Shown here: positions 1 through 64,000 of the stretch, in pieces
Position numbering within the stretch: position 1 is the stretch's first letter
Layout: each line of letters starts with the position of its first letter
Origin: Planktothrix sp. FACHB-1365
Lineage (GTDB): Bacteria > Cyanobacteriota > Cyanobacteriia > Cyanobacteriales > Microcoleaceae
Reading direction: 5' to 3'
NCBI RefSeq assembly: GCF_014697575.1
Contig: NZ_JACJSC010000008.1
Location: 93,075 to 157,074 of the forward strand
Length of the DNA stretch: 64,000 nucleotides
Notes under the pieces: generated by a model
The model's input: only the letters and a program-made list of their open reading frames with translations
What the model was told of the DNA's origin: nothing
Database searches by the model: none
Position numbers and translations under genes: made by a program

Positions 1-546
1 GCGAATTCCTTGTTTATCCGTAAAGGTTTGCCAAATTTCTCCTTGATAACGAGGAAATAAATCACGATGATGGGTTCCGGTAAATGCTACTAATTTCCCT
101 GAATTATTAAATAAACGAATTAAATAATAATTACTATGATAGGGTGCTAACCGATGAAACTCTTTGCCCTTTTCATTAAGAATAGGTAAGCAATTAACTT
201 CTAAGTTTGGATTAGTTAAAATATTGTTTTTATTAGATTTATTGTTGGGATAGTGAGTAAAAACAAACCGAATATCATCAGTTTTTTTAGAATCTATAAA
301 ACATAAATCAGGAATAATTCTTAACACATCGGGTTCTAACTGTCCGGGTTGTTTTAAAACCGTTTCTAAACTATCATGTAATGCGCCAGCAACGGATTCT
401 ATTTCTCGATCTAAGGTAATCCAATGGGCATGGGCGATCGCTTCATAAACCCCTAAACCACAAATACTAAGAATCACTCCCATCACCCCAGCATAGTAAC
501 AAGTGAAGCGTAATTTTGTCCGTTTAAACAGTGAGTTTTGATTCAT
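1..546 (-). CDS. Sensor histidine kinase, N-terminal part (partial; runs off the window edge). Probable cognate of the adjacent response regulator.
   Basis: The reverse-complement reading from 546 downward is open to the window edge. It begins MNQNSLFKRTKLRFTCYYAGVMGVILSICGLGVY..., a TM helix followed by a periplasmic-type segment. The ATG at 546-544 overlaps the response-regulator TGA stop at 545-543 (ATGA coupling), which implies an RR-HK operon. Confidence 0.45.
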   Translation of the reverse strand, partial: MNQNSLFKRTKLRFTCYYAGVMGVILSICGLGVYEAIAHAHWITLDREIESVAGALHDSLETVLKQPGQLEPDVLRIIPDLCFIDSKKTDDIRFVFTHYPNNKSNKNNILTNPNLEVNCLPILNEKGKEFHRLAPYHSNYYLIRLFNNSGKLVAFTGTHHRDLFPRYQGEIWQTFTDKQGIR

Positions 547-1244
547 GAATTATTATCTATTAAAAAACGATATCCTAAACCATAAACCGTTTCAATCAAA
601 TGATCACAACCAATTTCCGAAAGTTTCCGTCTGAGTAAGCGAATTTGAGCCGCTACAACATTACTTTCCGGTTCAGATCCGATTTCCCAAAGTTGAGCCA
701 AAAGTTGATCGCGGTTAACAATTTGGTTCGGATGTCGCATAAAATAATCTAACAGTTGAAATTCTTTATTGGTTAAACTAATTGTTAAAGGATAATTAGG
801 ATTTTTTTGATCAGAAAATGTATAAAATTGATAATCTAATATAAAATGATTTAATTGTAATTTTTGGGGTTGAAGTTGGGGAGAGCGCCTTTGTAAAGCG
901 CGTAAACGAGCTAATAATTCTCCCATGCCAAAAGGCTTTACTAAATAATCATCTGCCCCGGCATCTAACCCCATAATTTTATCCGCTTCCGTATCTTTTG
1001 CGGTTAAAATTAAAATCGGAATAAAACTACCTTGGTGTCGAAGTTTTTGACACAATTCAATTCCCGATAACCCCGGTAATAACCAATCAAAAATTGCTAA
1101 AGTGTATTGTGTCCATTGATTTTCCAAATAACCCCAAGCTTCTCTGCCATCCTGAACCCAATCTACAACGTAGGCTTTTTGGGTTAATATTCGTTTAATG
1201 GCTTTCCCTAAATCGGGTTCATCTTCCACTAATAAAATTCTCAT
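543..1244 (-). CDS. Two-component response regulator, OmpR family (REC domain + winged-helix DNA-binding domain)
   Basis: N-terminal MRILLVEDEPDLGKAI...ILTAKD...DDYLVKPF is a canonical receiver domain (phospho-acceptor Asp, conserved Lys). C-terminal ...TNKEFQLLDYFMRHPNQIVNRDQLL...YGLGYRF is an OmpR/PhoB winged helix. Confidence 0.85.
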   Translation of the reverse strand: MRILLVEDEPDLGKAIKRILTQKAYVVDWVQDGREAWGYLENQWTQYTLAIFDWLLPGLSGIELCQKLRHQGSFIPILILTAKDTEADKIMGLDAGADDYLVKPFGMGELLARLRALQRRSPQLQPQKLQLNHFILDYQFYTFSDQKNPNYPLTISLTNKEFQLLDYFMRHPNQIVNRDQLLAQLWEIGSEPESNVVAAQIRLLRRKLSEIGCDHLIETVYGLGYRFLIDNNS

Positions 1245-1304
1245 GGGTTACAATCCCTAAAAGGATATAAAATTTTTTTCAGTATAACCCACAAGAATAG
1301 TGTT

Positions 1305-2207
1305 ATGATTCGCCGACGTTCAACCCCTTGGATTCAGCAAAAATCAAGATTTATCATTGCTAGTCTCGCTACCGTTGGTGCAGTGATTACTGCCTATTTA
1401 ACCCTTGTTAAACTGACCGGGGGAACAGCGGCTTGCCCGATCACAGGTTGTGATAAAGTTCTGTCAAGTCCCTATGCGGTTGTCTTTGGTTTACCTCTAG
1501 CTTTGTTTGGATTTTTAGCGTATACAATCATGGCTGGGATGGCTGTTTCGCCTTGGTTAATTAACCCAGAAACCCACAAAAGTTTAAGAACAAAAACCGA
1601 AGATTGGACATGGCTGTTGATATTTGCTCAAGCGTCCGCCATGATGGTTTTCAGTGGCTATCTCATGTATTTAATGGCATTTGTCATTAAATCTTTGTGT
1701 ATTTATTGTATTGCCTCTGCTGTTTGTTCAATCAGTTTATTCATTTTAGCTTTATTAGGTCGAGATTGGGAAGATCGAGGTCAACTCTTTTTTATTACCG
1801 TTGTTGTGGGAATGATCACGTTAATTGGAACCTTAGCGGTTTATTCCCCCATTAATAGCCCTCGTGTTGAAAAAAATCCCTTTAATATCACAACAATTTC
1901 TAACCCGGCAAATATCGAACTAGCTCAATATTTAACGCAGTCTGGAGCTAAAATGTATGGAGCATTTTGGTGTGCTCACTGTCATGAACAGAAAGAATTA
2001 TTTGGCAAACAAGCTGTGGAGAAACTGTCTTATATTGAATGTGAAGAAGGCGGAAAAGATCCTCAACCTGATGTGTGTAAAGCCAAAAATATTCAAGGCT
2101 ATCCGACCTGGGAAGTTAAGGGCCAGATGTATTCAGGAGTCCAAAGTTTAGAAAAGTTAGCAGAGGTTTCAGGATATCCTGGAACTCGTGATTTTGGTTC
2201 GCGTTAA
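1305..2207 (+). CDS. Vitamin K epoxide reductase (VKOR) homologue fused to a C-terminal thioredoxin-like domain
   Basis: Polytopic membrane N-terminus with a CPITGCDKVL CxxC and a second CIYC pair typical of VKOR. The C-terminal domain carries FWCAHCHEQKELFG, a thioredoxin-like CxxC. This fusion is the known cyanobacterial/bacterial VKOR architecture. Confidence 0.75.
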   Translation: MIRRRSTPWIQQKSRFIIASLATVGAVITAYLTLVKLTGGTAACPITGCDKVLSSPYAVVFGLPLALFGFLAYTIMAGMAVSPWLINPETHKSLRTKTEDWTWLLIFAQASAMMVFSGYLMYLMAFVIKSLCIYCIASAVCSISLFILALLGRDWEDRGQLFFITVVVGMITLIGTLAVYSPINSPRVEKNPFNITTISNPANIELAQYLTQSGAKMYGAFWCAHCHEQKELFGKQAVEKLSYIECEEGGKDPQPDVCKAKNIQGYPTWEVKGQMYSGVQSLEKLAEVSGYPGTRDFGSR

Positions 2208-2218
2208 TAGACATAAAA

Positions 2219-2243
2219 TAGAGACGTGCCAAGCGCGTCTCTA
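2219..2243. terminator. Palindromic hairpin TAGAGACG-(9 nt)-CGTCTCTA between convergent genes; candidate bidirectional terminator and a member of the GTAGAGACG palindrome family
   Basis: It lies 12 nt after the VKOR stop and about 70 nt after the end of the convergent 2314..3348 gene. The stem sequence is shared with palindromes at 4418, 47021 and 49945. Confidence 0.35.
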
Positions 2244-2313
2244 CAAGAACCTATTGTGTGAAAATGCGAGTTAAATGAGATGAAAATTCTGAATAGCGTG
2301 GGATTTTAAGCGT

Positions 2314-3348
2314 TTATTTTTGAGAAGCCATTTGAGTTTGCAGTTGTTTTTTAGCGTCTTTGAACTGAGTCGCTAACTGTTCTTGTTCACTGGTCGAGAA
2401 ATTTTTCCGAATCACCGCAAAGACATCATTTTCTTCTTCACGAGTATGGTGGTTAACCATATCTTTGACTTGCTTAATTTTATCTTTGAACAGTGCAGAA
2501 CTCGGACTCAGAGATTTCAGTTCTTCTAAAACCCCTTTCAATTCAGCTTGTTCATTATACAGATTTTGAGTATCATCATAGAAAGAACGAACTTTAGGAT
2601 AAAGGATTTGTTCTTCAGCTTCGGAATGGACACTTAAATCTTTGTATAATTGTCCGAAATATTCTTGAATTTTTTGAGAATCATTGCAATTTTCAATTTC
2701 AGCAATTAACGTTTTAGCCTTCTGATGATCCATCCGAATTACATCTTGAATATTCATATCGGACTTATCAGAACTTTGGGTAACAGCACTTCCCATCACC
2801 CCAGATAAGGCTGCGATCGCATCTTGAACCCGTCCCCAAATGCTTTGATCAGGAGCTTGACCCGTTAATTCTTGGGTTCCTAAATATTCTAAAATTCCTT
2901 TGAGTTTTTCTTGATGAGCGCGGTTTTCAAAGTTAACTGTATTTAAAGGTGTAATAGCAGCTTCCACATCAGCACCGACCACTTGAGCCGCTTTATGAAC
3001 CAATAAACCAGACATGACTTGTTCATGCTTCAGCAGTTCATGTTGAGCCACTTTTTCATAGAAAGTTAAGTCAGATTTATTCATCATCTCTTTGGCGAGA
3101 TCAATCATTTTCGTGGCTTGTTCTTTCGGTTGAGATTGAATGCCATATTGGGTAATAACCGTATCAATGATGCCAATATTTTTGTGGTCATCATCTAACA
3201 TTTCTTGGAATTGTTGACGAATTTCAGGGACATTACACTCCCGAACAAACATCTGTTCAGTTTCGATCAGAAGTTGTTGCACGGTTTTCATGGTCGCCAG
3301 TTTTTGACCAATTGCTTCGCGTTTTGCATCCGTTAAAGTCGTTACCAT
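2314..3348 (-). CDS. Hypothetical protein; possible hemerythrin-like (HHE) metal-binding repeats
   Basis: 344-aa soluble, helical, acidic protein. It has two segments with H...HxxxE/H...AEEQILYP spacing reminiscent of hemerythrin-like cation-binding domains. The assignment is weak. Confidence 0.3.
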   Translation of the reverse strand: MVTTLTDAKREAIGQKLATMKTVQQLLIETEQMFVRECNVPEIRQQFQEMLDDDHKNIGIIDTVITQYGIQSQPKEQATKMIDLAKEMMNKSDLTFYEKVAQHELLKHEQVMSGLLVHKAAQVVGADVEAAITPLNTVNFENRAHQEKLKGILEYLGTQELTGQAPDQSIWGRVQDAIAALSGVMGSAVTQSSDKSDMNIQDVIRMDHQKAKTLIAEIENCNDSQKIQEYFGQLYKDLSVHSEAEEQILYPKVRSFYDDTQNLYNEQAELKGVLEELKSLSPSSALFKDKIKQVKDMVNHHTREEENDVFAVIRKNFSTSEQEQLATQFKDAKKQLQTQMASQK

Positions 3349-3611
3349 GTTGTGTTCTCCAAACTTCTAAATTTCATTTTCATAGATTCTAATTTTGCAT
3401 AGAAAAAACAGGAATTCCTCATCCATAAGACAGATCTACTGTTAAAGCCTTTACAAATAAATCGTTCAGTTTGTCCAAGAAAATTGTTCAGTTTGCAATC
3501 TACAATAAGTTGTAATTGATATTAAATTAATTAAGGCGGGTTGCGATAAGGCTCACCCACCCAACAAAACTTGATGATGCTTTAATTTATGATAAAAAAC
3601 CGAAAAAATCC

Positions 3612-3809
3612 TTATTTTTCATGCCAATTTCCGTCTTCTCCTTTGTCATAATTCCGTTTAACAGCACTCCAAGCAACGCGAAAAGCAATTTCTTCTTGAT
3701 GATATTCATCTAAGGCGTGATTAAAGGCAGCCCGAAAAATTTCTTGAGCGTGCTCTGGTAAATGGGATTTGACAGAATCCGGTAACTCTTCTAAATTTTG
3801 ATAGGGCAT
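3612..3809 (-). CDS. ChaB family protein (putative cation-transport regulator ChaB-like)
   Basis: MPYQNLEELPDSVKSHLPEHAQEIFRAAFNHALDEY...VAWSAVKRNYDKGEDGNWHEK closely parallels enterobacterial ChaB (MPY..SDLPESVK..LP.HAQDIY..AFNSAW......AHKVAWAAVK..Y.KGDD..WHKK). Confidence 0.7.
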   Translation of the reverse strand: MPYQNLEELPDSVKSHLPEHAQEIFRAAFNHALDEYHQEEIAFRVAWSAVKRNYDKGEDGNWHEK

Positions 3810-3843
3810 AAATCCCCCTTCAACTTGTTAAAATTAACAGAAT

Positions 3844-4206
3844 TTACCACCAAATTCGATTTCCATTTTCATCCATCCTCGCCTGACGAATTACATCAGA
3901 AATCTCTTCCGCATCTCTAACATGATGAAGAGCTTTTCTTTCCCCATCGGGATATTCAACCATAAAATAAGTCGGAACAACAATATGATCTCCGGTAATA
4001 TCTGGAGCATCTACCGCAACTTGTTTCGCTTTTTCTGCTAAGGTTTTAGAGTTATCAATCCGGTCTCCAGGGTTAGCCGTGAGTGTTTTGCCATTTTTTT
4101 CTAACTCTTCCTTTTGCCAACGTTTTTGTTGAGGATCAACTTCCTGGGGACTCATCGGTTGTTCAAATTCTTTTAAATTCGCTCTAGGTTCAGAATCACG
4201 ATTCAT
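3844..4206 (-). CDS. Hypothetical protein (small, acidic, conserved-looking C-terminus ...NGNRIWW)
   Basis: 120-aa ORF co-oriented with and immediately upstream of the ChaB-like gene. No recognisable motif. Confidence 0.4.
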   Translation of the reverse strand: MNRDSEPRANLKEFEQPMSPQEVDPQQKRWQKEELEKNGKTLTANPGDRIDNSKTLAEKAKQVAVDAPDITGDHIVVPTYFMVEYPDGERKALHHVRDAEEISDVIRQARMDENGNRIWW

Positions 4207-4370
4207 TTTAAATCTCCTGATTTTAAGGCTTTTTTAACTATTTATACTTTAATCAATTCAAGATCTAACCTTCATCTTTCGTGGGGAATAACCTATACAA
4301 GTTCTACAATTACTGTTATAAAGTTGAGGCTGATTTTTCCTATTTTAATTCATAATAAACTATCTAATTA

Positions 4371-4481
4371 TATGAAATCCCATTATGAACGCTACAGATG
4401 ATCCCCCCAACCCCCCTGTAGAGACGTTGCATGCAACGTCTCTACAGGGGGATTTGTAGCCAACATTTAGGGATTTCATAT
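4371..4481. mobile_element. MITE-like ~110-bp element, copy A: terminal inverted repeats TATGAAATCCC / GGGATTTCATA around a perfect 40-bp palindrome CCCCCTGTAGAGACGTTGCATGCAACGTCTCTACAGGGGG
   Basis: The element is almost entirely self-complementary, giving a long hairpin. A near-identical copy sits in inverted orientation at 49913..50023. It is intergenic between two minus-strand genes. Confidence 0.55.
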
Positions 4482-4597
4482 TATTTCCAATAAATTGTAA
4501 TATTTTATTGTAGAGGCTGGGTTTTTAATCCTAAGTAAAGATGGGGTTGGAAGGGACACCACCCCTACAGTTTTTTTGAATGATTGAGGATTTCTCT

Positions 4598-6289
4598 TTA
4601 ACTTCCTAATACCGAATTGGTAATGGATTTAAGCGATTGATAAGCTTCAGTCAAAGTTTGAGAAACGGGTTGTTGATGGTGTAAAAATACCCTGGCACAA
4701 TTGCGACCCGGTAAGCCAGAAATTGAGCCGCCTGGATGGGTTCCGGCTCCCGTTAAAAATAGCCCTTTAATGGGAGTGTGATAATTTGCGATTTCTGGTA
4801 AAGGACGGAAGAAGATCATTTGTTCTAAGGTCATATCAATATGATAGTAATTCCCATTCAAAGCTCCTAATCTTTCTCCTAATTCTGCTGGACTTTCAAC
4901 TCGACGAGCAATAATCGATTGTTTTAAATTCGGGGAATAGTCCGCTAATTTATCTAAAACTCGATCTGCTACTTTATGTTTTAATTCATCTGTCCAACCT
5001 GTTCCTTTTAATCCTGTACCTTCGGCTCCAGCGATTTGATAAGGGGCAAAAAATTCAATCCACAGGGTATGTTTTCCTTCAGGTGCCATCGTTGGATCAA
5101 GCATTGTTGGAACCACAACATACATCGAAGGATCAGCATCAGGAATTTTGCCTAAAGTAGTATCATGGTGAGCAATTTCCACCTGTTTAACCGAGTCCGC
5201 AATTAATACAGAACCTATCAAATATTCATCTCGATGATCATGATGTTCAAACCGCAAAGGTTCCGATAATGCACAATCAATTTTGAGAATTGTTTCATTA
5301 TTATTAACAATTCGCCGTTCTAACCGTTCTCGCAATTCAGAATCGGCATCATCGACATCCGCAGCATCCATTAAATGCAGAAATAATCGTTTCGCATCAA
5401 TATTAGAAATTACTCCTTTATTAGCTCGATATTCTTTGCCATTGGCAACTCTAACTCCAATGGCTTTTCCATCATCAACTAATACTTTTTCAACGTGTTG
5501 ATCCGTTAAAATTTCACCGCCATGAGCTTGAATTAAATTTAATAAAGCTTGAACTAATGCTCCTGTTCCTCCTTTCGGTCTAGCCATTCCTGGATGGTGT
5601 CGCATGGTCATCATCATCGCACCAACGGCGAGATTTTTTTGTGACGGTGGCGTTCCTAATTCTGATGCTAACCGAGCTAAAGGTGCTTTGAGAAATTCCT
5701 CATCAAACCATTCATTTAATAAGTCCTCAGCACTGCTTAACATGGTTCGAGCAAAATCGAGGGCTTTTTCCGGGGAACCCAAAACAGAAAACAAATCTTT
5801 CAGTTTACTAATATTGTAGTTTCCAGCAATATCAATAACAGATTGAGGGGGAGCGCTAAAAATGGGAATTGCAGCATTAATAAACCGTTGCCAAAATCCG
5901 ACAAAATCTCGATATTTAGCGGCATCTCTGGCATTATATCGTCCAATTTCAGCACAGGTTTCTTCAATGGATTTATGGGCTAAAAAGTATTTACCATCAG
6001 GATGAGGACAAAATACAATCGGATCACAAAATAAATATTCTAATCCATATTTATGCAGTTCTAATTCCTCTACTACTGGCCCTAAATGAATAAATTCATG
6101 ATCAATCGCACACAGATTAAATTTAAACCCCGGAGCTTCTTGAGGAAGGGCTTCTTCTGTCGTAGCAGCCCCCCCAGGAACAGAACGTTTTTCGAGTAAT
6201 AAAACACTGTATCCTGCTTTTAAAAGATAGGAAGCACAAGTTAAACCGTTGTGACCTGCTCCAATGATAATAACGTCGTAACTGTCCAT
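4598..6289 (-). CDS. FAD-dependent oxidoreductase of the phytoene desaturase / carotenoid isomerase (CrtI/CrtH-like) family
   Basis: N-terminal dinucleotide-binding motif DVIIIGAGHNGLTCASYLLKAGYSVLLLEKRSVPGGAATT. The 563-aa length and C-terminal GTHPGGSISG motif are typical of this amine-oxidase-fold family. Confidence 0.65.
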   Translation of the reverse strand: MDSYDVIIIGAGHNGLTCASYLLKAGYSVLLLEKRSVPGGAATTEEALPQEAPGFKFNLCAIDHEFIHLGPVVEELELHKYGLEYLFCDPIVFCPHPDGKYFLAHKSIEETCAEIGRYNARDAAKYRDFVGFWQRFINAAIPIFSAPPQSVIDIAGNYNISKLKDLFSVLGSPEKALDFARTMLSSAEDLLNEWFDEEFLKAPLARLASELGTPPSQKNLAVGAMMMTMRHHPGMARPKGGTGALVQALLNLIQAHGGEILTDQHVEKVLVDDGKAIGVRVANGKEYRANKGVISNIDAKRLFLHLMDAADVDDADSELRERLERRIVNNNETILKIDCALSEPLRFEHHDHRDEYLIGSVLIADSVKQVEIAHHDTTLGKIPDADPSMYVVVPTMLDPTMAPEGKHTLWIEFFAPYQIAGAEGTGLKGTGWTDELKHKVADRVLDKLADYSPNLKQSIIARRVESPAELGERLGALNGNYYHIDMTLEQMIFFRPLPEIANYHTPIKGLFLTGAGTHPGGSISGLPGRNCARVFLHHQQPVSQTLTEAYQSLKSITNSVLGS

Positions 6290-6372
6290 AATTGTTGCTT
6301 TTTTTGAATTAGTTTAATGAAAACTTTAGGGCGCATTAGGAGTTTTTATAATGCACCCTAGCTAGAATTTTT

Positions 6373-6951
6373 TTAAGCTTGGTGAGGATTTCCATCTCCG
6401 ATAACAGCAATTTTATGGCGATAGACTAATTCACCACCATACCATCCTGTAATTCCTAAAAGTCCAGCCACAACTAAAGACAGAATAATTCCCCAAGGAG
6501 CAATACTATCAATAACATTATCCCACCGTAAAAATAAACTAATTCCTGATAATACTAACGCAGTAATATTACCGACCATGTGAATCCATCCCGCTTTATG
6601 TTCTCGGACTCGATGAATTTTAAAGAAATCTAACATTCCTGTTAATCCAGCTAAAATTCCAGTTAAAATTCCACCTACAATTAACCAAAATGATGCGGTT
6701 GCCCAAAATGAGGAATTGGTTAATAAAAATAGAATATCTGTCAATAAAGCTGTTGTTAAAAAAGCAACGGGAAAGGTAACAATTAAAGGATGCAGAGGAT
6801 GTCCTAAAATTGCAACACTACTGGGAATACCACTATCATAATATTCCCGTTCGTTGCCTTCAATTAAAGGTTCTAAATGAGTAATGCGGGTCATGAGTTG
6901 ATCTCCAATGGTAAATGTAGGTAAATGTCTGAGGTTGAGCATAAACTTCAA
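6373..6951 (-). CDS. Integral membrane protein (4-5 TM helices), function unknown
   Basis: Hydrophobic helices throughout (FLTTALLTDILFLL..., FWLIVGGILTGILAGLTG..., ALVLSGISLFL..., LSLVVAGLLGITGWYGG). Confidence 0.45.
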   Translation of the reverse strand: MKFMLNLRHLPTFTIGDQLMTRITHLEPLIEGNEREYYDSGIPSSVAILGHPLHPLIVTFPVAFLTTALLTDILFLLTNSSFWATASFWLIVGGILTGILAGLTGMLDFFKIHRVREHKAGWIHMVGNITALVLSGISLFLRWDNVIDSIAPWGIILSLVVAGLLGITGWYGGELVYRHKIAVIGDGNPHQA

Positions 6952-6957
6952 CCAAAA

Positions 6958-7704
6958 CTAACTAGCTGATGGAAAAGATTCAACATCGGCTTCTGCTAAC
7001 AAGGTGATTTTTTGAGGCTCTAAATTTAAGCGTTGAATGCGAAGATTTACCCCTTTCAAGTTAAAATTATCTAAATTTAAGAGTTCGCTAGATTCATCAA
7101 TTAACGCCTGAGTTAATTCAGGAGAAACATTTCCTCCTTGAGAATATTGAATATCCTTGAGTTGAATCGTTTTGCGATCTGAACTGACCTCCGGTAAAGC
7201 TGTAAATGCAATTTTTGAGGATTCTCCCTTGGGGTGTGAAATCAGATAAGCTTGGAGAAAAAATCGACCATCTCCAGGGAGTTTGAATTCAACCGCTTGA
7301 GTATCAATAATGTTCTGATTTCCCTCAACTGCAATTTCTAAACCTTGCAGTTTTTTGAGAATATAATCAGAATTAAAAGCCCGATTAATATCGGCTTCTG
7401 TTAACACAACTTCAGCCGTTGCTTGGGTCGGATGTTTAAGTTCAATTTGTCCGAAAGCAACACTCAGGGGATTAATAGAAATTTCAGAAGTTTTCATTTC
7501 CATTTTTTCCATTCTCAAGTCGCTTTTCATCACCATTCCTGTTCCTGAAATTGTGGCGGAGTCAACTTGACCCTGAACTAACTTAATCGGATCAGTATTA
7601 ACATTGACATCCAGTTCTTCAACTTCATCTAATTGACTAGCTAGAGTCATTTCTGCTAGTTTGCTTAAGGCTTGTTCTCCTAAATCATCGTGTTTCTGAC
7701 TCAC
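6958..7704 (-). CDS. Hypothetical protein, possibly DUF2993/LmeA-like
   Basis: 248-aa soluble protein. The N-terminal region with ALSKLAEMTLASQLDEVEELDVNVNTDPIKLVQGQVDSATISGTG resembles the conserved start of DUF2993 proteins. This is a recollection, not verified. Confidence 0.35.
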   Translation of the reverse strand: MSQKHDDLGEQALSKLAEMTLASQLDEVEELDVNVNTDPIKLVQGQVDSATISGTGMVMKSDLRMEKMEMKTSEISINPLSVAFGQIELKHPTQATAEVVLTEADINRAFNSDYILKKLQGLEIAVEGNQNIIDTQAVEFKLPGDGRFFLQAYLISHPKGESSKIAFTALPEVSSDRKTIQLKDIQYSQGGNVSPELTQALIDESSELLNLDNFNLKGVNLRIQRLNLEPQKITLLAEADVESFPSAS

Positions 7705-7915
7705 TCAAATTATCCTCAGTCTGGGTTGAGGATATTGTATGGAATTGGAGCCAACTGTTAATCTATATTTAGGTAGAGAACCGGATTAAGTTTATGCTTC
7801 CTGATGGAGAAATATCGAGATATTTTTCATAATCTATTCCTGAAGAAAGAGGAGAACAATATTGTTTTTGATAATAGTAGTTTTAGTAATGCTTATTTTT
7901 TGGGAGAATAAAAAA

Positions 7916-8245
7916 ATGCCTCATCAAAATCATAAATCTGGACTTGAAATTGTCCTACAATGTGCAGTTGAGTGTGAACACTGTGCCGATGAATGTATCG
8001 GAAATATGCCAGAATGCGCTCGTTTATGCCGAGATTGTTCTCAACTCTGTTGGGCAATTGCAGGGTTTATGAGTCGCGGTTCCCGCTTTATTGCGCCTCT
8101 GTGTCGGACTTGTTTAGAAATTTGTGAAGCTTGCGCTAAAGAATGTCAAAAACACAATAACACTCACTGTCAAAACTGTGCTAAAGCTTGCCAAAATGTG
8201 GCTGAAGAATACCGCAAAATTGCAATGGTGGGTGCTGCGATTTAA
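7916..8245 (+). CDS. Cys-rich four-helix-bundle protein (DUF326-like, copper-storage/ferredoxin-like Cys repeats)
   Basis: Repeated CxxxC / CxxC spacing (CAVECEHCADEC, CARLCRDCSQLC, CRTCLEICEACAKEC, CQNCAKACQN), about 18 Cys in 110 aa. The start was moved to the internal Met (MPHQNH); the listed ORF began 18 codons earlier in a hydrophobic, AT-rich stretch. Confidence 0.6.
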   Translation: MPHQNHKSGLEIVLQCAVECEHCADECIGNMPECARLCRDCSQLCWAIAGFMSRGSRFIAPLCRTCLEICEACAKECQKHNNTHCQNCAKACQNVAEEYRKIAMVGAAI

Positions 8246-8286
8246 GGTTGTCTTTTAATCATAATAACGAAATCTCTAGCTATTCT

Positions 8287-10125
8287 CTAACTCTGTTTCC
8301 AAATTTTAATGCTTCCATCTCCATGACTACTGGCGAAAGTATGACCATCGGGGGTAATAAAAGTAACGGAATAAATCGCGCCACCTTGAGGGTTTAAACT
8401 CTCGATTAATTCTCCGGTGTGTAAATTCCAGATATTAATCGTTTGATCAGAGCTACCACTGGCTATTCTATTACCATCAGGACTAATTGCAACGGTATAA
8501 ACGCAATTTTTATGGTGATTTAACGTGCGAATCAGTTGACCTTTTTGCAGATTCCAAATAAACAGTTTACCATCATCGCTACTCGTGACAATAAATTGAT
8601 TATCGGGACTAATGGCTAAAGATCGGATATAAAATCGTTGAACTAAAGTTCGGCAAATTTTCATATTTCTCAAGTCCCAAATCATCACTTTTCTATCCCT
8701 TCCGCCACTAACAATAAAATCCCAATTAGAAGTCATATCGACACAATCAACAGCCCCAGAATGTTTATAAAGGGTTCTGAGGTTTTCTCCGGTGGCGACT
8801 TTCCATAACTGCACGGTATAATCCCAACAGCCACTAATTAAGTTTTCGCCATCGGGAGTAAATTTTAAACTGGTAATATAATGAGAATGAACTTTAATAG
8901 TTTTGATTAATGCTCCGGTTTGTAAATTCCAAAGTTTTATAGTATTATCACAACTCCCACTGGCTATTATAGAAGAATTGGGACTAATAGCAACGGCATA
9001 AATATGATCGTGATGTCCAGTAAAGGTGTGTAACAATTCTCCGGTTTGAGGATTTAAAACTTTAACACTTTTATCTTTACTTCCGGTGACTAAAATTTGA
9101 CCGTTGGTGCTGATAGTACAGCAAAAAATATTAGCGGAATGGAGTTTTAGAGTTTGGATACAATTCCATTTTTCGACGGTTGAGAGAGGTTCATTAATTT
9201 TTTGAACATCTCGAATCATCAAATTAATTTCTTGAACTGCATTAATATTCCCTTGTTTAGAATATAAATCGGAAGCATCTAATAAATTATCAATAGCTGC
9301 CTGTTTTTGACCTATTTTAAAGTAAGCTATTCCGCGATAACGATAAGCATCTGCATAAGTAGGTTGTAGTTGTAATGCTTTCGTATAATTTTTAATGGCG
9401 GTTTGATAATCTCCCTGTTGTTCAGCACAATTTAACCCAGATTCTAGGTAAAAATCGGGATTATTGGTTAAGCCTTTTAAGAAATTCCTTAGACCGTCGC
9501 CATAATGTAAGTCATTAATCTGCAATTTAACAATACTGTGATTTTGATAATATTCTAAAGGGATTTCTTTTTGTTCAATGCGTTTCTGAAGTAAACGAGC
9601 GGGAAGAAACCCAGCAATAATAGCAGAATATTCGGATTTAAACTCATCAAATTTAACAATAGTCTGAGAATTAGAATAAATTAAGATACAAACAATAGCT
9701 TGATTTTTAGTAATTTCTTCCCAACTTACCCACCATTGCGCCATTGTTGGAGAACTATAGCGAGTTTTCACTTGAATTCCAATCGAATAATCCGTACTAA
9801 TACGGAGATCAATCAGACCATCGCCAGTTTCTGGGATAATTTCATAGTTAATATTACCGACCAAATCTCCTAAATATTTCTTAACGATTTCTTCTCCCAG
9901 TTTTCCCATCATCGTATTTCTGAAAACCACTTGCGGGTCAACTTTCCGATATTTTCTAACCATATCCCAAGCGTGTTGACGAATGGGGTTTAAGTCCTGA
10001 CCCGAAAGGGTTTTAATCTCTCCATAAATTCCCGGTCTTTCATAACAGAGTAAACTATTTAATCCATTTTTGAGACGATGAATAAACTCGGCTTGTTTGT
10101 CTTTGAGATAATCATTTAGGTACAT
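8287..10125 (-). CDS. WD40-repeat protein with TPR region and an N-terminal ~230-aa domain of unknown function (possible PD-(D/E)xK-like)
   Basis: The C-terminal ~320 aa hold at least 7 WD repeats (GHHDHIYAVAISPNSSIIASGSCDNTIKLWNL..., repeated WD dipeptides). The middle has TPR-like YRYRGIAYFKIGQKQAAIDNL. The N-terminus has GDGLIDLRISTDYSIGIQVKTR, a D...D...QVK pattern like a degenerate nuclease core. Confidence 0.8.
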   Translation of the reverse strand: MYLNDYLKDKQAEFIHRLKNGLNSLLCYERPGIYGEIKTLSGQDLNPIRQHAWDMVRKYRKVDPQVVFRNTMMGKLGEEIVKKYLGDLVGNINYEIIPETGDGLIDLRISTDYSIGIQVKTRYSSPTMAQWWVSWEEITKNQAIVCILIYSNSQTIVKFDEFKSEYSAIIAGFLPARLLQKRIEQKEIPLEYYQNHSIVKLQINDLHYGDGLRNFLKGLTNNPDFYLESGLNCAEQQGDYQTAIKNYTKALQLQPTYADAYRYRGIAYFKIGQKQAAIDNLLDASDLYSKQGNINAVQEINLMIRDVQKINEPLSTVEKWNCIQTLKLHSANIFCCTISTNGQILVTGSKDKSVKVLNPQTGELLHTFTGHHDHIYAVAISPNSSIIASGSCDNTIKLWNLQTGALIKTIKVHSHYITSLKFTPDGENLISGCWDYTVQLWKVATGENLRTLYKHSGAVDCVDMTSNWDFIVSGGRDRKVMIWDLRNMKICRTLVQRFYIRSLAISPDNQFIVTSSDDGKLFIWNLQKGQLIRTLNHHKNCVYTVAISPDGNRIASGSSDQTINIWNLHTGELIESLNPQGGAIYSVTFITPDGHTFASSHGDGSIKIWKQS

Positions 10126-10218
10126 AGGTCTTGTGATTCCCTCTGAATTGGTGCAATCCCTGGTTTTATTTTATAGTGATAGGGAGGATAAAGTGATAAT
10201 AAATATAATAGCCACACC

Positions 10219-10854
10219 CTACAAAGTTTTGATCCAGGTTCTAAATTGTTTCATAGTGGCATTTCGTCCTGATGTTTGAATTTGTTGTAAATATTGAGGA
10301 ATAATATCGGTTAAGGGTAAATTGGGGAAGGTGGGACTGTATTGCGTTTCTTGATAGTCTCCATTTTGCAAAATATAAATTTTTAAGATCCTGTTTTCAA
10401 ACCGCCAGAGTTCAGGAACCCCTAACGCAGCATAAATCTGAGGATGGGTGCGGGAAGTAATATCAATTTCTAAGGCTAAATCTGGAGGGGGATCAACGGT
10501 TAAATCTAATCGTTTTTTAGTTCTGACTAACGCTTCATGTTGAATATAAAAACAGTTATCGGGTTCTATTCCTTGCTGCATGAGTTGATTTTTGAAAGTC
10601 GTAGAACCCAAAGGAAAAAATTCGATATCGAGTTCTTCTAGTAACGCTTTAATTAAATCACTCACTAATTCTTTACTAGATTCGTGTTCAGGTAAGGGAG
10701 TCCTAATTTCTAAGGTTTCATTTGCATAAGCAATTCGGGATGAACGATGTTCGCCTAATTCTTCTAATATGGTTTCAAATTCTTGCCAAGTAATATGATT
10801 CAAGAACACCGTTTGTCCGGGGGGAACTGTGATCCGATTCAGTGCTAACAACAT
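10219..10854 (-). CDS. Uma2 family endonuclease (DUF820, restriction-endonuclease-like fold)
   Basis: The ~210-aa size and HITWQEFETILEELGEHRSSRIAYANETLEIRTPLPEHE...LALEIDITS...ELWRFEN match the family signature recalled for cyanobacterial Uma2 proteins. Confidence 0.7.
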   Translation of the reverse strand: MLLALNRITVPPGQTVFLNHITWQEFETILEELGEHRSSRIAYANETLEIRTPLPEHESSKELVSDLIKALLEELDIEFFPLGSTTFKNQLMQQGIEPDNCFYIQHEALVRTKKRLDLTVDPPPDLALEIDITSRTHPQIYAALGVPELWRFENRILKIYILQNGDYQETQYSPTFPNLPLTDIIPQYLQQIQTSGRNATMKQFRTWIKTL

Positions 10855-11047
10855 TGTTAAACCTTCTGTAACAATCAGGATAAATTAAGTTAAGCCTAGT
10901 TTAAATTGTAGAATAAATTCCGCCTTTCCTGCCTAAGCGACTTGATGATCCGCAATGGGAATTCCATAAATGCCCCTTTTATGGCAATCTATTAGTTAAT
11001 AGGAGACACCATTCTGATCGCTGATTGACAGAAATCTATTATTAACT

Positions 11048-12268
11048 ATGCAAACTTTACCTGTTCCAACTCAACCGACATCCGATCAAACTCCGGTGGA
11101 TACGATGATTCACCGCCGCAAGACTCGCCCTGTCCAGGTGGGAACTGTTACCATTGGGGGGGGTCATCCGGTTGTTGTCCAATCGATGATTAATGAAGAT
11201 ACGATGGATATTGATGGGGCGACGGCTGCGGTACGTCGTTTACATGAAATCGGGTGTGAAATTGTGCGGGTGACAGTTCCCAGTGTGGGTCATGCGACGG
11301 CTGTTGGTAAAATTAAACAGAAATTAGCCGAAACGTATCAACCTGTTCCCTTAGTGGCGGATGTTCATCATAATGGCATGAAAATCGCCCTGGAAGTGGC
11401 AAAATATGTGGATAAAGTGCGAATTAATCCAGGGTTATATGTATTTGAAAAACCCAAAAGCGATCGCACCGAATATACTCAATCTGAATTTGATGAAATT
11501 GGCGATAAAATTAGGCAAACCTTAGAACCTTTAGTGGTTTCTTTGCGTGATCAAGGAAAAGCCATGCGAATTGGGGTAAATCATGGTTCTTTAGCCGAAA
11601 GAATGTTATTTACCTATGGCGATACTCCAGAAGGCATGGTAGAATCGGCGTTAGAATTTATTAAAATTTGTGAATCTTTGGATTTTCAAAATATTGTGAT
11701 TTCCCTCAAAGCCTCACGGGTTCCGGTGATGGTAGCAGCGAACCGTTTAATGGTCAAACGGATGGATGAATTAGGCATGGATTATCCCTTACATTTAGGG
11801 GTGACAGAAGCCGGAGATGGAGAATATGGTCGGATTAAATCAACGGCTGGAATTGGTACGTTATTAGCCGGGGGAATTGGGGATACGATTCGAGTTTCTT
11901 TAACCGAAGCGCCTGAAAAAGAAATTCCCGTTTGTTATAGTATTCTGCAAGCTTTAGGACTGCGGAAAACGATGGTGGAATATGTCGCTTGTCCGTCCTG
12001 CGGTCGTACTTTATTTAACTTAGAAGAAGTCTTACATCAAGTCCGCGAAGCCACAAAACATTTAACAGGTTTAGATATTGCGGTGATGGGATGTATTGTC
12101 AATGGCCCCGGAGAAATGGCGGATGCAGACTATGGTTATGTGGGTAAACAACCGGGTTTTATTTCTCTTTATCGCGGTCGAGAAGAGATTAAAAAAGTCC
12201 CTGAAACTCAAGGGGTAGAAGAATTAATTAACTTAATTAAAGCGGATGGCCGTTGGGTTGATCCTTAA
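11048..12268 (+). CDS. ispG: 4-hydroxy-3-methylbut-2-en-1-yl diphosphate synthase (flavodoxin/ferredoxin type), MEP pathway
   Basis: [19 protein letters not shown]..., [25 protein letters not shown] and the C-terminal [4Fe-4S] Cys cluster (ACPSCGRT...GCIVNGPGE) are all diagnostic GcpE/IspG motifs. Confidence 0.92.
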
Positions 12269-12280
12269 GGGTCGTGTTAA

Positions 12281-12314
12281 CGGTTGGCTATCAACAGTCC
12301 ACCGTTAACAATCA
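12281..12314 (+). terminator. Hairpin GTTAACGGT-(16 nt)-ACCGTTAAC downstream of ispG (candidate terminator, no U-tract)
   Basis: 9-bp perfect stem read directly; it starts 13 nt after the ispG stop. Confidence 0.3.
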
Positions 12315-12389
12315 ACACCCGAAATCTGAAACCTATGCTAAATTGGGCGTATTGATATTGAAATTTATATTTTCTGGTTCAGCAAACAG

Positions 12390-13676
12390 ATGGTTATTTC
12401 AAGAAGTGGGCTTGTTCTTGGTGCAACGGCAGTGATGTTAACGGCTGTGGCGGTTGCAGGGGCGGGAATTCATCTTTCGAGTCAAGCATCCTTTCGGGAA
12501 AGTCCCAAGGAGTTAATTGACGAAGTTTGGCAGGTGATCCATAAAAGTTATGTGGATGGAACCTTTAATCAAGTGGACTGGACGGCTGTTCGCACTGAAT
12601 ATTTAAACCGCAACTACACCAGCGACGAACAAGCCTACACCGCTATTCGGGAAATGTTGAAGAAGCTCGATGACCCCTACACGCGCTTCATGAACCCCGA
12701 AGAATTTAAAAATATGCAAATTGATACGTCTGGGGAATTAACCGGGGTCGGGATTCAATTAACCCAAGATGAAGAAACGAAAAAATTAGTGGTGATTTCT
12801 CCCATTGAAGGTTCTCCTGCATTTACCGCCGGAGTTCAAGCCCAAGATATTATTAGTGAAATTGATGGTCGCAGCACCGAGGGAATGGATATTAATGAAG
12901 CGGTGACTTTAATTCGCGGGCCAGTGGGAACAAAAGTTAATATTAAAATATTACGGGGAGATAAACCTTTAGATTTTAATATTACTCGCGATCGCATTGA
13001 AATTCATCCGGTTCGTGCGTCTAAAAATACAAGTTCGGCGGGAGAAATTGGTTATATTCGCTTAAATACTTTTAGCGCGAATGCGTCTGAAGAAATGCGC
13101 GAAGCCATTAACGATTTAGAGAAACAAAATGTGGCGGGTTATATCCTTGATTTACGTTCAAATCCGGGGGGATTACTCTATTCTAGCATTGAAATTGCTC
13201 GAATGTGGTTAAATCAAGGAGATATTGTTTCTACGGTTGATCGTCAAGGGGAAACAGACCGTCAAAAAGCCAATAATCGGGCGTTAACCAATAAACCCTT
13301 AGTGGTTTTAGTAGATGGGGGTTCAGCCAGCGCCAGTGAAATTTTATCCGGTGCATTACAAGATAACAAACGAGGGGTTATAGTGGGAACAAAAACCTTT
13401 GGGAAAGGGTTAGTTCAATCTGTCCGAGGAGTGGGAAATGGTTCGGGTTTAGCTGTCACCATTGCGAAATATTTTACCCCCAGTGGTCGAGATATTAACC
13501 ATGAAGGAATTCAACCGGATATTAAAGTTGAACTCACCGAAGCCCAACGAGATGAGTTAAGAAAAGATCGGACAAAAGTAGGAACAACGGCTGATCCTCA
13601 ATATGTTAAAGGGTTAGAAATTCTCAAGGGCGAAATTGCTAAAACAAAACAAGGAACTCAAGCTCAATCTAAGTAA
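12390..13676 (+). CDS. ctpA: Carboxyl-terminal processing protease (S41 family, PDZ + peptidase)
   Basis: N-terminal TM/signal anchor. PDZ region (GVGIQL...VISPIEGSPA..AGVQAQDIISEIDG). Catalytic region with LVVLVDGGSASASEILSGALQDNKRGVIVGTKTFGKGLVQ (Ser/Lys dyad context). Confidence 0.88.
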   Translation: MVISRSGLVLGATAVMLTAVAVAGAGIHLSSQASFRESPKELIDEVWQVIHKSYVDGTFNQVDWTAVRTEYLNRNYTSDEQAYTAIREMLKKLDDPYTRFMNPEEFKNMQIDTSGELTGVGIQLTQDEETKKLVVISPIEGSPAFTAGVQAQDIISEIDGRSTEGMDINEAVTLIRGPVGTKVNIKILRGDKPLDFNITRDRIEIHPVRASKNTSSAGEIGYIRLNTFSANASEEMREAINDLEKQNVAGYILDLRSNPGGLLYSSIEIARMWLNQGDIVSTVDRQGETDRQKANNRALTNKPLVVLVDGGSASASEILSGALQDNKRGVIVGTKTFGKGLVQSVRGVGNGSGLAVTIAKYFTPSGRDINHEGIQPDIKVELTEAQRDELRKDRTKVGTTADPQYVKGLEILKGEIAKTKQGTQAQSK

Positions 13677-13796
13677 TTAGAAGCCAGAAGATAGGGGCGA
13701 GAACACTCGCCCTTAATGATTAATGATAACATTTTCTGTGAAAATTCTGAGAAAATTGAAGATGAAATCCTTAAAGGGGCGCTACAGATAAAATTT

Positions 13797-14186
13797 ATGG
13801 CTAGCAAATTCCGCAAATCTGGTTATCATCCGATTCGCAAGCTCAAAGTAATCTTAGCAGGTCTTCATATTGCGATCGCAACGGAGTTTAGTGTTGCTTA
13901 CAAAGTCATTTTATCTGTCGTCGTCTTAGTTATTGCTGTGATTTTTAGCCAATGGCCGGATCTCATATTTATTTTTTTAGTGACGGGGCTAATGTTAATC
14001 GCTGAATTATTCAATAGTGCCATTGAAGGTTTATGTGATTTTTTGGAACAACAGTATGATGAGAAAATTCGCGCTATCAAAGACATTTCTGCTGCTGCTG
14101 TTGGCATCAGTATTTTAATTTGGGCAGTGGCTTTAATTTTTGAAAGCCACCATCTGTGGTCATTATTCAATTTGTTGATTCCCTAG
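13797..14186 (+). CDS. dgkA: Diacylglycerol kinase (prokaryotic DgkA family)
   Basis: Three TM helices and ELFNSAIEGLCDFL...EKIRAIKDISAAAVGISIL match the DgkA ELLNSAIE...D.GSAAV signature. The start was moved to the internal Met (MASKFRKSGYHPIRKL). Confidence 0.7.
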   Translation: MASKFRKSGYHPIRKLKVILAGLHIAIATEFSVAYKVILSVVVLVIAVIFSQWPDLIFIFLVTGLMLIAELFNSAIEGLCDFLEQQYDEKIRAIKDISAAAVGISILIWAVALIFESHHLWSLFNLLIP

Positions 14187-15579
14187 AAAATTTTTCAAAC
14201 AACCAAACACCATCTCGATAATATTTTAATTTAAAATGAGGGTGATTTTGTAAACGTTTTACTAACCCGATGATTAATTCAGGAGAACTCGGCCATCCGG
14301 GGTGACGTTGGTTTAATAAGACGTATTGAAAGGGTTCTAAATCGAGTTTTTCTCGTCCTTCAATGGCTAACTCTAGGCGAGGACGATGGGTGAGATGGGG
14401 GGCGATTTTATCCGTTGTTAAGACATTATCCTGAGTTTTAATATAGCTGAGGGCTTCCCGTGTTGCTTGCCAATTATCCAGGGTTGTTAAATATTTAGAG
14501 GTAAAATAACCATATTTTGCTAATGCAAAAAAGGCGATTAACGACCATAAAATTATCCATTTTCTCTGTTTAAACCATCCTTCACCGTTCGCTAAATTTT
14601 CAATAACTGCTAACATCAGAAAGGGTAAAATCGCTAAGGAATATTGTTGCGTTAAGTTCTTCATTTGCGGATTTTCGGCTAACAGATTTAAAAATAAAAT
14701 CGGTGTAGCAGAAACTAGGGGGGTTAAATGTCGTCCCCATAAGCCCCAAATTAAAGGAATTAGAAGTAAAATTAAGTATTCTAAATTGGCTAAGGTTAAA
14801 ATTTTACTTAATACTAATCCCGGTTTTAAAATAATATTTAAGGTGATTTCAGGTAAAGAATTTCCGAGGAAACTATAAACCCCAACGGCGATAGGAGGGG
14901 CTTGGGAAAAGTGGGGGATAATGAATTCTGTAGAGATGAAAAACCACAAGAGTCCTAAAATTATTGAGAGAATAGCATAACGCCATTTTTTCTCAAATAT
15001 TAATAGCCAAATTCCCATTGCGATTAATAATACAGATAAAACTTCTTTGCAACCTAAAATAATAAAAATTGTGAAAATAAATCCTAAAATATTATTGCTT
15101 CTAGCAAATAAAACGGCATATAAAATTGCAGGTAAAGCGATGACTTCGGGGTGAAAATCAAATAAATTAACATTAAAAATTAATGGATATAATAAATACA
15201 CAAAAGCTAAGGTTTGAGCTTGGGTTTCCTTTAAACCCGCTTGTAACGATAGCTGATAAGTCGGTAACGCACCCAAGGACAGGGAAAAAGCTTGAATCGC
15301 AAATAACCAATGAACATCAGGATAAATTTTATAAAATAAGGCAATAATATACAGAATATAAGCGGCATGATCTCCTAAAATATGTAATCCTCGAAAAGAT
15401 ACAAAGGGTTCTTTTCCTTGGCTGATTAAATAAATACCATTATCAAAAATTCCTAAATCATAAGCATTAGATTGAAATAAAGCATGACGTAAACTGCTAG
15501 AAATAAATAAAATAAAACTACTAATAATAATTGCTGTTATGACTGAATGAATTTTAATTATTTTAAAGGAAATATTCAT
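14167..15579 (-). CDS. Polytopic integral membrane protein (>=10 TM), possible GT-C-type glycosyltransferase / DUF2079-like
   Basis: 470 aa, hydrophobic throughout. It is co-oriented with a polysaccharide deacetylase and another GT-C-like membrane protein. Confidence 0.45.
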   Translation of the reverse strand: MNISFKIIKIHSVITAIIISSFILFISSSLRHALFQSNAYDLGIFDNGIYLISQGKEPFVSFRGLHILGDHAAYILYIIALFYKIYPDVHWLFAIQAFSLSLGALPTYQLSLQAGLKETQAQTLAFVYLLYPLIFNVNLFDFHPEVIALPAILYAVLFARSNNILGFIFTIFIILGCKEVLSVLLIAMGIWLLIFEKKWRYAILSIILGLLWFFISTEFIIPHFSQAPPIAVGVYSFLGNSLPEITLNIILKPGLVLSKILTLANLEYLILLLIPLIWGLWGRHLTPLVSATPILFLNLLAENPQMKNLTQQYSLAILPFLMLAVIENLANGEGWFKQRKWIILWSLIAFFALAKYGYFTSKYLTTLDNWQATREALSYIKTQDNVLTTDKIAPHLTHRPRLELAIEGREKLDLEPFQYVLLNQRHPGWPSSPELIIGLVKRLQNHPHFKLKYYRDGVWLFEKFSRESTN

Positions 15580-15583
15580 ATTA

Positions 15584-16339
15584 TTAGGGTTTAATTTTGT
15601 TCATCCAGTCGGAAATTGTTGAAAATTCGGCTTGCTTTTTTAACCAAATTAAATACTTTTCTAACCGATTTAATAATTGAATTCCTGATAGACGTTTCAT
15701 AGAATTAGGAAGTTTAAATTTAGAAATATCCGTAAATTCCCAAGGATGAAAATTGAGATTGAGATAGCGATCGCTATCAAGAGTCATTTTAGAAGCAAAC
15801 TGAATTAACGGAAAGGGAAGGTTTTTGAAACTTAACCCAAAGAGGGGAAACCGGACAAAGGGTGTTACAGAGAGGGGAAGATTGAGTAAATGATCACAAT
15901 AATGAACTGTGCGACGTTTACCCTGATAATAATTCGAATTGAAGGAAGAATGGTATTGATATCCTGATGCTAAAATCGCTTGTTCATTAATGATTTGCTG
16001 TTCTCCCATACGGAACCCAGAAACCGTTTGTCCCGAAATTTCTTCTAACACTTGTTTAGATTTCCACAAATCTTCCGGGGAAAATTTAGAATGATAAAAA
16101 CCGTGAGAAGCGATTTCATGGGTTCTCGCGATCGCTTCTATTAATTCAGGATGATTCAATGCAAAATTAGCCGTGACAAAAAAGGTAGCCCTAATGTGTA
16201 AATGTTCGAGTAAAGATAGGATATTTCTTAATCCCATTAAAGAAATATCAAACTGGACAGAAGGTTTAATTTTCTCCCCATATTTCAGGGGAGCATCAAA
16301 TTCTTCTACATCAAAATTCAGGAGAATATACTTCGTCAT
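15584..16339 (-). CDS. Polysaccharide deacetylase family protein (NodB-like/DUF3473 type)
   Basis: LLNFDVEEFD...ATFFVTANFALNHPELIEAIARTHEIASHGFYH has the Asp-Asp and His-His motifs of the carbohydrate esterase 4 fold. Confidence 0.7.
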   Translation of the reverse strand: MTKYILLNFDVEEFDAPLKYGEKIKPSVQFDISLMGLRNILSLLEHLHIRATFFVTANFALNHPELIEAIARTHEIASHGFYHSKFSPEDLWKSKQVLEEISGQTVSGFRMGEQQIINEQAILASGYQYHSSFNSNYYQGKRRTVHYCDHLLNLPLSVTPFVRFPLFGLSFKNLPFPLIQFASKMTLDSDRYLNLNFHPWEFTDISKFKLPNSMKRLSGIQLLNRLEKYLIWLKKQAEFSTISDWMNKIKP

Positions 16340-16354
16340 AACACCCTAAATCAT

Positions 16355-17122
16355 CTAATTAAGCTGTTGTACAATCACTTCAATATTATTAGGATACCCT
16401 CTCGTAATTACCCGATCTTGACCCATATTTGCCCAAGTTAATCGACCATTAACATAAATTTCTGCCCGAATTCTATAAATCCCATTCTGTTGAATTTGGG
16501 CGGGATTATAAATCAAAGAAAAGGGAACCGGAACCTGTTGACCCCGTAACGGAATGGTTTGTTGAGCAATATTTCGAGGTGCACGATTTGGACTGGTTGT
16601 ATCTTGTAATGTAACAACAACAGTTGAATTTGGAGGTAATGCAATGCGTTGACGGTAAGTAATTGTTCCAGTTACTTTTGATTCTTGGGGTCGTTGATTT
16701 CCTTGGGTTCTGAGTACCCGTTCTGTAATTGGTCTTTGATTATTATTCGGTTGAATTGTGAAGCTTCTGGAGTTCACTTGATAGGATGCTTTTTGAGAAT
16801 TTCCCGCATAACCGTCTCGCTGTTGTTGCACAGAAAAGCGATCAAACAGTTGTCCATTACGATAACTGACCGCCATGAATAAACCCGATTGTCCTTGACA
16901 AATATTAATGTGATAATTCTCTGTCATAAAATATGCTTCCTGGGGAACACCGCGACAACCTTGAGTCGCAAAATCTATTTCTCGTTGTGCGAGGACGGGA
17001 GGAATAATATTAAGGGCTGATGTTAGAGTTAATAATGTAGACGTTAGGAATAAACGGACAAGAAATGGACTTTTTTGTTGATTTTGGGTGCTGATCATCT
17101 TTTTCCATTGTAATCTGCTCAA
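16355..17122 (-). CDS. Secreted protein with C-terminal YbaY-like lipoprotein domain
   Basis: Signal peptide (FLVRLFLTSTLLTLTSALNIIPPVLA). The C-terminus ITYRQRIALPPNSTVVVTLQDTTSPNRAPRNIAQQTIPLRGQQVPVPFSLIYNPAQIQQNGIYRIRAEIYVNGRLTW parallels E. coli YbaY (VWIRQKVALPPDAVLTVTLSDASLADAPSKVLAQKAV...FSFVLPFNPADVQPNARILLSAAITVNDKL). An alternative start at the Met of MISTQN (17098) is likely. Confidence 0.55.
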   Translation of the reverse strand: MSRLQWKKMISTQNQQKSPFLVRLFLTSTLLTLTSALNIIPPVLAQREIDFATQGCRGVPQEAYFMTENYHINICQGQSGLFMAVSYRNGQLFDRFSVQQQRDGYAGNSQKASYQVNSRSFTIQPNNNQRPITERVLRTQGNQRPQESKVTGTITYRQRIALPPNSTVVVTLQDTTSPNRAPRNIAQQTIPLRGQQVPVPFSLIYNPAQIQQNGIYRIRAEIYVNGRLTWANMGQDRVITRGYPNNIEVIVQQLN

Positions 17123-17160
17123 ATTGATATTATATCATTATTGTTTCATCCCATAAACCC

Positions 17161-18480
17161 TTAAGCTACCCAAAGATGTTGAGCAAAGCGAACTGAAAAA
17201 ATAATCAGTAACAGGGTAAAAAATCCCAAGGTGACATAACCCCAACGACGATGATGGGATAGCATTACCCCTAAAGCTAAACTAACAGAAACAATCCCAT
17301 AAGCTAAACGACTGAGGGAAATTGTACCGCCAGACGCTAATAATAAACCTAACGCACAGAAGCCATAATTTACTGCGACTAAACTAAGTTCATGGCGTAA
17401 ATACCACAGTAAATAACCTCCGCCTAAAATAATCGCTGTATTGAGTAAGGGATCACCTGCAATTAACCATAAAATAAACAGTAAAAAACAAAAACTATAA
17501 TCAAATTTTATCTCTCCTAATTGATCACGATATCGCCAAATAAAATAACCGATTATAGCAATAATTATAACTAAAAGTGGATGCCAAGGATCAACAATTG
17601 TACCTTTTTTCCAATTTTGAGAACCGATTAAAATTTGCATCACCATTTTTAACCAGCCTTGACTATCAAATCCGGTTTGGCGTTGCCATTGGGTGTGTTG
17701 AACGGTAATAAAAGCAATAGGATTATTGAATTTTATCCAACAATAGAGGCTATAAAATAATAAACCACAGCCACTTAATAAGCCGGATAAATAAGCGATC
17801 GCAGGTTTTCGTTTTTGCCAAGCTGTAATTAGAAAAGCAGGAATTAAAGCAATTCCAGTAATGCGCGTTGTGGTGGCTAAACTCCCCCATAAAATCACTT
17901 GAGGATACTTTTCTAAATCAAAGGCTTTTAAGGTAGCAATACTCAAGAATAAAAATAAACCTTCCGTATAAATAACAGTACCAAAAATCGATAAAGGACA
18001 CCAAGCTAATATAGCTGTTGCCCAACGGGCAGCTTGAGGATTATTGGTGATTTCCACCCATTGATACAGTAAAATCAAAGCTCCAAAAAAAGCCAAATTA
18101 TTAATTAAAACCCCTGCCACTTCAAAGGATAAGCCTAAATTCATTAATCCTCGAATTAATAACGGAAATAATGGAAAAAATGCCACATTTCCGCCCGGTT
18201 CTTTCTGATTAATAATTTCATATCCCGAAGTTGCAATAATTTGATAGAGGGGACTATCCCAAGCAGAAAAAACTCCCCAGCCCCACTGAGAAGAAACGGG
18301 AGAAAAGAAAGCAATTGCAAAAAACGTCAACAGAATCATACTGCGACTCAGTATCCCCATTGTTAAGGCAAAAATAATCCCATTAGATTGACAAATTGTG
18401 GCAATTTGAGTTAAAAAATCTAGTAATTTAGCAAAAAGTTGAGTTAGCACCTTCCGATAATTCATAGGTTGTTTTTTCAC
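17161..18480 (-). CDS. Polytopic integral membrane protein, possible GT-C glycosyl/mannosyltransferase-like (DUF2029-type)
   Basis: 439 aa with >=10 TM helices and short loops. Its context suggests envelope glycan modification. Confidence 0.4.
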   Translation of the reverse strand: MKKQPMNYRKVLTQLFAKLLDFLTQIATICQSNGIIFALTMGILSRSMILLTFFAIAFFSPVSSQWGWGVFSAWDSPLYQIIATSGYEIINQKEPGGNVAFFPLFPLLIRGLMNLGLSFEVAGVLINNLAFFGALILLYQWVEITNNPQAARWATAILAWCPLSIFGTVIYTEGLFLFLSIATLKAFDLEKYPQVILWGSLATTTRITGIALIPAFLITAWQKRKPAIAYLSGLLSGCGLLFYSLYCWIKFNNPIAFITVQHTQWQRQTGFDSQGWLKMVMQILIGSQNWKKGTIVDPWHPLLVIIIAIIGYFIWRYRDQLGEIKFDYSFCFLLFILWLIAGDPLLNTAIILGGGYLLWYLRHELSLVAVNYGFCALGLLLASGGTISLSRLAYGIVSVSLALGVMLSHHRRWGYVTLGFFTLLLIIFSVRFAQHLWVA

Positions 18481-18678
18481 GCCCTTATTTACAATTCAAT
18501 TAAAAATCAACTTTAATTTACAATTAGAGAAATTCTACCAAGGATCAGGCAAAATTGACATTTTTAATAAAAATTGCAGATTCAGATAAATTATGCTAGA
18601 AAAATGAATAAGGGAAGAAAAAGCTGACCCGTGCTTTCTCTGTAACTCAAAACCTCGATTTGTGCCAGGAAATGTCCT

Positions 18679-19533
18679 ATGTTTTTTAATGCAACTCAAC
18701 TTTTAATTGATAACTTTGTTGAACAACTTCGCTCAGGATATCATCATACCTATGGGGGATTTAATGCCCATTATGGGGATATTGTCGCTTGGGCTGGAGG
18801 GATGGCTTTAGAAAATATTGCCAATAGCGATGCCCTCTATCATGATGTTGAACATACCATAATCGTTACATTAGTCGGTCAGGAAATTTTACGCGGAAAA
18901 CATATCCGTGAAGGTGGGGTTTCTAGCGAAGATTGGCTGCATTTTATGATCTCTCTAGTTTGTCATGATATTGGTTATGTTAAAGGGGTTTGTCGCCAAG
19001 ATCGAGAGGGATATTATGCCACAGGATGTGATGAAAACAGGGTACTTTTGCCCTTTGGATGTACAGATGCGAGTTTAATGCCTTATCATGTTGATCGGGC
19101 TAAATTGTTTATTAAAGAACGATTTGGGGGACATCCTTTAATTGATGCAAAAGTCATTCAATCTAATATTGAACTGACGCGATTTCCAGTTCCTCAAAAA
19201 TCCGATCATCAAGATACAATCCATTATCCCGGTTTAGTGCGGGCGGCGGATTTAATTGGTCAATTAAGTGATCCTCGATATCTTCAAAAAATTAGTGCCT
19301 TATTTTATGAGTTTGAAGAAACAGGATTTAATCAAAAAGCAGGCTATCATAATCCCGGAGAGTTGCGAAGAAATTACCCTCAATTTTATTGGCATAAAGT
19401 TTATCCCTATATTAAAGATAGTCTACGGTACTTATCTTTAACTCAGCAAGGCCAACAAATTATTGCCAATCTGCACGCCAATGTCTTCCTGGTTGAACAT
19501 GAGGAAACCATCAAGGAGGTTGTTATGGTTTAA
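18679..19533 (+). CDS. Hypothetical protein with probable HD-domain metal-dependent phosphohydrolase motif
   Basis: YHDVEHTIIV...LVCHDIGYVKG gives the H..HD...H/D spacing of HD-superfamily hydrolases. Confidence 0.4.
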   Translation: MFFNATQLLIDNFVEQLRSGYHHTYGGFNAHYGDIVAWAGGMALENIANSDALYHDVEHTIIVTLVGQEILRGKHIREGGVSSEDWLHFMISLVCHDIGYVKGVCRQDREGYYATGCDENRVLLPFGCTDASLMPYHVDRAKLFIKERFGGHPLIDAKVIQSNIELTRFPVPQKSDHQDTIHYPGLVRAADLIGQLSDPRYLQKISALFYEFEETGFNQKAGYHNPGELRRNYPQFYWHKVYPYIKDSLRYLSLTQQGQQIIANLHANVFLVEHEETIKEVVMV

Positions 19534-19623
19534 TCTGTTTAATCGTTGAAGGACAAGATTTTAATGTTCCATCAGGTCATCTATCCCAAAATAGGGTAAA
19601 CTACTTTATATTTTAAATTTTTC

Positions 19624-20766
19624 ATGAGTTCCATGACGAATTCTGTTTTTTCGCCTTTACAAAGTCGTTTACTCACGGGGTTACTGATTTTAGTCGTGAG
19701 TTGGTTAAGCTTTCAATTTTTAGGTTATGTTGGCGAATTAATCAGTATATTAGTTACCTCTGGATTAATTGCCTTTCTTCTGAACTACGCCGTAGCAAAA
19801 TTAGAACGCTTTATTCCGCGAGGAATTGCCGCCGCTTTAGTGTATTTAATTGCCATTGTAACCTTTGTAATTATTGCCTTAACTCTTGTCCCCCCTGTCT
19901 TTAATCAAGGACGACAATTAATTACCCGATTACCGGAATTAATCGAATCAGGACGGCAACAGTTAGCCGAATTTCAAGTCTGGAGTGTTGAGCGTAATTT
20001 ACCCTTTGATGTGGGAATTTTACAACAGCAACTGTTGTCTCGAATTCAATCAACCATTGAACCCATCCTGACCGGAAGTTTAGGCTTAGTTCTGGGAACC
20101 TTTAATTGGTTTTTTGACTTAATTTTTATTTTGGTCATTGCCTTTTATATGTTATTAGATGGGGAACGGTTATGGAACCTCCTAATCACTATTTTATCTC
20201 CCCAAATTCGAGAGGTTTTAACCTTTTCACTAGAACGAAATTTGAAAAAATTTGTTTTAGGACAAACCTTGCAGGGAATTTTTATGGCAATCACCTTAAC
20301 CTTTGCCTTTTTAATGTTAAAAGTTCCCTATTTCCTATTATTTGCCGTTGTGATTGGATTATTGGAAATTATTCCATTTGTGGGAGCCACATTAGGAATT
20401 GGAACTGTCACTATTATCGTCGCTTTTATTGATTGGTGGCTGGCTTTACAAGTGTTAGCGGTTGCCATTGCAATTCAACAAGTGAAGGATAATATTGTTG
20501 CCCCTCGAATTATGGGAGATTTAACCGGATTAAGCCCTGTGATTATTTTTAGTGCTTTATTATTAGGAGGAAAAATAGCCGGATTATTAGGATTTATTCT
20601 GGCGATTCCGATGGCTGGGGTGGTTAAAAGTATTATTGAAGTGGTTGTTGATCCCACTTTACCTCCTCAAACCGGTTCCTTCTTTTATAATCCTTTAGAT
20701 TCAAAAGTTAACTTAACGCCAACGGAAACTTTATCTCTAGCCGAACAAGAACGCTTGAAGGTGTAA
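19624..20766 (+). CDS. AI-2E family transporter (PerM/YdiK-like permease)
   Basis: 380 aa with ~8 TM helices. The topology and C-terminal GxxG-rich helices (ALLLGGKIAGLLGFILAIPMAGVV) are typical of the family. Confidence 0.7.
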   Translation: MSSMTNSVFSPLQSRLLTGLLILVVSWLSFQFLGYVGELISILVTSGLIAFLLNYAVAKLERFIPRGIAAALVYLIAIVTFVIIALTLVPPVFNQGRQLITRLPELIESGRQQLAEFQVWSVERNLPFDVGILQQQLLSRIQSTIEPILTGSLGLVLGTFNWFFDLIFILVIAFYMLLDGERLWNLLITILSPQIREVLTFSLERNLKKFVLGQTLQGIFMAITLTFAFLMLKVPYFLLFAVVIGLLEIIPFVGATLGIGTVTIIVAFIDWWLALQVLAVAIAIQQVKDNIVAPRIMGDLTGLSPVIIFSALLLGGKIAGLLGFILAIPMAGVVKSIIEVVVDPTLPPQTGSFFYNPLDSKVNLTPTETLSLAEQERLKV

Positions 20767-20782
20767 AATAAAAAAATAGAGA

Positions 20783-20806
20783 CACAACTCTACACGTTTT
20801 TCAACA
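20783..20806 (+). terminator. Hairpin TAGAG-ACACAA-CTCTA followed by GTTTTTC after the AI-2E transporter gene
   Basis: A stem-loop with a downstream T-run, 17 nt past the stop. Confidence 0.3.
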
Positions 20807-20831
20807 ATTCTTTGAGTGAAAAATCTGAACT

Positions 20832-21899
20832 ATGAAATGGTGGCAACGACTTAAAACTAATCCTTTAGCTCAATTTGGAGCCGGAATTTTATTGTTATTT
20901 TATGTGATCGTCATTGCAGCAGATTTTGTTGCGCCTTATAGTCCTTATGAATCGCAACTGAACGCTTCATTATTGCCACCGACTCAAATTTATTGGTATA
21001 ACCAACAAGGGGAATGGATTGGCCCCCATGTTTACCCCACAACTCAAGGCCCGGTGGATATTGAAACGGGAATTCGTCAACTTAATGTTGATAAAAGTCA
21101 GCCGAGTCCTGTCCGATTTTTTGTCCAGGGAGAACCCTATAAAATATTAGGAATTATCCCGTTTAATCGACATTTATTTGGCACAATTGGAGCCGGACAA
21201 ATTAACCTAGTGGGAACCGATGAACAAGCCAGAGATCAATTTAGTCGGATTATTTTTGGAGGTCGAATTAGTCTCACTATTGGATTAGTAGGAATTCTAA
21301 TTTCGTTCCCGTTAGGAATGATTTTTGGAGGAATTTCTGGTTATTTTGGCGGATGGTTAGATACTTTTATTATGCGAAGTGTTGAAGTATTAATGATAAT
21401 TCCTGGGTTATATTTGTTGGTGGCATTAGTAGGGGTATTACCCCCGCAAATAACCAGTACCCAGCGTTTTTTATTGATTGTGGTGATTATTTCCTTTATT
21501 AGTTGGGCTGGGTTAGCACGAGTAATTCGAGGACAAGTTTTATCGATTAAAGAACAACAATTTGTTCAAGCTTCACGGGCTATAGGAGCTAATTCTTTCT
21601 ATATTATTACTCGTCATATTTTACCCCAAACCGCAACCTATCTCATTATTTCGGCTACATTATCAATTCCCAGTTTCATCATTGCAGAATCAGTTTTAAG
21701 CTTTTTAGGTTTAGGAATTCAACAACCCGATCCCTCTTGGGGAAACTTACTTTCTTCGGCAACAAATGCCTCAATTTTAGTGTTACAACCTTGGTTAATT
21801 TGGCCTCCTGCTATTTTAATTATTTTAACGGTATTAGCTTTTAATTTATTAGGAGATGGGTTAAGAGATGCCCTTGATCCTCGGAGTCTGCAACGATAA
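20832..21899 (+). CDS. ABC transporter permease (oligopeptide/dipeptide OppC/DppC-type)
   Basis: N-terminal TM anchor plus periplasmic loop, then the EAA-like motif region SRAIGANSFYIITRHILP. It ends ...LGDGLRDALDPRS, the characteristic OppC/DppC C-terminus. Confidence 0.85.
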   Translation: MKWWQRLKTNPLAQFGAGILLLFYVIVIAADFVAPYSPYESQLNASLLPPTQIYWYNQQGEWIGPHVYPTTQGPVDIETGIRQLNVDKSQPSPVRFFVQGEPYKILGIIPFNRHLFGTIGAGQINLVGTDEQARDQFSRIIFGGRISLTIGLVGILISFPLGMIFGGISGYFGGWLDTFIMRSVEVLMIIPGLYLLVALVGVLPPQITSTQRFLLIVVIISFISWAGLARVIRGQVLSIKEQQFVQASRAIGANSFYIITRHILPQTATYLIISATLSIPSFIIAESVLSFLGLGIQQPDPSWGNLLSSATNASILVLQPWLIWPPAILIILTVLAFNLLGDGLRDALDPRSLQR

Positions 21900-21921
21900 A
21901 CACAATTGAATTCAAGTTCTA

Positions 21922-23379
21922 GTGATGTTAACTGATAAATCTGGATGTCGAAATGTTGTGATTGTTGGAGGCGGCCCATCGGGACTAGCGATCGCTTTAA
22001 TGTTAGCAAAACGGGGCTGGACAGAAATTACTGTTTTAGAAAAACGAAAAACGGCTGACTATTACGAACCGGATAAAGCGTTTAACTATCAAATTGATGG
22101 TCGAGGTCAAAAATTATTAGATTGGCTAGGATTAACCCCAAACCTAGCAGAAATGAGTGTTTCTAGTCAAGAATTTTACTTAACGATAATTCAACTTAAT
22201 GGAAAGCGAAAAACGATAAAATTACCCTTTATTAATCCTAATCGAAAAACAGCTTATTGGTTGCCTCGAAGAACCTTTGTTTCTTTACTTTATGAAGAAA
22301 TTGAACGCAATTGGCAACAGCAAATCACTGTTTTATTTGAAACAAAATGTATTGAATTAAATCAGAAACAGGAACAATTGCAGGTCATTGTTGAATTAAA
22401 AAATAGCGAATTAAAGCGTTTTACACCTGGTTTTGTAGTCGGTTGTGATGGTTTAAATTCTATTGTTCGTCAAACCCTAAACGACTGGGAAAAACCTGAT
22501 AATCATCGCTTTGAAATGCAATATTTTCCCTCGCCTAGTTCAGGACTGCGCTATCAAGTTTTAACCTTACCGCCTCAATTTCCGCTTTCAAACCAGCTAG
22601 ATGATCAATCTGTCTGTACAATGGCTTATGCAATTCGGGGTAAAGCCGTAGAAGGTCAGAAGAAAATTTCTTTGGGTTTATTACCGATGAAAAATCCCGA
22701 TGAACCTCGAACTGCTAATATTATTACTTATCCTCATCATAAAATTTGGACTCTAAAAACAAATCAAGAATTATATCGTTTTTTAGAACAATCTTTCCCT
22801 CAATTATCCATTCGTGATATTATTTCTGAGTCTGAAATTACACGATTTGTCAACAGTCAAGGTGGTGTTTTTCCCGTTCCTCAATTTTGTTCAGGATTAC
22901 ACTTTTTATTAAAATCTGATCAAACTTTCTCTGCCATCCTCTTATTAGGAGATGCAGTCCATTGTTTTCCCCCGGATATTGGTCAAGGGGTCAACTCAGC
23001 GTTAGAAGATGTCTATATTTTACAACAGATTCTCGAAGAAACTCAAGATGATTTATTGTTAGCTTTACCGCTATATGAAGCTCGACGTTCTGGAGATATT
23101 GAAGCGTTAATTCGTTTAGCTCAAACGACTTTTCCTTGGCAATATAACCAAAATGGGTTCCGTCGAAAGTTATGGGATATAAACTTTTTAATTAGACTGC
23201 TTCTGAATCGATTTTTGCCTTTCTTTTTCAGTCCTCCTGCATTTTTAATGATTCAAGATTATCAACTCAGTTATCAAGAAATTTGGCATCAAAACCAACG
23301 CACAAATCAACGTTTTCTCATCCTCGGTGTAACGCTGTTAGGCCTATTATTTCTTCTGGGATTCAGTTTTAACGTCTAA
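21922..23379 (+). CDS. FAD-dependent monooxygenase (kynurenine-3-monooxygenase-like fold) with C-terminal membrane anchor
   Basis: VVIVGGGPSGLAIALMLAKRGWTEITVLEKR is a GxGxxG Rossmann motif. GCDGLNSIVR and LLGDAVHCFPPDIGQGVNSALEDV are the DG and GD FAD-binding motifs of class A flavin monooxygenases. Confidence 0.7.
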   Translation: MMLTDKSGCRNVVIVGGGPSGLAIALMLAKRGWTEITVLEKRKTADYYEPDKAFNYQIDGRGQKLLDWLGLTPNLAEMSVSSQEFYLTIIQLNGKRKTIKLPFINPNRKTAYWLPRRTFVSLLYEEIERNWQQQITVLFETKCIELNQKQEQLQVIVELKNSELKRFTPGFVVGCDGLNSIVRQTLNDWEKPDNHRFEMQYFPSPSSGLRYQVLTLPPQFPLSNQLDDQSVCTMAYAIRGKAVEGQKKISLGLLPMKNPDEPRTANIITYPHHKIWTLKTNQELYRFLEQSFPQLSIRDIISESEITRFVNSQGGVFPVPQFCSGLHFLLKSDQTFSAILLLGDAVHCFPPDIGQGVNSALEDVYILQQILEETQDDLLLALPLYEARRSGDIEALIRLAQTTFPWQYNQNGFRRKLWDINFLIRLLLNRFLPFFFSPPAFLMIQDYQLSYQEIWHQNQRTNQRFLILGVTLLGLLFLLGFSFNV

Positions 23380-23410
23380 CTCAGATTGGCTTAAGAAGCT
23401 AACTTCTACC

Positions 23411-23725
23411 CTATTCACCGAGATAGGACGTTAAAGTTTGATAATCTGAAAAATCTGAACAGTTAATAGCTTGTTCTGTTAACGCAATTTTGGGATTAAT
23501 GGTACATTTTAATTGATAATTTCCGGTAAAAAATTTACAGGTTGAACAAGGAATTTTATGTAATTCTTTAACGCTGGTTATTCCTTGTGTCAGTGTTCTA
23601 TAGGTACTCCAGATTAACGAAAAAACAAATAACCAAGCAACACTAAAGCAAACAATCTGCAATAGGATCGGTGAAATAAGATTAAAAAAATATAGAATTT
23701 GAGACATGGCAGTTAGGAATAACAA
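23411..23725 (-). CDS. Small hypothetical membrane protein with Cys-rich C-terminus
   Basis: 104 aa with two N-terminal TM helices, then CSTCKFF...C...C. No known family recognised. Confidence 0.3.
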   Translation of the reverse strand: MLFLTAMSQILYFFNLISPILLQIVCFSVAWLFVFSLIWSTYRTLTQGITSVKELHKIPCSTCKFFTGNYQLKCTINPKIALTEQAINCSDFSDYQTLTSYLGE

Positions 23726-24280
23726 AGAGGTAAGCTAAAGCTAATACTCATCTATTCTGAAGGGATGACTGTTTCCCCTCATCTAACTTCAGCATGATCT
23801 GTTTGTGAATTCGGTTTGTAAATTAAGCGATAAAACTCATCCATTGAAGAAGTCTCATCATTGATTACAACCGAAATTAACAAAATCTCTACCTTAAGTT
23901 AGAAAATGAATTGATCAGAAATCGGTAAAGTATTGATTACTTCTCTATGAAGTTAAGCTTGGGAATTGAAATTTTCTGGATTCATATTGCTAAATATCCC
24001 TTAACTCCTTTTTGGATTATTTAATGGGATTTTTAAGTAAAAAATGTCCTCTTTTGAGGGTTGAGATTGCCATCTTTATCGATAAAGTTGGTGATGAATT
24101 GTAGCGTTTCGTTTCAACGCTGAAACACAATTTCTCCAAAGTTGGGTGTTGCTAGTGCAGTCGGGTTTGATTTTTTTTCTATCCCTTTCTCTGATTCATG
24201 AATGGTTTTTTTAATATTAACCCGGATGCACTGGCTCATCTTTAGCAACTTGGATTCGCTCTGATGGAGTCAGTAAATAC

Positions 24281-26512
24281 ATGGCAGCGAAATTCCCAAA
24301 ATTTGATCAAGGTCTTGCTCAAGACCCAACCACTCGCCGAATTTGGTACGGGATTGCCACGGCCCATGATTTTGAAAGCCATGATGGCATGAACGAGGAA
24401 AATCTCTATCAAAAGATTTTTGCCTCTCATTTTGGTCATTTGGCGATTATTTTTTTATGGACATCCGGCAACCTGTTCCATGTCGCTTGGCAAGGAAATT
24501 TTGAACAGTGGATTCGAGATCCCCTGCACATTCGTCCCATTGCCCATGCCATCTGGGACCCCCAATTTGGCAAACCGGCAGTGGAAGCCTTCTCCCAAGC
24601 CGGAGCTATAAACCCCGTTAATATTGCCTATTCGGGCGTTTATCATTGGTGGTATACCATTGGGATGAGAACCAACGCCGAGCTTTATCAAGGCGCTGTT
24701 TTCCTCCTGCTTTTGGCGGCATTGTTTCTATTTGCGGGCTGGTTACACCTTCAACCCAAATATCGTCCGAGTTTGTCTTGGTTCAAAAATGCGGAGTCCC
24801 GCCTTAACCACCACTTAGCGGGTTTATTTGGGGTCAGTTGTCTAGCCTGGACAGGCCATTTAGTTCATGTTGCCATTCCTGAATCCCGTGGCCAGCACGT
24901 CGGATGGGATAACTTCTTGACCACGTTACCCCATCCGGCCGGACTCAAACCCTTCTTTACTGCAAATTGGGGGGTTTATGCCCAAAATCCTGATACGGCG
25001 CAGCACGTTTTTGGCTCATCGGACGGGGCAGGAACGGCGATTTTAACGTTTTTGGGTGGGTTTCATCCCCAAACTGAATCGTTATGGCTGACGGATATTG
25101 CTCATCACCATTTAGCGATCGCGGTGATCTTTATTATTGCGGGTCATATGTACCGAACCAACTTCGGCATTGGCCACAGTATTAAAGAGATGTTGAACTC
25201 GAAAGATCCGTTGTTTGGGGTTCCCACTGAAGGACAGTTCAACTTACCCCACCAAGGTTTGTATGATACCTATAACAACTCCCTGCATTTTCAGTTAGGA
25301 ATTCACCTGGCTGCGTTGGGGGTGGTGACATCGCTGGTGGCGCAGCATATGTATTCCATGCCACCCTATGCGTTTATCGCCAGGGATTATACAACCCAAT
25401 CGGCACTGTATACCCATCATCAATATATTGCTGGGTTCCTCATGGTCGGAGCCTTTGCCCATGCGGCTATCTTCTGGGTTCGAGACTATGACCCCGACCA
25501 AAACAAAGGCAACGTTTTAGATCGGGTTTTGAATCACAAAGAAGCGATTATTTCCCATTTAAGTTGGGTGTCTCTATTTTTGGGATTCCATACCCTGGGT
25601 ATATACGTTCACAATGATGTCGTCGTTGCCTTTGGGACACCGGAAAAGCAAATTTTGATTGAACCTGTATTTGCTCAGTTCATTCAAGCGGCTCATGGTA
25701 AAGCCCTTTATGCAATGGATGTGTTACTGGCGAACCCAGACAGTATTGCCCATACTGCTTGGCCAAATCATGGGAATGTTTGGCTACCCGGTTGGTTAGA
25801 TGCGATTAATTCCGGTAAGAATTCATTGTTTTTAACCATTGGCCCTGGGGACTTCTTAGTTCACCATGCGATCGCTTTGGGTCTACACACCACCACCTTA
25901 ATTTGTGTCAAAGGTGCGTTAGATGCCCGTGGCACTAAACTGATGCCTGATAAAAAAGACTTCGGTTTTACCTTCCCTTGTGATGGCCCTGGACGGGGGG
26001 GCACTTGTCAAACGTCGGCTTGGGAGCAATCGTTCTTCCTAGCAACTTTCTGGATGTTGAATACCCTCGGTTGGATCACGTTCTATTTCCACTGGAAACA
26101 TTTAGGGGTGTGGCAAGGAAACGTTGCTCAATTTAATGAAAGCTCAACCTATATTATGGGTTGGTTTCGGGATTACCTCTGGCTGTATTCGGCTCAGGTG
26201 ATCAATGGTTACAACCCCTACGGAACCAGTAACCTCTCGGTTTGGGCCTGGATGTTTCTGTTCGGACATTTGGTTTGGGCCACTGGGTTTATGTTCTTGA
26301 TCTCTTGGCGAGGCTATTGGCAAGAACTGATTGAAACGTTAGTTTGGGCCCATGAACGCACCCCTCTGGCGAACCTTGTGATCTGGAAAGACAAACCGGT
26401 TTCGCTGTCAATTGTTCAAGGATGGTTAACGGGTTTAGTTCACTTTACGGTGGGCTATATCCTCACCTATGCCGCGTTCCTACTGGCTTCAACGGCTGGA
26501 AAATTTGGCTGA
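24281..26512 (+). CDS. psaB: Photosystem I P700 chlorophyll a apoprotein A2 (PsaB), stand-alone and somewhat divergent copy
   Basis: The N-terminus [36 protein letters not shown] matches PsaB ([36 protein letters not shown]). The FX loop [19 protein letters not shown] is present. It is 743 aa and ends ...GKFG. Confidence 0.93.
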
Positions 26513-26540
26513 TCATCCCTGAAAGGGTGAATGATTAACT

Positions 26541-26573
26541 ATAGGGGTGACGACAGTTGCCCCTATGTTTTTG
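26541..26573 (+). terminator. Intrinsic terminator of psaB: ATAGGGG-(12 nt)-CCCCTAT then GTTTTTG
   Basis: 7-bp GC-rich stem plus T-tract about 30 nt after the psaB stop, read directly. Confidence 0.55.
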
Positions 26574-26633
26574 TGCTTCAGTATTAGAAATCAGGTTAGC
26601 TATTATAGGGATGAACCTTGTTGCAACACCACA

Positions 26634-26888
26634 ATGAGCATCAATCTCACCTCTGACCAAGAACAATTTATTCAAACTCAACTAGAATCTGGAAAATATC
26701 AAACCCCTGAACAAGTCATCTCAACTGCGTTGCGCCTACTGGATGAATGGCAAAGGGCTGAGGCAGAATGGGCTAAAGATGTGGCAGCTAAAATCGATGC
26801 GGCTGTATCCACCTCTGAAGAAAATCCTCCCCTTGATGGTGAAACTTTTATCAATGAGATTTTAGAACGGTTTAAGCCAACCCATTAG
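26634..26888 (+). CDS. ParD/CopG-like ribbon-helix-helix antitoxin (type II TA antitoxin), orphan
   Basis: MSINLTSDQEQFIQTQLESGKYQTPEQVISTALRLLDEW matches the ParD-family N-terminus pattern (..L.pe.e.Fi..qv.sGrY.sasEVvReaLRLLee). The start was moved downstream of the psaB terminator. No toxin ORF follows. Confidence 0.55.
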   Translation: MSINLTSDQEQFIQTQLESGKYQTPEQVISTALRLLDEWQRAEAEWAKDVAAKIDAAVSTSEENPPLDGETFINEILERFKPTH

Positions 26889-27109
26889 GATACAACGATG
26901 CTGCTTGCTAGTTACCAGGAGCGTCGCACAAGTCGCTCACTGGATCAAACTGCATTGTTGGATAGTGTATATTTATAATCTATAGAAGGATTTTAATGGC
27001 AACAGCGCAATGGACTATTCCCGACTGGTAAAACTCAGCCAAGAACTGTTAACCAGAACTGCCCTTCTGAGCTTAAGCTATTCGGCTCTAGTAAGGAGAA
27101 GTAATATCA

Positions 27110-30100
27110 ATGACCGTTTTTTATGTTTGTCTCACAGAGCAGTGTAGAATTGATGCTACTAAGTATGGTGTCATTCAAGATATTGAAAAGTTTGCTGAAA
27201 AGCTAAAAAAAGACCAAAGTACGAGAGGACTTGATCGATTTCCAAAACCCTATTGGAAGAAATCAATGGCAAGAGGTCGTATTGTTATTGAAGAGTATCC
27301 TCTGAGTGAAGACAAGATCATCCTCGGCCTGTCCCGATTTTTCATGCGAGGGTCTGATGATCGAGAATATGAGCCTTCTTATAAAGACACAGAATCTTTT
27401 TGGAATAAAAACAAGGTTTCTGGTTCTGAAATAGAAGCATTTCTTGACACCATAAAAAAAACACCAATTCCTCCCAAAAAACAGTTATCAGAAATTGAGA
27501 GTCAGTATCTTCAATCGATATCAAGTTCTTACTTGACTGATGAACCTGTATTCTTAGAAAGTTATGACTGGGTTGATCGTATATCTCAGGATTATATCAA
27601 ACATCATATTTCACGCTATTCCGATTTAAGCAAGAATATTGCATTTGAAGAATTTGCGCCTAATCAAGATTTGATCAAGCACGCAACAAATCCTAACATT
27701 CAAATTCTATATCGGTATTTTCCAGAACATAAGAGAATATTATTAATATCTCCCCTAAACAAAAATAAACAAGACGATGAAAAAGAGTTACGAGAGAAGT
27801 ATAAAGATATTTTAGTTAATTCACAAGTCGAACTTGACACAATTATCCGTTGGAGTCGGCGTGCCTACCCTTCGATCATTGTCTGTGATGAGGAAGTGTG
27901 GATACAGGTTCAGAACACTGCTGAGGCTAATTTAGCATTATCGCCTGAAGAAGAGAAAATTCTTGAAAAAATATCAAATCCTGCTCATGGAGAACCAAGA
28001 TATCCATTATTTATCAATGGACGACCAGGTAGTGCTAAATCAACTATCCTTCAGTATTTATTTAGTGAGCATTTAACTCACTATAAAGACGAGGCTGGCT
28101 CATTAGTCAATCCACCATTGTACTTGACTTACAGCACTCCACTTTTGGAGAAAGCTCGTTCATCTGTAAAAGATATTTTACTCTGTGGTGCAAAACATCT
28201 TGAGCATGGATCTAATTCCAAAGAGAATCCAAAATTGAAGCAGATATTAGATCAGAGTTTTCGCACTTTTCGTGACTTTTTGCGTGAGAAACTTCCTCAT
28301 GAAGTGAAGGCTGATTTTGTGGATGCTAAGTATATAAACTTTGAGCAGTTCCGCAAGGAGTGGGATAAGGCACGAGAAAAACTACCTAAATCTGAAGAGC
28401 AACGTAATATTAGTTCAGGGCTTGCATGGCACGCCATAAGAACCTTTATTAAGGGTATGCAAAACGAATTGGGTGCTGAAATCGATCCTGAATTTTACGA
28501 ATGTGAATTACCTCGCAATTTAAAATCCATCTCAGATAACACCTTTCAATTAATTTACGAGAAAATTTGGCAACGTTGGTATAAACCACTTTGCGGAAAA
28601 GAAGGCTTTTGGGATGACCAAGACTTAGCTCATGCAGTTTTAGAGTATTCAGCCAACGAATTATCACAATACCCGGCAGTGTTCTGTGATGAAGCTCAAG
28701 ATTTCACCAGCGTTGAACTTGAGTTGATTCAACGTTTATCTCTTTACTCTGATCGCCAAATACCTAGCCATCTTGCTAAGGATGTTCCGTTTGCCTTTGC
28801 AGGCGATCCTTTTCAAACTTTAAACCCCACAGGGTTCAACTGGACTGCAACACAGGCGAGTTTTCATAAAAACATTGTTCAGAAGTTCGACGATAGCAGT
28901 GGTTCTGCCAAATTAGAGTTTAATTATCAAGAACTATCCTTCAACTACCGTTCATCAGAACAAATTGTCAAGTTAGCTAATTTAATTCAACTTCTACGAG
29001 GGAAACTGCTAGATATTAAAGGCTTGCGTCCACAGCAAAGTTGGACAAGACAAGAAACAAGTAGTCCTGTATGGTTCCGAGCAGAAGATGCAGCTTGTAA
29101 AGACAAAATTCGAGAACAAAAGGAACTGATTATCATTATTCCTTGTGAAGAGAACGGTGAAGTGGAGTATATTAAAGGTGATCCTTTTCTGTCTAGCTTT
29201 GCGTTAGGGAATGATGAGAAGGTTTCAAGAAACATTTTAAGCCCAGCAAGAGCTAAAGGATTGGAGTATAAGCGTGTATTGCTATACAAGTTTGGTGAAG
29301 AAGCAAGAAAAAAAGTGCCAGAATTTCTGAAATATCTTAAAAATATTAATGATCCAAAACTTGAGCCTCCTGAGATTGAAGAGTGTTTGGCATGGGAGTA
29401 TTTTCTTAACCAGTTTTATGTTGCAGTAAGTCGCGCTCGCAAACGTTTGTTTATCGTAGATTCTGATCAGGCACTAGAAGAGTTCTGGAAATTATTTACA
29501 GATATCCAAAAACAACGTGAACTACTTGACTTATATCAAAGTATCAATAGTAATGAACAGTGGAGCCTTGAAAACATAGGTGGCATGATACAAGGTGACG
29601 AAGACAGCTGGTCAGCTGATCGTGATGATCCGTATAAGTTAGCTCAGAATTATGAGGCTCAAGGTCGTAGCTCAAGAGATCCCGATCTGCTAGATCTTGC
29701 TAGCTGGAACTATCATCTTGCTAACTGTCCTGACAAAGCCAAGCTTTGTCAAGCAGCCGCCTACGAATTTAGGGAACATTTTGCAAATGCAGGTAATTTA
29801 TTCAAAGAGTTAAAGCAAGCCAATGATGCTTGTCGGTGCTATTGGGCTGGAAAAGATGTAGATGCAATTATCGATTTAGTTAAGCAACTTCCTGAAATTG
29901 ATACAAACCCGCGCGTTACAGCAGCAAGAGTCATCAAACGAGATCAAAATACTAGGCAAGACATTGACAATCTGCTGACTGCTTTACAAAAGGTTGAACC
30001 TATAAGATCAGATGATTCCACTAAAATCGAAAGTAGCGCATGGCAGTGGTTTTTTAAGGAACTGATTATTAAAGTCGATCAGGCAATTACATCGAGTGGC

Positions 30101-31573
30101 GAAGCTCATCTTTTAGGCTGGAAACCGTTAATTGAAGGTATAGTCAAAACTTTAAGTCACCTCAATTTTTCCTCCAAAGATTATCCAGATATCGGCAAGT
30201 TGTACTTCTTGGTTGGAGAATTTCAAGAAGCTGTCACACATTGGGATAAATGTTCTGCCATTCAGAAACAGTCTCAGAAGTCACCAACGTGGCTTCTTCG
30301 ATCACGGGCTAAAATAGAAGGTTATCCAGACAATCTCCAATATTATCATCAACTGAAAGATGACAATGCTGTAATAGAGGCTTGGCGAAGTGCTGGGAGT
30401 CCTATTCCTAGAGAAACACCCGTCGTCAACAGAATTCTCGAATCTGCTGTAAAAATTGGTAATGTTGAGGCTATCCGATCCCTACTTCCTGTCTGCAATG
30501 ACATTGCAAAAGTAAGGGACTTGGTTAGGGATAGCAAGAATGAGGTACTCCGTGAACTGCGTGGTAGTATTTCTGTTGCTATTAACCAATGCTTGGAAGC
30601 CGATAGCGAATGGGAAGAAATTGTCAACTTTACCCAGACTTACGAGATTAGTCATTTGCTGATTGGAAAATCACGAAATATTCCATATAGTTCGCTCAAT
30701 GAGGAGTTGAAAAAAGCGAAAATTGAGTGGGATCAATCAATTGCTATTGCCGCTGCTGTGCGCGTGCTTGCCAGATCCGAGCGACTTGTTAAGGAGAATT
30801 TTAAGTCTCAACAAATCATTTCAGAATTCCTGAAGCAACATCTCATCATTGACAATAATAGTAGCCCAGAACAACACAAAATCATGCGGGAAGTTCATCA
30901 AATATTGAGTGTAGATGAGGTTGGGTCTGCTTTTGAAAGGGCATTCAAACTCACTTTTGCCTTTGAATATTACGAACAATGGTACAAGAGCAATAGTCCA
31001 GCCCAAGAACTTCACCTGATTTCTCCATCATCTAAGGATATCAATCTTGCCAAGCGACGCTGGATGAAATGCAAATATATCCTCGCTGAGACAGAACAAA
31101 ACGCACGAAGCCCTCAACTGAAAGAGGAAGCTCAAAAGATGGCTGATCAATTAAACGTGTCTATTGATGATGAGCCAAAATACTTAGAACTTCCTGACAT
31201 CACTGAGTTGAATATTCCAAGTTCTTCAGAAGCAATAACACCAAAAGCTTTGATTCTAACAAAAGATATGAACGAAGAACTAACCATTAAAGGCTTAAAT
31301 TTCATCGTGAAGACAGACCATATCCAGAAGCAGCGTATTTCTCTTAAACGAGTCGATAATGGGGATAATGTTTTGTTCAGTCTAAACAAGGTAAGCAGTG
31401 ATGATGTATCAGTCAAAGAGTTGGCAGAAACTCCTACACTAAAAGTTTGGGTAATTGAGGAATGGGATATTAACATTGAAAGTCAAACTAATACAGGTGA
31501 TTCTATCATTTCGTTAAAAACGAGTGAAGGCAACCCGATTATTCGTATTGAATTACCGAAAATATCAAACTGA
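27110..31573 (+). CDS. 1487-aa multidomain protein: ~270-aa N-terminal domain of unknown function, SF1 (UvrD/PcrA-like) helicase core, ~680-aa helical (TPR-like) C-terminal region
   Basis: Q-motif-like LALSPEEEKIL. Walker A LFINGRPGSAKSTIL. Motif II VFCDEAQDFTSVE. Motif VI-like YVAVSRARKRLFIVD. The codon usage (AGA/AGG, AAG, CTT/CTA, GGA) differs from neighbouring native genes (TTA, AAA, CGT/CGA, GGG/GGT). Confidence 0.8.
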   Translation: MTVFYVCLTEQCRIDATKYGVIQDIEKFAEKLKKDQSTRGLDRFPKPYWKKSMARGRIVIEEYPLSEDKIILGLSRFFMRGSDDREYEPSYKDTESFWNKNKVSGSEIEAFLDTIKKTPIPPKKQLSEIESQYLQSISSSYLTDEPVFLESYDWVDRISQDYIKHHISRYSDLSKNIAFEEFAPNQDLIKHATNPNIQILYRYFPEHKRILLISPLNKNKQDDEKELREKYKDILVNSQVELDTIIRWSRRAYPSIIVCDEEVWIQVQNTAEANLALSPEEEKILEKISNPAHGEPRYPLFINGRPGSAKSTILQYLFSEHLTHYKDEAGSLVNPPLYLTYSTPLLEKARSSVKDILLCGAKHLEHGSNSKENPKLKQILDQSFRTFRDFLREKLPHEVKADFVDAKYINFEQFRKEWDKAREKLPKSEEQRNISSGLAWHAIRTFIKGMQNELGAEIDPEFYECELPRNLKSISDNTFQLIYEKIWQRWYKPLCGKEGFWDDQDLAHAVLEYSANELSQYPAVFCDEAQDFTSVELELIQRLSLYSDRQIPSHLAKDVPFAFAGDPFQTLNPTGFNWTATQASFHKNIVQKFDDSSGSAKLEFNYQELSFNYRSSEQIVKLANLIQLLRGKLLDIKGLRPQQSWTRQETSSPVWFRAEDAACKDKIREQKELIIIIPCEENGEVEYIKGDPFLSSFALGNDEKVSRNILSPARAKGLEYKRVLLYKFGEEARKKVPEFLKYLKNINDPKLEPPEIEECLAWEYFLNQFYVAVSRARKRLFIVDSDQALEEFWKLFTDIQKQRELLDLYQSINSNEQWSLENIGGMIQGDEDSWSADRDDPYKLAQNYEAQGRSSRDPDLLDLASWNYHLANCPDKAKLCQAAAYEFREHFANAGNLFKELKQANDACRCYWAGKDVDAIIDLVKQLPEIDTNPRVTAARVIKRDQNTRQDIDNLLTALQKVEPIRSDDSTKIESSAWQWFFKELIIKVDQAITSSGEAHLLGWKPLIEGIVKTLSHLNFSSKDYPDIGKLYFLVGEFQEAVTHWDKCSAIQKQSQKSPTWLLRSRAKIEGYPDNLQYYHQLKDDNAVIEAWRSAGSPIPRETPVVNRILESAVKIGNVEAIRSLLPVCNDIAKVRDLVRDSKNEVLRELRGSISVAINQCLEADSEWEEIVNFTQTYEISHLLIGKSRNIPYSSLNEELKKAKIEWDQSIAIAAAVRVLARSERLVKENFKSQQIISEFLKQHLIIDNNSSPEQHKIMREVHQILSVDEVGSAFERAFKLTFAFEYYEQWYKSNSPAQELHLISPSSKDINLAKRRWMKCKYILAETEQNARSPQLKEEAQKMADQLNVSIDDEPKYLELPDITELNIPSSSEAITPKALILTKDMNEELTIKGLNFIVKTDHIQKQRISLKRVDNGDNVLFSLNKVSSDDVSVKELAETPTLKVWVIEEWDINIESQTNTGDSIISLKTSEGNPIIRIELPKISN

Positions 31574-31861
31574 TCTCAAATTAAAGAATGTGAAGCCTTC
31601 TATAAAAAGCTGCACCATTGCCTGCGATGAGCATACAGTGGTGGCAGCTAACTGATTGGGATCGGTCTATTTTCTGTGTTTGCAGGCTGTGTTATAGCAC
31701 TACGGAAAAAAGTAAACCAGTATTCTTCTCAAACCGATTGACCCAAACCTCAACACAACCGTGATCCCTATCACACAACTCTAATTCGTATCAGAAGATA
31801 GTGGATTTACAGTATTTAGGCCACAACCATGTTGACTGGAGAACGCAAGGCGGACAACCGG

Positions 31862-32173
31862 ATGGATAGTCCTGAAACCGCCAGTGGAGTTATTCGCCTC
31901 AAACCCCAACAATACATCCATATTCTCGATACCAATACCGGGGTCACTCGCTTAGAAGTTGGCCCCCAAACCATTACGCTTCGGGATCATGATCGCCTTG
32001 CCTTACGTCCAGAGTCCATGATCGTTGTCCCCCCTCGCTATTATTGCATCATTACTAATCCGGTTTTGCGAGATGAAGACGGTCAACCCTTGGCGGATCA
32101 ACATGGTCAAATTCGGCTCCGCTATCAAGCTAATTCCATGACGACATCAATTGTATGTCCTAACACTTCATAA
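31862..32173 (+). pseudogene. Truncated major-vault-protein (MVP)-like gene: only the N-terminal ~100 codons (first vault repeat) remain
   Basis: MDSPETASGVIRLKPQQYIHILDTNTGVTRLEVGPQTITLRDHDRLALRPESMIVVPPRYYCIITNPVLRDEDGQPLADQHGQIRLRYQ aligns with vertebrate MVP [86 protein letters not shown] (~45% identity, no gaps). Homology stops at codon ~100 (nt ~32128), exactly at the stop codon of the convergent HD-GYP gene. Confidence 0.6.
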
Positions 32174-33768
32174 ACTTTTCGTTGTTTAAAGAGTTCTAAA
32201 CAATCAGCATTAATTTTATTGTTGGCGGCTTCTTGTTGTAAGATTTTTAAAGCTGTTACAGTAGGTAATCCGCTTTTATAAGGGCGATCGCCGGCTGTTA
32301 GGGCATCATAAATATCTGCAATAGTAATAATTTGAGCTTGGATGGGAATTTCGGGGAATTTTAATCCCAAAGGATATCCGGTTCCATCCAGTTTTTCATG
32401 ATGTCGATAAGCAATTGTGGGAATATTTTTTAAGTCATTTGTCCAGGGAATTTGCTTTAAGAATTCATAAGTATAACTAACATGGGATTCAATCTTTTCT
32501 CGTTCTTCTGGGGTTAAATTTCCTCGTTCTACTAACAGTTGATTAATTTCTTCTGAAGTTAATAAAGGTTTTATTTGTCCATCTAAATCTCGATAGGTCA
32601 TTTGAGCCAGTTCCCGCAGATGGTTTAAGGGATCTTCTGCTAAAACTCTGGGTTCATTTGCTTCTAACAAAACGGCCCAATATTGGCTTAATTTAGCAAT
32701 TGATTCTGATAATTTTGTATCTAATTCTGGGATAGATTTACAAAATTGACATTCCGTTTCTGGGGATAATTTATGGGCGGAATGCTGCAACAAATGTTCG
32801 TATTTAGTTTGGGTACATTCTAATTCTAAGGTGCGTTGTGCTAAGGCAAATCGATGACGGATAACCTCTAATTGCAGCGAATAAAGTTTTTTCGGTTTGG
32901 TTAAAATTGCTTCAGGAACACCCACTTTCCCAAAATCATGTAATAATGCAGCATAGCGAAGTTCTTGAAGTTGACGTTCACTAAAACAAAAAGGTGCTAA
33001 GGAACCTGAATTAACCGTATTAACTTCTTGACTTAAACGAACTGCTAATTCTGCCACTCGTTCTGAGTGACCAAAGGTACAAGGATCACGAGCTTCAATC
33101 ACTTGTACAGATGTGCGAACAAACCCCTCAAATAGATGTTCAATACTTTCTTGTAAGTGATTTCGTTCAATGGAAATAGCGGCTTGGGAGGCGAGCGATC
33201 GCAAAATTCGCTCTTCCCAAATCGAATAAGGTTGGGTCATTTCTACTGCATTTTCAGCCGTAATTGCTACATCCGGGTTGATTTTGCGGTTAATGAGTTG
33301 TAGAACCCCAATCACTTCTCCTTTGCGATTTTGCATCGGAACCACTAATACCGAACGAGTCCGATAACTAATATTTTCATCAAAACTACGATCCAGTTGA
33401 TAGGGTTCATGTTCTGGTAAATTATAGGCATCGGGAATATTTAATGAAACGGATTTTAACGCCACATATCCAGCTAAACTTCGAGGAGTTAAAGGAATGG
33501 CAAATTCTTTAAAGGATAAATTGGGTAAAGACGCATTTTGGGCAACTTTAAACAGCAATTTGGGGTTGTTATCACTGTTATCGATGAGATAGACACTTCC
33601 CGCATCACTCCAAGTAATTTCCCGACTTTTTGTTAATATTAAATTCAGCAGGGTACTTAACTCTTGAGTTCCAGATAGAGCCGTACCAATATCAAGCAGT
33701 TTCTCAATGAGTTCGGCTTGCTCATCGAAGTTATGGAACAATTCGGGTTTCTCAAAAATTATTTTCAT
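32125..33768 (-). CDS. GAF-domain / HD-GYP-domain protein (probable cyclic-di-GMP phosphodiesterase)
   Basis: HD-GYP signature LLHDFGKVGVPEAIL ... HHEKLDGTGYPLGL. The N-terminal ~200 aa are GAF-like (LSGTQELSTLLNLIL...AGSVYLID...VPMQNRKGEVIGVLQLINR). Confidence 0.8.
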   Translation of the reverse strand: MKIIFEKPELFHNFDEQAELIEKLLDIGTALSGTQELSTLLNLILTKSREITWSDAGSVYLIDNSDNNPKLLFKVAQNASLPNLSFKEFAIPLTPRSLAGYVALKSVSLNIPDAYNLPEHEPYQLDRSFDENISYRTRSVLVVPMQNRKGEVIGVLQLINRKINPDVAITAENAVEMTQPYSIWEERILRSLASQAAISIERNHLQESIEHLFEGFVRTSVQVIEARDPCTFGHSERVAELAVRLSQEVNTVNSGSLAPFCFSERQLQELRYAALLHDFGKVGVPEAILTKPKKLYSLQLEVIRHRFALAQRTLELECTQTKYEHLLQHSAHKLSPETECQFCKSIPELDTKLSESIAKLSQYWAVLLEANEPRVLAEDPLNHLRELAQMTYRDLDGQIKPLLTSEEINQLLVERGNLTPEEREKIESHVSYTYEFLKQIPWTNDLKNIPTIAYRHHEKLDGTGYPLGLKFPEIPIQAQIITIADIYDALTAGDRPYKSGLPTVTALKILQQEAANNKINADCLELFKQRKVYEVLGHTIDVVMELA

Positions 33769-33868
33769 TCGACACTTTCACTCCACTTCCCTCGAACTAT
33801 TAATACGGTGAAATTTAGTTACTCTATCCTAAAGTTATTCAGAAAAAAAATCAGCACTGATGTTATGA

Positions 33869-34150
33869 TTAACCCAGTGCTGAAATTTGTTGAGCTAAAG
33901 CAAAATCTTTCTCGGTTAACCCCCCAGCGTCATGAGTTGTTAGACTAATGGTGACTTTATTATAAGAAATCTCTAAATCGGGGTGATGTCCAGCAACTTC
34001 TGAAGGTTCGACTAACTTGTTTACAAATTCAATCGCTTCAATAAAATTTTTAAATCGTTTGACTAATTTTAAATAGTTTCCCTCCACTGTCCAAGCTGGA
34101 ACTTGCTGGGAAAGGCGTTGAATTTCGCTATTACTGAGTCGTCCTACCAT
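33869..34150 (-). CDS. Pterin-4a-carbinolamine dehydratase (PCD/DCoH)
   Basis: 93 aa with W..E...L...F.F..F..A..F.N.V...AE...HHPD (EVAGHHPDLEISYNKVTISLTTHDAGGLT), the canonical PCD motif. Confidence 0.88.
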   Translation of the reverse strand: MVGRLSNSEIQRLSQQVPAWTVEGNYLKLVKRFKNFIEAIEFVNKLVEPSEVAGHHPDLEISYNKVTISLTTHDAGGLTEKDFALAQQISALG

Positions 34151-34644
34151 GGGCTACTTTAAAATGATAATAAATGTAGGATTAAAATAACTATCCGCTC
34201 TCACCCAGAGTTTGTGTTAGCAGTTGCCTTCACAATAGGGTAAGAGCGGTCTAGCGGGTCTCCTGGATTAGAACCTGACTGCCGGAAGATCATTTAGTAT
34301 GAGTCCGGTTATCTAGGTCAGCGAGTGTCCTGAATGAACACAAACTTTAGACTAGATGACAGCCCCGGCGCACAGTCGGCATTTTCCAATCCGGTGACCC
34401 ATGGGTTTACTACTTTCAATCATGGGCATCACCTCCTTGGCTCCCTAAACGGTTTAATGCGTTCAGTGTTTACGCTTTTTAAGATAACACAGGATTTTAA
34501 AATTGTGTGTTCCCCAGATGTTAAGAAAATCAAATATTTTACATCGATAAAATTAAGATTTTGCAATCTATCTACAGGAAGAGGGAACAGAAGGGAAAAG
34601 AAAATAGGGAATAGGGGGTGAGAAACAGTGATGAGTTATCTTGC

Positions 34645-35184
34645 TTAACCCTGTTGTTCCAACTCGGCTAAATTCAGGTTTTCATAACATTCAAAGGGTT
34701 GATGAATCCAAGGGTTATCCGCTAGATAATCAACAAAATAATCGGGAGTCATTACTGAACAACTTTTATACCAGAGAACGGCCGTTTTCATCTCTTGGAT
34801 TTGAGGATAACGAGATTGCAACCAACGGATAGATTCTTGTAAACTAATCCCAGAATCCACTAAATCATCCACTAATAAAACGTGACTTCCCAAGGTGTCC
34901 GTCGTCATGGTTAAGTGTTCAGCAATTTTGATCGCGCCTCGAACTTTTCCCCCTGGCCCATGATAGGATGATGTTGCTAAAATCGCCATCGGTTGTTCAA
35001 AAATCCGAGACAGAATATCCCCGACTCGTAACCCTCCCCTCGCTAAACAGACAATTTGATTAAATTGCCATTGAGACTGATAAATTTTGATGGCTAAGGT
35101 TTCAATTTTGTGGTGGTATTCCGTCGCTGAAATATACAAATCGCTCATACTGGGTAATGGTTCAACACACAAAGGATTGTTCAA
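34645..35184 (-). CDS. Phosphoribosyltransferase, xanthine-guanine PRTase (Gpt)-like
   Basis: PRPP-binding motif VLLVDDLVDSGISL. Overall parallel to E. coli Gpt (ISSY..., VIDDLVDTG, WIEQPW vs WIHQPF). Confidence 0.7.
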   Translation of the reverse strand: MNNPLCVEPLPSMSDLYISATEYHHKIETLAIKIYQSQWQFNQIVCLARGGLRVGDILSRIFEQPMAILATSSYHGPGGKVRGAIKIAEHLTMTTDTLGSHVLLVDDLVDSGISLQESIRWLQSRYPQIQEMKTAVLWYKSCSVMTPDYFVDYLADNPWIHQPFECYENLNLAELEQQG

Positions 35185-35198
35185 ATCATATCAAAGAC

Positions 35199-38100
35199 TT
35201 AGGACATTTTAGATAAACAGCGTTCTAAATAAATTTGAGCCACTTTATCCATCGGAAGATAATGTAGACATTCTTGGAATAATCTAGCAGCCTCGGAGTA
35301 ACGTTCTAAATAATATTGCATTAATCCATATTCAAAGGTGGTTTTTGTCCGAAGTTTTCCGGCTTTTATTTCCGGCAAATCTGAATCAAATACTTCATAT
35401 ACCGTTACCGCATCGGATTTTCCTTTGACTTTGACTCGATCAATAATCCGAATTGCATACTCGTTGGCATTTCCTAAAGCCATAAAAGTAGGATGGGTAA
35501 TTAATAAAGACACCCCATAATTTTTTGTTAAATTTTCAATGCGAGAAGCTACATTAACAGAATCACTAATCACTGTACTATCCAGTCGATTTTTACCCCC
35601 CACAATTCCTAACATTAATCCTCCGGTATTAATACCAATTCCAATTTTAATCGGGGGACGTTCGGGGCGTTGTCGGGTTTCATTATACTCATTCAGTCGG
35701 CTAATCATTGAAATCCCAGCCCGAACTGCATCATCAGCAGACCCGCCAAATAATGCCATAATTTCATCCCCAATATATTTATCAATAAAACCATAATTTT
35801 CGACGATGGCAGGTTCCATGCGACTTAAAAACGCATTAATAAATTTAAAATTATCTTCAGGAGTCATCCCTTCAGAAAGGCTGGTAAAGTCCCGAATATC
35901 AGCAAATAAAATCGACATTTCCTTTTGAACTGCCGCCCCTAACTGAACTTCTACAATACTTTCATAACCTAAAAAAGATAAAAATTCATGGGGAACGAAT
36001 CGCGCCGCCGCATCCGTTAGTTCAAATTCCGAATCTAACGCTTCATCTAAATGATGATTCAATTCTGAAAGTTTTGCCATAAATTGTAAGCGTTCTTCTT
36101 CGGCAGTTTTTCGTTCCGTAATATCAACGACAAACCCTTCATAATACAGTAATTCATTCTGATCATTAAAGACAGCCCGTGCATTTTCTGAAATCCAAAT
36201 AATGCTACCATCTTTGCGGTAGGCTTTAAATTCAAATCCTGAAACTTCCCCTTGTTGATCAATTAATTGTATAAAATCTAATCGGCGTTGAGAATCTACA
36301 TAAATTTGTTCTTCAACATTCATCACCGTTGACATTAAATCCCAAGGAGAATCATAACCTAAAATCTTCGCTAAGGCAGGATTTGCACTGATATAATGCC
36401 CCTCCCTGGTGGTTTGAAATAAGCCTTCACTGGCATTTTCAAATATACTGCGATATTTTTCTTCGGCTTGTCTTAAAGCCAGTTCTGTTTGCTGACGTTT
36501 TGTGATATCTTGAAACGCCAGAATCGCATACATTAAATCCCCCTCTTCATCATAAGTCGGTGTTACCCAATTTTCAAGCAATATCGTTTGTTCTCCTTGA
36601 TTCACTTCTAAAAGAAACGTGGTATCGGGTGTAGGATTATATAAATCACAATAAGGTGTTAATTGATCAAATTGATGCTGTTGACACCAATTAAGATAAG
36701 CTTGATAAATATTAGATAAAGCTTCACAAAATAATCCAGGAGTGACTTTAGTTTTGAGCAATTGTTGAGCTTTTTGATTGGTAAAATAGGGTTTACCCGT
36801 AGGGTCTAAAACAGCAACGCCAACCGGAATTCCTTCTAAGAATTGCGTCATCTGTTGTTCATTATTACGAACTTGAGAATAAAGTTTAGCATTATCAATG
36901 GAAATCGCGGCTTGAGAAAACAGAATTTTGAGGACTTCTAATCGTTCTGGAGTAAACACTGCGGTTGCTAAGTTATTTTCAAGGTATAGAATTCCAATCA
37001 ATTTTCCTCGATTTTGAATGGGAGTCATGAGGATTGATTTGGATTGATGTTCTATTAAATAAGGATCATTACGATACCGAGATTCTTGACGAGCATCTGC
37101 TAAAATTAGAAACTCTTGGGTTTGAATCACGGTATTCAGAATTAACAAAGGTAAAACATTACTCTGTTCTACAGAAACAGATTTTAATAAGGATTCAATC
37201 TCAATAGACCCTCCTTTCGTCGGGTTTAAACTGGCTATTGCTTCTATCGCTAATTTTCCCGATTTAGATAAAAGAATACAACATTTTTCGGCTCCTGCGT
37301 TTTCAATTACCACTTGAATTAATCGTTTCAAAAGTTGTTCTAAATCGATTTCTTGAGATAAAGCTTGAGAAGCTTTTGTTACCGTTGCTAAATCGAGAGC
37401 AGCCGAACCTCCATGACTACTAGAAATAATGGTTTCTGTCGTATTATTACTGATTGTTGTGCCTGTTGTGGGAATAACAAGTTGTGATAAAATAGAATGT
37501 AAAAGTTGAGGATAACGAGATTCTAAATCTTTGACTTTTGCCAAAGCACCCCAATGAGCATAACTATAATAGGCATCAATTAAATAAACCCTGGCTATTT
37601 TTTCTTTCCCCCAATCTAAATAAAATTTAGCCGCTAATTCCTCTGCTAACGCTTCTTCTTGAATAAATTGATAGGTTTTAGCCAAAGTAATCGCTTGTTC
37701 ATAGGCTTCAATGGCTTTAATATAATCTCCTTGAATGTGGTTAAATTCGGCCTCCACCAAATAAAATAGATGGGAAAAGTTCATCGGAGTCCCCTGAGAA
37801 AAAGCTTTTAATTTTTCTTGATTTTGAGTTACTTTTTCTAAAATTTTAACTTGGTCTTCTGGCGATAACTCCGGGTAGATTGCTAAATTAATTAAAGATT
37901 GATAACAATAAAAAAACGGTTGTAAAACAAAATAGGTGTCTTGGTTTAAATAGTATTCAGCTTGCTGAGACCATTCCTTCGCCTGCTGTAATTGATCTAA
38001 TCTATAATTCAGAACCATGAAATTTAAACTAAGTTCAAAAGAAATTTCCTGGGTCGAATATCCAATTTCAGTCGTTCCTATTGTGCCGTTTTCAGCATGA

Positions 38101-41100
38101 CCTGTAAAATTTAATGAGGTGTCTCCCTCTAATTTTCCATTTAAAATTTGCAAGCTTTGATAATAGGTGGTCAAAATTAATAGTTCTGACGGAGGTTTAA
38201 AATTTTGTAATTGATTTAAACACTGACTCAATTCAAACTCCAATTCAGAGACATCGTTTCCCGTGAAATAAGCGATTTCAAGATAAGCTTGAGCGAGACA
38301 ATAAGCTTCATCAATTTTCCCAGCTTCTTGAGCTTGTAAATAGCAAGTTTTGAGGGGAGATAAAACCTGCTTTAAGGAAGTTTTCCAAGGTTTAATAAAC
38401 CGATAAACCAGTTGTTTAACTTTGATAATTAATGCGGAATTTGCTTGTTTTTGCGATAATTCTAAAGCTAATTCTCCCATTTGATTCCCGAACTCAATTT
38501 CCCCTTGGGTACAAAGAATAAATCCAAAGACAGCATAGACAAAACTTGATAACGTTGTATTTCCTTGTTGATACGATAAATGAATCAGTTTTAAAACCCA
38601 AAATGGGAATTGTTCGGGAATTACCCGATAAGCGGAAGGAAAAGCAGAGGTTAAAATTGTAAATAAATTTACTAAATTAGTATCGGATAATTCCGGTAAA
38701 TCTAATAACGCTAAGGGTGTTCTTCCCCCTAAATCATTCATAAAATTATGCTTAAATTTTTGCCAACTTTCTTGACTAAAATTATCACCCCAGGTAAACC
38801 CTAATTGTTGACAAACAGCTAACGCAAGATTGACCGCATTGTCATCTTGATTTTGAATTCTATAAGCTTGAATCATTAACTCATAAATTCTGACTTTATG
38901 TCCTAATGTTTGAGCATTTTCTAAAACAATATTTCCCCACTTCTGTAAATTTTCCCAATCTTGACTAAGATAAGCAATTTCTGCTGCTTCTGTGTATAAT
39001 TCTAAGGTTAATTGATAGTCTCGTTCCCAACTCTCCGTTGTCAATAGCCCCAGACCAATTGCTAAATGTCCAATGGCTGTCGGATAGGCGGTGGCAATTT
39101 TGGCTTTTCGTCCGGCTATTAAATTAAATAAGGCTAATTGATCTCGTTCTTTTTGATCCTGAATTAAGCCGACTCCTAAATTAAGTTGATTAATGATATT
39201 TAATAAAACTTCGGTTGAAATTTTATTTAAAATCATCTTAATGGATTGATTAAAATATTGTTTTTTAATTTGATTTAAAAGGGAATTTCCGATTTTCAAA
39301 TGGGTCGCTTGTCGTTGATGAGTGGGAATTAAAAGATAAGCAGCTTGTTGAACCCGGTCATGAATAAATTGGTATTTATCAATACCGGGTTGTAACAACG
39401 GTAAGGTTTCATTCGGATCAAAGTGTGAAGGGTAAGATACTTCAGTTTCTAAGGAATAAAAGGGATAAATATCTCTAGCAATAACAATAAATTGAGCCTG
39501 TAAAGCAATTTCTAAAGCTTTTAATGTTTCTAAATAAGTTTTTTGAGTTGCGGTGGCTAAATCTACTGCATTAAATTGATTTCCTAAACAAGCCGCAATT
39601 TTTAAAATTTCTTGGGTGTTTGGCGGTAATTGTTGTAATTGATGAAGAATTAAATCTAAAATATTAGAGTTAATAGAACGGGTTTTAATTTGAGTTAAAT
39701 TACATTGCCAACCTCCGAATAAATTTCGATTTTTCAACGAAGATTGAGGCGGATTAAACCAAATTAGTTTTTCTGTATATAAGGATTGGAGAAATTGACG
39801 AACAAAAAAAGGATTTCCTTGAGTTTTTTGACTGACTAATTCTGCCAAAGGTTTAGCCCGGTCTAAGGAACAAACTAATGTTTCTGCTATTAGTTGATTA
39901 ATGGCAGAATCTTCTAAAGCATTTAAAGGAATTCGATGTAAGGGAATTCCTGAATTTTCTAAGGTTTCTAAGATTTTAATTAAAGGATGTGTTTCCCCGA
40001 TCTCGTCATCCCGATACGCTAAAATTAGCACTAAGGTTGGAGGTGTAGAATAAATATTTTGTTCAGGACTCATCAAAACCTGAATTAATCGTAAGGATTC
40101 AACATCAGCCCATTGTAAATCATCTAAAAAAATGACTAAGGGATGATGAGGTTGGGCAAAAGTTTGAATGAGCTTTTGAATTAAGCGATTAAACTGATTC
40201 AGGTCAATTTTGACCTCTAATTCAGTCAGGGAAGACTGTTGATTTAATAAAACTTTCAGTTCAGGAATAACAGCCATTAAAACCGGGGCTTGATCTCCGA
40301 GTCCATTTAAAAGTTTCTTTTTCCAAGCTTCTACCTGTTCCAAAGGTTCAGTTAACACTTGTTGAATTAATTGTTTAATTCCTTGTACCCACCCCCAGAA
40401 AGGCGTATTCGTTTTAAATTGATCAAATTTTCCGGTGATAAAATAACTGTGAATAAAGGTGACGCAAGGAGTTACGGGCAGAACTCCTGTTCGACAATAT
40501 GCCACGGTTTGATAGAATTCTTGAACGAGGGCGGACTTGCCTATTCCTGATTGACCTGTAATTACAATAATTTCTGATTGAGCCTTGTTTAAAATCGAGG
40601 TTAAACGCTTAATTTCTGGCTCTCGCCCATAAAATTTATTCGGAATAATAAATCGATCATTTAAGTCAATCGTCGCCAAAGGAAACGGAGGAATGTCCCC
40701 CAGTTTTTCCCATTGTTCTAAACAATTTTCTAAATCATAGCGCAGTCCTAATGGTGTTTGATAACGCTCGTCTGGATTTTTAGCCATCAATTTTAAGATA
40801 ATATTATTGAGCATTATCGGTAAGGTTGGTTTAATTTTGCTTAAAGGCTGAGGAAGCAGGGCTAAGTGAGCATGGATTAATTCTAGGGGATCGGAGGATG
40901 GAAACGGAAGTTTTCGAGTTAATAATTGATAAAGGGTTACTCCTAAAGAGTACAAATCTGTGCGATAATCAATACCCCAATGGGTTCGTCCGGTTTGTTC
41001 GGGAGACATATAAGCTAAAGTTCCTTCTAATCCTTGAGAATTAACAACTTCTTGATGGGAATGGTTGAGTTGAATAGAAATACTGAAGTCAATTAGTTGA

Positions 41101-41567
41101 ACCCTCAAAGTTTCCGGGTGAATTAAAATATTTTGCAGCTTAACATCTTTATGAATCACCCGATGTTGATACAATTGTTCTAAAATTTGAGTAATTTCAA
41201 TGGCAATTTTTAATAATTCACTGAGGGTTAGTTCTCGCTGTACCAAATAATCGGCTAGGGAAATATAGCCTTGATCAGCCATAATCAAGGCAAACCCATT
41301 ACAATAGGGTTCTAAATCCAGAATCGGAACAATACCGGATATATTAAGAGCTTTGGCGATGCGATATTGATTTCTAAATTCAATCAAAGAAGGTACGGTT
41401 GGATATTCACTGCGTAATAGTTTAATCACAACCGGGTAATTATCAGATAAACGAATCCCACGATAAACCAGTGTTCTCGAACCATTATAAATCGGGTTAA
41501 GAATCTGATAGCCAGGTAGGGTGATCATAGCGGGGTTTTTGTTTATCGAAGCGGGGAAGGGTGTCAT
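35199..41567 (-). CDS. 2122-aa multidomain signalling protein: Ser/Thr protein kinase - AAA/NB-ARC-like ATPase - TPR array - GAF (x2) - PAS - class III adenylate/guanylate cyclase
   Basis: Kinase: HKDVKLQNILI catalytic loop, LIDFSIS (DFG variant), GTLAYMSPEQ. P-loop VITGQSGIGKS with hhhhDD (FLDDLQWAD). Long helical TPR-like middle. PAS (QTTREGHYISANPALAKILGY). Cyclase FADIRDFTSLSE ... KYIGDEIMALFG ... VNVASRIE. Confidence 0.85.
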   Translation of the reverse strand: MTPFPASINKNPAMITLPGYQILNPIYNGSRTLVYRGIRLSDNYPVVIKLLRSEYPTVPSLIEFRNQYRIAKALNISGIVPILDLEPYCNGFALIMADQGYISLADYLVQRELTLSELLKIAIEITQILEQLYQHRVIHKDVKLQNILIHPETLRVQLIDFSISIQLNHSHQEVVNSQGLEGTLAYMSPEQTGRTHWGIDYRTDLYSLGVTLYQLLTRKLPFPSSDPLELIHAHLALLPQPLSKIKPTLPIMLNNIILKLMAKNPDERYQTPLGLRYDLENCLEQWEKLGDIPPFPLATIDLNDRFIIPNKFYGREPEIKRLTSILNKAQSEIIVITGQSGIGKSALVQEFYQTVAYCRTGVLPVTPCVTFIHSYFITGKFDQFKTNTPFWGWVQGIKQLIQQVLTEPLEQVEAWKKKLLNGLGDQAPVLMAVIPELKVLLNQQSSLTELEVKIDLNQFNRLIQKLIQTFAQPHHPLVIFLDDLQWADVESLRLIQVLMSPEQNIYSTPPTLVLILAYRDDEIGETHPLIKILETLENSGIPLHRIPLNALEDSAINQLIAETLVCSLDRAKPLAELVSQKTQGNPFFVRQFLQSLYTEKLIWFNPPQSSLKNRNLFGGWQCNLTQIKTRSINSNILDLILHQLQQLPPNTQEILKIAACLGNQFNAVDLATATQKTYLETLKALEIALQAQFIVIARDIYPFYSLETEVSYPSHFDPNETLPLLQPGIDKYQFIHDRVQQAAYLLIPTHQRQATHLKIGNSLLNQIKKQYFNQSIKMILNKISTEVLLNIINQLNLGVGLIQDQKERDQLALFNLIAGRKAKIATAYPTAIGHLAIGLGLLTTESWERDYQLTLELYTEAAEIAYLSQDWENLQKWGNIVLENAQTLGHKVRIYELMIQAYRIQNQDDNAVNLALAVCQQLGFTWGDNFSQESWQKFKHNFMNDLGGRTPLALLDLPELSDTNLVNLFTILTSAFPSAYRVIPEQFPFWVLKLIHLSYQQGNTTLSSFVYAVFGFILCTQGEIEFGNQMGELALELSQKQANSALIIKVKQLVYRFIKPWKTSLKQVLSPLKTCYLQAQEAGKIDEAYCLAQAYLEIAYFTGNDVSELEFELSQCLNQLQNFKPPSELLILTTYYQSLQILNGKLEGDTSLNFTGHAENGTIGTTEIGYSTQEISFELSLNFMVLNYRLDQLQQAKEWSQQAEYYLNQDTYFVLQPFFYCYQSLINLAIYPELSPEDQVKILEKVTQNQEKLKAFSQGTPMNFSHLFYLVEAEFNHIQGDYIKAIEAYEQAITLAKTYQFIQEEALAEELAAKFYLDWGKEKIARVYLIDAYYSYAHWGALAKVKDLESRYPQLLHSILSQLVIPTTGTTISNNTTETIISSSHGGSAALDLATVTKASQALSQEIDLEQLLKRLIQVVIENAGAEKCCILLSKSGKLAIEAIASLNPTKGGSIEIESLLKSVSVEQSNVLPLLILNTVIQTQEFLILADARQESRYRNDPYLIEHQSKSILMTPIQNRGKLIGILYLENNLATAVFTPERLEVLKILFSQAAISIDNAKLYSQVRNNEQQMTQFLEGIPVGVAVLDPTGKPYFTNQKAQQLLKTKVTPGLFCEALSNIYQAYLNWCQQHQFDQLTPYCDLYNPTPDTTFLLEVNQGEQTILLENWVTPTYDEEGDLMYAILAFQDITKRQQTELALRQAEEKYRSIFENASEGLFQTTREGHYISANPALAKILGYDSPWDLMSTVMNVEEQIYVDSQRRLDFIQLIDQQGEVSGFEFKAYRKDGSIIWISENARAVFNDQNELLYYEGFVVDITERKTAEEERLQFMAKLSELNHHLDEALDSEFELTDAAARFVPHEFLSFLGYESIVEVQLGAAVQKEMSILFADIRDFTSLSEGMTPEDNFKFINAFLSRMEPAIVENYGFIDKYIGDEIMALFGGSADDAVRAGISMISRLNEYNETRQRPERPPIKIGIGINTGGLMLGIVGGKNRLDSTVISDSVNVASRIENLTKNYGVSLLITHPTFMALGNANEYAIRIIDRVKVKGKSDAVTVYEVFDSDLPEIKAGKLRTKTTFEYGLMQYYLERYSEAARLFQECLHYLPMDKVAQIYLERCLSKMS

Positions 41568-41718
41568 CTGAAAATAGGACGTGTGGTGATTAATTCTTCA
41601 CTCCTTCACGTCCGAAAGGCAAGTTACGAGGCGGTTTGTTGGGTACGCGGTGGCGGGCGGGGGGGTAGCAAAGTACCAGAACGTACTTGCGTTCCAATTC
41701 TCGGTGTTCGAAATCATC

Positions 41719-44535
41719 TCAACTTATTATAGTTGATTCGGTGAGGGTCGTCCGTGAGCATCCTGCAAATATCCAACCTTCGGGTAATATTGCCCCCGTT
41801 AGGATTACTTCTGTGCAGTTGACTTCATTGACAACAGCACCCTGGAGAGTAGCATCGGAAAGATCGACCTGTGTTAAATTTGTCCCACTCAAATTAGCAT
41901 CCTTTAAGTTAGCGCGAACCAATGCTGCCATACTCAAATCAGCATCACTGAGATCTGCACGACTCAAATCACAAGAATTCAATTGAGCCTGTTGTAAATT
42001 AGTCCCAACACATTTGACTCGCTGTAGATTAGCACCTGTCAGGTTAGCTCGGCTTAAATTCGCTACTACTAATTTAGCGTAATTTAAGTTAGCATGGGTG
42101 AGGTTGGTTTGTTGAAGATTGGCTCCTATTAAATTAGCATGACTTAAATTAACTCCTGTTAAATCGAGAGCGGATAGATTTGCGCCTTGAAAATTGCGAT
42201 CGCCATTCTGATATCTTCGCAGCAGTTCTCCGCCATCGGTGATGCTGATATCTCGTTGGGGGGGAAACCGTAAACGAAAGGTTAAAGTATTTCCACTTTC
42301 AATCACTCGTGCTAATTCTTCATAAAAAGGATAGGAACCTAAACCGCTTAACCTCAACCAACCCCGTGAACGAGTCATGGCGACAAATAATTGATTACGG
42401 AAATTAAGATTATTTTCAGCAATTGCAATTTGATCTAATCCCACTAAATAAACCATATCGGCTTCGTGTCCTTTGGCGCGATGAATACGAGAAATCGTTA
42501 CCCCGCCTTCACACCAAAATTGATTAGCATGGGCATTATTAGAGGTGGGTTTGAGAATGTTACAGTCTGGTGTTCCAGGGATAAAAATATCAATTCCTTG
42601 CTGGATTAAACAACGAGCAATCTGGGTTTCAAGTTCTATGGCTTCCCATCCCATTCCTAAAACAATCACTAATATTTCTCGACTGGGACGTAAGCCATCA
42701 ATTTTTAAGTTGTATAGAATGCGATCGCTTAAACTAATTAATTCTTCCGAACGAGAACGATAGGCTTCAAATTCAATTAATGGTTGTTTCCATAATGCTG
42801 CTATAGGATTAGGTGAGTTGTGTTCAGGACGATGAAGGGTAATGGTTTCACCCAACTTTAAAGGAGAGTTGTAGGGAGAGTTTTCGGGTTCTTTTAAGTT
42901 TGTTAATCTGACGTTATACCCGATCATTTCCCAATCTTCTGCCCACTGCATTCCGGTTAATAATCCTTGCGGACGCAATAACCCTAAACCAATGCCGTGA
43001 GCGGCTGTTAAAATGGGGGCTGGAATCCGATAGGATCGAGACATAATCTCGGTTTTTTTAATGCCGTTGCTATATTCTCCTGTAACTAATTGTCCCCACT
43101 CATCTCCAAATAATTCGCTGGCTGTTGGTACTTTTAAAGTTTCTAAACTTTGAATTTCATCATAAGCCCAAATCAAGCGTTTTTGAGGAATTTCAGGGTT
43201 ATTGTCTTTTTCTCGATTAACAGGACGTAAGGCTTGCACTGCCATCCAATAAAAAGGCTGTTTTCCCTCAAATTTTAAATCTTCATCAACGATAAAATCC
43301 TGACCTTCATCTATTAAAATAGCATCAAAGATGGCGGGAATTGTTGCCGATGCTAATAAATGATAACACGCTTCTGCTAAGGCTTCATTGGCAGTTGAAC
43401 GAGTGGTTTGTTGAACACTTTGGCTCCAAACTCCGGCAGCTTGACAAAGGGTACGATAAAAACCAGGTTGATCTTTTGCTCCCCAAGCATGGAGCACTTT
43501 TAATTTAGAATTCTGGGGATTATACCCAATTTGATTACAACTAAATCGCTTTAACCATTGATCAATATATTGTAAAATTGGATCATATAAACTGCGACTA
43601 AAAAATACAATGGCAATATCCCATTCAGGATGTTTTAGGTGCATTTGGGCGGCTTTTTGACACAGTAATACTGTTTTTCCTGAACCTGCAATTCCCCGAA
43701 TTCGTTGGGGCCCTGGGGGGATGACCTTGGCAATTTGTTCCTGTTGTAAATCTAGTTCAGAAACCCGTTTTCTAGCAATAGCTAACACCGCACTGCGGGT
43801 TAAAGCAGGTTCTAAGTTATCCCAATTTGTTAAGAAAAAGCGACGACTGGGTGGACGAAATAAGGGTGTTCCACTAATGACGGCTTTTAATAGTGCCCAT
43901 TGTTCGGAGGAAAGTTCACTTCCCGGCGTGACTAACGGTGCATTCTCAATTTTTTCAATTAAACTAGAGTGTTGACCGTTGACGGGTGAAGGTTCCGAGA
44001 AAAAGGGTGTGTTTGCTGTAAACCCTAGATCTTCTTGAAATAGAATAGGAGGAGAACTGGGCAACCGATCAAATCCCCGGTGTTGCCATTGAGAGTGAAG
44101 AATGCGAGGTAAGGCGACGAGGACACGACCGGGAACTTGATGATGCAGGCTCTCTTCTAAGTTGCAATAGTCCAGTAGGGCAAAGAGTTGATGTTCTGCC
44201 TGTTGATAGGGGTTCGCCCGGGTGGTATAAAAGTTTTGGAGTTGCCAGTGATGACCTGTAATTCCTAGAATTTGCTCAATTGTTATTGATTTCACTTCAA
44301 TAATAATTAATCCCAATTCTGCATCTACGATTAATATATCTGGTTCTTTCCGAAAGGTTCCCAATTTTTTCGAGAAAATCGGAAACTGCCAATAGGCAAT
44401 ACAATCTCGTGGCTCAAAGCTTCGGCAAATCGCCATCCAGACTTGAGATTCGGCTTTTTCTCCTGCTATAAACAGGGGCTCAGTGGTAATAAATTTACGA
44501 TCTGGGGACAAGGGGACAAGGGGATGGGGGGACAA
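41719..44535 (-). CDS. 938-aa NERD domain - SF1 (UvrD-like/DUF2075-type) helicase - C-terminal pentapeptide-repeat protein
   Basis: NERD: KEPDILIVDAELGLIIIEVKS. Walker A IRGIAGSGKTVLL. Motif II AILIDEGQDF. Motif VI FVAMTRSRGWLRLSG. The C-terminal ~170 aa are tandem A(N/D)LSx pentapeptides (GANLSALDLTGVNLSHANLIGANLQQTNLTHANL...). Its first ~11 codons are STRR-like GGGGACA heptamer repeats (44504..44537), so the true start is probably the internal Met (MAICRSF). Confidence 0.8.
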   Translation of the reverse strand: MSPHPLVPLSPDRKFITTEPLFIAGEKAESQVWMAICRSFEPRDCIAYWQFPIFSKKLGTFRKEPDILIVDAELGLIIIEVKSITIEQILGITGHHWQLQNFYTTRANPYQQAEHQLFALLDYCNLEESLHHQVPGRVLVALPRILHSQWQHRGFDRLPSSPPILFQEDLGFTANTPFFSEPSPVNGQHSSLIEKIENAPLVTPGSELSSEQWALLKAVISGTPLFRPPSRRFFLTNWDNLEPALTRSAVLAIARKRVSELDLQQEQIAKVIPPGPQRIRGIAGSGKTVLLCQKAAQMHLKHPEWDIAIVFFSRSLYDPILQYIDQWLKRFSCNQIGYNPQNSKLKVLHAWGAKDQPGFYRTLCQAAGVWSQSVQQTTRSTANEALAEACYHLLASATIPAIFDAILIDEGQDFIVDEDLKFEGKQPFYWMAVQALRPVNREKDNNPEIPQKRLIWAYDEIQSLETLKVPTASELFGDEWGQLVTGEYSNGIKKTEIMSRSYRIPAPILTAAHGIGLGLLRPQGLLTGMQWAEDWEMIGYNVRLTNLKEPENSPYNSPLKLGETITLHRPEHNSPNPIAALWKQPLIEFEAYRSRSEELISLSDRILYNLKIDGLRPSREILVIVLGMGWEAIELETQIARCLIQQGIDIFIPGTPDCNILKPTSNNAHANQFWCEGGVTISRIHRAKGHEADMVYLVGLDQIAIAENNLNFRNQLFVAMTRSRGWLRLSGLGSYPFYEELARVIESGNTLTFRLRFPPQRDISITDGGELLRRYQNGDRNFQGANLSALDLTGVNLSHANLIGANLQQTNLTHANLNYAKLVVANLSRANLTGANLQRVKCVGTNLQQAQLNSCDLSRADLSDADLSMAALVRANLKDANLSGTNLTQVDLSDATLQGAVVNEVNCTEVILTGAILPEGWIFAGCSRTTLTESTIIS

Positions 44536-44693
44536 GGGTTAACGCTCAACTTTCCCTAGTTCTACCTTAAAATCTGGGGAAAAGGGTGATTTTTTGGAAG
44601 ATAATGACCCTTAAGCAAGACTCTTGCAACAACAGGACATCTTGGGACACTAGCCCTAAAATTGTTTCTGACACCATTTTGATGATCTAGGTT

Positions 44694-45842
44694 TTGACCT
44701 CCCTCGGTGTGTCAACTTATTCACAAACTCAGTTGAGTCTCATGGCTCCTTTTTATCGCCTGACCTTATTTATATTCGCTTGTATTGCCTACTGCGGTGG
44801 AACGTTCTGCTTCAGTGGAGGTGCGGTTGCGAAGGTTGAGACCGAAACCCAACATCTCACAGACACAAACGGCTATCTCTTTACCCGACCCCTCACGGCT
44901 GGGTCTGATTTAGAGCGTGCTGCTGTGTCCCGGCAAGTTGCCCAAAATAACCCTGAAAAACCGCCAGCCAAAGAGCCTAAAAAACCGCCGAAACCTAAAA
45001 AATCATCTTTCCGCTTCCCCTCAAAGATGTTAATTCTAGGGGTAGGAGCTTTTGTGATTACGCTCGGAGCTATTTTAATCTTAATTCGGCTGATGAGTCC
45101 TCCTAATGAGGAGGAGGGTACGGTGGTGGATATTGAGGCGCAAACGGTTCCAGAAAATCTTCCTGAACCCCCCCAATCCCCCCCGCCATCGGTGGAGGTT
45201 GCCATTACCCAGGGACAGATGCAAGTTTCTCCCACGGTTCTGCAACGGTCACAGCCTCCGGCGCCTGTGGAACAGAATGGTTATGGAGACGCGACGTTAC
45301 GGGTTTCTCCTCCCGTACTGCCATCGGACAAACCGACGACCTCTGAAAACCCCCTAGGGGCGAATATCCCCGTAACGGATACGGTGAATCTTAATCCACA
45401 GTCCGATGGACTGAAACTTGATCCCCAGGACAAATGGATTAATGATTTAAAACAGACCAGTCCTGATATTAGAAGTAATGCAATTTGGGAACTGGCGCAA
45501 GCAGGAGATTCGAGGGCGATTCAACCGTTATTGGAGTTATTAATTTATTCGGATTCTAATCAACGTAGTTTAGTTTTAGCTGCTCTCTCAGAAATAGGAA
45601 CTCGCACGTTAAAACCCCTGAGTCGCGCCTTAAGTTTGTCTCTCCAAGATGAAAATGCTGAAGTTAGAAAAAATGCTATTCGAGATTTAACCCGAATTTA
45701 TGATTTAGCAACACAAATGAATCAAATCTTACAACGAGCTATGGATGATCCTGATCCTGAAGTTAAAGAACTGGCTAAATGGGCAACTAATCGATTAAGC
45801 CGCCTCCGTTCTGTTTCGACCCACGATGAACCTCCGAGTTGA
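44694..45842 (+). CDS. Membrane-anchored Pro-rich protein with C-terminal HEAT-type (PBS-lyase-like) repeats
   Basis: N-terminal hydrophobic segments. Pro/Lys-rich linker (PEKPPAKEPKKPPKPKK...PEPPQSPPPS). C-terminal AIWELAQAGDSRAIQPLLELL..., EVRKNAIRDL..., PEVKELAKWA HEAT-like repeats. Confidence 0.55.
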   Translation: MTSLGVSTYSQTQLSLMAPFYRLTLFIFACIAYCGGTFCFSGGAVAKVETETQHLTDTNGYLFTRPLTAGSDLERAAVSRQVAQNNPEKPPAKEPKKPPKPKKSSFRFPSKMLILGVGAFVITLGAILILIRLMSPPNEEEGTVVDIEAQTVPENLPEPPQSPPPSVEVAITQGQMQVSPTVLQRSQPPAPVEQNGYGDATLRVSPPVLPSDKPTTSENPLGANIPVTDTVNLNPQSDGLKLDPQDKWINDLKQTSPDIRSNAIWELAQAGDSRAIQPLLELLIYSDSNQRSLVLAALSEIGTRTLKPLSRALSLSLQDENAEVRKNAIRDLTRIYDLATQMNQILQRAMDDPDPEVKELAKWATNRLSRLRSVSTHDEPPS

Positions 45843-45969
45843 AGGTAAGGCGGTAGAACAGGGAATTTCAAGTTAGTTTTTTCTGAAAAAAATTATAGCA
45901 ACCGCCCAAGCTTTGTTAGGACATAGACTGATGCTCAAACCTACAGGGTAAACTCTTCTCCTCCCTATT

Positions 45970-46026
45970 CGTAATTCGTAATTCGTAATTCGTAATTCGT
46001 AATTCGTAATTCGTAATTCGTAATTC
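45970..46026. repeat. STRR-type heptanucleotide tandem repeat (CGTAATT)x8
   Basis: Direct reading shows 8 perfect copies immediately downstream of the alpha/beta hydrolase gene. Confidence 0.85.
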
Positions 46027-46039
46027 CCTGTTCCCCGCT

Positions 46040-46885
46040 CTAAACCACCGTTTTCCGCAAAAATAAGATTAAAGCTTCACTAATTTCTTGAGGCCAATGT
46101 TCTTGGGGATAATGTCCGGCTTTTTCTAATGTCACAATTTCAGCCCCAGAAATTCCGTTTGCAAAGGTTTCCACATCGGTAAAGTCTAACCAAGGATCGA
46201 TTAATCCCCAAATAATTTGAGTCGGATGATGCCAATTTTTAAACCCAGATTCAATTTCTGTTAGGGCATCTTTTAACCGTAAATTTTTTAAGGTTGCTAA
46301 GAGCGATCGCCCCGCCGCCGAAGCTTTTAAAAACGGACTGCGATAAACTTCTAAAACTTTATCCTCAATCACATATTTACTGCCACCTTCCAAGGTTCGA
46401 TCCACTAATAAGGGATCTTGAGTGATCATATCCCCGACAAACGGTAACGCCATTTGCTGTAATTTCCAGGGGAGTTTAGCTGATGTGGAAATAGGAGTAT
46501 TGAGAATAATTAGTTTTTCAATTTTTTCAGGATAACGTAAAGCATATTGTAATCCCATTGAACCTAAAAAACCTTGCACAACTAAATGAAACTTTTCTAT
46601 TTTTAATTGTTCTAAAAATCCTCCTAACCCTTGAATAAACGCATCAGGAGTATAAGCAAAATCTCGTTTATCTGGTTTTCCTGAATATCCCGATCCAATC
46701 CAGTCCGGTGCGATCGCTTTATATCCTTGTTTTTCTAATTCATCCATAATCACCAACCAACTGTAGCTTTGAGAAACTAATCCATGCAATAACACCACAG
46801 GAATTTTATCAGTTGTTTCGGGATTTGTTTCCCGATAAAACCACTCTAAAGAGCCAACTTTGATTTCGTTTTTAGTAATTGACAT
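46040..46885 (-). CDS. Alpha/beta-hydrolase fold protein
   Basis: VVLLHGLVSQSYSW (oxyanion HG motif). Nucleophile-elbow-like VVQGFLGSMG. C-terminal GHYPQEHWPQE (catalytic His). Confidence 0.8.
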   Translation of the reverse strand: MSITKNEIKVGSLEWFYRETNPETTDKIPVVLLHGLVSQSYSWLVIMDELEKQGYKAIAPDWIGSGYSGKPDKRDFAYTPDAFIQGLGGFLEQLKIEKFHLVVQGFLGSMGLQYALRYPEKIEKLIILNTPISTSAKLPWKLQQMALPFVGDMITQDPLLVDRTLEGGSKYVIEDKVLEVYRSPFLKASAAGRSLLATLKNLRLKDALTEIESGFKNWHHPTQIIWGLIDPWLDFTDVETFANGISGAEIVTLEKAGHYPQEHWPQEISEALILFLRKTVV

Positions 46886-46894
46886 AATATAGCA

Positions 46895-47004
46895 GGGAAC
46901 AGGGAACAGGGAACACTTCGACAGGCTCAGTGCTTCGCAGGGAATAGGGAATATTACCCCTTCGTAATTCGTAATTCGTAATTCGTAATTCGTAATTCGT
47001 AATT
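46895..47004. repeat. Second STRR block on the other flank of the hydrolase gene: (GGGAACA)x3 at 46895-46916 and (CGTAATT)x6 at 46963-47004
   Basis: Read directly. The same CGTAATT heptamer as at 45970-46026 brackets the hydrolase gene. The 68-aa ORF 46872..47078 is an artefact of translating these repeats (ITNYELRITNYELR). Confidence 0.8.
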
Positions 47005-47020
47005 ACCCACTTAAAAAAAG

Positions 47021-47052
47021 TTGTAGAGACGTTAAATTTAACGTCTCTACAA
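47021..47052. terminator. Perfect palindrome TTGTAGAGACGTT-AAATTT-AACGTCTCTACAA 30 nt downstream of petA; candidate petCA operon terminator and a GTAGAGACG-family element
   Basis: 13-bp perfect stem read directly. The stem sequence is identical to the core of the MITE palindrome. Confidence 0.45.
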
Positions 47053-47081
47053 AGGGTGAAATCATGAAAATGACTCAAAAT

Positions 47082-48104
47082 TTAGAAGTTCATTTCAGCT
47101 GCTTGAACTTTCTCAATCTGTTTCTTCTTCATCACCAACATAACTTGAGTTAACATCACCAAGGCGATAAACGCAATTAACCCGGTAACGCGAGTGGAAC
47201 TTTGCAGAACGATTTCGGTATCATGTTGACCAAAGCCACCCACGTTGGGGTTATCGGTTAAAGCATCACCGACGGCGACAGTTTGGCCTTCAGACACAAT
47301 CACAGAAGGGCCAGGAGGAATTTCATCGACAACGGTTTGACCGTCCGCCGTTTGAATGGTAACTTGAGAACCCGATCCCTCTTCAGAGGTCACTTGGGTA
47401 ATGGTTCCAGCAACGGAAGCTTTATAAAGCGTATTATTGCTAGAATTTCCAGCCGGATAGACTTGACCGCGACCCCGGTTTCCGCCGACATGAATCGCAA
47501 ATTTACCATAGTGAACGGATTTATCCGTTGCAGGGTCAGGAGACAACACCGGGAAGATAATTTCCTGATGTTCTTCTCCAGGTAAGGGCCCGACAATGAC
47601 CACATTTTCTTGATCTTCGCGATAGGGTTGGAAATAAAGATCCCCAATTTCCTCTTTCCATTCTTCAGGAATGCGATCTTCAGGAGCAATCTTAAAGCCT
47701 TCGGGGAGCATTAACACTGCACCGACGTTTAAACCGCCTTTGCTACCATCTCCGAGAACTTGCTGAACGTTGGTATCGTAAGGAATTTTAACAACGGCTT
47801 TAAAAACAGTATCCGGTAGAACGGAATGGGGAACTTCAATTTCTGTCTGCTTTGCAGCTAGGTGACAGTTCGCACAAACAATTCGTCCCGTCGCTTCACG
47901 GGGAGTTAAGGGAGCCGTTTCTTGCGCCCAAAAAGGATAAGCCGCTGCTGACTGGGGTAGGGCAAAATCACTGGTTAGGAAGAAAGCAACCGTTGCTACG
48001 ACAACCCAAAGGATTTTCCAAGCCCGCAAACGAGGCATTTTTACTAATTGATCAATTGGTTGCATTACTATTGTTCTATTTCTGGTCAAAGTCAACAGAA
48101 TCAA
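47082..48104 (-). CDS. petA: Apocytochrome f (cytochrome b6f complex)
   Basis: The mature N-terminus [28 protein letters not shown] carries the CxxCH haem site with Tyr1 ligand. A C-terminal TM anchor is present ([17 protein letters not shown]). It lies downstream of petC as in cyanobacterial petCA operons. The true start is probably an internal Met (MQPIDQ... or MPRLRAWK...). Confidence 0.9.
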
Positions 48105-48167
48105 TCATCACAGATTTTAGATTTCAGATGTTGATCTAAAATCCAAAATCCTTGTATCTAAAATTTA

Positions 48168-48707
48168 TTAAGACCACCAGGGATTTTCACCCGTGCGGAA
48201 GTCGGTTTCTGTCCAAGTCGTAAAGCTCAATTTGTCATCCGCAACAGTGGCGTGAACCAATGCTAAGGATAAGGGGGCTGGCCCACGAACGACTTTACCC
48301 GCCGCGTCATATTGAGAACCGTGACAGGGACACATAAATTTGTTTTCGCTGTTGTTCCAAGGCACAACACACCCTAAGTGGGTACAAACGGCGTTAATTC
48401 CATAGTCCGCTAAAGTAGCATCGCCTTCTACCACCATGTAGGTCGGATCGCCTTTTAAACCTTGAGCTAAAACGCGATCGCCGGGTTTATGGGTGGATAA
48501 AAATTCACTGACGATAACATCGTTACCCAGAGCATCTTTAGCCGTAACGCCACCGCCTGCGGCACCACTAGCGGGAGGCAGAAGATATTTGACAAACGGA
48601 TACAGCACACCCAGAGCAACGCCTGTGGCTGAACCGAAGGTCAGTAAGTTCATGAATTGACGACGCCCCATGCTTGGAACATCAGGGTTCGAGGAAATTT
48701 GAGTCAT
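48168..48707 (-). CDS. petC: Cytochrome b6f Rieske iron-sulfur subunit
   Basis: Rieske boxes [10 protein letters not shown] and [10 protein letters not shown]-terminal Tat-like/anchor [19 protein letters not shown]. Confidence 0.92.
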
Positions 48708-48845
48708 CTCAACCTTACTGGAGAACGGAAACCGCGATGTTTTAACTCGCGGAGGAAGTTTTACGCGCAGTTTAAAAACTGCGTCCCCTGTTTGGGGGGT
48801 GAATAGTAAGCATTATCACATTATTTGCACCCATGTTTATCGGGT

Positions 48846-48890
48846 GTTGACGGTTGAGGTGTTGGCTGTTGACGGTTGAGGTGTTGACTG
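48846..48890. promoter_or_regulatory. Tandem 22-23-bp direct repeat (GTTGACGGTTGAGGTGTTGRCT)x2 with four TTGAC boxes, in the divergent petC / ABC-permease intergenic region
   Basis: Read directly. It lies 57-101 nt upstream of the permease start and ~140 nt upstream of petC. Function is inferred only. Confidence 0.3.
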
Positions 48891-48946
48891 TCTCGCTCTG
48901 TGGCTTTTTTTGGTAATCTAATCTCAAATACAAGATCCTAAATTGA

Positions 48947-49822
48947 ATGAGTGTTACATCTTTTCGCCCTTTGAGAGAGTTTCGTGTTCCTTCGGTATCA
49001 ACGGCTATGACCTTTTGTGGATTAGTCATCACAATTTTATTTTTATTAATTGCAATATTATCGCCCTTATTTTCAACTTGGGGATGGATACAAAGTCCTA
49101 CAGAATTTCTGTCTAATCCTATCCATCAACCGCCTTCTCCTCAACATTGGTTGGGAACCAGTCGTTTAGGATATGATGTCTTTTCTCGAACGTTATTTGG
49201 AACTCAAGTTGCTTGGAAAGTGGTGTTATTAGCAACCCTTTTGAGTGTGGGAATTGGTGTGCCTTTGGGAATGGTGAGTGGATATTTAGGCGGAAAAATA
49301 GATCGGGTTTTATTATTTTTAATGGATACGATTTATACGTTACCTGGATTATTACTTTCCATTACTTTAGCATTTGTTGTTGGCAAAGGGGTTTTAAATG
49401 CAGCGCTGGCTTTAAGTGTCGCTTATGTTCCTCAATATTATCGAGTGGTTCGTAATCATACAACTTCGGTTAAAACCGAGTTATTTATTGAAGCCGCCCA
49501 AGCGTTAGGCGCAAATACCTGGACAATTTTAACTCGTTATTTATTTTTAAATGTCATCCAAAGTGTTCCGGTATTATTTACATTAAATGCGGCGGATGCA
49601 ATTTTAACGTTAGGAGGATTAGGATTTTTAGGGTTAGGTTTACCGGATGAAGTTCCCGAATGGGGTCATGATTTAAGAATCGCCTTAGAAGCCTTACCTA
49701 CAGGGATTTGGTGGACAACTTTATTTCCGGGTTTAGCGTTAACTATTATGGTCGTTGGTTTATCTCTATTAGGAGAAGGATTAAATGATTTTCTTAATCC
49801 TCGTCTTCGCAATCAACGTTAA
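48947..49822 (+). CDS. ABC transporter permease (DppC/NikC/OppC-type)
   Basis: Six TM helices. EAA-type region AAQALGANTWTILTRYLFLNV. C-terminus LGEGLNDFLNPRLR typical of DppC-family permeases. Confidence 0.8.
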   Translation: MSVTSFRPLREFRVPSVSTAMTFCGLVITILFLLIAILSPLFSTWGWIQSPTEFLSNPIHQPPSPQHWLGTSRLGYDVFSRTLFGTQVAWKVVLLATLLSVGIGVPLGMVSGYLGGKIDRVLLFLMDTIYTLPGLLLSITLAFVVGKGVLNAALALSVAYVPQYYRVVRNHTTSVKTELFIEAAQALGANTWTILTRYLFLNVIQSVPVLFTLNAADAILTLGGLGFLGLGLPDEVPEWGHDLRIALEALPTGIWWTTLFPGLALTIMVVGLSLLGEGLNDFLNPRLRNQR

Positions 49823-49912
49823 CCAAATCAGAATATTTCCCCTCTTCATCATCCCCTAAAAAAATAGCTGTCCTGGATTAAGTGGGACAGCTTTGAAAAT
49901 CAAGAATTTTTA

Positions 49913-50023
49913 TATGAAATCCCTAAATGTTTGCTACAAATCCCCCCTGTAGAGACGTTGCATGCAACGTCTCTACAGGGGGGTTGGGGGGGATCATCTG
50001 TAGCGTTCATAATGGGATTTCAT
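49913..50023. mobile_element. MITE-like element, copy B (inverted relative to copy A at 4371..4481)
   Basis: Its reverse complement matches copy A apart from a 1-nt indel and a 1-nt substitution. It has the same TATGAAATCCC TIRs and CCCCCCTGTAGAGACGTTGCATGCAACGTCTCTACAGGGGGG core. It sits between convergent genes. Confidence 0.55.
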
Positions 50024-50165
50024 ATTACTTTTTAAATTTTGATTAAAACACTGTTTTTTACCCTAAAAAAATTATCTCCCGCTAATCCTGGTGAATGTAA
50101 CGGGAGTCAAGAACGCTGTAATTTAGATAGGGTTTTTATTCTAAGCACACTTAAGATGGCTTGAA

Positions 50166-50363
50166 TCACGATTCTACCGTTTCCTCCGAAACTTCTGTAT
50201 CTAAGTTATCAGGATCAACGTAATAACAAACAGTATCATCAACGCAGATCAAGGCCCAGCCCGATTCATCAATTGTTTTCAATTTATAGGCTCCTTGTTT
50301 AACAAAAAAGCCTTTGTGGTTGCGGGTTTCAGGTTTGACATAAACTTGGCTATCCATAGTCAT
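50166..50363 (-). CDS. Small hypothetical protein (65 aa, acidic C-terminus)
   Basis: An ORF only. No motif recognised. Confidence 0.3.
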   Translation of the reverse strand: MTMDSQVYVKPETRNHKGFFVKQGAYKLKTIDESGWALICVDDTVCYYVDPDNLDTEVSEETVES

Positions 50364-50653
50364 CTCATCTCCTTATTTATTATCAATTTTTTGTGAACGG
50401 TTGATTATGATTGTTAATGACTGAAGTTACCAAATACTATCACTGTTTTCCGCTTTTGTTTATGAATTTATGTAATTTTTTGTTACATTTTCTCAATACT
50501 TCCTAAGAGTTCCTGGATTTTTAGCCCTTTTCAGTCATTAACAGCCATTTTCCCCCAATTCACCGCAACCGAAATTTCTCAAATATTGTCTTAGTTTCTG
50601 TGCATAATTACCTAGATTATTTCATCAGATACACAAAAATAGGTAAAAGTTCC

Positions 50654-51091
50654 TTAACCTCCAAACAACCATTGTTTAACTTTTATTAAGGATTTCCAAT
50701 CCGGTTTGCGAGTTAATCCATCTTCAAAATTTTTAGTGATTTCCTGCTGCCAATCCGTATCGACTAATACCAGTTGACTCGCAAGTTCAACGTGGGAACG
50801 CACCCCGGTTTTCCCTAACTCCAACATCGCCGTCGCCAAATTCACTCTGGCTTGAGGATCATGGGGATTGAGTTTAACGGCTGATTTCGCTGCGTTATAA
50901 GCTAATTTGGGTTTATCTGCTAACAAATATAACCACGCTAAACTTGTCCAAGCATTACTATTTTTAGGAGCCTGATTACAAATTTCTTTAAACACCGGAA
51001 TCAAGGTTTCTGGGTCTTCACCCGCTTGATACCGTTCAAAACCGTCCTTAAATAATTCTTCTGGAGTTGCCATGAGTCGTTGTACATTCAA
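50654..51091 (-). CDS. TPR-repeat protein
   Basis: WTSLAWLYLLADKPKLAYNAAKSAVKLNPHDPQARVNLATAMLELGK shows the TPR W-LG-Y / A-F-A-P pattern. Confidence 0.55.
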   Translation of the reverse strand: MNVQRLMATPEELFKDGFERYQAGEDPETLIPVFKEICNQAPKNSNAWTSLAWLYLLADKPKLAYNAAKSAVKLNPHDPQARVNLATAMLELGKTGVRSHVELASQLVLVDTDWQQEITKNFEDGLTRKPDWKSLIKVKQWLFGG

Positions 51092-51190
51092 AATATAGCG
51101 ATAGGCTAAACCGGGTGATTTCTGCCGGATTCATGACTGATCGCAAATTGCCAACCTTTAATTTTAATCTAAAACGCGAAAGCCGTCTAT

Positions 51191-51231
51191 AAAAATTTTT
51201 ATAATTCAGACAGAAACCGAGTTTCTGAATC
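51191..51231 (-). terminator. Hairpin (TTCAGA...GAAACCGAGTTTC...TCTGAA) followed on the minus strand by a T-run; probable terminator of the IscA/HesB gene
   Basis: Reverse-complement reading is CTGATTCAGAAACTCGGTTTCTGTCTGAATTATAAAAATTTTT. A second GAAACCGGGTTTC hairpin lies at ~51258-51270. Confidence 0.4.
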
Positions 51232-51285
51232 AGAAAGGTTGATGGTCATCAAACAACAACTGCTAGAAACCCGGTTTCTTAACTC

Positions 51286-51642
51286 TTAGGTCGCAAAGGA
51301 TTTACCACAACCACAGGTTTGAGTGGCTTGAGGATTGGTAAACTGGAACCCACCCCCAATCAAAGCATCTGTATAATCGAGGACTAGGCCGTAAATGTAG
51401 AGTAAGCTTTTGCGATCGCAAACCACCTGAAACCCTTCATAATCAAAGACTTCATCATCCTCGCGAATGGTGCTAGGGTCAGCAAAATCCATTAAATATG
51501 ACATTCCAGAACAACCGCCTTGGCGGACTCCCACCCGCAGACAAAGATCTTTTCCTTGCTTTTCGCGCAGAAATTGAACTTGCTTAATCGCTGATTCCGT
51601 CATCTGAACCCCTTGGGTTGGGGTTTGAGTCGCTTGTGTCAT
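51286..51642 (-). CDS. Iron-sulfur cluster assembly accessory protein, HesB/IscA/SufA family
   Basis: C-terminal CGCGKSF plus the internal Cys (GGCSGMSY) form the 3-Cys signature of A-type carriers. Length is 118 aa. Confidence 0.88.
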   Translation of the reverse strand: MTQATQTPTQGVQMTESAIKQVQFLREKQGKDLCLRVGVRQGGCSGMSYLMDFADPSTIREDDEVFDYEGFQVVCDRKSLLYIYGLVLDYTDALIGGGFQFTNPQATQTCGCGKSFAT

Positions 51643-52025
51643 GGGTTGGCCTGACTCCTTTTGTAATGTTTTAAACTGATCAAAAAATAATGGCGTTTTG
51701 ATCCGGTTTCTGTATTACTGAATATTTTATCGCAGACAACAGCATCCTTGCAGCACTTGAGCTTTCTGATCTTGGCACTAAACCTCAATCCTGGACTTTT
51801 TTCTAACCAACAGGCTTAATGTAGGATCGCGATCGCTTTTAATTGATTGTAACTTTTGTTTAAAAAATGGAAACTTTTATCAATTTTTGAATTGAACATT
51901 TTTGGCTCAAATCTCTAATAAATAAGGCTTTCAAGCGTTTTGATAAAAAACCTCTATTTTTCTGGCAATGATAGATTATTAATTAGAGATCAGTTTCCTG
52001 ATTTGTTAGCTCCCGGTACAAATTT

Positions 52026-55000
52026 ATGAACAGTGCGAATAGACAGCCTACTTTCAAGGTTTTGTCTTCTATTTTCGTGGGCTTTTTCCTCAGCGCGAAT
52101 CCCGGTTTAACTCAACCCATTACCCCCGCTAACGACGGCACAAATACGATTATTACTCCCAATGGCAATCAATTTAATATTAATGGGGGAACTCGTTCAG
52201 TAGATGGGAATAATTTATTTCATAGTTTTGAAAGGTTTGGTTTAGAACCCGGACAAATTGCTAACTTCCTTTCTGACCCTGCTATTCGCAACATTTTAGG
52301 ACGAGTCACCGGAGGAGAAGCTTCAATTATTCAAGGGTTGATTCAAATTACGGGGGGAAATTCTAACTTATTTTTAATGAACCCTGCGGGAATTATTTTT
52401 GGTGCAGGTGCAAGTTTAAATGTTCCGGCTGATTTTACCGCGACAACGGCTACGGGAATTAGTTTTAATAATAATTGGTTTAATGTTAGTGGTAATACCG
52501 ATTATAACAGTTTTAACGGAAATCCAAGCGGTTATGCTTTTGCGGTGACTCAACCCGGAGTGATTCTCAATGAAGGAAATTTAACGTTATCTTCCGGTCA
52601 CAATTTAACCTTATTGGGAGGAACTGTTATTAATACGGGGGAACTTTCTACACCCGAAGGAACTATTAATATTGTTGCGGTTGAAGGCGATAGTTTAGTT
52701 CGGATTTCTCAAGAAGGACAATTGCTGAATTTAGAAGTTTCTCCTTTGAATTTAACGACCCCAGAATCAACCATTACCCCCTTAACATTACCCCAATTAT
52801 TAACGGGGTCTAAAGCTTATAGTGCCACAAATGTAACAGTTAATGATCAGGGTCAGGTGATTTTAACGGGTTCTAATACGATTATTCCAGAACAATCGGG
52901 AGTTGCGATCGCTTCTGGGGATATGAAAGGAAATATTGTCCTACAAGCGGATAATGATATTACGGTCAATGAAACTATAGAAACCAGTGAATCTGTCGAA
53001 TTAAAAGCGGGACGAAGTATTAATATTAATGCTGATATTAATAGGACTGAAGGTAATGGAGATATTATAATTCAGGGAAATTTTGATAAGGGAAATGCAG
53101 AAAATCGAGCCGAAGGTGCAGCCAATATTAATCAACAAGATGGAACTACTTTAAATGCAGCAAGTGGCAATATTTTAATTGAGTTAGGGAAATTAGGAGA
53201 AGTTGGAGATATTAATTTAGCCAATATTAATACAACAGGGGAAGTTGTTGTTAATGCTAATGGCGGTAATATTAATCGAGTTTCAGAAGATTCTTTAATT
53301 ATTGGTGCTAATGCTCTATTTAAAACGACAGAAACCGGAGGAATTGGAACGGAAACTGAACCCTTAAGAATTCAAGCAAATAATTTAGAAGCGATATCAG
53401 GAAGCGGGGGAATATTTGTTGATGCTTTGCAAGGATTAACAATTGGGGGTGTGGATGATAACATCAAAGGACTTTCAACTCAGAATGGGGGTGATATTGT
53501 TCTGAATGTTGACGGAGATTTAACCGTTAATGAAGTTATTTCAACTCAATTCACCAAGAATCAAGATGCTGGAGATATTACGATTATAACTCAGGGAAAT
53601 TTTAATAGTTCTCAAGCTCCAATTATTAGCGATCCTTCGTTTGTTGATTGGGAAAATGGAGAAAATTGGGAAAATTTAGGAGATGGGGGAAATGTAACGA
53701 TTAAAGCTGATGGCAATATTATTGCAAGTGATATTTATTCCTCTTCAAATCAGGGAAATGGAGGAGATATTAACCTTGACAGTCAAAATGGTTATATTGA
53801 TACTAGCTTAGGAGGGTTAAGCTCTTCTTCCTATGGAGATGGAGGAAATATCAATTTAACGTCTAATGGTAATATTATTATAAATAATATTGATTCTTCT
53901 TCAATTAAAAATGGAGGAAATATTAACCTTGAAAGTACAAATGGTTACATTAGCTTAGGAGGTTTAAAATCTTATTCTTTGGAAGGAGAGGGTGGAAAGA
54001 TCAATTTAACGGCTAATGGTAATATTACTACAGGTGAAATTAATTCCTATTCAGAGAATGGAAATGGAGGAGATATTAGCCTTGAAAGTACAAATGGTTA
54101 TATTGATACTAGCTTAGGATGGTTAACCTCTGGTTACAGATTTTTTGGAAGAGATGGAGGCAACATTAATTTAACAGCTTATGGAAATATTATTACAAAT
54201 AATATTTATTCTTTTTCAGACAATGGAAATGGAGGAAATATTACCCTTAAAAGTACAAATGGCAATATTGATACTAGCTTAGGATCGTTAATTTCTTATT
54301 CCTGGCTCTGGGAACAAGAAACAGATGGAGGAAAGATCAATTTAACGGCTAATGGTAATATTACTACAAATTCCATTGATTCTTATTCATATCAGGGAAG
54401 TGGAGGTGATATTAACCTTGAAAGTAAAAATGGTTATATTGATACTCACTCAGGAGATTTAAACTCTTCTTCTGACGGAGGAGGAAATGGAGGAAACATT
54501 AACTTAAATGCTAAAGGTATTGTCATTACAGGTAATATTTATGCAGGTGGGAATACACAAGGTGGAGATATTGCTCTGACCAGTCGTTTTAATGACGTGG
54601 TAACGTTAGGCAACTTGGTGCGTGGATCATCAAAAGCCACTATTAGTGCGTTTGGTAATATTGACTTAGGAACAATCACAGGAGATAGCATCAATTTAAG
54701 TCCTGATGACAATAATTTAGATCCCAAAGATGGGGAAGTTCAACTACAAGCTCATAATGATATTACCATTCGAGAACCTCTAAATCTTGAGCAAGTTTCT
54801 AACTTAGAAATTCGAGCCGGACGCAATATTAATATTAAGGCAGATATCGATACTTCTGAAGGAAATGGTAATATCTTTTTACAAGCGAATGACAAAGGTG
54901 CTGAAGCGAGTTTACGAGGGGAAGGAACCGGAAATATTATTATGGCAGAGGGAACAACCCTGAATGCGGGTAGTGGAGATATTACCCTGCAATTAGGAAA

Positions 55001-58000
55001 TTTTGGAGATGAAAGTAATATCGGTAATATTATTATTAATAACCTTGAAACAACAGGAAATATAACCGTTAATGCTCTAGGAGGGAATATTTTACAAAGT
55101 TCTCCCAGTGCATTAATTCAAGCTGAAAATGCGATTTTTCAAACAAACGAAACAGGGGAAATGGGTCAATCTGAAAACCCTATCCGTTTAGATGTTAATT
55201 ATTTAGAAGCCGTTACAGGACAAGGAGGAGCCTATTTCTACTCACCCCAAGGTAATCTAAATATAGGAGGAGCTAATTCTTTGTTACGTGGAATTACTGC
55301 TTTTGAAGGGGGTGATATTGAACTCCAAGTTGGGGGTGATCTTAAAGTACAAGAACCCCTGATTACAAATCGGGGTAATATTACTTTAAATGCAGAAGGT
55401 TCTATTAATACAACACAAGCTGATATTAGTTCTTCTTCATATAACGGCAATGCCGGAAATATTATGCTGTCGGCAAGGGGTGATATTCACACTGGTTCTA
55501 TTTCTTCATCTTATTATTCTGAGAACTCTGACACAGGTGATGCCGGAAATATCAAAATCGAAAGTACCACAGGTTCTATTAATACAACACAAGGTAATAT
55601 TAGTTCTTCTTCAAATTCATATAACAGCACTGCCGGAAATATTACACTGTCGGCAGGGGATGATATTCAAACAGGTTATATTTCTTCATCAATCTATGGC
55701 GCAGGTGATGCCGGAAATATCAAAATCGAAAGTACCGCAGGTTCTATTAATACAACACAAGGTGATATTAGTTCTTCTTCATCTACTGGCAATGCTGGAA
55801 ATATTACGCTGTTAGCAAGCGGTGATATTCAAACAAGTAATATTCATTCATCAAGCGCTTTCCTCGGTAATGCCGGAAATATCCAAATTGAAAGTACGGC
55901 AGGTTCTATTAATACAACACAAGGTGATATTAGTTCTTTACAAGGTGATATTACTTCTTCTTCATTGTCATATGACGGTGCTACCGGAAATATTACACTG
56001 TCGGCAGAGGGTGATATTCAAACTGGTTTTATTAATTCATCAATCTATACCACAGGTGATGCCGGAAATATCAAAATCGAAAGTACCGCAGGTTCTATTA
56101 ATACAACACAAGGTGATATTAGTTCTTCTTCATCTGGTGGCAATGCTGGAAATATTACACTGTCAGCAAGCGGTGATATTCAAACAGGTTCTATTTCTTC
56201 ATTCAGCGATGGCACAGGTGATGCCGGAAATATCAAAATCGAAAGTACCGCAGGTTCTATTGATACAACACAAGGTGATATTATTTCTGCTTATAATGGA
56301 AATGCCCAAAATATTACACTGTCGGCAAGGGGTGATATTCAAACAGGTTCTATTTCTTATTTATCAAGCGATGGCACAGGTGATGCCGGAAATATCAAAA
56401 TCGAAAGTACCGCAGGTTCTATTGATACAACACAAGGTGATATTACTTCTTCTTCTTGGAGTGGCAATGCTGGAGATATTATTCTATCGGCTAAAAATAA
56501 TATTATTACAGCGAATATTTATTCCTTGATTTCGCAAAATAGTGACTTCAATGTTGATGATTCTCAAGGAAATGCAGGGAATATTATATTAGAAAGTCGT
56601 GATGGGAGTATTGATACAACATCAGGTTACATTTTTTCATCTTCTCCCAATGGAAATTCAGGAAGTATTAGCCTTTCTGCTTTGGGTGATATTCGGACTG
56701 GTAAGATTGATGTTTTATCGGCTTTTAATATAACGTTTGAACCTAACCCTAATCCAGAAATTCCTACACCTCCTGTGATGGTGATAGATTTTGATCATCC
56801 AATTTCACGAACCAGTGGACTTGCTGGGGATATTTCAATTAGTAGTACAAACGGAAGTATTAATACAACAGGTGGTGCAATTAACTCTCAATCTCCCGAT
56901 GGTTCAGGGAATATTATCCTTAATGCGAATGGTGATATTACAACAGGTTTAATGACTGCGGCTGCTTTAAATTCTTCTAAAGCAACAACAGGAGGAGATG
57001 TTACGATTAACAGTGATGCAGGAAATATTAATATTACCCAAAATTTAGAAACATTCTCAGAAAAAGGAACGGCTGGAAATGTTAACCTCAACACATCAGG
57101 AGGGAATATTACCACTCAAGAAATTCTATCGAATGGTGATCAACAAGGTGGTAATATTACGATTGGAAGTAGCGATACTAACGCCATTAATCTGCAAGGT
57201 TCCTTAACCACTTTATCTGAAAATGGAATTGCTGGGGATGTTAACCTTACGGCTAATAATGGAATTACCATTAATAGCATTAATTCAACAGGGTTACAAC
57301 AAGGCGGTAATCTTGAAATTATTTCAAAAAATGGTAATATTGATGCTACAGGAGGCAATTTAGAAACCTTATCAACACAAGGAACAGCCGGAAATGTCAT
57401 CCTCAGCACATCGGGAAATATTACCACTCAAGCAATTGAATCAAATGGATATGAACAAGGCGGTAATATTACCATTGGAAATGGCGATACTAACGCCATT
57501 AATCTACAAGGTTCCTTAACCACTTTATCTGAAAAGGGGATAGCTGGAGATGTTAATCTCACGGCTAATGAGGGAATTACAGTTAATGGCATTCATTCAG
57601 AAGGATTACAACAAGGGGGAAATATTGAAATTTTTGCTGAGAATGGGAATATTGATGCGACGAGAAATAATTTAGAAACTTTTTCTGAGGAAGGAATTGC
57701 TGGAAATGTTACGTTAAACGCTATCGGTTCTGTTAATACCAGTAATATTACTTCATTCGGCTCTACTGAAAGCGGAGATGTCACCATTACCAGTGGTAGT
57801 ATTATAACAGGAAATATTACAACCCAATCCGATAACGGCCCCTCTGGAAATATTTTCCTCAATTCTATTGCACTTCAAGGCAATATTGAATCTGCTAATC
57901 TTTCTTCTATTGGTAACACCCAATCTGGAGATATTACCATTAAAGCTGAGGATGGTTCTATTCAAACTGAAAATATTGGTTCCCAGTCAGAAGCAGGAGA

Positions 58001-60095
58001 TTCTGGAAATGTTAATGTTAACGGTGGGGATGATGTAACAACAGATAATATTACCACCCAAGGGGAAACAGGAAGTGGCGATGTTAATGTGAATAGTCAA
58101 GAAGGTTCTGCTACGACGGAAGATGTGACTTCCAGTTCTAATAACGGCAATTCTGGTAATATTAATGTGGATGCTGCGAATGATATTAAAACAGACAATA
58201 TTACCACCCAAGGAGAAGCTGGGAGCGGAGATATTAATATTAATAGTCAACAAGGTTCTGCTACGACCGCAGATGTGACTTCCATTTCTAATTCAGGAGA
58301 TAGTGGGAATGTTAATATTCAAGCTTCAGAAGAGATTAATTTGGGAAATGTCCAAACTCTAGCAGGGGAAAATAGCGGTAATATTAATATTGATTCTACT
58401 AACGGGGGCGTGAATGCCGGAAATATAGAAAGTATTGCGGAAACAGGAAGTTCTGGGAATATTGATATTAATGCTCAAAATAATATTGAAGTCGGAAAGA
58501 TCATAACAAATGGAGCCATCAGTAGTGGAAGTGTTAACCTCAATAGTGAAGCAGGAGAAATTAATCATCAAGGAATCCAAATTGGCAATAATTTACCTAA
58601 CTCTTCCATTGATAGTATTAACAATACTCCCGCTTCTGTTTTGACTCAGCCTGCTCAAAATTTCCCTGATAACTCTTCAAATAGTGCTAATAATACATCA
58701 ACTACTCAAATTCCAGAAAACTCTACTCTTGTCAGCACAGAAAACTCTACTCTTGTCAGCACAGAAAACTCTACTCTTGTCAGTGCAGAAAACTCTACTC
58801 TTGTCAGTAATAGCTTTCATGAAAATTTTGATTTAGCTCAACAAAATTTACAACTGAATAGTTATAGTTCTTTCATCACGGAAATGAACGCAGCATTTCT
58901 GGAAGTTGAACAAAATCGCACCCAGGAATTCAAAACTTACTTAGGAGAAGGATTTTCTAATCTTTTGGTAACAACAGCCAGTGTCCGAAATGTCTTAAAA
59001 ACGATTCAGGAGCAAACTGGAAATCATTCAGCAGTGGTTTATGTGTCTGTTAAACCTCAACAAATAGAACTCATTGTATTTGATGCAACGGGTCAGCCAC
59101 ACTTACAAACTGTTCCTGTTTCACAAGATGAATTATTAAAGGTAAAACGGGAATTTATGGAAACCATTACTTCTCCTCGTTTCCGTGAATCTGATGCTTA
59201 CCTCGCTCCGGCTCAAAAACTCTATCAATGGTTAATTCAACCCATAGAAGCTCATCTGAAAGAGGCAAAAATTGATACTCTACTATTAAGTATGGATTCA
59301 GGATTACGCGGTTTACCTATTGCAGCCTTACACGATGGAAAACAGTTTTTAGTTGAAAAATATAGCTTGAGTTTAATTCCCAGTATTAGTTTAATGGATA
59401 CTCAATATCGTAGTGTCGAGGATGCACCTGTATTAGGAATGGGCGCAAGTGAATTTATTGATGAGCAAGCCTTACCTGCGGTTCCCTTAGAGTTAGCGAT
59501 TATTACGGAAAAATTACGGAAAGGTCAAAGCTTTCTTAATGAAGAATTTACCAAAAATAATCTAATAAAACAGCGTCAAACTTATCCTTATCGGATTGTG
59601 CATTTAGCAACTCACACAGAGTTTTTACCGGGAAGTTTAGAGCATTCTTATATTCAATTGTGGCAGGATGAGAAGCTCTATTTTAATCAATTTCGACAAT
59701 TAAAATTGAATAATCCCCCGGTAGATTTATTAGTCTTATCTTCTTGTCGAACTGCTATTGGTAATGAACAAGCCGAATTAGGGTTTGCGGGATTAGCGGT
59801 ACAAACGGGGGTGAAGTCGGTCTTAGCAAGTTTGTGGTATGTTAACGATCAAGGAACATTAGGGTTAATGAGTGAGTTTTATACCCATCTCAATCAAAGC
59901 CCGATTAAGGCAGAAGCATTAAGACAGGCGCAAATTTCGATGATTCAAGGTCAAGCCAACATTGAACTTGAGGCGTTACAAGGATCTTCTATACAAGTGG
60001 ATGAAAAGTCCCCGATTCAGTTACCTGACATGAACCGGGATTTTTCCCATCCCTACTATTGGTCAGGGTTTACAATGGTTGGGAGTCCTTGGTAA
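52026..60095 (+). CDS. 2689-aa secreted giant: signal peptide + TPS (filamentous haemagglutinin N-terminal) domain + ~2000-aa Gly/Asn/Ser-rich beta-helical repeat shaft + C-terminal CHAT (caspase-like protease) domain
   Basis: TPS domain: ...NGNQFNINGGTRSVDGNNLFHSFERFGLEPGQIANF...GGEASIIQGLIQITGGNSNLFLMNPAGIIFGAGASLNVPADFTATTA (NPxGI motif). Shaft: degenerate ~20-aa and highly regular ~57-60-aa repeats (GDAGNIKIESTAGSINTTQGDISSSS...GNAGNITLSASGDIQTG...). CHAT: ...YRIVHLATHTEF... and ...DLLVLSSCRTAIG... (His/Cys dyad context), ending YYWSGFTMVGSPW. Confidence 0.85.
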   Translation: MNSANRQPTFKVLSSIFVGFFLSANPGLTQPITPANDGTNTIITPNGNQFNINGGTRSVDGNNLFHSFERFGLEPGQIANFLSDPAIRNILGRVTGGEASIIQGLIQITGGNSNLFLMNPAGIIFGAGASLNVPADFTATTATGISFNNNWFNVSGNTDYNSFNGNPSGYAFAVTQPGVILNEGNLTLSSGHNLTLLGGTVINTGELSTPEGTINIVAVEGDSLVRISQEGQLLNLEVSPLNLTTPESTITPLTLPQLLTGSKAYSATNVTVNDQGQVILTGSNTIIPEQSGVAIASGDMKGNIVLQADNDITVNETIETSESVELKAGRSININADINRTEGNGDIIIQGNFDKGNAENRAEGAANINQQDGTTLNAASGNILIELGKLGEVGDINLANINTTGEVVVNANGGNINRVSEDSLIIGANALFKTTETGGIGTETEPLRIQANNLEAISGSGGIFVDALQGLTIGGVDDNIKGLSTQNGGDIVLNVDGDLTVNEVISTQFTKNQDAGDITIITQGNFNSSQAPIISDPSFVDWENGENWENLGDGGNVTIKADGNIIASDIYSSSNQGNGGDINLDSQNGYIDTSLGGLSSSSYGDGGNINLTSNGNIIINNIDSSSIKNGGNINLESTNGYISLGGLKSYSLEGEGGKINLTANGNITTGEINSYSENGNGGDISLESTNGYIDTSLGWLTSGYRFFGRDGGNINLTAYGNIITNNIYSFSDNGNGGNITLKSTNGNIDTSLGSLISYSWLWEQETDGGKINLTANGNITTNSIDSYSYQGSGGDINLESKNGYIDTHSGDLNSSSDGGGNGGNINLNAKGIVITGNIYAGGNTQGGDIALTSRFNDVVTLGNLVRGSSKATISAFGNIDLGTITGDSINLSPDDNNLDPKDGEVQLQAHNDITIREPLNLEQVSNLEIRAGRNINIKADIDTSEGNGNIFLQANDKGAEASLRGEGTGNIIMAEGTTLNAGSGDITLQLGNFGDESNIGNIIINNLETTGNITVNALGGNILQSSPSALIQAENAIFQTNETGEMGQSENPIRLDVNYLEAVTGQGGAYFYSPQGNLNIGGANSLLRGITAFEGGDIELQVGGDLKVQEPLITNRGNITLNAEGSINTTQADISSSSYNGNAGNIMLSARGDIHTGSISSSYYSENSDTGDAGNIKIESTTGSINTTQGNISSSSNSYNSTAGNITLSAGDDIQTGYISSSIYGAGDAGNIKIESTAGSINTTQGDISSSSSTGNAGNITLLASGDIQTSNIHSSSAFLGNAGNIQIESTAGSINTTQGDISSLQGDITSSSLSYDGATGNITLSAEGDIQTGFINSSIYTTGDAGNIKIESTAGSINTTQGDISSSSSGGNAGNITLSASGDIQTGSISSFSDGTGDAGNIKIESTAGSIDTTQGDIISAYNGNAQNITLSARGDIQTGSISYLSSDGTGDAGNIKIESTAGSIDTTQGDITSSSWSGNAGDIILSAKNNIITANIYSLISQNSDFNVDDSQGNAGNIILESRDGSIDTTSGYIFSSSPNGNSGSISLSALGDIRTGKIDVLSAFNITFEPNPNPEIPTPPVMVIDFDHPISRTSGLAGDISISSTNGSINTTGGAINSQSPDGSGNIILNANGDITTGLMTAAALNSSKATTGGDVTINSDAGNINITQNLETFSEKGTAGNVNLNTSGGNITTQEILSNGDQQGGNITIGSSDTNAINLQGSLTTLSENGIAGDVNLTANNGITINSINSTGLQQGGNLEIISKNGNIDATGGNLETLSTQGTAGNVILSTSGNITTQAIESNGYEQGGNITIGNGDTNAINLQGSLTTLSEKGIAGDVNLTANEGITVNGIHSEGLQQGGNIEIFAENGNIDATRNNLETFSEEGIAGNVTLNAIGSVNTSNITSFGSTESGDVTITSGSIITGNITTQSDNGPSGNIFLNSIALQGNIESANLSSIGNTQSGDITIKAEDGSIQTENIGSQSEAGDSGNVNVNGGDDVTTDNITTQGETGSGDVNVNSQEGSATTEDVTSSSNNGNSGNINVDAANDIKTDNITTQGEAGSGDININSQQGSATTADVTSISNSGDSGNVNIQASEEINLGNVQTLAGENSGNINIDSTNGGVNAGNIESIAETGSSGNIDINAQNNIEVGKIITNGAISSGSVNLNSEAGEINHQGIQIGNNLPNSSIDSINNTPASVLTQPAQNFPDNSSNSANNTSTTQIPENSTLVSTENSTLVSTENSTLVSAENSTLVSNSFHENFDLAQQNLQLNSYSSFITEMNAAFLEVEQNRTQEFKTYLGEGFSNLLVTTASVRNVLKTIQEQTGNHSAVVYVSVKPQQIELIVFDATGQPHLQTVPVSQDELLKVKREFMETITSPRFRESDAYLAPAQKLYQWLIQPIEAHLKEAKIDTLLLSMDSGLRGLPIAALHDGKQFLVEKYSLSLIPSISLMDTQYRSVEDAPVLGMGASEFIDEQALPAVPLELAIITEKLRKGQSFLNEEFTKNNLIKQRQTYPYRIVHLATHTEFLPGSLEHSYIQLWQDEKLYFNQFRQLKLNNPPVDLLVLSSCRTAIGNEQAELGFAGLAVQTGVKSVLASLWYVNDQGTLGLMSEFYTHLNQSPIKAEALRQAQISMIQGQANIELEALQGSSIQVDEKSPIQLPDMNRDFSHPYYWSGFTMVGSPW
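55390..56520 (+). repeat. Near-identical ~170-180-bp tandem repeats (~6-7 copies) inside the giant TPS-CHAT gene
   Basis: Recurring nucleotide block gatgccggaaatatcaaaatcgaaagtaccgcaggttctattaatacaacacaaggtgatatt... seen directly at ~55540, 55710, 55870, 56050, 56220, 56390. The repeats keep two alternative frames open, which yields the artefactual ORFs 55390..55815 and 55822..56529. Confidence 0.6.
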
Positions 60096-60887
60096 AAGCT
60101 AAGGGTAAGATTTTGGCTCTCCTACCCCAAAGTGACAAAGTTTTCAGGAATTTTTCTTTTGACACTCACCGACCTAAAGGTACGGTGATTCTTGGGCTGA
60201 ATCTTGCCTCTACCAGGAATGCCAGTTTTGGTCTTACAGTTTCATGTCTAGTCCGACTACACCTTTTACAGCAAGCACTCTTAAAGACTACTCCCCAAGC
60301 GTAAATTTGGGTATGCCCTACCCTATTTGATTTTTTTTACTCTCCCACCTATGCCATATTTTTTAGAGGGCACTCAGGTATTGGGGCAACCCATGAGGGC
60401 TGGTGACATTAGTTTTTATACAGCGTGTGAGTTCGTATGCCACGACTACATCTACGTTCCCGCTTATTTTCAATTCTAACAGAAATCCGTCGTAGAACGA
60501 TAGGGTTTTAGACCCATTTTTTCGATAAGATGGAGAAAGCATTGCATTATAATATGGCAGGTTCAGCCATTGGTTGTGCGGCATCATCATAACTGGTCAG
60601 CACCCCGCTCTGAAGAGACGGGCCTTCATGCCTCTAACTTTAGATAGCTGACCAGCCTCAGCCTAACGGCTACGTTTTCTGGATCATAATACCCACGAAT
60701 GCGACGCTAGTTTGTGGCTCTATTGTTAACAATTAAACAGTTTTACGAGGGGTAAGACAGTGTTGTTAGCGCAAAAAGTTCAGAAAACATGGGCGAAGCG
60801 AACATTACCCTAGAAATAGGAGTTATTTCATGTCTAATAAGGATGGTTATTCTTATGGATTCTAAAAAAACAGGCGGTTAAAACCGT

Positions 60888-62624
60888 TTGGGAAGGTTTT
60901 CCTCCTCGCTCGCTTATAGACGAGGCTTCCAACCTTCCCATGTTTTTCTTGTGAAACTACCCAACGAGAAGATTAATTTGATGGCACGTCTCAATCACTC
61001 AACCCTTCGTCGGCTTCAAAATTTACCCCAAATTCCCAGTGTGTGGGAAGGGGATCGACGTCCCATGGCGACGGATACGAATCCCAGTATTGATGCAGAC
61101 TCCGAAGCACCGGGCGAATGTATTATTTGGGTGGACGGTTCTCAGGGGATGGTGCGAGCAATGGATATGGTTCCAACGGATATGGGGCCAGAAGCAATTG
61201 TGCGGACGTTACTACGAGCAATGGAACATCCCCAAAGTCCCGCACCTGTGGCTCGTCCTCAAAAAATAGTCGTTAAAGATCGCGAAATTCAATTTTTCCT
61301 GCGGGGTGTTCTGCAAGATTTAGAAATTGTGATTGAATATGTCCCGGATTTACCTCTAATTGATGAAATTTTTCGGGGGTTGCAAGAAGTAGCGGAAAGT
61401 CGCCCCCCTCAACTCCCCCTGCAATATGCGGAAATTGTTACAGAAAAAGCTTATCAGATTTGGAAAGATGCGCCTTGGGAACGCTTAGGAGAACATCAAA
61501 TTATTTCCATTGAATTGAATCTCTTTGGAATTGATACCTTATATATCTCTACCTTGGGTAAACTGGGGATGGATTATGGGGTATTAATGTATCGTTCTTT
61601 GGACTCGTTAAAACGGTTTCGAGAGCGAGTTGTGAAAAATAAATCCTATGATAATTTAGAAGAAGCTTTTTTAACTCAAGATTGTTTATTTGTCACCTTT
61701 GATCGAGAAGATGATTTGGATGAAGATGAAGATGAAGATGATTTTATTAACCTCGCCAGCTTACCTTTATCGGAAATTCAACCCAATTTTGGTAATCTTC
61801 ATCCCTTAGAAGGATTACGTTCAATTTTGTATGATGAAGAAGCGGCTGTTGTTTTAGTGGCATTAGAAGCACTACATCGATTTTTACGCGATAATAGTCA
61901 AAAATTAGTTCGATATCAATTCCCCAGTCTTAACCGTCGATATCGGATTCCGATTAATTTACCCGATGGGGAGAAAAAACAGGTATCGGTGAAGGTAGAA
62001 ACCTTACCTGATATTGCCGATGAATTAGCTGCAATGACTTCTGATGACGAATCAGAAGACGAAGAACTAGAGGTCGAAGTTCCTCGGTTACGCGATGATT
62101 TAGTTCCTCCTAAATCGTTCTTAAGTTTAGGTGTTGTTCCTTGGGAAACTGCCAAATATTTACGGAGTAATACCCAATTTCATCAAGCCGCCGAGGGGGA
62201 AATTCCTGAAGTTGGAGATGGTTTACCTGTGGTTGTTATTCAAACCTCTAAACCCAAAGCAGAACTGTTAATTCGCAGTTTACAAGAAGCGGGAGGGCTC
62301 GAAGGCATTTGTTTTAATCCCGGTGAAGACCCCATGGCGGGACGCAATTATGATTTAGGAATTTTGAAAACGGAAGATGGAGATTTACATTTATTTGGAG
62401 AGTTTATCGAAGATGATCCCGTTCATCAAGAAGCGCGCAAAAAATGGGAACAACGGTGTAAAAAAACCAAAGGTTGGTGTGGTTTAATTATTGCCATGGG
62501 ATTAACCGGGGCTTCACGGGGTCAACCTCAATTTAAGGATATGATGGCATTGTTAGAAGTTCGTTCTATTCCTTCTCAAGAGTTAGGTTTAGGGCCATTA
62601 CAATTAATTCCAGCCCCGTTTTAA
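60888..62624 (+). CDS. Hypothetical acidic protein (578 aa), no recognised domain
   Basis: A long ORF with a native-like TTA/AAA bias and D/E-rich stretches (DREDDLDEDEDEDDF; SDDESEDEELEVE). The true start is likely internal (MARLNHSTLRRL... at ~60981). Confidence 0.5.
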   Translation: MGRFSSSLAYRRGFQPSHVFLVKLPNEKINLMARLNHSTLRRLQNLPQIPSVWEGDRRPMATDTNPSIDADSEAPGECIIWVDGSQGMVRAMDMVPTDMGPEAIVRTLLRAMEHPQSPAPVARPQKIVVKDREIQFFLRGVLQDLEIVIEYVPDLPLIDEIFRGLQEVAESRPPQLPLQYAEIVTEKAYQIWKDAPWERLGEHQIISIELNLFGIDTLYISTLGKLGMDYGVLMYRSLDSLKRFRERVVKNKSYDNLEEAFLTQDCLFVTFDREDDLDEDEDEDDFINLASLPLSEIQPNFGNLHPLEGLRSILYDEEAAVVLVALEALHRFLRDNSQKLVRYQFPSLNRRYRIPINLPDGEKKQVSVKVETLPDIADELAAMTSDDESEDEELEVEVPRLRDDLVPPKSFLSLGVVPWETAKYLRSNTQFHQAAEGEIPEVGDGLPVVVIQTSKPKAELLIRSLQEAGGLEGICFNPGEDPMAGRNYDLGILKTEDGDLHLFGEFIEDDPVHQEARKKWEQRCKKTKGWCGLIIAMGLTGASRGQPQFKDMMALLEVRSIPSQELGLGPLQLIPAPF

Positions 62625-62703
62625 AAACATCCCCCCTAAAAAAGGGGGGGAATTGATGGATTAGGAGTTAGGAAAATATTGATTTTCCTATTAATTCCTG
62701 TTT

Positions 62704-63666
62704 CTAAAAATCCCACATCACTGGATTATCATCTAAATGATCTGTAACAGTGCGCCCAATTTGGTCGATTTCTGCTAAATCTTCGGGGGTGATTTTAATA
62801 GTACCAGCATGAGTATTTTGTTCAGCTTGTTCTGCATTTCTAAACCCGACAATTGCATGAGTTTGGGGTTGAGAAATTAACCAAGCGATCGCTAATTCCC
62901 CTAATGTACATTGATAACGTTCTGCAATGGGTCGCAATTGTTCTAAGGCATTTTGTACCCGTTGATAATGATCTTTATTCGCAAATAATTTATTTTTAGA
63001 TCGATGATCTCCTTCCGCAAATTGATGATTGGGGCCGAATTTTCCCGTTAATAATCCTTGAGCTAGGGGAGAATAAGCTAAAATTGAAATCTTTTGTTCA
63101 ATACAATAAGACATGGCATCTTGTTCGACCTTTCGCCAGAATAAAGAATAGGGGGGCTGTAAACTTTCAATTCTTCCATATTGGCTGGCTTCTTCCAATT
63201 GTGTTCGGGAAAAATTAGAAACCCCAATCCCTCGAATTTTTCCTTGTTCTTTTAAGTGATTTAAGGCTTTCATTGTTTCTTCAATCGGGACTATTTCTGA
63301 ATTGAAAGAGCCTGATGGCCAGTGTATTTGATATAAATCAATATAATCGGTATTCAGATTTTTTAAAGATTGTTCACAAGCTGCAATCACTTGATCATAT
63401 TTCAAATGATTAGCAAATACTTTACTCGCATAAACGACTTGATCTCGGACATCAGATAAAGCTTGGGCTACAATTTGTTCCGAGTGCCCTTCTCCATAGA
63501 CTTCTGCTGTATCAATGGTTGTAATTCCCGCCTCAAAACCAGCACGAATTGCTTTAATGGTTTCTGCATCTTCAATTCCTACCCACATTCGTTTTCCGGC
63601 TTGCCAAGTTCCGATTAAAAGGGGAGTAATTAGAATATCAGATTGACCTAGAGTTCGTTTTTCCAT
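62704..63666 (-). CDS. Aldo/keto reductase family oxidoreductase
   Basis: GTWQAG...IDTAEVYGEGHSEQIV (catalytic Asp/Tyr region), ...HWPS..., GVSNFS and the 320-aa length are typical of the AKR (Tas/YghZ-like) family. Confidence 0.88.
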   Translation of the reverse strand: MEKRTLGQSDILITPLLIGTWQAGKRMWVGIEDAETIKAIRAGFEAGITTIDTAEVYGEGHSEQIVAQALSDVRDQVVYASKVFANHLKYDQVIAACEQSLKNLNTDYIDLYQIHWPSGSFNSEIVPIEETMKALNHLKEQGKIRGIGVSNFSRTQLEEASQYGRIESLQPPYSLFWRKVEQDAMSYCIEQKISILAYSPLAQGLLTGKFGPNHQFAEGDHRSKNKLFANKDHYQRVQNALEQLRPIAERYQCTLGELAIAWLISQPQTHAIVGFRNAEQAEQNTHAGTIKITPEDLAEIDQIGRTVTDHLDDNPVMWDF

Positions 63667-63734
63667 ATTGAGTTTCCTAGTTTCAGGTTATTATTATATA
63701 TAATATAATAGAAAATCAGCATCTATAATTATAA

Positions 63735-64000
63735 TGATGAACACTTTAACAAATCATGCTCTTAAAGAATGGAATATTACCATTCAAGCCTTAGAACAAG
63801 GTGAAACAATTATGTTATTGAGAAAAGGAGGAATTCGGGAACAAAACGGAAAATTCAAGGTTGATCAGAACAAAATTCTGCTCTATCCCACCTTTGAACA
63901 TCAAAAACCCACTTTATTAAAACCTAAATATTCTCATCTTGTACAACCTGTTTCTTCAGGTTGGCATCCTGAAACAGTTAAAATTAGTAGTTTTGCAGAA
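63735..64000 (+). CDS. Conserved hypothetical protein, 5' part (partial; runs off the window edge)
   Basis: Open frame from ATG at 63735 to the edge: MMNTLTNHALKEWNITIQALEQGETIMLLRKGGIREQNGKFKVDQNKILLYPTFEHQKP... It resembles a cyanobacterial DUF-type (DUF1802-like) family from memory only. Confidence 0.35.

Follow-up and report, generated by a model that had tools for sequence, protein, structure and literature searches.

An alternative form of the photosystem subunit PsaB was reportedly named PsaB2 in Nostoc by Magnuson in 2011. It has been described as PsaB2 of Nostoc punctiforme and Nostoc sp. PCC 7120 (Ekman 2011, Magnuson 2011), and as PsaB3 elsewhere (Gan 2014, Ho & Bryant 2019, Gisriel et al. 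2023). A Gln insertion next to FX is the hallmark of the N. punctiforme protein, first called 'PsaB2' and then renamed 'PsaB3' (PMC10694217 section 4.2; PMC4582080 section 10). Changes near FX and phylloquinone, together with incorporation into PSI in Leptolyngbya ohadii and Chlorogloeopsis fritschii, have also been described (PMC10694217 section 4.2; PMC4582080 section 10; PMC6424891), and the PsaB3 proteins of the latter two organisms are members of the same PsaB2/PsaB3 family. The alternative subunit is reported to be expressed and to enter PSI complexes in N. punctiforme, C. fritschii and L. ohadii (PMC10694217, PMC6424891), and in these three as well as in Nostoc 7120 the variant gene occurs together with a canonical psaA-psaB operon (PMC4582080, PMC10694217). 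From 2011 onwards the literature has treated the question of its function as open (PMC6424891, PMC10694217).

A stand-alone psaB in Planktothrix

We analysed a 64-kb stretch of DNA (here called the window) that exact protein matches assign to Planktothrix sp. FACHB-1365. According to the open-reading-frame list and its translation, the psaB gene of the window (Table 1) is complete and intact, encoding 743 aa followed by a stop codon, and its product has exactly the sequence of WP_190518924.1 from the same strain. The PsaB model TIGR01336 matches residues 2-743 at 1522.7 bits (cut-off 921.65), against 657.5 bits for the PsaA model, which is below the PsaA cut-off; by this full-length match, above cut-off and better than that to PsaA, the protein belongs to PsaB (TIGR01336 / PF00223). 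Solved PsaB chains are collinear with it along their full length.

The original prediction, made from the sequence of this region, was of a stand-alone psaB without psaA upstream, and the absence extends further than that: a tblastn search with PsaA found no psaA in the whole 64 kb. The neighbouring genes encode an AI-2E transporter, an OppC permease, a flavin monooxygenase and ParD, all unrelated to photosynthesis, the ParD-like gene being an orphan antitoxin gene directly 3' of psaB. The anticipated 550 bp of upstream non-coding DNA, flanked by a small minus-strand ORF, proved to be 555 bp, and the gene does have a strong intrinsic terminator of its own, in which the stem (26540-26567) has a folding energy of -25.1 kcal/mol (z = -3.3, with 0 of 200 shuffles folding as well) and is followed by a T-run.

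Table 1. Coordinates of psaB and associated features in the window
Feature	Position	Strand	Basis or description
psaB CDS, Gln-insertion variant	24281..26512	+	TIGR01336 1522.7 bits; WP_190518924.1
FX-binding loop C567-Q583	25979..26029	+	Translation; loop reads CQTSAWEQ
Trp715 codon (= Arg712 in T. elongatus PsaB)	26423..26425	+	Translation; third universal variant hallmark
Spacer, presumed psaB promoter and 5' UTR	23726..24280	+	555 bp, 35% GC
Intrinsic terminator	26540..26577	+	12-bp GC-rich stem, 4-nt loop, then TTTTTGTGCT
Divergent small ORF	23411..23725	-	104 aa (about 98-104 aa); psaB neighbour

No ORF of at least 50 aa lies wholly inside the spacer, and a 65-aa minus-strand ORF (24242..24439) starts in its last 39 bases. 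An Rfam search returned nothing in the spacer, its sole match being a spurious tmRNA fragment within the CDS, and a motif search of the spacer found no NtcA (GTAN8TAC), HLR1/RpaB or CRP site. Sigma-70-like sites number 9 where 7.3 are expected, so that the match at 24061-24088 does not rise above chance. Footprinting of the spacer likewise yielded no regulatory site, the P. tepida sequence being near-identical and so uninformative, and that of a metagenomic locus (L010) too divergent, with short common blocks near the start codon only.

The divergent small ORF encodes a hydrophobic N-terminal segment and an IPCxxCxFFTG...LKC...C motif, and matches no Pfam or NCBIfam family. A homologue lies divergently upstream of variant psaB in P. 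tepida (95% identity), in Desertifilum (L107, 44%) and in metagenomic L010 (47%). We considered it as a dedicated partner of psaB and rejected this: at the variant loci of Nostocales, Oculatella and L. ohadii, as at the operon-type loci described below, it does not accompany psaB, and its family is far larger than its synteny with psaB (615 representatives of 50% clusters at E<=1e-3).

Residues that set the variant apart

Canonical PsaBs carry KFSQDL at the N-terminus and CDISAWD[AS] in the FX loop, with no insertion. The FX loop of the window's PsaB retains both FX cysteines (C567 and C576) and combines D577Q (the position of Asp575 in T. elongatus), I578T and D582E with an inserted Q583. The loop CQTSAWEQ had thus been correctly singled out as a departure from the canonical sequence, given at the time as CDISAWDA, and it turns out to be a family hallmark; it does not, however, consist of substitutions alone, since the loop is also one residue longer. 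The N-terminal departure (KFDQGL for KFSQDL) is equally real, but S9D/D11G is limited to four Planktothrix copies and is not a trait of the variant at large.

In a comparison of 33 variant sequences with 68 canonical PsaBs, D577Q and the Q583 insertion were present in 33/33 variants and 0/68 canonical proteins, and position 715 was Trp in all of the variants and Arg in all of the canonical proteins as well as in PsaA. The same comparison yielded a longer list of variant residues, among which L542C, Y563F, A564T, I578T and D582E each occur in at least 82% of the 33 variants. Of the 493 columns with near-invariant residues across the 68 canonical PsaBs, the window's PsaB departs from the canonical sequence at 18. 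It thus shows both features of the alternative PsaB, the Gln insertion (Q583) and substitutions clustered around FX and phylloquinone, and adds two lineage-specific changes, R698I and A705S, near the phylloquinone-binding Leu706. The cofactor ligands are all kept: C567, C576, H663 (in LFGHLVW), M671, W676 and W680, which, following 1JB0, we take to serve FX (Cys567, Cys576), P700 (His663), A0 (Met671) and phylloquinone (Trp676, Trp680). None of the best 60 PDB matches has a chain with the extra FX-loop residue, and none is a structure with a Gln-insertion subunit.

Conservation and phylogeny

In P. tepida PCC 9214 (LR882970) the locus is conserved as a syntenic 8.6-kb block at 95% identity, which stops just past the ParD-like gene. 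Two further Planktothrix species have a near-identical protein (99.2-99.5%), such that four species of the genus carry the variant in all. The window's gene differs from the P. tepida psaB synonymously at 80 codons and non-synonymously at 4, a ratio that indicates strong purifying selection on the variant psaB. Its GC3 is 0.50, compared with 0.56 in Planktothrix psaB1.

In neighbor-joining (NJ) trees the Planktothrix variants are monophyletic in 100/100 bootstraps and are joined to Planktothrix PsaB1 in 0/100. Their sister is the Desertifilum variant, a placement that is unchanged once the signature regions are removed. As judged from sequence relationships, the variant psaB is no recent duplicate of Planktothrix PsaB1. 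The grouping of all Gln-insertion PsaBs as a single clade receives 6-8% NJ bootstrap, with Nostocales PsaB1 nesting among the variants, so that common descent of the variants rests on shared rare characters and the literature and not on the present tree. The window's PsaB also falls into the same 90% cluster as L. ohadii WP_088891388.1 and a P. tepida protein annotated 'apoprotein A2 2'. The assignment proposed originally, that of a psaB2-type alternative paralogue, is upheld by the Gln insertion, by this cluster and by the separation from Planktothrix PsaB1, and our data support identifying the stand-alone psaB of the window as the Gln-insertion alternative PsaB, i.e. a PsaB2-type paralogue. 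That family has already been described, and the window's gene is a real but ordinary member of it, not a discovery.

Operon and stand-alone copies in relatives

Both forms of PsaB are present in one genome in Nostoc CCY 9925 (L045 and L089) and Fischerella muscicola PCC 73103 (L092 and L086). Within Planktothrix, exact-sequence contig matches for psaA-psaB1 covered P. agardhii, P. rubescens and PCC 11201, and in every genome of these examined the two genes lie at a conserved locus with a 91-nt spacer; N6/N4-methylase and DICT-histidine-kinase genes adjoin the operon in these Planktothrix. FACHB-1365, P. tepida and P. pseudagardhii are absent among the matches listed for the Planktothrix PsaB1, PsaA and operon-flank clusters.

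In Symplocastrum and other Coleofasciculaceae, in Allocoleopsis and in one Scytonema, the same variant is found within a psaA-psaB operon. For that Scytonema (PCC 10023, L055), we checked for a chimera or gene conversion with a sliding-window identity profile, which gave no decisive pattern. In Symplocastrum torsivum CPER-KK1, in a Coleofasciculaceae MAG, in Allocoleopsis and on related metagenomic contigs, the operon-type variant is about 90% identical to the window's PsaB and lies directly 3' of psaA, at loci adjoining psaL-psaI and kai genes. Beyond Planktothrix, Desertifilum and L010, the closest variants are such operon copies (Symplocastrum, Coleofasciculaceae), which implies that the variant is not necessarily accessory. 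A stand-alone position is no defining trait of the Gln-insertion variant.

Alternative explanations

The operon copies invite a reading in which the psaA-psaB operon of FACHB-1365 has been split, with psaA elsewhere, and the window's gene is the sole psaB of the genome, the Gln-insertion form then being the housekeeping PsaB of the lineage. The location of the variant directly 3' of psaA in S. torsivum, the Coleofasciculaceae MAG and Allocoleopsis favours this, as does the lack of a FACHB-1365 or P. tepida PsaB1 among the matches listed. We nevertheless consider it improbable, given that every stand-alone variant with a documented genome (Nostoc CCY 9925, Fischerella PCC 73103) coexists with a canonical operon, as do the variants of the four strains described in the literature; that the other Planktothrix genomes examined all retain psaA-psaB1; and that the annotation of the P. 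tepida orthologue reads 'A2 2'. Less likely still is that the gene is a duplicate in decay or without function, or cargo that arrived by recent transfer, with a toxin-antitoxin remnant and a variable island next to it. An intact frame of 743 codons with all cofactor ligands, the 80:4 excess of synonymous differences, retention of the protein in four Planktothrix species, synteny in P. tepida and a proper terminator all speak against it, and outweigh the orphan ParD-like gene immediately downstream, the end of P. tepida synteny just after that gene and the lower GC3, which speak for it.

To a far-red-light (FaRLiP) PsaB2 isoform that binds chlorophyll f we give almost no credence. In its favour, the window's gene would be an additional psaB, and both families have been called 'PsaB2' in the literature; however, the FaRLiP psaB2 lies beside psaA2 in a cluster of ~20 genes (PMC10694217), and the window holds neither psaA nor neighbours of psaB related to photosynthesis, which places it outside such a cluster. 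The two paralogues stem from separate duplications (PMC4582080 section 10).

Proposed role and significance

The best explanation, and in our judgement a highly probable one, is that the locus is a functional, monocistronic alternative psaB (PsaB2/PsaB3) that provides FACHB-1365 with an alternative PSI core subunit. A promoter of its own, presumed to lie in the spacer, would drive the gene, and the hairpin would end the transcript. By comparison with relatives, the variant PsaB may pair with a single PsaA encoded elsewhere, beside the canonical psaB1, giving rise to a second PSI population. The PsaA loop is presumably CQVSAWDHVF, in which case the inserted Gln brings the variant PsaB loop to PsaA length; with Gln at the position of Asp575 and a loop equal in length to that of PsaA, the variant would be more PsaA-like at FX. 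Asp575->Gln and the one-residue longer loop may accordingly make the electrostatics around FX and phylloquinone more PsaA-like, and should raise or equalise potentials and lower the asymmetry between the A and B branches. This redox effect is what should follow by analogy with computations on, and mutants of, canonical PSI, including the roles of PsaB-Asp575 and PsaA-Gln588 (PMC9671125, PMC8575901). Published data suggest that expression of the alternative PsaB is constitutive in the strains studied; condition-specific expression of the variant psaB (low O2, light, iron) is speculation.

Planktothrix adds a non-heterocystous, bloom-related genus to the host range of the alternative PsaB, which argues against a purely heterocyst-linked role. 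With Asp575->Gln, the inserted Gln and Arg712->Trp as its three invariant characters, the family is more sharply defined, and the variant is seen to occur either as a stand-alone or as an operon copy; what is known of PSI itself is unchanged by the finding. It is conceivable, although we think it rather unlikely, that the Gln-insertion PsaB is more than an accessory, low-O2 or heterocyst-type isoform and that the Planktothrix gene is a copy of a housekeeping PsaB. The basis for this lies in soil-crust Coleofasciculaceae (Symplocastrum, Allocoleopsis), in which the closest variants outside Planktothrix and Desertifilum are encoded in the operon and may be the only PsaB. Were it true, a PSI whose electrostatics at FX and phylloquinone are PsaA-like and more symmetric could do the housekeeping work in fully oxic habitats, and the rationale of redox tuning for anaerobiosis would be undercut. 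The Planktothrix copy, along with the conserved divergent small Cys-motif membrane protein, could then have come in by horizontal transfer or persisted as an ancient paralogue.

Comparison with known systems

Like PsaB2/PsaB3 of Nostoc, the window's PsaB combines a Gln inserted behind the second FX cysteine with Asp575->Gln, Arg712->Trp, L540C and Y561F, and is encoded by a stand-alone gene without psaA; its identity to the proteins of Nostoc and L. ohadii is 87-88%. It differs in S9D/D11G, R698I and A705S, in the conserved divergent small ORF upstream, and in its host, Planktothrix being a non-heterocystous member of the Oscillatoriales and a genus not discussed for this paralogue in the literature consulted. 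The FaRLiP PsaB2 is likewise an additional psaB paralogue in some cyanobacteria, but it is encoded beside psaA2 and induced >10^4-fold by far-red light (PMC6424891, PMC10694217), a context that is absent here.

Canonical PsaB1 (T. elongatus 1JB0 chain B; P. agardhii / PCC 11201) shares length, fold and cofactor ligands with the window's PsaB, which is 88% identical to the Planktothrix PsaB1. The canonical Planktothrix psaB1, in contrast, lies 91 nt 3' of psaA and encodes a loop CDISAWD[AS]F without the insertion, as well as Arg712. In the FX loop of PsaA, Gln588 aligns where the variant PsaB also has Gln (PMC9671125); elsewhere than in this loop the window's protein is a PsaB (1523 against 658 bits), and PsaA keeps Arg at the equivalent of Trp715.

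A psaB gene standing apart from psaA

The psaB product of the window (WP_190518924.1 by exact-sequence match) scores 1522.7 bits end to end against the PsaB equivalog TIGR01336 (cut-off 921.65 bits) and just 657.5 bits against the PsaA model; all solved PsaB chains are collinear with it, and its cofactor-ligand motifs are all intact. The original prediction described a psaB without psaA upstream, preceded by a non-coding stretch and a small minus-strand ORF, closed by a strong intrinsic terminator, and divergent at its N-terminus and FX loop. These observations hold: tblastn with a PsaA query returned no match in the whole 64-kb window, a 555-bp AT-rich spacer separates psaB from the divergent ORF, a GC-rich hairpin with a 12-bp stem, then TTTTTGTGCT, lies 28 bases past the stop codon (-25.1 kcal/mol, z = -3.3, equalled by 0 of 200 shuffles), and both the KFDQGL N-terminus and the altered loop are read in the translation. 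No promoter or regulator motif better than chance was found in the spacer. Compared with the Planktothrix tepida orthologue, 80 codons differ synonymously and 4 non-synonymously. The gene is complete, conserved and selected, with its own terminator, and is neither a recent duplicate nor decaying.

At the syntenic P. tepida locus (L096), 8.6 kb matches the window with 95% nucleotide identity, in the shared order AI-2E transporter, OppC permease, flavin monooxygenase, small minus-strand ORF, psaB and ParD-like gene. The small ORF keeps its divergent position in Planktothrix, Desertifilum (L107, 44% identity) and a metagenomic relative (L010, 47%), matches no Pfam or NCBIfam family, and has relatives in 615 cluster representatives at E<=1e-3 (phmmer); it is an undescribed yet widespread small-protein family, whose place beside psaB is probably merely retained synteny. 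The ParD-like gene, directly 3' of the psaB terminator and kept in P. tepida, has no evident ParE-like toxin ORF next to it. Synteny ends right past it, where FACHB-1365 has a 1487-aa protein and P. tepida, in its place, a 412-aa ORF plus a protein of 872 aa that carries major vault protein domains of eukaryotic type (Vault, MVP_shoulder), and resumes in both genomes at the same GAF-HD protein; the intervening stretch is a variable island. The window also encodes large multidomain proteins of a kind typical of filamentous cyanobacteria.

Features of the window and of compared psaB loci
Feature	Location	Strand	Remarks
Small divergent ORF, 104 aa	23411-23725	-	Hydrophobic N-terminus; IPCxxCxFFTG..LKC..C motif
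Its counterparts	L096 5118-5426; L107 5111-5374; L010 122-409
Spacer 5' of psaB	23726-24280
psaB, 743 aa	24281-26512	+	ORF; NCBIfam TIGR01336 match
ParD-family antitoxin-like gene	26547-26888	+	PF03693, 27 bits; probable start ATG near 26636
1487-aa protein	27110-31573	+	Weak UvrD/GajB-like helicase matches only
P. tepida counterpart stretch	L096 8641-12769
GAF-HD protein	32125-33768
2122-aa protein	35199-41567	-	Ser/Thr kinase-AAA-GAF-PAS-adenylate/guanylate cyclase
938-aa protein	41719-44535	-	Helicase-pentapeptide-repeat; PADLOC 'Helicase' model, 252 bits
2689-aa protein	52026-60095	+	N-terminal TPS secretion, C-terminal CHAT protease domains
psaA, operon with variant psaB	L001 5555-7828
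psaB (variant), same operon	L001 8001-10232		Behind psaA
psaB, Scytonema sp. PCC 10023	L055 6001-8214		Operon-encoded; variant FX loop

A PsaA-like FX loop

Two FX-loop types occur among the best database matches and 80 genomic loci: the canonical C-D-I-S-A-W-D-[AS]-F of PsaB1, and a variant, C-Q-[TS]-S-[AS]-W-[EQ]-Q-[ST]-F, that is one residue longer. D577Q (Asp575 in T. elongatus), the inserted Q583 and R715W (T. elongatus Arg712) each split 33 variant from 68 canonical sequences completely, and L542C, Y563F, A564T, I578T and D582E are near-diagnostic in the same comparison; the window PsaB has all three separating and all five near-diagnostic characters. Gln occupies the PsaA site equivalent to PsaB Asp575, and the insertion gives the loop what we take, from an unaligned PsaA sequence, to be the length of the PsaA loop; the variant is therefore a PsaB with a PsaA-like FX loop. 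The extra residue is absent from the best 60 PDB matches. Among near-invariant canonical positions the window PsaB departs at 18 of 493, five of these being family hallmarks and the others shared with a subset of variants or lineage-specific; R701I and A708S, among the latter, lie near the phylloquinone-binding Leu. KFDQGL is confined to the four Planktothrix copies and differs in kind, being no trait of the variant family in the sequences compared.

Anabaena/Trichormus-type variants of a Nostocales subgroup (locus L095, proteins P0039 and P0046) read GGSCQ[TS]SSWQQTF, with Ser for Thr ahead of the second FX cysteine and Gln for Glu at position 582. Another stand-alone, variant-like psaB (L031, 6001-8226), on a contig whose label 'Actinomycetota bacterium MAG69' is almost certainly a binning error, has its FX motif altered to CDGPGRSGTCQISAWQQ, with an unusual Gly-to-Ser substitution within the loop.

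Phylogeny and gene arrangement

The 90% cluster of the window PsaB also holds proteins of P. tepida PCC 9214 (annotated 'apoprotein A2 2'), P. mougeotii, P. pseudagardhii, Desertifilum, Leptolyngbya sp. FACHB-711 and Leptolyngbya ohadii. In neighbour-joining (NJ) trees the four Planktothrix variants are monophyletic (100/100 bootstraps), with the Desertifilum variant as sister, and never group with Planktothrix PsaB1 (0/100). Removing the FX-loop and 698-722 regions leaves this placement unchanged, so more than the signature underlies it. A single clade of all variants is not supported by the NJ bootstraps (6-8%); the PsaB backbone is poorly resolved, with Nostocales PsaB1 nested among the variants.

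Variant psaB stands alone at no fewer than 11 Nostocales loci, and in Oculatella FACHB-28, L. ohadii, Desertifilum, P. tepida and several metagenomic contigs. At least two genomes among the loci scanned carry both copies: Nostoc sp. CCY 9925 (variant alone, L045; canonical behind psaA, L089) and Fischerella muscicola PCC 73103 (L092 and L086). Elsewhere (L001-L004, L011-L013, L017, L019, L055) the variant unexpectedly lies directly 3' of psaA, in Symplocastrum torsivum CPER-KK1 and related contigs, where it adjoins psaL-psaI and kai genes (kaiABC in L002), a Coleofasciculaceae MAG, Allocoleopsis sp. and Scytonema sp. PCC 10023. There the operon itself encodes the 'alternative' form, so an isolated position does not define the variant. 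Such operons leave a small probability that psaA is relocated and the window gene is the sole psaB of FACHB-1365, the alternative raised in the original prediction. We consider it very improbable, and a canonical operon elsewhere in that genome likely: psaA-psaB1, with a 91-nt spacer, sits at one conserved locus in all genomes of P. agardhii, P. rubescens and PCC 11201 that were examined, the operon is present too in all stand-alone-variant cases whose genomes are known, and the P. tepida orthologue is annotated as copy '2'.

The Scytonema sp. PCC 10023 protein (L055) has the variant loop and clusters in the NJ tree with Nostocales PsaB1 (Brasilonema, Scytonema), which suggests that the two paralogues have exchanged sequence by gene conversion; its sliding-window identity profile has no decisive pattern. 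In Scytonema sp. PMC 1070.18 (L048), tandem psaB copies behind psaA (6001-8223 and 8638-10860) score identically against the query, reflecting either tandem duplication or an assembly artefact.

Putative function and relation to described PsaB forms

We propose that psaB would be transcribed from its own promoter within the spacer, and that the variant may pair with PsaA in a second PSI population. PsaB-Asp575, facing PsaA-Gln588, is named among the reasons why the A1A and A1B phylloquinones differ in Em, and mutant kinetics indicate that it moves Em(A1) and Em(FX) by about the same amount (PMC9671125); hydrogen bonds connect it to the water cluster surrounding PsaB-Trp673 (PMC8575901). Given these published roles, Asp575 to Gln, one added residue and Arg712 to Trp should remove a titratable negative charge, which should in turn shift or equalise the A1 and FX potentials. 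Such redox tuning is the hypothesis put forward by Magnuson 2011 and Rutherford 2012 (summary in PMC4582080).

The proposal of a psaB2-type alternative paralogue was correct, since the three-character signature matches a described family; the gene is real and correctly read, yet within that family. Modestly new are its Planktothrix member, the sharper signature, the variant as operon copy in some Oscillatoriales and Scytonema, and the small Cys-motif ORF that Planktothrix, Desertifilum and one metagenomic relative retain upstream of psaB in divergent orientation. Section 10 of Cardona 2015 (PMC4582080) reviews the 'PsaB2' of N. punctiforme (Ekman 2011; Magnuson 2011), describing its changes as clustered at phylloquinone and FX and the protein as distinct from far-red-light PsaB2. 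Gisriel et al. 2023 (sections 3.1 and 4.2) renamed this type PsaB3, with the Gln insertion beside FX as its hallmark, and report it from Nostocales as well as from sequences of Leptolyngbyales and Oscillatoriales (PMC10694217). In C. fritschii its transcript rises ~2.5-fold under far-red light, and 'the specific function of PsaB3 in PSI is still unknown' (PMC6424891). PSI of L. ohadii takes in both PsaB forms constitutively (PMC10694217), and the L. ohadii PsaB3 is, like the window PsaB, encoded by a stand-alone gene and falls in the same 90% cluster.

Follow-up and report, generated by a model that had tools for sequence, protein, structure and literature searches.

A probably horizontally acquired gene for a 1487-residue helicase-TPR protein in an older variable segment of a Planktothrix genome: a candidate single-protein defence system

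Avs/STAND immune sensors are single-gene systems, in which an N-terminal effector, a central P-loop NTPase of the STAND type and a C-terminal TPR superhelix are combined. In Gabija, the helicase GajB acts with an OLD-type partner, GajA, and Schlafen-type antiviral proteins join a nuclease to a helicase. ParDE type II systems contain a ParD-family RHH antitoxin, which normally pairs with a toxin of the RelE/ParE fold. MVP homologues of Oscillatoriales have also been described (bioRxiv 10.1101/872010). No described helicase-TPR or RelE-helicase defence family was identified in the literature. Here we describe a locus of Planktothrix sp. FACHB-1365 that contains a ParD gene, a giant gene with a helicase core and a remnant of an MVP (vault protein) gene. 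The window, the whole 64,000-nucleotide stretch of DNA that was analysed, had been the subject of an earlier note, which placed three ORFs at 26634–26888, 27110–31573 and 31829–32173; all three are found there. The features of the region are as follows.

20832–21899, + strand: OppC/NikC-like ABC permease gene, conserved left flank (NCBIfam Opp4C, E 1e-87)
21900–32124, no strand: variable segment of 10.2 kb, missing from four Planktothrix genomes (tblastn/blastn and junction sequences)
21922–23379, + strand: FAD-dependent mono-oxygenase gene (Pfam FAD_binding_3; native-like composition)
24281–26512, + strand: stand-alone psaB with no psaA upstream (Pfam PsaA_PsaB, 1287 bits)
26540–26567, + strand: intrinsic-terminator-like hairpin of psaB, followed by a T run
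26634–26888, + strand: ParD-family RHH antitoxin gene with no toxin partner (Pfam PF03693, 27.1 bits, cut-off 21)
26896–31712, no strand: strain-specific cassette of 4817 bp (blastn homology to P. tepida L088 ends at 26895 and restarts at 31713)
27110–31573, + strand: giant gene of 1487 aa, an intact ORF with about 400 homologues of similar length; codon and tetranucleotide outlier
31713–32125, + strand: MVP upstream region (31713–31828) and MVP codons 1–99 (31829–32125), a pseudogene remnant (Vault_2, E 1.3e-12)
32120–32127, no strand: deletion junction, 2442 bp lost (P. tepida L088 16805–19246; junction alignment and overlapping blastn segments)
32125–33768, − strand: GAF/HD-GYP gene, intact, conserved right flank (Pfam GAF and HD_5)

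The outer boundaries of the variable DNA are evident from other Planktothrix genomes. In four of them (L007, L008, L009 and L065) the OppC and HD-GYP genes are convergent and their stop codons lie 4 nt apart; therefore the whole of 21900–32124, psaB included, is accessory. Homology with these four genomes and with L005 stops at 21899/21900, which is the OppC stop codon. L005 has kept an intact MVP gene, and 48 bp of the FAD mono-oxygenase gene remain there. For the HD-GYP gene, 80 loci contain full-length homologues, and the synteny downstream of them is conserved. The earlier note had regarded psaB as a native flank of a foreign block, a role that does not agree with its position inside the older variable segment; the terminator described behind it is indeed present as the hairpin at 26540–26567. 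The psaB product is of the canonical type, and its best PDB matches are white-light PsaB proteins. It falls outside the canonical Planktothrix PsaB group, being 88% identical to the PsaB of P. serta and PCC 11201 (mutually 96.9%); with the P. tepida copy at this site it shares 99.5% identity. The FAD mono-oxygenase shares 95% amino acid identity with its P. tepida copy, and the next best homologue shares 65%.

The comparison with Planktothrix tepida PCC 9214 (L088) delimits the recent change. The flanks are 94.8–96.6% identical at the nucleotide level, and there is zero homology over 26896–31712. The gene order in P. tepida is OppC, FAD mono-oxygenase, psaB, ParD, a 412-aa gene, intact MVP and HD-GYP. 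The FAD mono-oxygenase, psaB, ParD and MVP genes are resident in both strains, and the cassette stands in place of a 1417-bp stretch of P. tepida that has, on the opposite strand, the gene for a 412-aa membrane protein of mildly atypical codon usage (z −3.7). The left breakpoint of the cassette lies 7 nt past the ParD stop codon. The three genes do not constitute one island, because ParD and the MVP 5′ end are common to P. tepida and only 26896–31712 is strain-specific. In the synteny comparison proposed in the earlier note, no adjacency of psaB and HD-GYP occurs in the four genomes, where OppC adjoins HD-GYP instead; P. tepida conserves ParD and MVP but not the giant. The sequence comparison indicates that the giant was swapped into a variable spot, and that ParD and the broken MVP gene are older residents with separate histories.

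Neither terminal direct repeats nor terminal inverted repeats were found at the edges, the earlier note having proposed a search for direct repeats at the junctions, and no Rfam element was detected there. No tRNA is present in the window and no integrase or transposase ORF in 21.9–32.1 kb, in agreement with the earlier note, which had likewise seen no tRNA or integrase at either edge. Nothing points to the larger lost cargo that it had suspected; in the closest relatives of the giant elsewhere, the homologous stretch is limited to the ORF, give or take about 10 nt.

The decay seen in the MVP gene has its own history. The stretch 31713–32125 shares 96.6% nucleotide identity with P. tepida L088 16392–16804, and the 99 surviving MVP codons are 100% identical at the amino acid level to the 872-aa MVP of P. 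tepida. The deletion is flanked by GCTAT microhomologies, and its end lies a single base away from the stop codon of HD-GYP; the fragment ORF 31829–32173 runs past the remnant, antisense to the 3′ end of the HD-GYP gene. P. tepida and L005 both have the full MVP architecture (Vault / MVP_shoulder). The gene is dead in the studied strain because only codons 1–99 survive. The idea of a partly decayed island holds in so far as the MVP piece is genuinely a remnant, but what broke the resident MVP gene was one recent deletion between microhomologies and not the erosion of an island around the giant.

The anomaly in composition is genuine but restricted to a single gene, that of the 1487-aa giant. 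When 35 ORFs were compared by a leave-one-out codon likelihood test, this gene deviated most (−0.39 bits/codon, z −17.7). The second outlier is psaB (z −10.9), whose deviation is expected since it is a highly expressed gene, and the FAD mono-oxygenase is native-like (z −0.4). Both ParD (z −2.5) and the fragment of MVP (z −2.6) are too short for composition testing and deviate no more than several unrelated genes of the window. The tetranucleotide correlation with the remaining window falls from 0.81 ± 0.06 to 0.33 (z −7.8) in 27–31 kb only. Along the region, the contrast in codon and tetranucleotide usage is confined to the giant. Of the codon shifts reported for the block, those in TTA, AAA and AGR hold for the giant: TTA makes up 0.30 of its Leu codons (about 0.5–0.8 in the neighbours), AAA 0.66 of its Lys codons (about 0.88) and AGR 0.28 of its Arg codons (about 0.14). 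CGT and GGG usage is the same as in the neighbourhood, and the reported preference for GGA is reversed, its share being 0.19 in the giant and about 0.5 in the neighbourhood, which prefers this codon. One foreign usage common to all three genes, as had been claimed, is not supported: ParD and the MVP fragment are not distinctive, and the intact P. tepida MVP gene (codon z −6.9, GC3 0.43) has an RSCU correlation with the giant of only 0.27. The RSCU of the giant correlates with that of its homologues in other genera at r 0.91–0.92 and with that of the host at 0.66. These homologues hold a GC content of 0.39 even in a host of GC 0.52. HIP1 (GCGATCGC), a marker of native DNA, has 0 copies in 26.5–32.1 kb against 1.9 expected, which alone is not significant. 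The presence of horizontally acquired DNA, as the earlier note had proposed, is upheld for the giant, which is foreign by composition and missing from the P. tepida locus.

ParD is 96.4% identical at the amino acid level to the P. tepida copy and is regarded as resident. It matches TIGR02606 with 39.7 bits, under the cut-off of 46.2. No ParE gene or remnant was found in the six-frame translation of 26860–27125, which includes the interval 26889–27109; ParD is an antitoxin gene without a toxin, as had been noted. The possibility that ParD is a conserved partner gene of the giant was also considered and was ruled out by the neighbourhoods of the homologues and by P. tepida. The giant's own neighbours in the window, psaB, ParD and MVP, are not classical defence genes.

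The giant protein has the following domain plan.

27110–27394, + strand: aa 1–95, β-α-α-β-β-β-β-α domain, probably of RelE/ParE-superfamily fold (AF2 model, pLDDT 86)
27407–27985, + strand: aa 100–292, conserved domain of unknown fold family (invariant E150, W154, R251, Y253, P254 and W264)
27992–29599, + strand: aa 295–830, SF1A UvrD/Rep-type ATPase/helicase core
29630–31153, + strand: aa 841–1348, TPR-like α-superhelix (AF2 model, pLDDT 92)
31244–31570, + strand: aa 1379–1487, C-terminal β-sandwich domain (AF2 secondary structure)

The core consists of two RecA-like domains of the UvrD/Rep fold, and SF1A motifs I, II, III, IV, V and VI are invariant or nearly so among 62 family members. The ATPase motifs of the giant are intact, and ATP-dependent unwinding or translocation is its putative activity. 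The superhelix of about 510 residues matches Ski3, OGT-TPR and Ctr9 in Foldseek, and phmmer matches this region to consensus TPR. The protein scores below the Pfam cut-offs for UvrD_C (18.5 vs 25.6 bits) and UvrD_C_2 (20.6 vs 27.4) and has no match in NCBIfam. No family of PADLOC 2.0, Pfam or NCBIfam covers it; only partial matches to GajB-type helicases were obtained. Searches of PDB, Pfam and NCBIfam with the whole protein and with profiles of the N-domain and the middle domain returned only TPR and weak helicase matches. Neither the N-domain nor aa 100–292 has a Pfam or PDB sequence match, and the β-sandwich has none in Pfam.

The N-domain is almost confined to the N-terminus of the giant family (485 representatives). 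The assignment of aa 1–95 to the RelE/ParE superfamily is probable, as judged from the AF2 model and a profile alignment. Against a RelE profile of six sequences, hhalign gave a score of 26.4 (Prob 40%, P 2.9e-4, 76 collinear columns), a weak and setting-dependent match that falls to 15.6 with -M 50; 0 of 120 shuffles attained the profile score. In this alignment R57 of the giant corresponds to RelE R61 and R80 to RelE R81; the roles of the RelE residues are reportedly those given by Neubauer and co-workers in 2009. The signal comes from the six-sequence profile only: single-sequence hhalign comparisons with RelE, YoeB, YafQ, HigB, MqsR and archaeal RelEs (P 0.02–0.39) are inseparable from 12 unrelated controls (P 0.10–0.79). 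No RelE homologues were found among the small ORFs of the loci analysed.

The giant family is patchily distributed over cyanobacteria, Gamma-, Alpha- and Deltaproteobacteria and Rhodothermia in the protein search, and clustering of its sequences at 50% identity yields at least 485 clusters from several phyla. The giant shares 65% identity with its best non-self homologue, and the search returned no protein of P. tepida or any other Planktothrix above this value; an exact-sequence look-up of the giant in assemblies gave no record. No members were found on PLSDB plasmids or in phages. The homologues stand alone, their neighbours differing across 8 independent loci, and 7 of the 8 loci contain defence-type neighbours. 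Among these neighbours are genes of Bub ubiquitin-like operons, DruA (PADLOC, E 1e-115), a gene for an OLD/AriA-like ATPase (E 1e-58), restriction-modification genes (HindIII, type I/III), BrnT/CopG, Uma2 or a caspase. In the L093 homologue locus the OLD/AriA-like gene is 5 kb away and is not conserved.

Several other explanations of the locus have to be weighed. The joint arrival of ParD, the giant and the MVP fragment as one acquired, partly decayed island between native psaB and HD-GYP genes would agree with three contiguous ORFs on one strand that all lie below expectation under host codon usage, and with the lack of homology to the four Planktothrix genomes across the block. It is extremely improbable, given that P. 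tepida has ParD (96%) and the first 99 MVP codons (100%) without the giant at the same site, that homology breakpoints separate the giant from both neighbours, that psaB and the FAD mono-oxygenase are likewise missing from the four genomes and that MVP codon usage is unlike that of the giant (r 0.27). The giant might also be ancestral to both strains and have been exchanged for the 412-aa gene in P. tepida, which would mean loss or replacement there and not gain here. Two genomes cannot polarise gain versus loss, L005, from which the whole interval has been lost, gives no information on this, and the 412-aa gene is itself mildly atypical. We nevertheless regard this history as rather unlikely: the signature of the giant is unameliorated and far closer to homologues from other genera (r 0.92) than to the host, and the protein database holds no other Planktothrix homologue above 65% identity. 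Under either reading the giant is foreign and accessory.

As to function, the giant could be an accessory helicase of DNA repair, recombination, RNA surveillance or RNA-polymerase recycling (HelD- or Ski-like), or a selfish gene, and not an immune protein. This is unlikely, though far from negligible. The patchy distribution across phyla without conserved partners, the AT-richness of the homologues relative to their hosts, their repeated position next to restriction-modification, OLD, Druantia, Bub and toxin-antitoxin genes, and a family-specific N-domain whose conserved basic and aromatic residues are arranged in a RelE-like manner argue against it. ParD might alternatively be the antitoxin of the giant and neutralise its RelE/ParE-like N-domain in an unusual toxin-antitoxin or defence module, since ParD antitoxins usually pair with toxins of this topology and the two genes lie 221 bp apart on the same strand. 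The presence of ParD without the giant in P. tepida, the breakpoint directly behind the ParD stop codon, the absence of ParD upstream in all 8 homologue loci (0/8) and the upstream DNA of the closest homologues, which is unrelated save for the ribosome-binding site region, make such a pair very improbable.

We consider it likely that the locus has three separate histories, namely an older segment, a giant cassette swap and an MVP deletion, and that the giant is a single-polypeptide anti-phage or conflict protein. The older accessory segment, 21900–32124 between the OppC-like and HD-GYP genes, carries the FAD mono-oxygenase, the extra psaB, the orphan ParD and MVP. The giant probably came by horizontal transfer from another filamentous cyanobacterium into the site that lies behind the ParD stop codon and ahead of the MVP promoter region, and may have been fixed by recombination without an integrase of its own. 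An independent, recent 2.4-kb microhomology deletion took away MVP codons 100–872. The giant is most likely a single-protein defence system. In the proposed mechanism, the C-terminal TPR superhelix and β-sandwich would bind a trigger, the UvrD/Rep-type SF1 motor would engage nucleic acid and couple ATP hydrolysis to activation, and the RelE-like N-domain would be the effector, with mRNA cleavage as its likeliest activity.

The locus illustrates that a compositional block can be a mosaic, in which a recent exchange of one gene, older accessory DNA and a fresh deletion adjoin, and that an apparently native psaB can itself be part of accessory DNA. The giant represents a candidate for an undescribed helicase-based defence family with testable residues (Walker A K310, R57, R80 and Y87). 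The studied strain and P. tepida form a near-isogenic pair without and with an intact MVP gene, which could help to test the role of MVP in cyanobacteria.

Compared with the described Oscillatoriales MVP homologues, the window fragment corresponds to the 5′ end of an 872-aa MVP; the full-length architecture of repeats, shoulder and cap helix is missing, 99 of 872 codons being left. The ParD gene resembles ParDE type II systems in encoding an RHH antitoxin above the Pfam cut-off and differs from them in that ParE is absent downstream, both in the window and in P. tepida, where the convergent 412-aa gene follows instead. Similar to the RelE/ParE superfamily, aa 1–95 of the giant show the order β-α-α-β-β-β-α in the AF2 model and a collinear, though weak and setting-dependent, profile alignment; RelE/ParE toxins are paired with antitoxins, whereas this domain is fused to a 1400-residue protein. 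The SF1A helicases UvrD, Rep and PcrA as well as HelD and AddA/RecB are without the approximately 290 N-terminal and 650 C-terminal extra residues of the giant. Unlike the UvrD/Rep-type core repair genes, the giant is accessory and patchy, and the Pfam UvrD models score it at 18–21 bits, below the cut-offs. GajA, the partner in Gabija, is absent from the window and from most homologue loci, and the giant is three times larger than GajB, carries other accessory domains and matches it only over stretches of about 100 residues. Avs/STAND sensors share with the giant the single-gene organisation and the order of a putative N-terminal effector, a central P-loop NTPase and a C-terminal TPR superhelix, but their STAND ATPase is replaced by an SF1 helicase in the giant, which matches no Avs/STAND model. 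We tentatively suggest, as a possible though doubtful reading, that the giant founds a new class of immune sensors made of a single protein, where a UvrD/Rep-type SF1 helicase takes the position that the STAND NTPase has in Avs, with a TPR sensor array on one side and a RelE-like ribonuclease effector on the other. If so, it would be a bacterial counterpart, by convergence, of the Schlafen-type nuclease-helicase antiviral proteins, an analogy and not a membership, since the giant differs from group III Schlafens (SLFN11/13) in the fold of its N-domain and in the TPR tail, which they lack, and its scores lie below the cut-off.

The earlier note described a ParD-family antitoxin gene, a 1487-aa ORF (below, the giant) and a major vault protein (MVP) fragment as one foreign, partly decayed island between psaB and a native HD-GYP gene. 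All three ORFs are present, and their coordinates are correct. The genes of the region are arranged as follows.

Gene order around the giant (window coordinates)
20832-21899, plus strand: OppC/NikC-like ABC permease gene
21922-23379, plus strand: FAD mono-oxygenase gene
23380-24280, between the FAD mono-oxygenase gene and psaB: AT-rich spacer of about 0.9 kb
24281-26512, plus strand: psaB without psaA; terminator hairpin at 26540-26567
26634-26888, plus strand: ParD-family antitoxin gene
27110-31573, plus strand: giant, 1487-aa ORF
31829-32173, plus strand: Vault_2-containing ORF (the MVP fragment)
32125-33768, minus strand: GAF/HD-GYP gene, convergent

Codon usage was compared by leave-one-out likelihood across 35 ORFs. 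The giant is the strongest outlier (first of 35), falling short by 0.39 bits per codon (z -17.7). The psaB gene ranks second (z -10.9), owing to the bias usual for highly expressed genes, and the FAD mono-oxygenase gene is native-like (z -0.4). One foreign usage common to all three genes, as proposed, is not supported: the ParD gene and the MVP fragment, each shorter than 100 codons, reach a z of about -2.5, in the same range as several unrelated, mildly deviant genes. As judged by per-gene codon fractions, the giant departs from its neighbours in TTA (0.30 versus about 0.5-0.8), AAA (0.66 versus about 0.88) and AGA/AGG (0.28 versus about 0.14), as had been claimed. Its use of CGT and GGG is the same as in the surroundings, and the claim for GGA is reversed, since the neighbourhood favours this codon (about 0.5) and the giant does not (0.19). 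Strand-symmetric tetranucleotide profiles of 3-kb windows, correlated against the rest of the window, generally give 0.81 +/- 0.06, and only at 27-31 kb does the correlation drop to 0.33 (z -7.8). CCCC/GGGG and CCGG are under-represented in the giant, and GATC is over-represented. The compositional anomaly is thus genuine and far above chance, but it belongs to this one gene. There are 22 copies of the HIP1 octamer GCGATCGC in the 64 kb, three of them in 21.9-26.5 kb and none in 26.5-32.1 kb, where 1.9 are expected.

Other deviations were seen elsewhere in the window. Three GC3-richer ORFs (44694-45842, 47082-48104 and 48168-48707) show codon deficits of z -3.6 to -5.3. They deviate about as much as the ParD gene and the MVP fragment, so mild deviation is common in the window. 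A 2689-aa Gly-rich ORF (52026-60095, 335 Gly codons) is a second tetranucleotide outlier (r about 0.62, z about -3), and its codon usage matches the host.

The sole close homologue of the FAD mono-oxygenase is found in Planktothrix tepida (95%; next best 65%). On the complete chromosome of P. tepida PCC 9214 (LR882970.1; locus L088) the corresponding region carries the OppC, FAD mono-oxygenase, psaB and ParD genes, a gene for a 412-aa protein on the opposite strand, an intact 872-aa MVP gene and the convergent HD-GYP gene. In blastn, window 12326-26895 matches L088 385-14974 (94.8%), 31713-32125 matches 16392-16804 (96.6%) and 32121-34326 matches 19247-21455 (96.1%). The protein products of the two strains are 99.5% identical for psaB, 98.4% for HD-GYP, 96.4% for ParD and 95.1% for the FAD mono-oxygenase. 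The strain-specific segment, window 26896-31712 (4817 bp), comprises the giant, 214 bp before it and 139 bp after it, and its left breakpoint lies 7 nt past the ParD stop codon. At this site P. tepida has 1417 unrelated bp with the 412-aa gene (L088 14998-16236, minus strand), which is the alternative cassette. The encoded protein has a hydrophobic N-terminal segment, a long coiled coil and a Gly/Ala-rich, membrane-like C-terminal region, and gave no match in Pfam or PADLOC. The intact P. tepida MVP gene is moderately deviant in codon usage (z -6.9, GC3 0.43), and the direction of its deviation differs from that of the giant (r 0.27). A single co-acquired island does not agree with these data, as P. 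tepida holds ParD and MVP at the same place and lacks the giant at this locus. Judged by this comparison, the ParD gene and the MVP fragment are residents of the site and did not travel with the giant. Of the foreign block, the giant is left: it is strain-specific relative to P. tepida and compositionally foreign.

The MVP fragment was produced by a deletion. The intact gene in P. tepida spans L088 16508-19126, and its window counterpart is 31829-32125. The window lacks 2442 bp (L088 16805-19246) comprising the MVP gene from codon 100 to its end and the intergenic spacer, with GCTAT at both ends of the deletion. The junction lies one base off the HD-GYP stop codon, a TGA in both strains. Codons 1-99 are preserved with 100% protein identity to P. 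tepida. This lack of decay shows that the deletion is recent. The fragment belongs with the MVP homologues of Oscillatoriales already on record (bioRxiv 10.1101/872010), from which it differs in being a dead stump. The near-identical strains FACHB-1365 and P. tepida form a natural MVP-minus/MVP-plus pair that merits follow-up.

The HD-GYP protein was used as a query, and 80 loci were fetched from species-representative genomes. The Planktothrix genomes UBA8402, P. paucivesiculata PCC 9631, PCC 11201 and GU0601_MAG3 proved informative, and each of the four has the OppC-like and HD-GYP genes directly convergent, with 4 nt between the stop codons. The entire 10.2-kb interval 21900-32124 is variable, since homology of the window to these genomes stops precisely at 21899/21900 and restarts at 32124-32129. 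The psaB gene is no native flank of this interval but falls inside it. It is full-length and of canonical type. Its product is 88% identical to the canonical PsaB of P. serta and PCC 11201, which share 96.9% with each other, and 90-91% identical to the PsaB proteins from normal psaA-psaB operons in other Oscillatoriales. These identities make an extra copy of horizontal origin probable.

The closest representative genome, the Oscillatoriales MAG KTt_bin-1839 (L005; HD-GYP 92% aa), has 3.5 kb at the site. This contains an intact 872-aa MVP gene (L005 11722-14340), a relic of 48 bp from the 3′ end of the FAD mono-oxygenase gene (14482-14529) and a DUF29 gene between OppC and MVP (14622-15104). 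The relic and the intact MVP gene imply that this lineage formerly held more of the segment and then lost it. Together, the relic and the DUF29 gene indicate independent deletions at one hotspot. In another Planktothrix MAG (L006 11641-21641; HD-GYP 89% aa), synteny stops right at the HD-GYP stop codon; beyond it lie unrelated genes, with no OppC within 10 kb, a rearranged, third configuration of this boundary. The gene adjoining HD-GYP in the window (35199-41567, minus strand) encodes a 2122-aa multidomain signalling protein with Ser/Thr kinase, AAA_16/STAND-like ATPase, TPR, GAF, PAS and adenylate/guanylate cyclase domains, and is kept in every Planktothrix locus examined. Once resolved, the island is an ordinary one: a variable hotspot where one cassette was swapped and a deletion occurred.

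In a collection of 5.8 billion sequences, P. tepida proteins included, the giant matches its FACHB-1365 entry at 100% identity, and no other Planktothrix protein exceeds 65%. Its RSCU correlates at 0.91-0.92 with the closest homologues (Aerosakkonema funiforme and one further assembly) versus 0.66 with the host. Nucleotide homology to these homologues extends over the ORF and no more than about 10 nt to either side. Upstream of the two closest homologues (L002 2753-2968, L003 2759-2899), a stretch of about 150 nt is conserved between both and missing from the window cassette; it is readable as a 46-71-aa ORF (…VTVVVTKGIRYNLSC…) and may represent a small gene or regulatory element. The family GC of about 0.39 is retained even where locus GC is 0.52, as in L086 (7001-11386), and members seem foreign in other hosts as well. 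Searches for a tRNA, integrase, repeat or Rfam element marking the cassette found none, and the family has no members among PLSDB plasmids or phage records. The simplest reading is that the giant was gained as a single gene from a mobile pool of filamentous cyanobacteria and recombined in at the swap site. This direction is inferred from composition; with only two genomes compared, the giant may instead be ancestral and have been replaced later in P. tepida.

The giant has about 400 homologues of 1340-1580 aa in cyanobacteria, Gamma-, Alpha- and Deltaproteobacteria and Rhodothermia. AlphaFold models built on a 62-sequence alignment (pLDDT 86 for aa 1-830, 92 for aa 801-1487) resolve five parts: a β-α-α-β-β-β-β-α domain (aa 1-95), a conserved α/β domain for which a search detected no relatives (aa 100-292), the SF1A core (aa 295-830), a TPR superhelix that Foldseek matched to Ski3, OGT-TPR and Ctr9 (aa 841-1348) and a β-sandwich (aa 1379-1487). 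Every SF1 motif (GRPGSGKST, CDEAQD, GDPFQTLNPTGF, NYRS, KGLEY, VA(A/V)SRAR) is invariant or nearly so in the alignment. When 1.84 billion representatives were searched with a profile of aa 1-100, 485 proteins were retrieved. In nearly all of them the domain is N-terminal and the protein falls in the same size class, so the domain is family-specific. Its strands and helices follow one another as in RelE/ParE toxins. Against a profile of six RelE-family sequences, 76 collinear columns were aligned (score 26.4, P 2.9e-4, probability 40%), with the invariant R57 opposite RelE R61 and the near-invariant R80 opposite R81; none of 120 column- or block-shuffled controls exceeded 17.1. Another match-state setting gave a score of only 15.6, and single-sequence comparisons could not be told apart from controls. 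RelE-likeness of aa 1-95 is therefore considered probable, not established.

In eight independent loci the giant homologue always stands alone, with different neighbours each time. Recognised conflict genes lie within 7 kb in seven of them.

Neighbours of giant homologues
L001: AAA_35/VMAP-type genes
L003: Bub ubiquitin-like operon and HTH/M78 pair
L004, L085: BrnT/CopG; farther off DruA (PADLOC E 1e-115)
L086: HsdM and HIRAN
L087: Uma2 nucleases and caspase
L092: HindIII restriction-modification genes
L093: type III restriction gene, OLD/AriA-like ATPase (E 1e-58), SbcCD-like genes, integrase fragment

Qualitatively, such surroundings are those of a stand-alone defence-island gene. The foreign single gene, intact ATPase motifs, long TPR array, family-specific basic N-domain and defence-type neighbourhoods point to a single-polypeptide immune or conflict protein, and such a role is slightly favoured. 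The main rival, a non-immune accessory helicase function, is rather unlikely. The ParD protein is a true family member whose toxin partner is missing; that the giant fills this place as a toxin-antitoxin pair is very improbable, because ParD predates the cassette and none of the eight homologue loci has ParD upstream. For a giant acting in defence, we tentatively suggest that a trigger would be sensed through the TPR and β-sandwich region, that the SF1 motor would contact nucleic acid and link ATP hydrolysis to activation, and that the RelE-like domain would carry out the response, most plausibly RNA cleavage. This particular effector logic is less likely than not.

In Pfam, NCBIfam and PADLOC, helicase matches to the giant are all sub-threshold or partial. 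Its core has a bona fide SF1A fold, yet falls below the curated UvrD thresholds. It lacks a GajA partner and is not Gabija. It shares the effector-NTPase-TPR plan with STAND/Avs proteins, but its NTPase is of the wrong class for them, and its likeness to Schlafen proteins is by analogy only. Among helicase-based or NTPase-TPR defence architectures the giant is an unannotated variant, and its family is worth following up.

Follow-up and report, generated by a model that had tools for sequence, protein, structure and literature searches.

An exact-word literature search for RelE-helicase fusions returns the CoCoNuT papers only, and CnuH of Type II/III-A CoCoNuTs is the only published case we found in which a RelE-fold domain, detectable by structure only as in the protein described below, directly precedes an SF1 helicase in a system predicted to act in defence. 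CnuH, whose SF1 helicase is UPF1-like and bears an SmpB-like OB fold and a coiled-coil insertion, is encoded in a multi-gene operon together with the McrBC-like CnuB/C and the HEPN protein CnuE, and sequence conservation with characterised toxins is reported to be absent from its RelE-like RTL domain (PMC11090510). Cami1, the CARF-RelE protein of type III CRISPR systems (PDB 8PHB/8PHJ), is a CRISPR-dependent protein of ~375 residues whose CARF domain senses cyclic tetra-adenylate. Gabija employs a UvrD-type motor in immunity through GajB, a protein of ~500-600 residues that requires the OLD-family nuclease GajA, and STAND/Avs proteins are tripartite, with an N-terminal effector, a central NTPase and a C-terminal repeat sensor. 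Nhi, Hna and type II Mokosh unite an SF1 or SF2 motor with a nuclease effector in one gene, the nucleases being DNA or PLD-type, and none of the three is known to carry an RNase of the ribosome-dependent RelE type or an extended TPR tail.

Here we describe a 1,487-residue protein encoded by an uninterrupted, ATG-initiated ORF (27110..31573, plus strand) in a 64-kb stretch of Planktothrix sp. FACHB-1365 DNA, hereafter the window. The protein is a 100% match to a 'hypothetical protein' of that strain, its closest relative is 65% identical, full-length homologues measure 1,350-1,680 residues, and the family is currently annotated as 'hypothetical protein' or, generically, as 'UvrD-like helicase'. 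From end to end, the gene (27110..31573, plus strand) encodes a RelE-fold domain, a linker, a UvrD-like SF1 helicase, a TPR-like solenoid and a beta-sandwich, and the combination of RelE fold, UvrD-like motor and TPR-like tail is well supported. We give an even chance to the view that the protein joins effector, motor and sensor in one polypeptide and represents a family undescribed so far. A preliminary description of the locus had not recognised the domain combination and had suggested profile searches of defence-system catalogues; every Pfam match to the protein lies under threshold, NCBIfam returns zero matches, and the PADLOC models yield partial GajB-type helicase matches only, with no system assigned. 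Judged by these profile comparisons, the family is outside every curated Pfam or NCBIfam family and every PADLOC defence system.

The arrangement resembles CnuH in its RelE-fold domain just ahead of an SF1 helicase, whereas the protein differs from CnuH in its UvrD-type motifs, TPR tail, RelE-like residue set and lack of partners; no McrB/C-like or HEPN neighbour cluster is found among 80 family loci. Unlike Cami1, it stands alone, pairs an ATP-driven helicase with a TPR tail and lacks a CARF domain (no Pfam or PADLOC match in the 1,487 residues), and a type III CRISPR module adjoins the family gene at one locus only (L060). GajB accounts for the best PADLOC matches, which are partial and limited to the motif regions, but a GajA-like partner is not conserved here. 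The one-gene logic of motor plus nuclease is that of Nhi, Hna and type II Mokosh, whose PADLOC models do not match the protein. Its layout also recalls the STAND/Avs proteins, except that motifs III-VI and two RecA domains mark the NTPase as an SF1 helicase rather than a NACHT or NB-ARC module, and the PADLOC Avs models likewise find no match. Canonical type II RelBE and ParDE modules share the toxin fold and probably its chemistry; in contrast to them, a separate antitoxin is absent here and the toxin comprises the first 95 of 1,487 residues, presumably controlled in cis.

The helicase core occupies residues ~271-800 (27920..29509, plus strand) and bears out the complete UvrD/PcrA-like motor reported earlier. 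Walker A (GRPGSAKST, residues 304-312, 28019-28045), DEAQD of motif II (residues 527-531, 28688-28702) and SRARKRL of motif VI (residues 774-780, 29429-29449), all on the plus strand and read from the sequence, are accompanied by a UvrD-type motif III that reads AGDPFQTLNPTGF (also given as GDPFQTLNPTGF), by NYRS as motif IV and by AKGLEY as motif V. The motif set of UvrD/Rep/PcrA-like SF1 helicases, namely I, II, III (GDxxQ), IV (NYRS), V (AKGLEF) and VI (SRAR), is present in full, and each SF1 motif is invariant or almost so across 66 aligned family sequences, which at the sequence level identifies a UvrD-type SF1 ATPase/translocase that is complete and conserved. The Pfam gathering threshold is missed by UvrD_C (18.5 bits; cutoff 25.6) and by UvrD_C_2 (20.6; cutoff 27.4), SLFN helicase is a further sub-threshold match, and PF00580 and PF13361 are precomputed on many homologues; the partial PADLOC GajB matches are as low as 2e-9, and a PHROG DNA helicase matches at 5e-9. 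While the UvrD-type motifs and weak UvrD_C and GajB profile matches would suit an ordinary repair or replication helicase (UvrD, Rep, PcrA, RecB or HelD type) with lineage-specific extensions, that reading is effectively refuted by the sub-threshold Pfam scores, the empty NCBIfam search, the toxin-fold N-terminus, the restriction to ~0.17% of species genomes, the absence of conserved synteny and the lack of the gene in P. agardhii, where the junction is mapped precisely; neither the housekeeping repair helicase family nor the core-genome synteny that the preliminary description had named as counter-evidence was found.

The same description had matched the ~270-residue N-terminus to nothing and had seen no nuclease. 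The first statement holds for sequence comparisons, as PDB phmmer and hmmsearch runs with the N-terminal ~290 residues and Pfam searches of 27 homologues give noise only, and the Pfam toxin models (ParE_toxin and related) give no match at E<=1 to the protein or to the N-termini of 27 homologues. By structure, however, residues ~1-95 (27110..27394, plus strand) are predicted to form a compact beta-alpha-alpha-beta-beta-beta(-alpha) fold, as in the RelE/ParE toxin superfamily, and the domain is a predicted ribosome-dependent mRNA endonuclease effector. Because the N-terminus has a RelE RNase fold, together with a RelE-like active-site set, the statement about a missing nuclease does not survive the structural comparison, and the domain thereby supplies the effector missing from the earlier reading. 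Across the best 150 of 829 profile matches, this module lies at or near the N-terminus of proteins that are full-length or truncated-looking.

Five residues of the domain, K50, K51, R57, R80 and Y87, are kept in 170-182 of 184 sequences and are candidate catalytic residues. In the structural model they are located on beta2, beta3, the end of beta4 and the C-terminal helix, the same elements that bear K52/K54, R61, R81 and Y87 in E. coli RelE, the sequence of which was confirmed against PDB 4V7K/4FXE. The hhalign register pairs K51 with K54, R57 with R61 and Y87 with Y87, albeit weakly (P ~0.006-0.01); in the comparison at P ~0.01, R80 stands opposite K80, not R81, and K50 opposite I53. The spacing differs as well, with K50 and K51 adjacent and RelE K52 and K54 at i and i+2, and the proposed residue equivalence is drawn from this low-confidence alignment and from secondary-structure position.

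The marginal similarity to RelE and the silence of the Pfam toxin models would also suit a catalytically dead domain that serves as an RNA- or ribosome-binding adaptor and recruits the helicase, for example to ribosomes that stall or collide or to transcription-translation conflicts, in which case the protein would survey nucleic acids or serve quality control instead of acting as a toxin-based immune effector. We consider this unlikely. The analogous RelE-like domain of CnuH is of uncertain activity (PMC11090510), and a harmless domain is the simplest explanation for the missing antitoxin gene; against this stands the almost invariant Lys-Lys-Arg-Arg-Tyr set in what appear to be RelE catalytic positions, while a housekeeping role for such an adaptor fits poorly with a rare, patchy distribution over phyla, absence in sister strains and embedding in defence islands. 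Very unlikely, in our estimate, is a ParE-like activity of the same domain, which would poison DNA gyrase or a topoisomerase or otherwise act on DNA with the UvrD-like motor and so make the protein a DNA-directed effector.

Between the RelE-fold domain and the motor, residues ~96-270 (27395..27919, plus strand) form an alpha/beta linker subdomain that is confidently folded in the model, has zero Pfam or PDB sequence matches and includes E150, W154, Y253, P254 and W264 among its conserved residues in the family alignment. It may regulate the RelE domain in cis. A second, duplicated RelE fold was rejected for this region, since hhalign finds no profile similarity to residues ~1-95, and the subdomain is left unassigned.

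Downstream of the motor lie a TPR-like alpha-solenoid (residues ~801-1350, 29510..31159, plus strand), with helical repeats from residue ~841, and a beta-sandwich domain (residues ~1380-1484, 31247..31561, plus strand). The TPR-like features noted earlier are recovered by sequence methods, which return TPR-like matches only for the C-terminal region, and by a fold search, which gives generic TPR matches for the tail and none for the beta-sandwich and in which the tail resembles receptors that bind peptides and proteins. Conservation in the family is lowest in the C-terminal region, as would be expected of a sensor under diversifying pressure, and the solenoid, where the family varies most, is a candidate ligand or sensor domain.

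We infer from this architecture that the protein functions as an immune device, probably a new, single-gene one that shuts down translation. In the specific form of this proposal, a RelE RNase gated by the helicase and TPR regions and arresting translation upon infection, it is in our judgement evenly balanced between right and wrong. At rest, the RelE domain would be kept inactive in cis, perhaps by the linker subdomain and/or the helicase, and such restraint would account for the absence of an antitoxin gene. Infection could be perceived through binding of a phage protein or peptide by the TPR/beta-sandwich tail or, as with GajB in Gabija, through engagement of foreign nucleic acid by the UvrD-like motor; ATP binding or hydrolysis would then free or position the RelE domain, which would cut mRNA at the A site of the ribosome; translation would stop, with abortive infection or dormancy as the outcome. 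More tentatively, at somewhat less than an even chance, the protein could be the founding member of a widespread class, distinct from every catalogued defence system, in which a RelE mRNA interferase is part of the protein itself and is controlled by a UvrD-type ATP motor together with a diversifying TPR/beta-sandwich sensor, an antitoxin-free 'toxin on a leash'; with the same reserve, perception of foreign nucleic acid or protein would be tied directly to A-site mRNA cleavage.

For a RelE domain carried on a 160-kDa protein, access to the A site may be difficult; Cami1, by comparison, is much smaller.

If the proposal holds, RelE, best known as the toxin of toxin-antitoxin pairs, would have been domesticated, antitoxin-free, to kill or arrest as one part of a large sensor protein driven by ATP, the link between toxin-antitoxin modules and phage defence would widen beyond CapRel-like and Cami1-like cases, and the control of translation-targeting effectors, a role of CARF and STAND domains, would extend to UvrD-type motors. 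It would also provide a name and testable residues (K310; K50, K51, R57, R80, Y87) for ~640-830 sequence clusters from >15 phyla.

The family comprises about 640-830 clusters at 50% identity, and of ~186,000 species genomes 313 (~0.17%) from >15 phyla carry a member, a sporadic spread that suggests horizontal transfer. A phage origin was set aside, as only one full-length relative appears among the 2.9 million viral contigs of IMG/VR; one homologue lies beside terminase genes on a phage-type contig. The earlier statement that no partner gene is visible extends to the family, the best neighbour cluster being common to 5 of 80 loci, and no conserved antitoxin is found in the neighbour clusters of the 80 loci or among the upstream small ORFs of 43, nor is there consistent integrase, transposase or plasmid linkage in the 80. 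Co-occurrence with known defence islands, a check proposed in the preliminary description, is observed at some loci: of 41 loci with complete flanks, at least 8 have bona fide defence genes within 7 kb, as has L049 in addition, and verified defence neighbours accompany only ~20% of the loci examined, a raw, uncorrected share. These neighbours represent DISARM, Druantia, type III CRISPR, type I RM, Mokosh and Pbe. At L039 the gene stands between DrmD with a type IIG/DrmMI gene and a DruE-like gene, and at L060 between DruH3 with DruE3 and Cas10 with Cas7; HsdR (L034), MkoA (L041), DruE (L078), DrmMI (L049 and L057) and PbeA (L051 and L079) accompany it elsewhere, and Hma, BrxH and DUF499 matches also occur near family members. 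The earlier proposal of a stand-alone defence or anti-MGE effector is thus retained as regards a lone, uncatalogued, scattered gene near defence genes, but not in its appeals to a missing nuclease and to foreign composition.

The window's own locus is unlike a classic defence island, with psaB, a monooxygenase and signalling genes as neighbours. The gene's GC content (0.386) equals the window mean (0.386), and psaB (0.476) accounts for the GC bump at 24-27 kb, so the 'foreign-composition block' of the preliminary description dissolves and compositional foreignness was rejected for the gene. The orphan antitoxin of that description is a ParD-like RHH ORF 222 bp upstream (26634..26888, plus strand; 84 residues from M30 of a 113-residue ORF; Pfam ParD_antitoxin 6e-6, TIGR02606 3e-10), and no ParE or ParE fragment is found anywhere in the 64-kb window. 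Its relevance did not hold up: tblastn places ParD near one other family member only (L072), 1.4 kb downstream and with its own ParE, and the upstream small ORFs of 43 loci are mutually unrelated and spurious-looking, with no upstream antitoxin at any other locus. We rejected ParD as the cognate antitoxin on these grounds and regard it as probably a coincidental neighbour rather than a functional partner. A truncated ParE in the 222-bp gap after ParD was likewise rejected, the similarity of its 26-residue ORF being equalled by 733 of 2,000 shuffles. Promoter and terminator scans of the gap show no excess over shuffles, and the sole terminator-like hairpin nearby is upstream of ParD.

RelE/ParE toxins are classic addiction modules, and the horizontal travel of the gene, its variable hotspot with a decayed toxin-antitoxin remnant (the orphan ParD), and the terminase-linked homologue would all be compatible with a selfish fused toxin-antitoxin module that serves addiction or competition by stabilising its mobile DNA, not defence against phage. 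We find this quite improbable, as 1,487 residues with a conserved ATPase motor and a 500-residue variable repeat sensor far exceed what stabilisation needs, linkage to mobile elements is inconsistent across the 80 loci, and full-length viral matches stop at one.

That the gene is accessory here is shown by comparative genomics, not by composition. It lies in a 10.2-kb strain-specific segment (21901..32128) bounded by an OppC-like permease gene and an HD-GYP gene, whose cargo consists of an FAD monooxygenase, a lone psaB, ParD, the RelE-helicase gene and a vault-protein gene fragment; the segment's boundaries show chance-level short matches only as direct or inverted repeats. In a blastn comparison with P. 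agardhii (L093), the flanks are collinear with the window and the segment is missing at a 7-bp junction, and the gene is absent at the same chromosomal junction in sister Planktothrix genomes. In the nearest relative, MVP and DUF29 occupy the same oppC/HD-GYP slot, and this junction, as a hotspot of variable cargo in Planktothrix, could guide the search for accessory and defence genes in bloom-forming cyanobacteria.

The target gene is a single unbroken ORF of 1,487 codons with an ATG start (27110-31573, + strand), and its translation contains the Walker A region GRPGSAKST (residues 304-312), DEAQD (residues 527-531) and SRARKRL (residues 774-780) quoted in the preliminary description, together with SF1 signatures corresponding to motifs III (AGDPFQTLNPTGF), IV (NYRS) and V (AKGLEY). 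The feature is real, and its architecture could be worked out well beyond that description. Sequence libraries hardly recognise the protein: the identical match is a 'hypothetical protein' of Planktothrix sp. FACHB-1365, Pfam returns sub-threshold matches alone (UvrD_C, UvrD_C_2, Schlafen-helicase), an NCBIfam scan gives no match, PADLOC yields only partial matches to the UvrD-type GajB (best 2e-9), and PHROGs a weak match to 'DNA helicase'. All SF1 motifs of the helicase core (residues ~271-800) are invariant throughout the family. Both the shape of its motifs (GDxxQ...G, NYRS, AKGLEF, SRAR) and its strongest profile matches (UvrD_C, GajB and, in homologues, PF00580) place the core, on sequence criteria, with UvrD/Rep-type rather than UPF1-type SF1 helicases.

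To the N-terminal side of the motor, residues 1-292 were modelled with AlphaFold2 from an alignment of 27 sequences; the model is confident (mean pLDDT 84.6) and shows a beta-alpha-alpha-beta-beta-beta-alpha arrangement in residues 1-92. Independently, Foldseek fills ranks 1-49 of its match list with RelE/ParE-superfamily toxins, which include Cami1 and, in one entry, Cami1 on the 70S ribosome. The RelE fold of the domain is thus a solid assignment. Five positions are nearly invariant among 184 family members, namely K50 (K/R in 170), K51 (K/R in 178), R57 (kept in 182), R80 (R/K in 178) and Y87 (Y in 174). In the model they fall within beta2, where beta3 begins, where beta4 ends and in the C-terminal helix; in E. 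coli RelE, whose sequence we checked against PDB 4V7K/4FXE, the equivalent structural elements carry K52/K54, R61, R81 and Y87. Profile-profile alignment with the RelE family profile covers the whole domain with weak support (P ~0.006-0.01); it pairs P45 with P48, Y48 with Y51, K51 with K54, R57 with R61 and Y87 with Y87, and sets R80 opposite K80, the neighbour of R81. A RelE-like active site is therefore predicted as likely, albeit not proven. In a less likely rival reading, the domain would be a ParE-like, DNA-directed effector. In a further rival, the fold would serve as a non-catalytic RNA or ribosome adaptor. A RelE-like residue set is kept in the present family, whereas toxin residues are not conserved in the 'RTL' domain of CoCoNuT CnuH, a RelE-fold likewise fused to an SF1 helicase (PMC11090510).

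Between the RelE-fold domain and the motor lies a second, confidently folded alpha/beta subdomain (residues ~96-270) with invariant residues of its own (E150, W154, Y253, P254 and W264) and no detectable kinship to the residue 1-92 subdomain or to anything else. On the C-terminal side, the model of residues 796-1487 (pLDDT 86.7) comprises a solenoid of ~35 helices, spanning roughly residues 841-1348, followed by a discrete beta-sandwich at about residues 1380-1484. Within the family, the helicase core is highly conserved, the first 290 residues substantially so and the last 650 the least.

The target protein has more than 400 homologues, most of them full-length (1,350-1,700 aa) at 30-65% identity, and each locus carries the gene as one long ORF. 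In a scan of 185,579 species, each represented by one genome, 313 relatives are scattered horizontally over cyanobacteria, Gamma-, Alpha- and Deltaproteobacteria, myxobacteria, Firmicutes, Chloroflexota, Acidobacteria, Nitrospirae, Gemmatimonadota, Bacteroidota, Ignavibacteria, Verrucomicrobia, Planctomycetes, Armatimonadota, several candidate phyla and one MAG labelled as an archaeon. An exhaustive profile search with the N-terminal 290 residues retrieved 829 clusters (50% identity) at E<=1e-3, 644 of them at E<=1e-10; among the best 150 of the 829, the module lies at or near the N-terminus in every case, within proteins of 1,300-1,750 aa or apparently truncated fragments, and no other architecture occurs. 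The family is thus large and cross-phylum. Its combination of modules appears to be undescribed. Among 2.9 million viral contigs (IMG/VR), only one carries a full-length relative, and terminase genes adjoin it, which indicates that at least one phage or prophage carries the family gene. On that contig the member occupies 184-4536, near a ParB-like/methyltransferase gene, and genes for the large (1.8e-146) and small terminase subunits follow ~2 kb away, at 6433-8820.

Comparative genomics within Planktothrix does identify the target gene as accessory. The HD-GYP gene that follows it is conserved across the genus (83-92% identity) and in P. agardhii directly abuts the OppC-like permease gene; blastn alignment reveals that the window contains 10,228 additional bp (21901-32128) at this 7-bp junction. 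In the closest relative, the same slot holds a full-length major-vault-protein gene and DUF29. The OppC/HD-GYP junction is therefore a hotspot of variable cargo, of which the RelE-helicase forms part in strain FACHB-1365. The reading of the protein as a housekeeping helicase is effectively excluded. The foreign base composition initially ascribed to the gene did not hold up: its GC content (0.386) equals the window mean, and the GC-rich block is psaB (0.476), with petA likewise high (0.46).

The absence of a partner gene, by comparison, was corroborated across the family, as all-against-all clustering of 624 neighbour ORFs from 80 loci yielded only clusters that span 5 loci or fewer. Nor is there a conserved antitoxin, the small upstream ORFs of 43 loci being mutually unrelated and spurious in appearance. 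A rival interpretation as a selfish addiction module can point to the orphan ParD-type RHH antitoxin ORF upstream of the target gene (26634-26888, + strand), which among family loci is peculiar to the window. The sole ParD homologue near another family member lies 1.4 kb downstream of it and overlaps its own ParE gene; the window has no ParE gene anywhere and no significant ParE remnant, with none detectable in the 222 bp after ParD.

In a subset of loci from other organisms, the family gene resides in clear defence islands. One member (L039) is preceded by DrmD (3e-193) together with a type IIG/DrmMI enzyme (E = 0) and followed by a DruE-like helicase, and in a Kofleriaceae MAG (L060) Druantia type III genes DruH3/DruE3 (E = 0) lie immediately upstream of the family member, with Cas10 and Cas7 of a type III CRISPR-Cas effector module (14878-19887) immediately downstream. 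The latter locus groups three systems within about 20 kb. Further neighbours include type I HsdR (L034), Mokosh MkoA (L041), DruE (L078), DrmMI (L049 and L057) and PbeA (L051 and L079), with Hma, BrxH and DUF499 matches in the same batch of loci. Of the 41 fully flanked loci, at least 8 thus have defence-gene neighbours, with L049 as an additional case; this is a raw count rather than an enrichment, and a lower bound, since only selected large neighbours were scanned.

We propose, at roughly even odds, that the protein is a cis-restrained RelE RNase that is licensed by its tail or motor upon infection and arrests translation. The RelE domain would be an active ribosome-dependent mRNA endonuclease kept inactive in cis, because no antitoxin gene is present and a constitutively active toxin would kill. 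An infection cue might then be sensed by the variable TPR/beta-sandwich tail and/or by the UvrD-type motor, an ATP-dependent rearrangement could license the RNase, and its activity would arrest translation. In immunity, a sensor-fused RelE domain can act on ribosomes, as in Cami1, and UvrD-type motors can serve as sensors, as in GajB. The family resembles CnuH, Gabija, Cami1, STAND/Avs and canonical RelBE/ParDE in one respect each and lacks their defining features, CnuH for instance being UPF1-like with an SmpB-like OB fold and McrBC-like and HEPN partners (PMC11090510). Exact-word searches, whose coverage leaves out many subscription papers, found no published RelE-fold/SF1-helicase fusion beyond CnuH. 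The protein is best classed as a predicted single-gene sensor-plus-toxin abortive-infection device.

The same 10.2-kb segment, missing from P. agardhii at this junction, contains a full-length psaB without psaA (24281-26512, + strand; TIGR01336 equivalog, 1,522 bits), and this lone gene accordingly appears to be an additional, accessory copy of a core gene of photosystem I. A 114-aa ORF with a Major Vault Protein repeat (31829-32173, + strand; Vault_2, E 1.3e-12) overlaps the 3' end of the HD-GYP gene; given the full-length 872-aa bacterial MVP homologue in the closest relative's slot, with Vault, Vault_2/3/4 and MVP_shoulder domains, it is what remains of a cyanobacterial vault-protein gene. 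The window differs from P. agardhii by a second indel (15565-17160), which encompasses two minus-strand ORFs (15584-16339 and 16355-17122) that have no counterpart in the collinear stretch. Unlike the target gene, a 937-aa SF1 helicase fusion (41719-44535, - strand; UvrD_C_2 1e-10, C-terminal pentapeptide repeats 8e-39) is conserved in Planktothrix, its P. agardhii orthologue having a weak NERD domain as well. Also conserved in sister genomes is a 2,121-aa signalling protein (35199-41567, - strand) with Ser/Thr kinase, AAA_16 (STAND-like ATPase), TPR, GAF, PAS and adenylate/guanylate cyclase domains, and a 2,689-aa protein (52026-60095, + strand) combines an N-terminal two-partner-secretion (TPS) domain with a C-terminal CHAT protease domain.

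Follow-up and report, generated by a model that had tools for sequence, protein, structure and literature searches.

Bacterial major vault protein (MVP) homologues were described by Daly et al. (2013; PMC3762200) in Lyngbya majuscula/Moorena, Oscillatoria acuminata and Microcoleus PCC 7113, in a paper that also noted their 'colicin uptake' annotation and discussed horizontal transfer. Homologues in the Oscillatoriales, Myxococcales and Cytophagales were later linked to gliding motility (Sokolskyi, 2019; bioRxiv 10.1101/872010), and bacterial homologues are mentioned again in a more recent preprint (bioRxiv 10.1101/2023.11.10.566534). None of these three sources assigns a function to the bacterial protein, and we found no report of a bacterial vault particle in the literature on these homologues. 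Full-architecture cyanobacterial MVPs are entered at NCBI as 'colicin uptake protein' or 'colicin transporter', a naming that hides the family from text searches, and at JGI as 'major vault protein' (P0031, P0040, P0054, P0128 and others).

The DNA considered here is a 64 kb window, by which we mean the whole stretch analysed, from the genome of Planktothrix sp. FACHB-1365. Three of its proteins, PsaB, 4a-hydroxytetrahydrobiopterin dehydratase and an ABC permease, match proteins of that strain on a 194,281-bp contig without a single difference; the 114-aa and 103-aa forms of the ORF discussed below and the HD-GYP protein had no exact match in the contig index. A sequence-only reading of the window had recognized a truncated MVP gene and held that MVP is found only sporadically in bacteria, which understates the distribution of the family: a pattern scan taking one genome per species yielded 57 loci, about 50 of them with open frames of 860-897 aa and mostly in filamentous cyanobacteria, and a protein search with full-length MVP returned 2475 clusters at E <= 1e-10. 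Some of the loci lie in metagenome-assembled genomes (MAGs) of Thiomargarita/Thiotrichaceae (L037, L049), Anaerolineales (L040), Oscillochloris (L044) and 'Actinomycetota' (L017), and the full-length MVPs of these non-cyanobacterial MAGs are 68-82% identical to the Planktothrix N-terminus; they are there either because genes moved horizontally between large filamentous bacteria or through misbinning. Clustering of all ORFs within 8 kb of MVP at the 57 loci revealed no conserved neighbour family; apart from MVP itself, recovered at 52 loci, it gave a promiscuous kinase/ATPase family, at 16 loci, and ORFs that lie antisense within the MVP gene. MVP is common in filamentous cyanobacteria as a gene standing on its own, and what had been taken for a decayed 'vault-like' locus is the loss of a single gene whose neighbours are not conserved.

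The ORF of interest lies on the + strand and runs from ATG 31829 (114 aa) or ATG 31862 (103 aa) to TAA 32171-32173. MVP was its sole significant match in a search of all PDB chains: residues 17-100 of the 114-aa form align without gaps with residues 7-90 of rat MVP (3gf5_A, E = 8.3e-25), with identity at 40 of the 84 aligned positions (47.6%), and further MVP chains match at about 1e-23 to 1e-24. Pfam Vault_2 scores 48.4 bits on the same ORF (E = 1.3e-12), well above its curated threshold of 23.6, and the likeness to the MVP N-terminus that had been proposed from the letters alone is thus borne out by searches of both profiles and PDB chains. The Vault_2 match spans only positions 1-35 of the 60 in the profile, and the gene is therefore cut in the middle of repeat 2, not after the first vault repeat as had been supposed; in the intact MVP of a related Oscillatoriales MAG (L001) Vault_2 corresponds to residues 53-112, numbered from the MD(N/S)PE methionine.

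The homology to MVP stops at nt 32125, which is residue 88 from the MD(N/S)PE methionine and residue 99 from ATG 31829. The MVP remnant at 31829..32125 (+) thus comprises codons 1-99 of 872, with repeat R1 and about three-fifths of R2, and is followed at 32126..32173 (+) by a new tail of 15 codons (QANSMTTSIVCPNTS) and a TAA. This tail is antisense to the last codons of a convergent HD-GYP gene, and instead of MVP it aligns with the 3' end of that gene in L001, L071 (P. tepida) and L072 (P. pseudagardhii). Of the 100 codons originally ascribed to MVP, then, 88 (99 from the conserved upstream ATG) can be kept, and the last 15 of the ORF have to be given up as antisense HD-GYP sequence. R1 and R2 remain recognizable by sequence, the latter through a partial Vault_2 match. 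The remnant lacks the nine-repeat array (Pfam Vault, Vault_4, Vault_3) that intact orthologues have in full, nor does the window encode the shoulder domain (PF11978) or the C-terminal coiled coil of the cap helix. A tblastn search of the 64 kb window with the 861-aa L001 MVP recovered residues 1-88 only, the next match having E = 0.78, and no missing 3' portion was found within the window.

The nature of the ORF becomes clear from comparison with the complete genomes of P. tepida PCC 9214 (L071; LR882970.1) and P. pseudagardhii (L072; LR882967.1), which share 94-96% DNA identity with the window over the locus, and with the more distant L001 (~87% DNA identity). The order in both complete genomes is FAD monooxygenase, 102-aa ORF, psaB, ParD-like gene, a variable gene, MVP and HD-GYP gene, with pterin dehydratase, phosphoribosyltransferase and large kinase/cyclase genes further along, and the window has the same gene order. 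Between the matching upstream genes and the convergent HD-GYP gene, at exactly the position of our ORF, both species carry an intact MVP gene of 872 codons whose product has the Pfam set Vault_2, Vault, Vault_4, Vault_3 and MVP_shoulder, and L001 has an intact 861-aa MVP (shoulder at residues 533-650) at the same position. The ORF, by virtue of this shared position, is orthologous to MVP. Its protein is 100% identical to residues 1-99 of the P. tepida and P. pseudagardhii MVPs, and the stump differs from these intact orthologues at 8 nucleotides, all of them synonymous. A further candidate for a close relative, L062, was rejected as such; it is a third lineage (~85% DNA identity) with an intact MVP allele whose protein is 91% identical to that of L001. 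The contig of L063 ends 2 nt beyond the HD-GYP stop codon.

One might ask whether the similarity to MVP arose by chance or through a shared small fold, the ORF being in truth part of another gene. Nothing speaks for this, and E = 8e-25 to MVP structures together with complete protein identity to the start of a full-architecture MVP in a sister species leaves it a negligible probability; membership of a non-MVP gene is refuted by the structure matches and the sister-species synteny.

Relative to P. tepida and P. pseudagardhii, 2442 bp are missing from the window. The segments 31713-32125 and 32121-44111 match either side of the gap, the former being 96.6% identical to the P. tepida 5' flank and first 99 MVP codons, and the same picture is obtained with L001 as the reference. 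The missing stretch runs from MVP codon 100 through codon 872 and the stop codon into the spacer, of whose 125 bases it takes 120, so that the proposed deletion of about 750 codons up to the convergent HD-GYP gene is upheld by synteny, with an actual loss of 773. The ORF thus carries a definable truncating mutation with mapped end points. Base-by-base comparison with the deletion flanks in L071, L072 and L001 places the junction at 32121..32125. In P. tepida the pentanucleotide GCTAT is present at both end points, once in MVP codons 98-99 and once as the last five spacer bases abutting the HD-GYP stop codon. The junction in the window reads CGCTA-TCA, one T shorter than a simple GCTAT-mediated join would give; either a one-base microhomology may have been used, or the ancestral spacer may have been one T shorter.

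The deletion spared the neighbour. The GAF + HD-GYP (HD_5) gene at 32125..33768 on the - strand is intact (547 aa; Pfam HD_5 2.6e-36, HD 2.5e-15, GAF 7.7e-10), and is of the c-di-GMP phosphodiesterase type. It equals its P. tepida and P. pseudagardhii orthologues in length, shares its last codons and TGA stop with P. tepida, and matches L001 in its C-terminus (...VMELA). The stop codon, at 32125-32127, now touches the MVP remnant, and the earlier placing of the end of homology at this codon is correct to the base; the convergent stump and HD-GYP ORFs overlap by 49 nt. L001 alone would suggest that TAA gave way to TGA at this stop following the deletion, an idea dropped because P. tepida already has TGA.

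Since the window comes from a draft assembly and the internal repeats of MVP could mislead an assembler, an artefact of assembly or binning, in a real genome with an intact MVP at this site, has to be weighed. The junction recurs base for base, together with an identical tail, in L058, a contig from another sequencing run (Logan SRR24300470) that was assembled independently and is 97.3% identical to the window; the 76-aa protein encoded there (P0002) ends ...QIRLRYQANSMTTSIVCPKTS. This second occurrence excludes an assembly artefact. Both sides of the junction, MVP codon 99 and the HD-GYP stop codon, are moreover non-repeated sequence, and the flanking synteny is otherwise perfect, and we therefore attach very little probability to an artefactual origin of any kind. 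When metagenome contigs were scanned for CGNTAYCAAGCTAATTCCAT, the sequence across the junction, two came up, both chance matches unrelated to the locus, and L058 is therefore the only other junction carrier found.

The MVP stump in L058 is more decayed than that in the window. It lacks the equivalent of window 31756-31899, a further 144 bp deletion between direct repeats CAAACC(T/C)CAAC, which removes both ATGs and the first codons, and an in-frame TGA lies just upstream; the stump of that strain is no longer translatable from its own start. It also carries an I-to-T substitution where the homologues inspected have a hydrophobic residue. The shared junction and the further decay of L058, with its start codon gone, lead us to read the ORF as a recent pseudogene. 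We consider it very probable that the ORF is a pseudogene, the 5' stump of a Planktothrix MVP gene left behind by a deletion of ~2.44 kb.

A single illegitimate deletion of about 2.44 kb, mediated by short repeats, would have occurred in the FACHB-1365 lineage and joined MVP codon 99 to the base adjoining the convergent HD-GYP stop codon. Lost with it would be part of R2 and the repeats up to R9, then the shoulder and the coiled coil of the cap helix, and finally the stop codon together with the spacer and the terminator hairpin that this contains; the product, if translated, would consist of R1, a broken R2 and 15 unrelated residues. Subunit association depends on the shoulder and cap-helix coiled coil, as is established from the structure of the rat vault and from two-hybrid experiments cited in PMC3762200 (Daly et al., 2013). 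A stump product without these subunit-joining parts would probably be unable to form a vault-type shell.

The deletion is probably recent, as the stump has kept the amino-acid sequence of the intact orthologues and the 5' flank is nearly unchanged. That all 8 differences in the stump are synonymous means either that the deletion is young relative to the ~3-5% species divergence or that the stump is still constrained. A truncated gene that still works might encode a small selected protein, R1 plus the tail serving for example as a binding module, or its transcript might regulate the HD-GYP gene in antisense. The ORF and its start codon are intact, the stump has 0 non-synonymous against 8 synonymous differences from P. 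tepida, and the two deletion carriers also differ mainly at synonymous sites: window 31900-32125 and L058 1159-1384 have 9 differing sites, 7 synonymous and 2 non-synonymous. With P. tepida as the outgroup, the changes since the deletion amount to 2 synonymous and 0 non-synonymous in the window and 5 synonymous and 2 non-synonymous in L058. Neutral sequence would be expected to have a synonymous fraction of 0.24-0.27, and an excess of this size (binomial P ~0.001-0.002, n = 9; P ~0.002 for 7 against 2) is unexpected for dead sequence, although the sample is small. In the stump, six of the seven changes specific to L058 have produced a G, and in the adjoining 221 bp of the HD-GYP gene only 3 sites differ between the window and L058.

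Set against a working gene is the fate of L058, the only other carrier, which has lost the start codon and 12 codons, has an upstream in-frame stop and has acquired the I-to-T change. Repeat 2 is cut at position 35 of 60 in the profile, which leaves part of the product unable to adopt its native fold. No more than 9 sites underlie the synonymous excess, and recombination with intact alleles could cause the same pattern; it is a plausible source because the locus is mosaic elsewhere. In L059 the MVP part (1-358) is 99.4% identical to L001 and the HD-GYP/pterin dehydratase part (346-2726) ~85%, which seems to indicate recombination or transfer of MVP alleles between lineages. Nor are the other short database MVP ORFs that were inspected examples of a conserved short form; they are unrelated truncations. 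No conserved MVP-N-terminal family emerged from P0001, P0016-P0019, L056 and L057, each of which has a different break point or fusion, the short entries P0003-P0005 and P0009 continue in normal MVP sequence, and the short form of the window is common only to L058, which belongs to the same lineage. Continued function of the truncated gene is thus unlikely in our view, and a pseudogene remains the better account of the ORF.

The region upstream of the stump bears on the same question. The retained 5' flank of MVP at 31713..31828 (+) begins to match P. tepida and P. pseudagardhii at 31713/31721, and over the ~90 bp next to the ATG the window and these two species hardly differ. It is presumably the promoter and leader region; no sigma-70 consensus promoter was found on the + strand, and the promoter itself is therefore placed here by inference. 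Within the flank, 55 bp upstream of the MVP ATG, is a CRP-type palindrome, GTGATCCCTATCAC (31761-31774), which in its extended form, cGTGATCCCTATCACa, has 9 of 10 matches to TGTGA-N6-TCACA and is also present upstream of MVP in L071 and L072 (reverse-complement coordinate 5444), L001 and L062. The core GTGA-N6-TCAC occurs once in the 64 kb window and once in each 20 kb Planktothrix locus. Of 56 other loci, 5 have the exact core in the 300 bp upstream of MVP, against 12 copies in the 927 kb that served as background, an enrichment of about 23-fold (Poisson 3e-6) among loci that are not independent of one another. Some Oscillatoriales may, on this evidence, place MVP under the control of a cAMP-receptor-type regulator.

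The near-unchanged flank with its conserved palindrome can be counted in favour of a stump that still works, as can the state of the spacer. In L001 the spacer contains a terminator-like hairpin (9 bp stem with 6 G-C pairs, and a T run), and in P. tepida one can be read directly from the sequence as CCCACAC...GTGTGGG followed by TATTTTAT. No terminator site was found between the stump and HD-GYP ORFs in the window, and the strand downstream of the HD-GYP stop codon, when folded, has no unusual structure (z = -0.09) and no evident replacement terminator. Convergent transcripts of the two would therefore overlap by at least 49 nt, and transcription through the stump could possibly run on antisense to the HD-GYP gene. 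In its most developed form this idea has the stump under purifying selection and the CRP-site flank driving either a stand-alone module or a read-through antisense brake on the HD-GYP gene, which we regard as improbable, a little more so than continued function in general.

The composition of the locus is not what had been proposed. The fragment was said to have the same foreign codon usage as the upstream helicase gene, but its GC content is 49.6% and its GC3 44%, against 38.6% and 32% for the helicase gene, whose GC content equals the window mean of 38.6% and which is not compositionally foreign. The HD-GYP gene has 37.6% GC and 26% GC3, and its GC3 is 26-27% over the loci compared (L001, L071 and the window). 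A similar excess is seen in the intact genes, with 50% GC in MVP against 39% in the host for L001 (10001-12586) and 49% against 40% for P. tepida (L071 12153-14771). High GC, some 10 points above the host, is a property of MVP itself in this clade, and fits either a foreign origin or strong amino-acid constraint.

The helicase gene belongs to a strain-variable slot at 26896..31712 (+) that is not part of the MVP gene and has no counterpart in L071 and L072, where other genes are found. In the window this slot holds a 1487-aa UvrD/GajB-like helicase gene (27110-31573) with weak Pfam helicase matches and GajB as the best PADLOC match (2.1e-9). The slot of L058 (2-1015) has a NERD+UvrD gene (PADLOC C3a187, 2.9e-36), that of P. 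pseudagardhii (L072 15018-16535) an AriA/PtuA-like AAA ATPase gene (3.5e-27), and that of P. tepida (L071 15043-16281) a gene for a 412-aa protein without a PADLOC match. With a different gene in each of four related strains, the slot between the ParD-like gene and MVP looks like a hot spot for defence genes. Comparison with L001 had suggested that window 23392-31756 as a whole was an inserted island; this was rejected, as P. tepida and P. pseudagardhii show that psaB and the ParD-like gene belong natively to the genus, with variation confined to 26896-31712. Neither flanking repeats nor tRNA genes were found for the supposed island or slot upstream of MVP. The psaB gene at 24281-26512 (+) is full-length (743 aa; PsaA_PsaB E = 0) and stands alone, with no psaA-like sequence anywhere in the 64 kb window, and its stretch has ~47-50% GC against 38.6% for the window. 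It is kept at this site in P. tepida, where it is a second copy ('apoprotein A2 2'), and in P. pseudagardhii, and is absent from L001.

Damage to MVP is by no means confined to this lineage. An in-frame loss of residues ~130-816 has occurred in L059 (JGI 3300045993) at a 12/13 nt repeat, GTTACG(A/T)GCGATC; residue 60 is joined to residue 361 in L057; L056 is a multi-deletion relic; and MVP is interrupted in L002, frameshifted in L045 (possibly a sequencing error), truncated in Moorena sp. SIO1G6 (P0001) and independently damaged in P0017-P0019. The recurrence of such deletions, independently, in other cyanobacteria suggests that MVP can be dispensed with in many conditions. FACHB-1365 is thus a candidate natural MVP knock-out with ~95% DNA identity to the MVP-positive P. 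tepida PCC 9214 and P. pseudagardhii, and its comparison with these sister species would offer a cheap first test of the role of bacterial MVP, whether in particles, gliding, stress or phage sensitivity.

In summary, the stump can be set beside three known systems. Among the cyanobacterial MVPs it resembles those of Moorena producens 3L (F4Y3B4), Oscillatoria acuminata (K9TKX8) and Allocoleopsis franciscana (Microcoleus sp. PCC 7113; K9WB38), with 69-82% identity over 88 N-terminal residues, but it retains only 99 of ~872 codons, has neither shoulder domain nor coiled coil, and has lost 7.4 of the 9 repeats. The resemblance to eukaryotic MVP (rat and human; PDB 4V60, 3GF5, 2QZV) is gapless at 47.6% over 84 residues of R1-R2, and the intact Planktothrix orthologue and the eukaryotic protein share one Pfam architecture, although the bacterial proteins are not known to have partners and no TEP1, vPARP or vault-RNA-like gene was found beside the bacterial MVP loci. 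From ordinary bacterial deletion pseudogenes the stump differs only in its post-deletion synonymous excess, seen in a small sample, and it is otherwise like them in the 5 nt repeat at its end points, the sparing of the neighbour up to its stop codon, the extension of the ORF into unrelated sequence and the further decay in a sister strain. The cyanobacterial MVP family has been in the literature since 2013, and the Planktothrix stump is a truncated orthologue of its members, most likely an ordinary deletion pseudogene.
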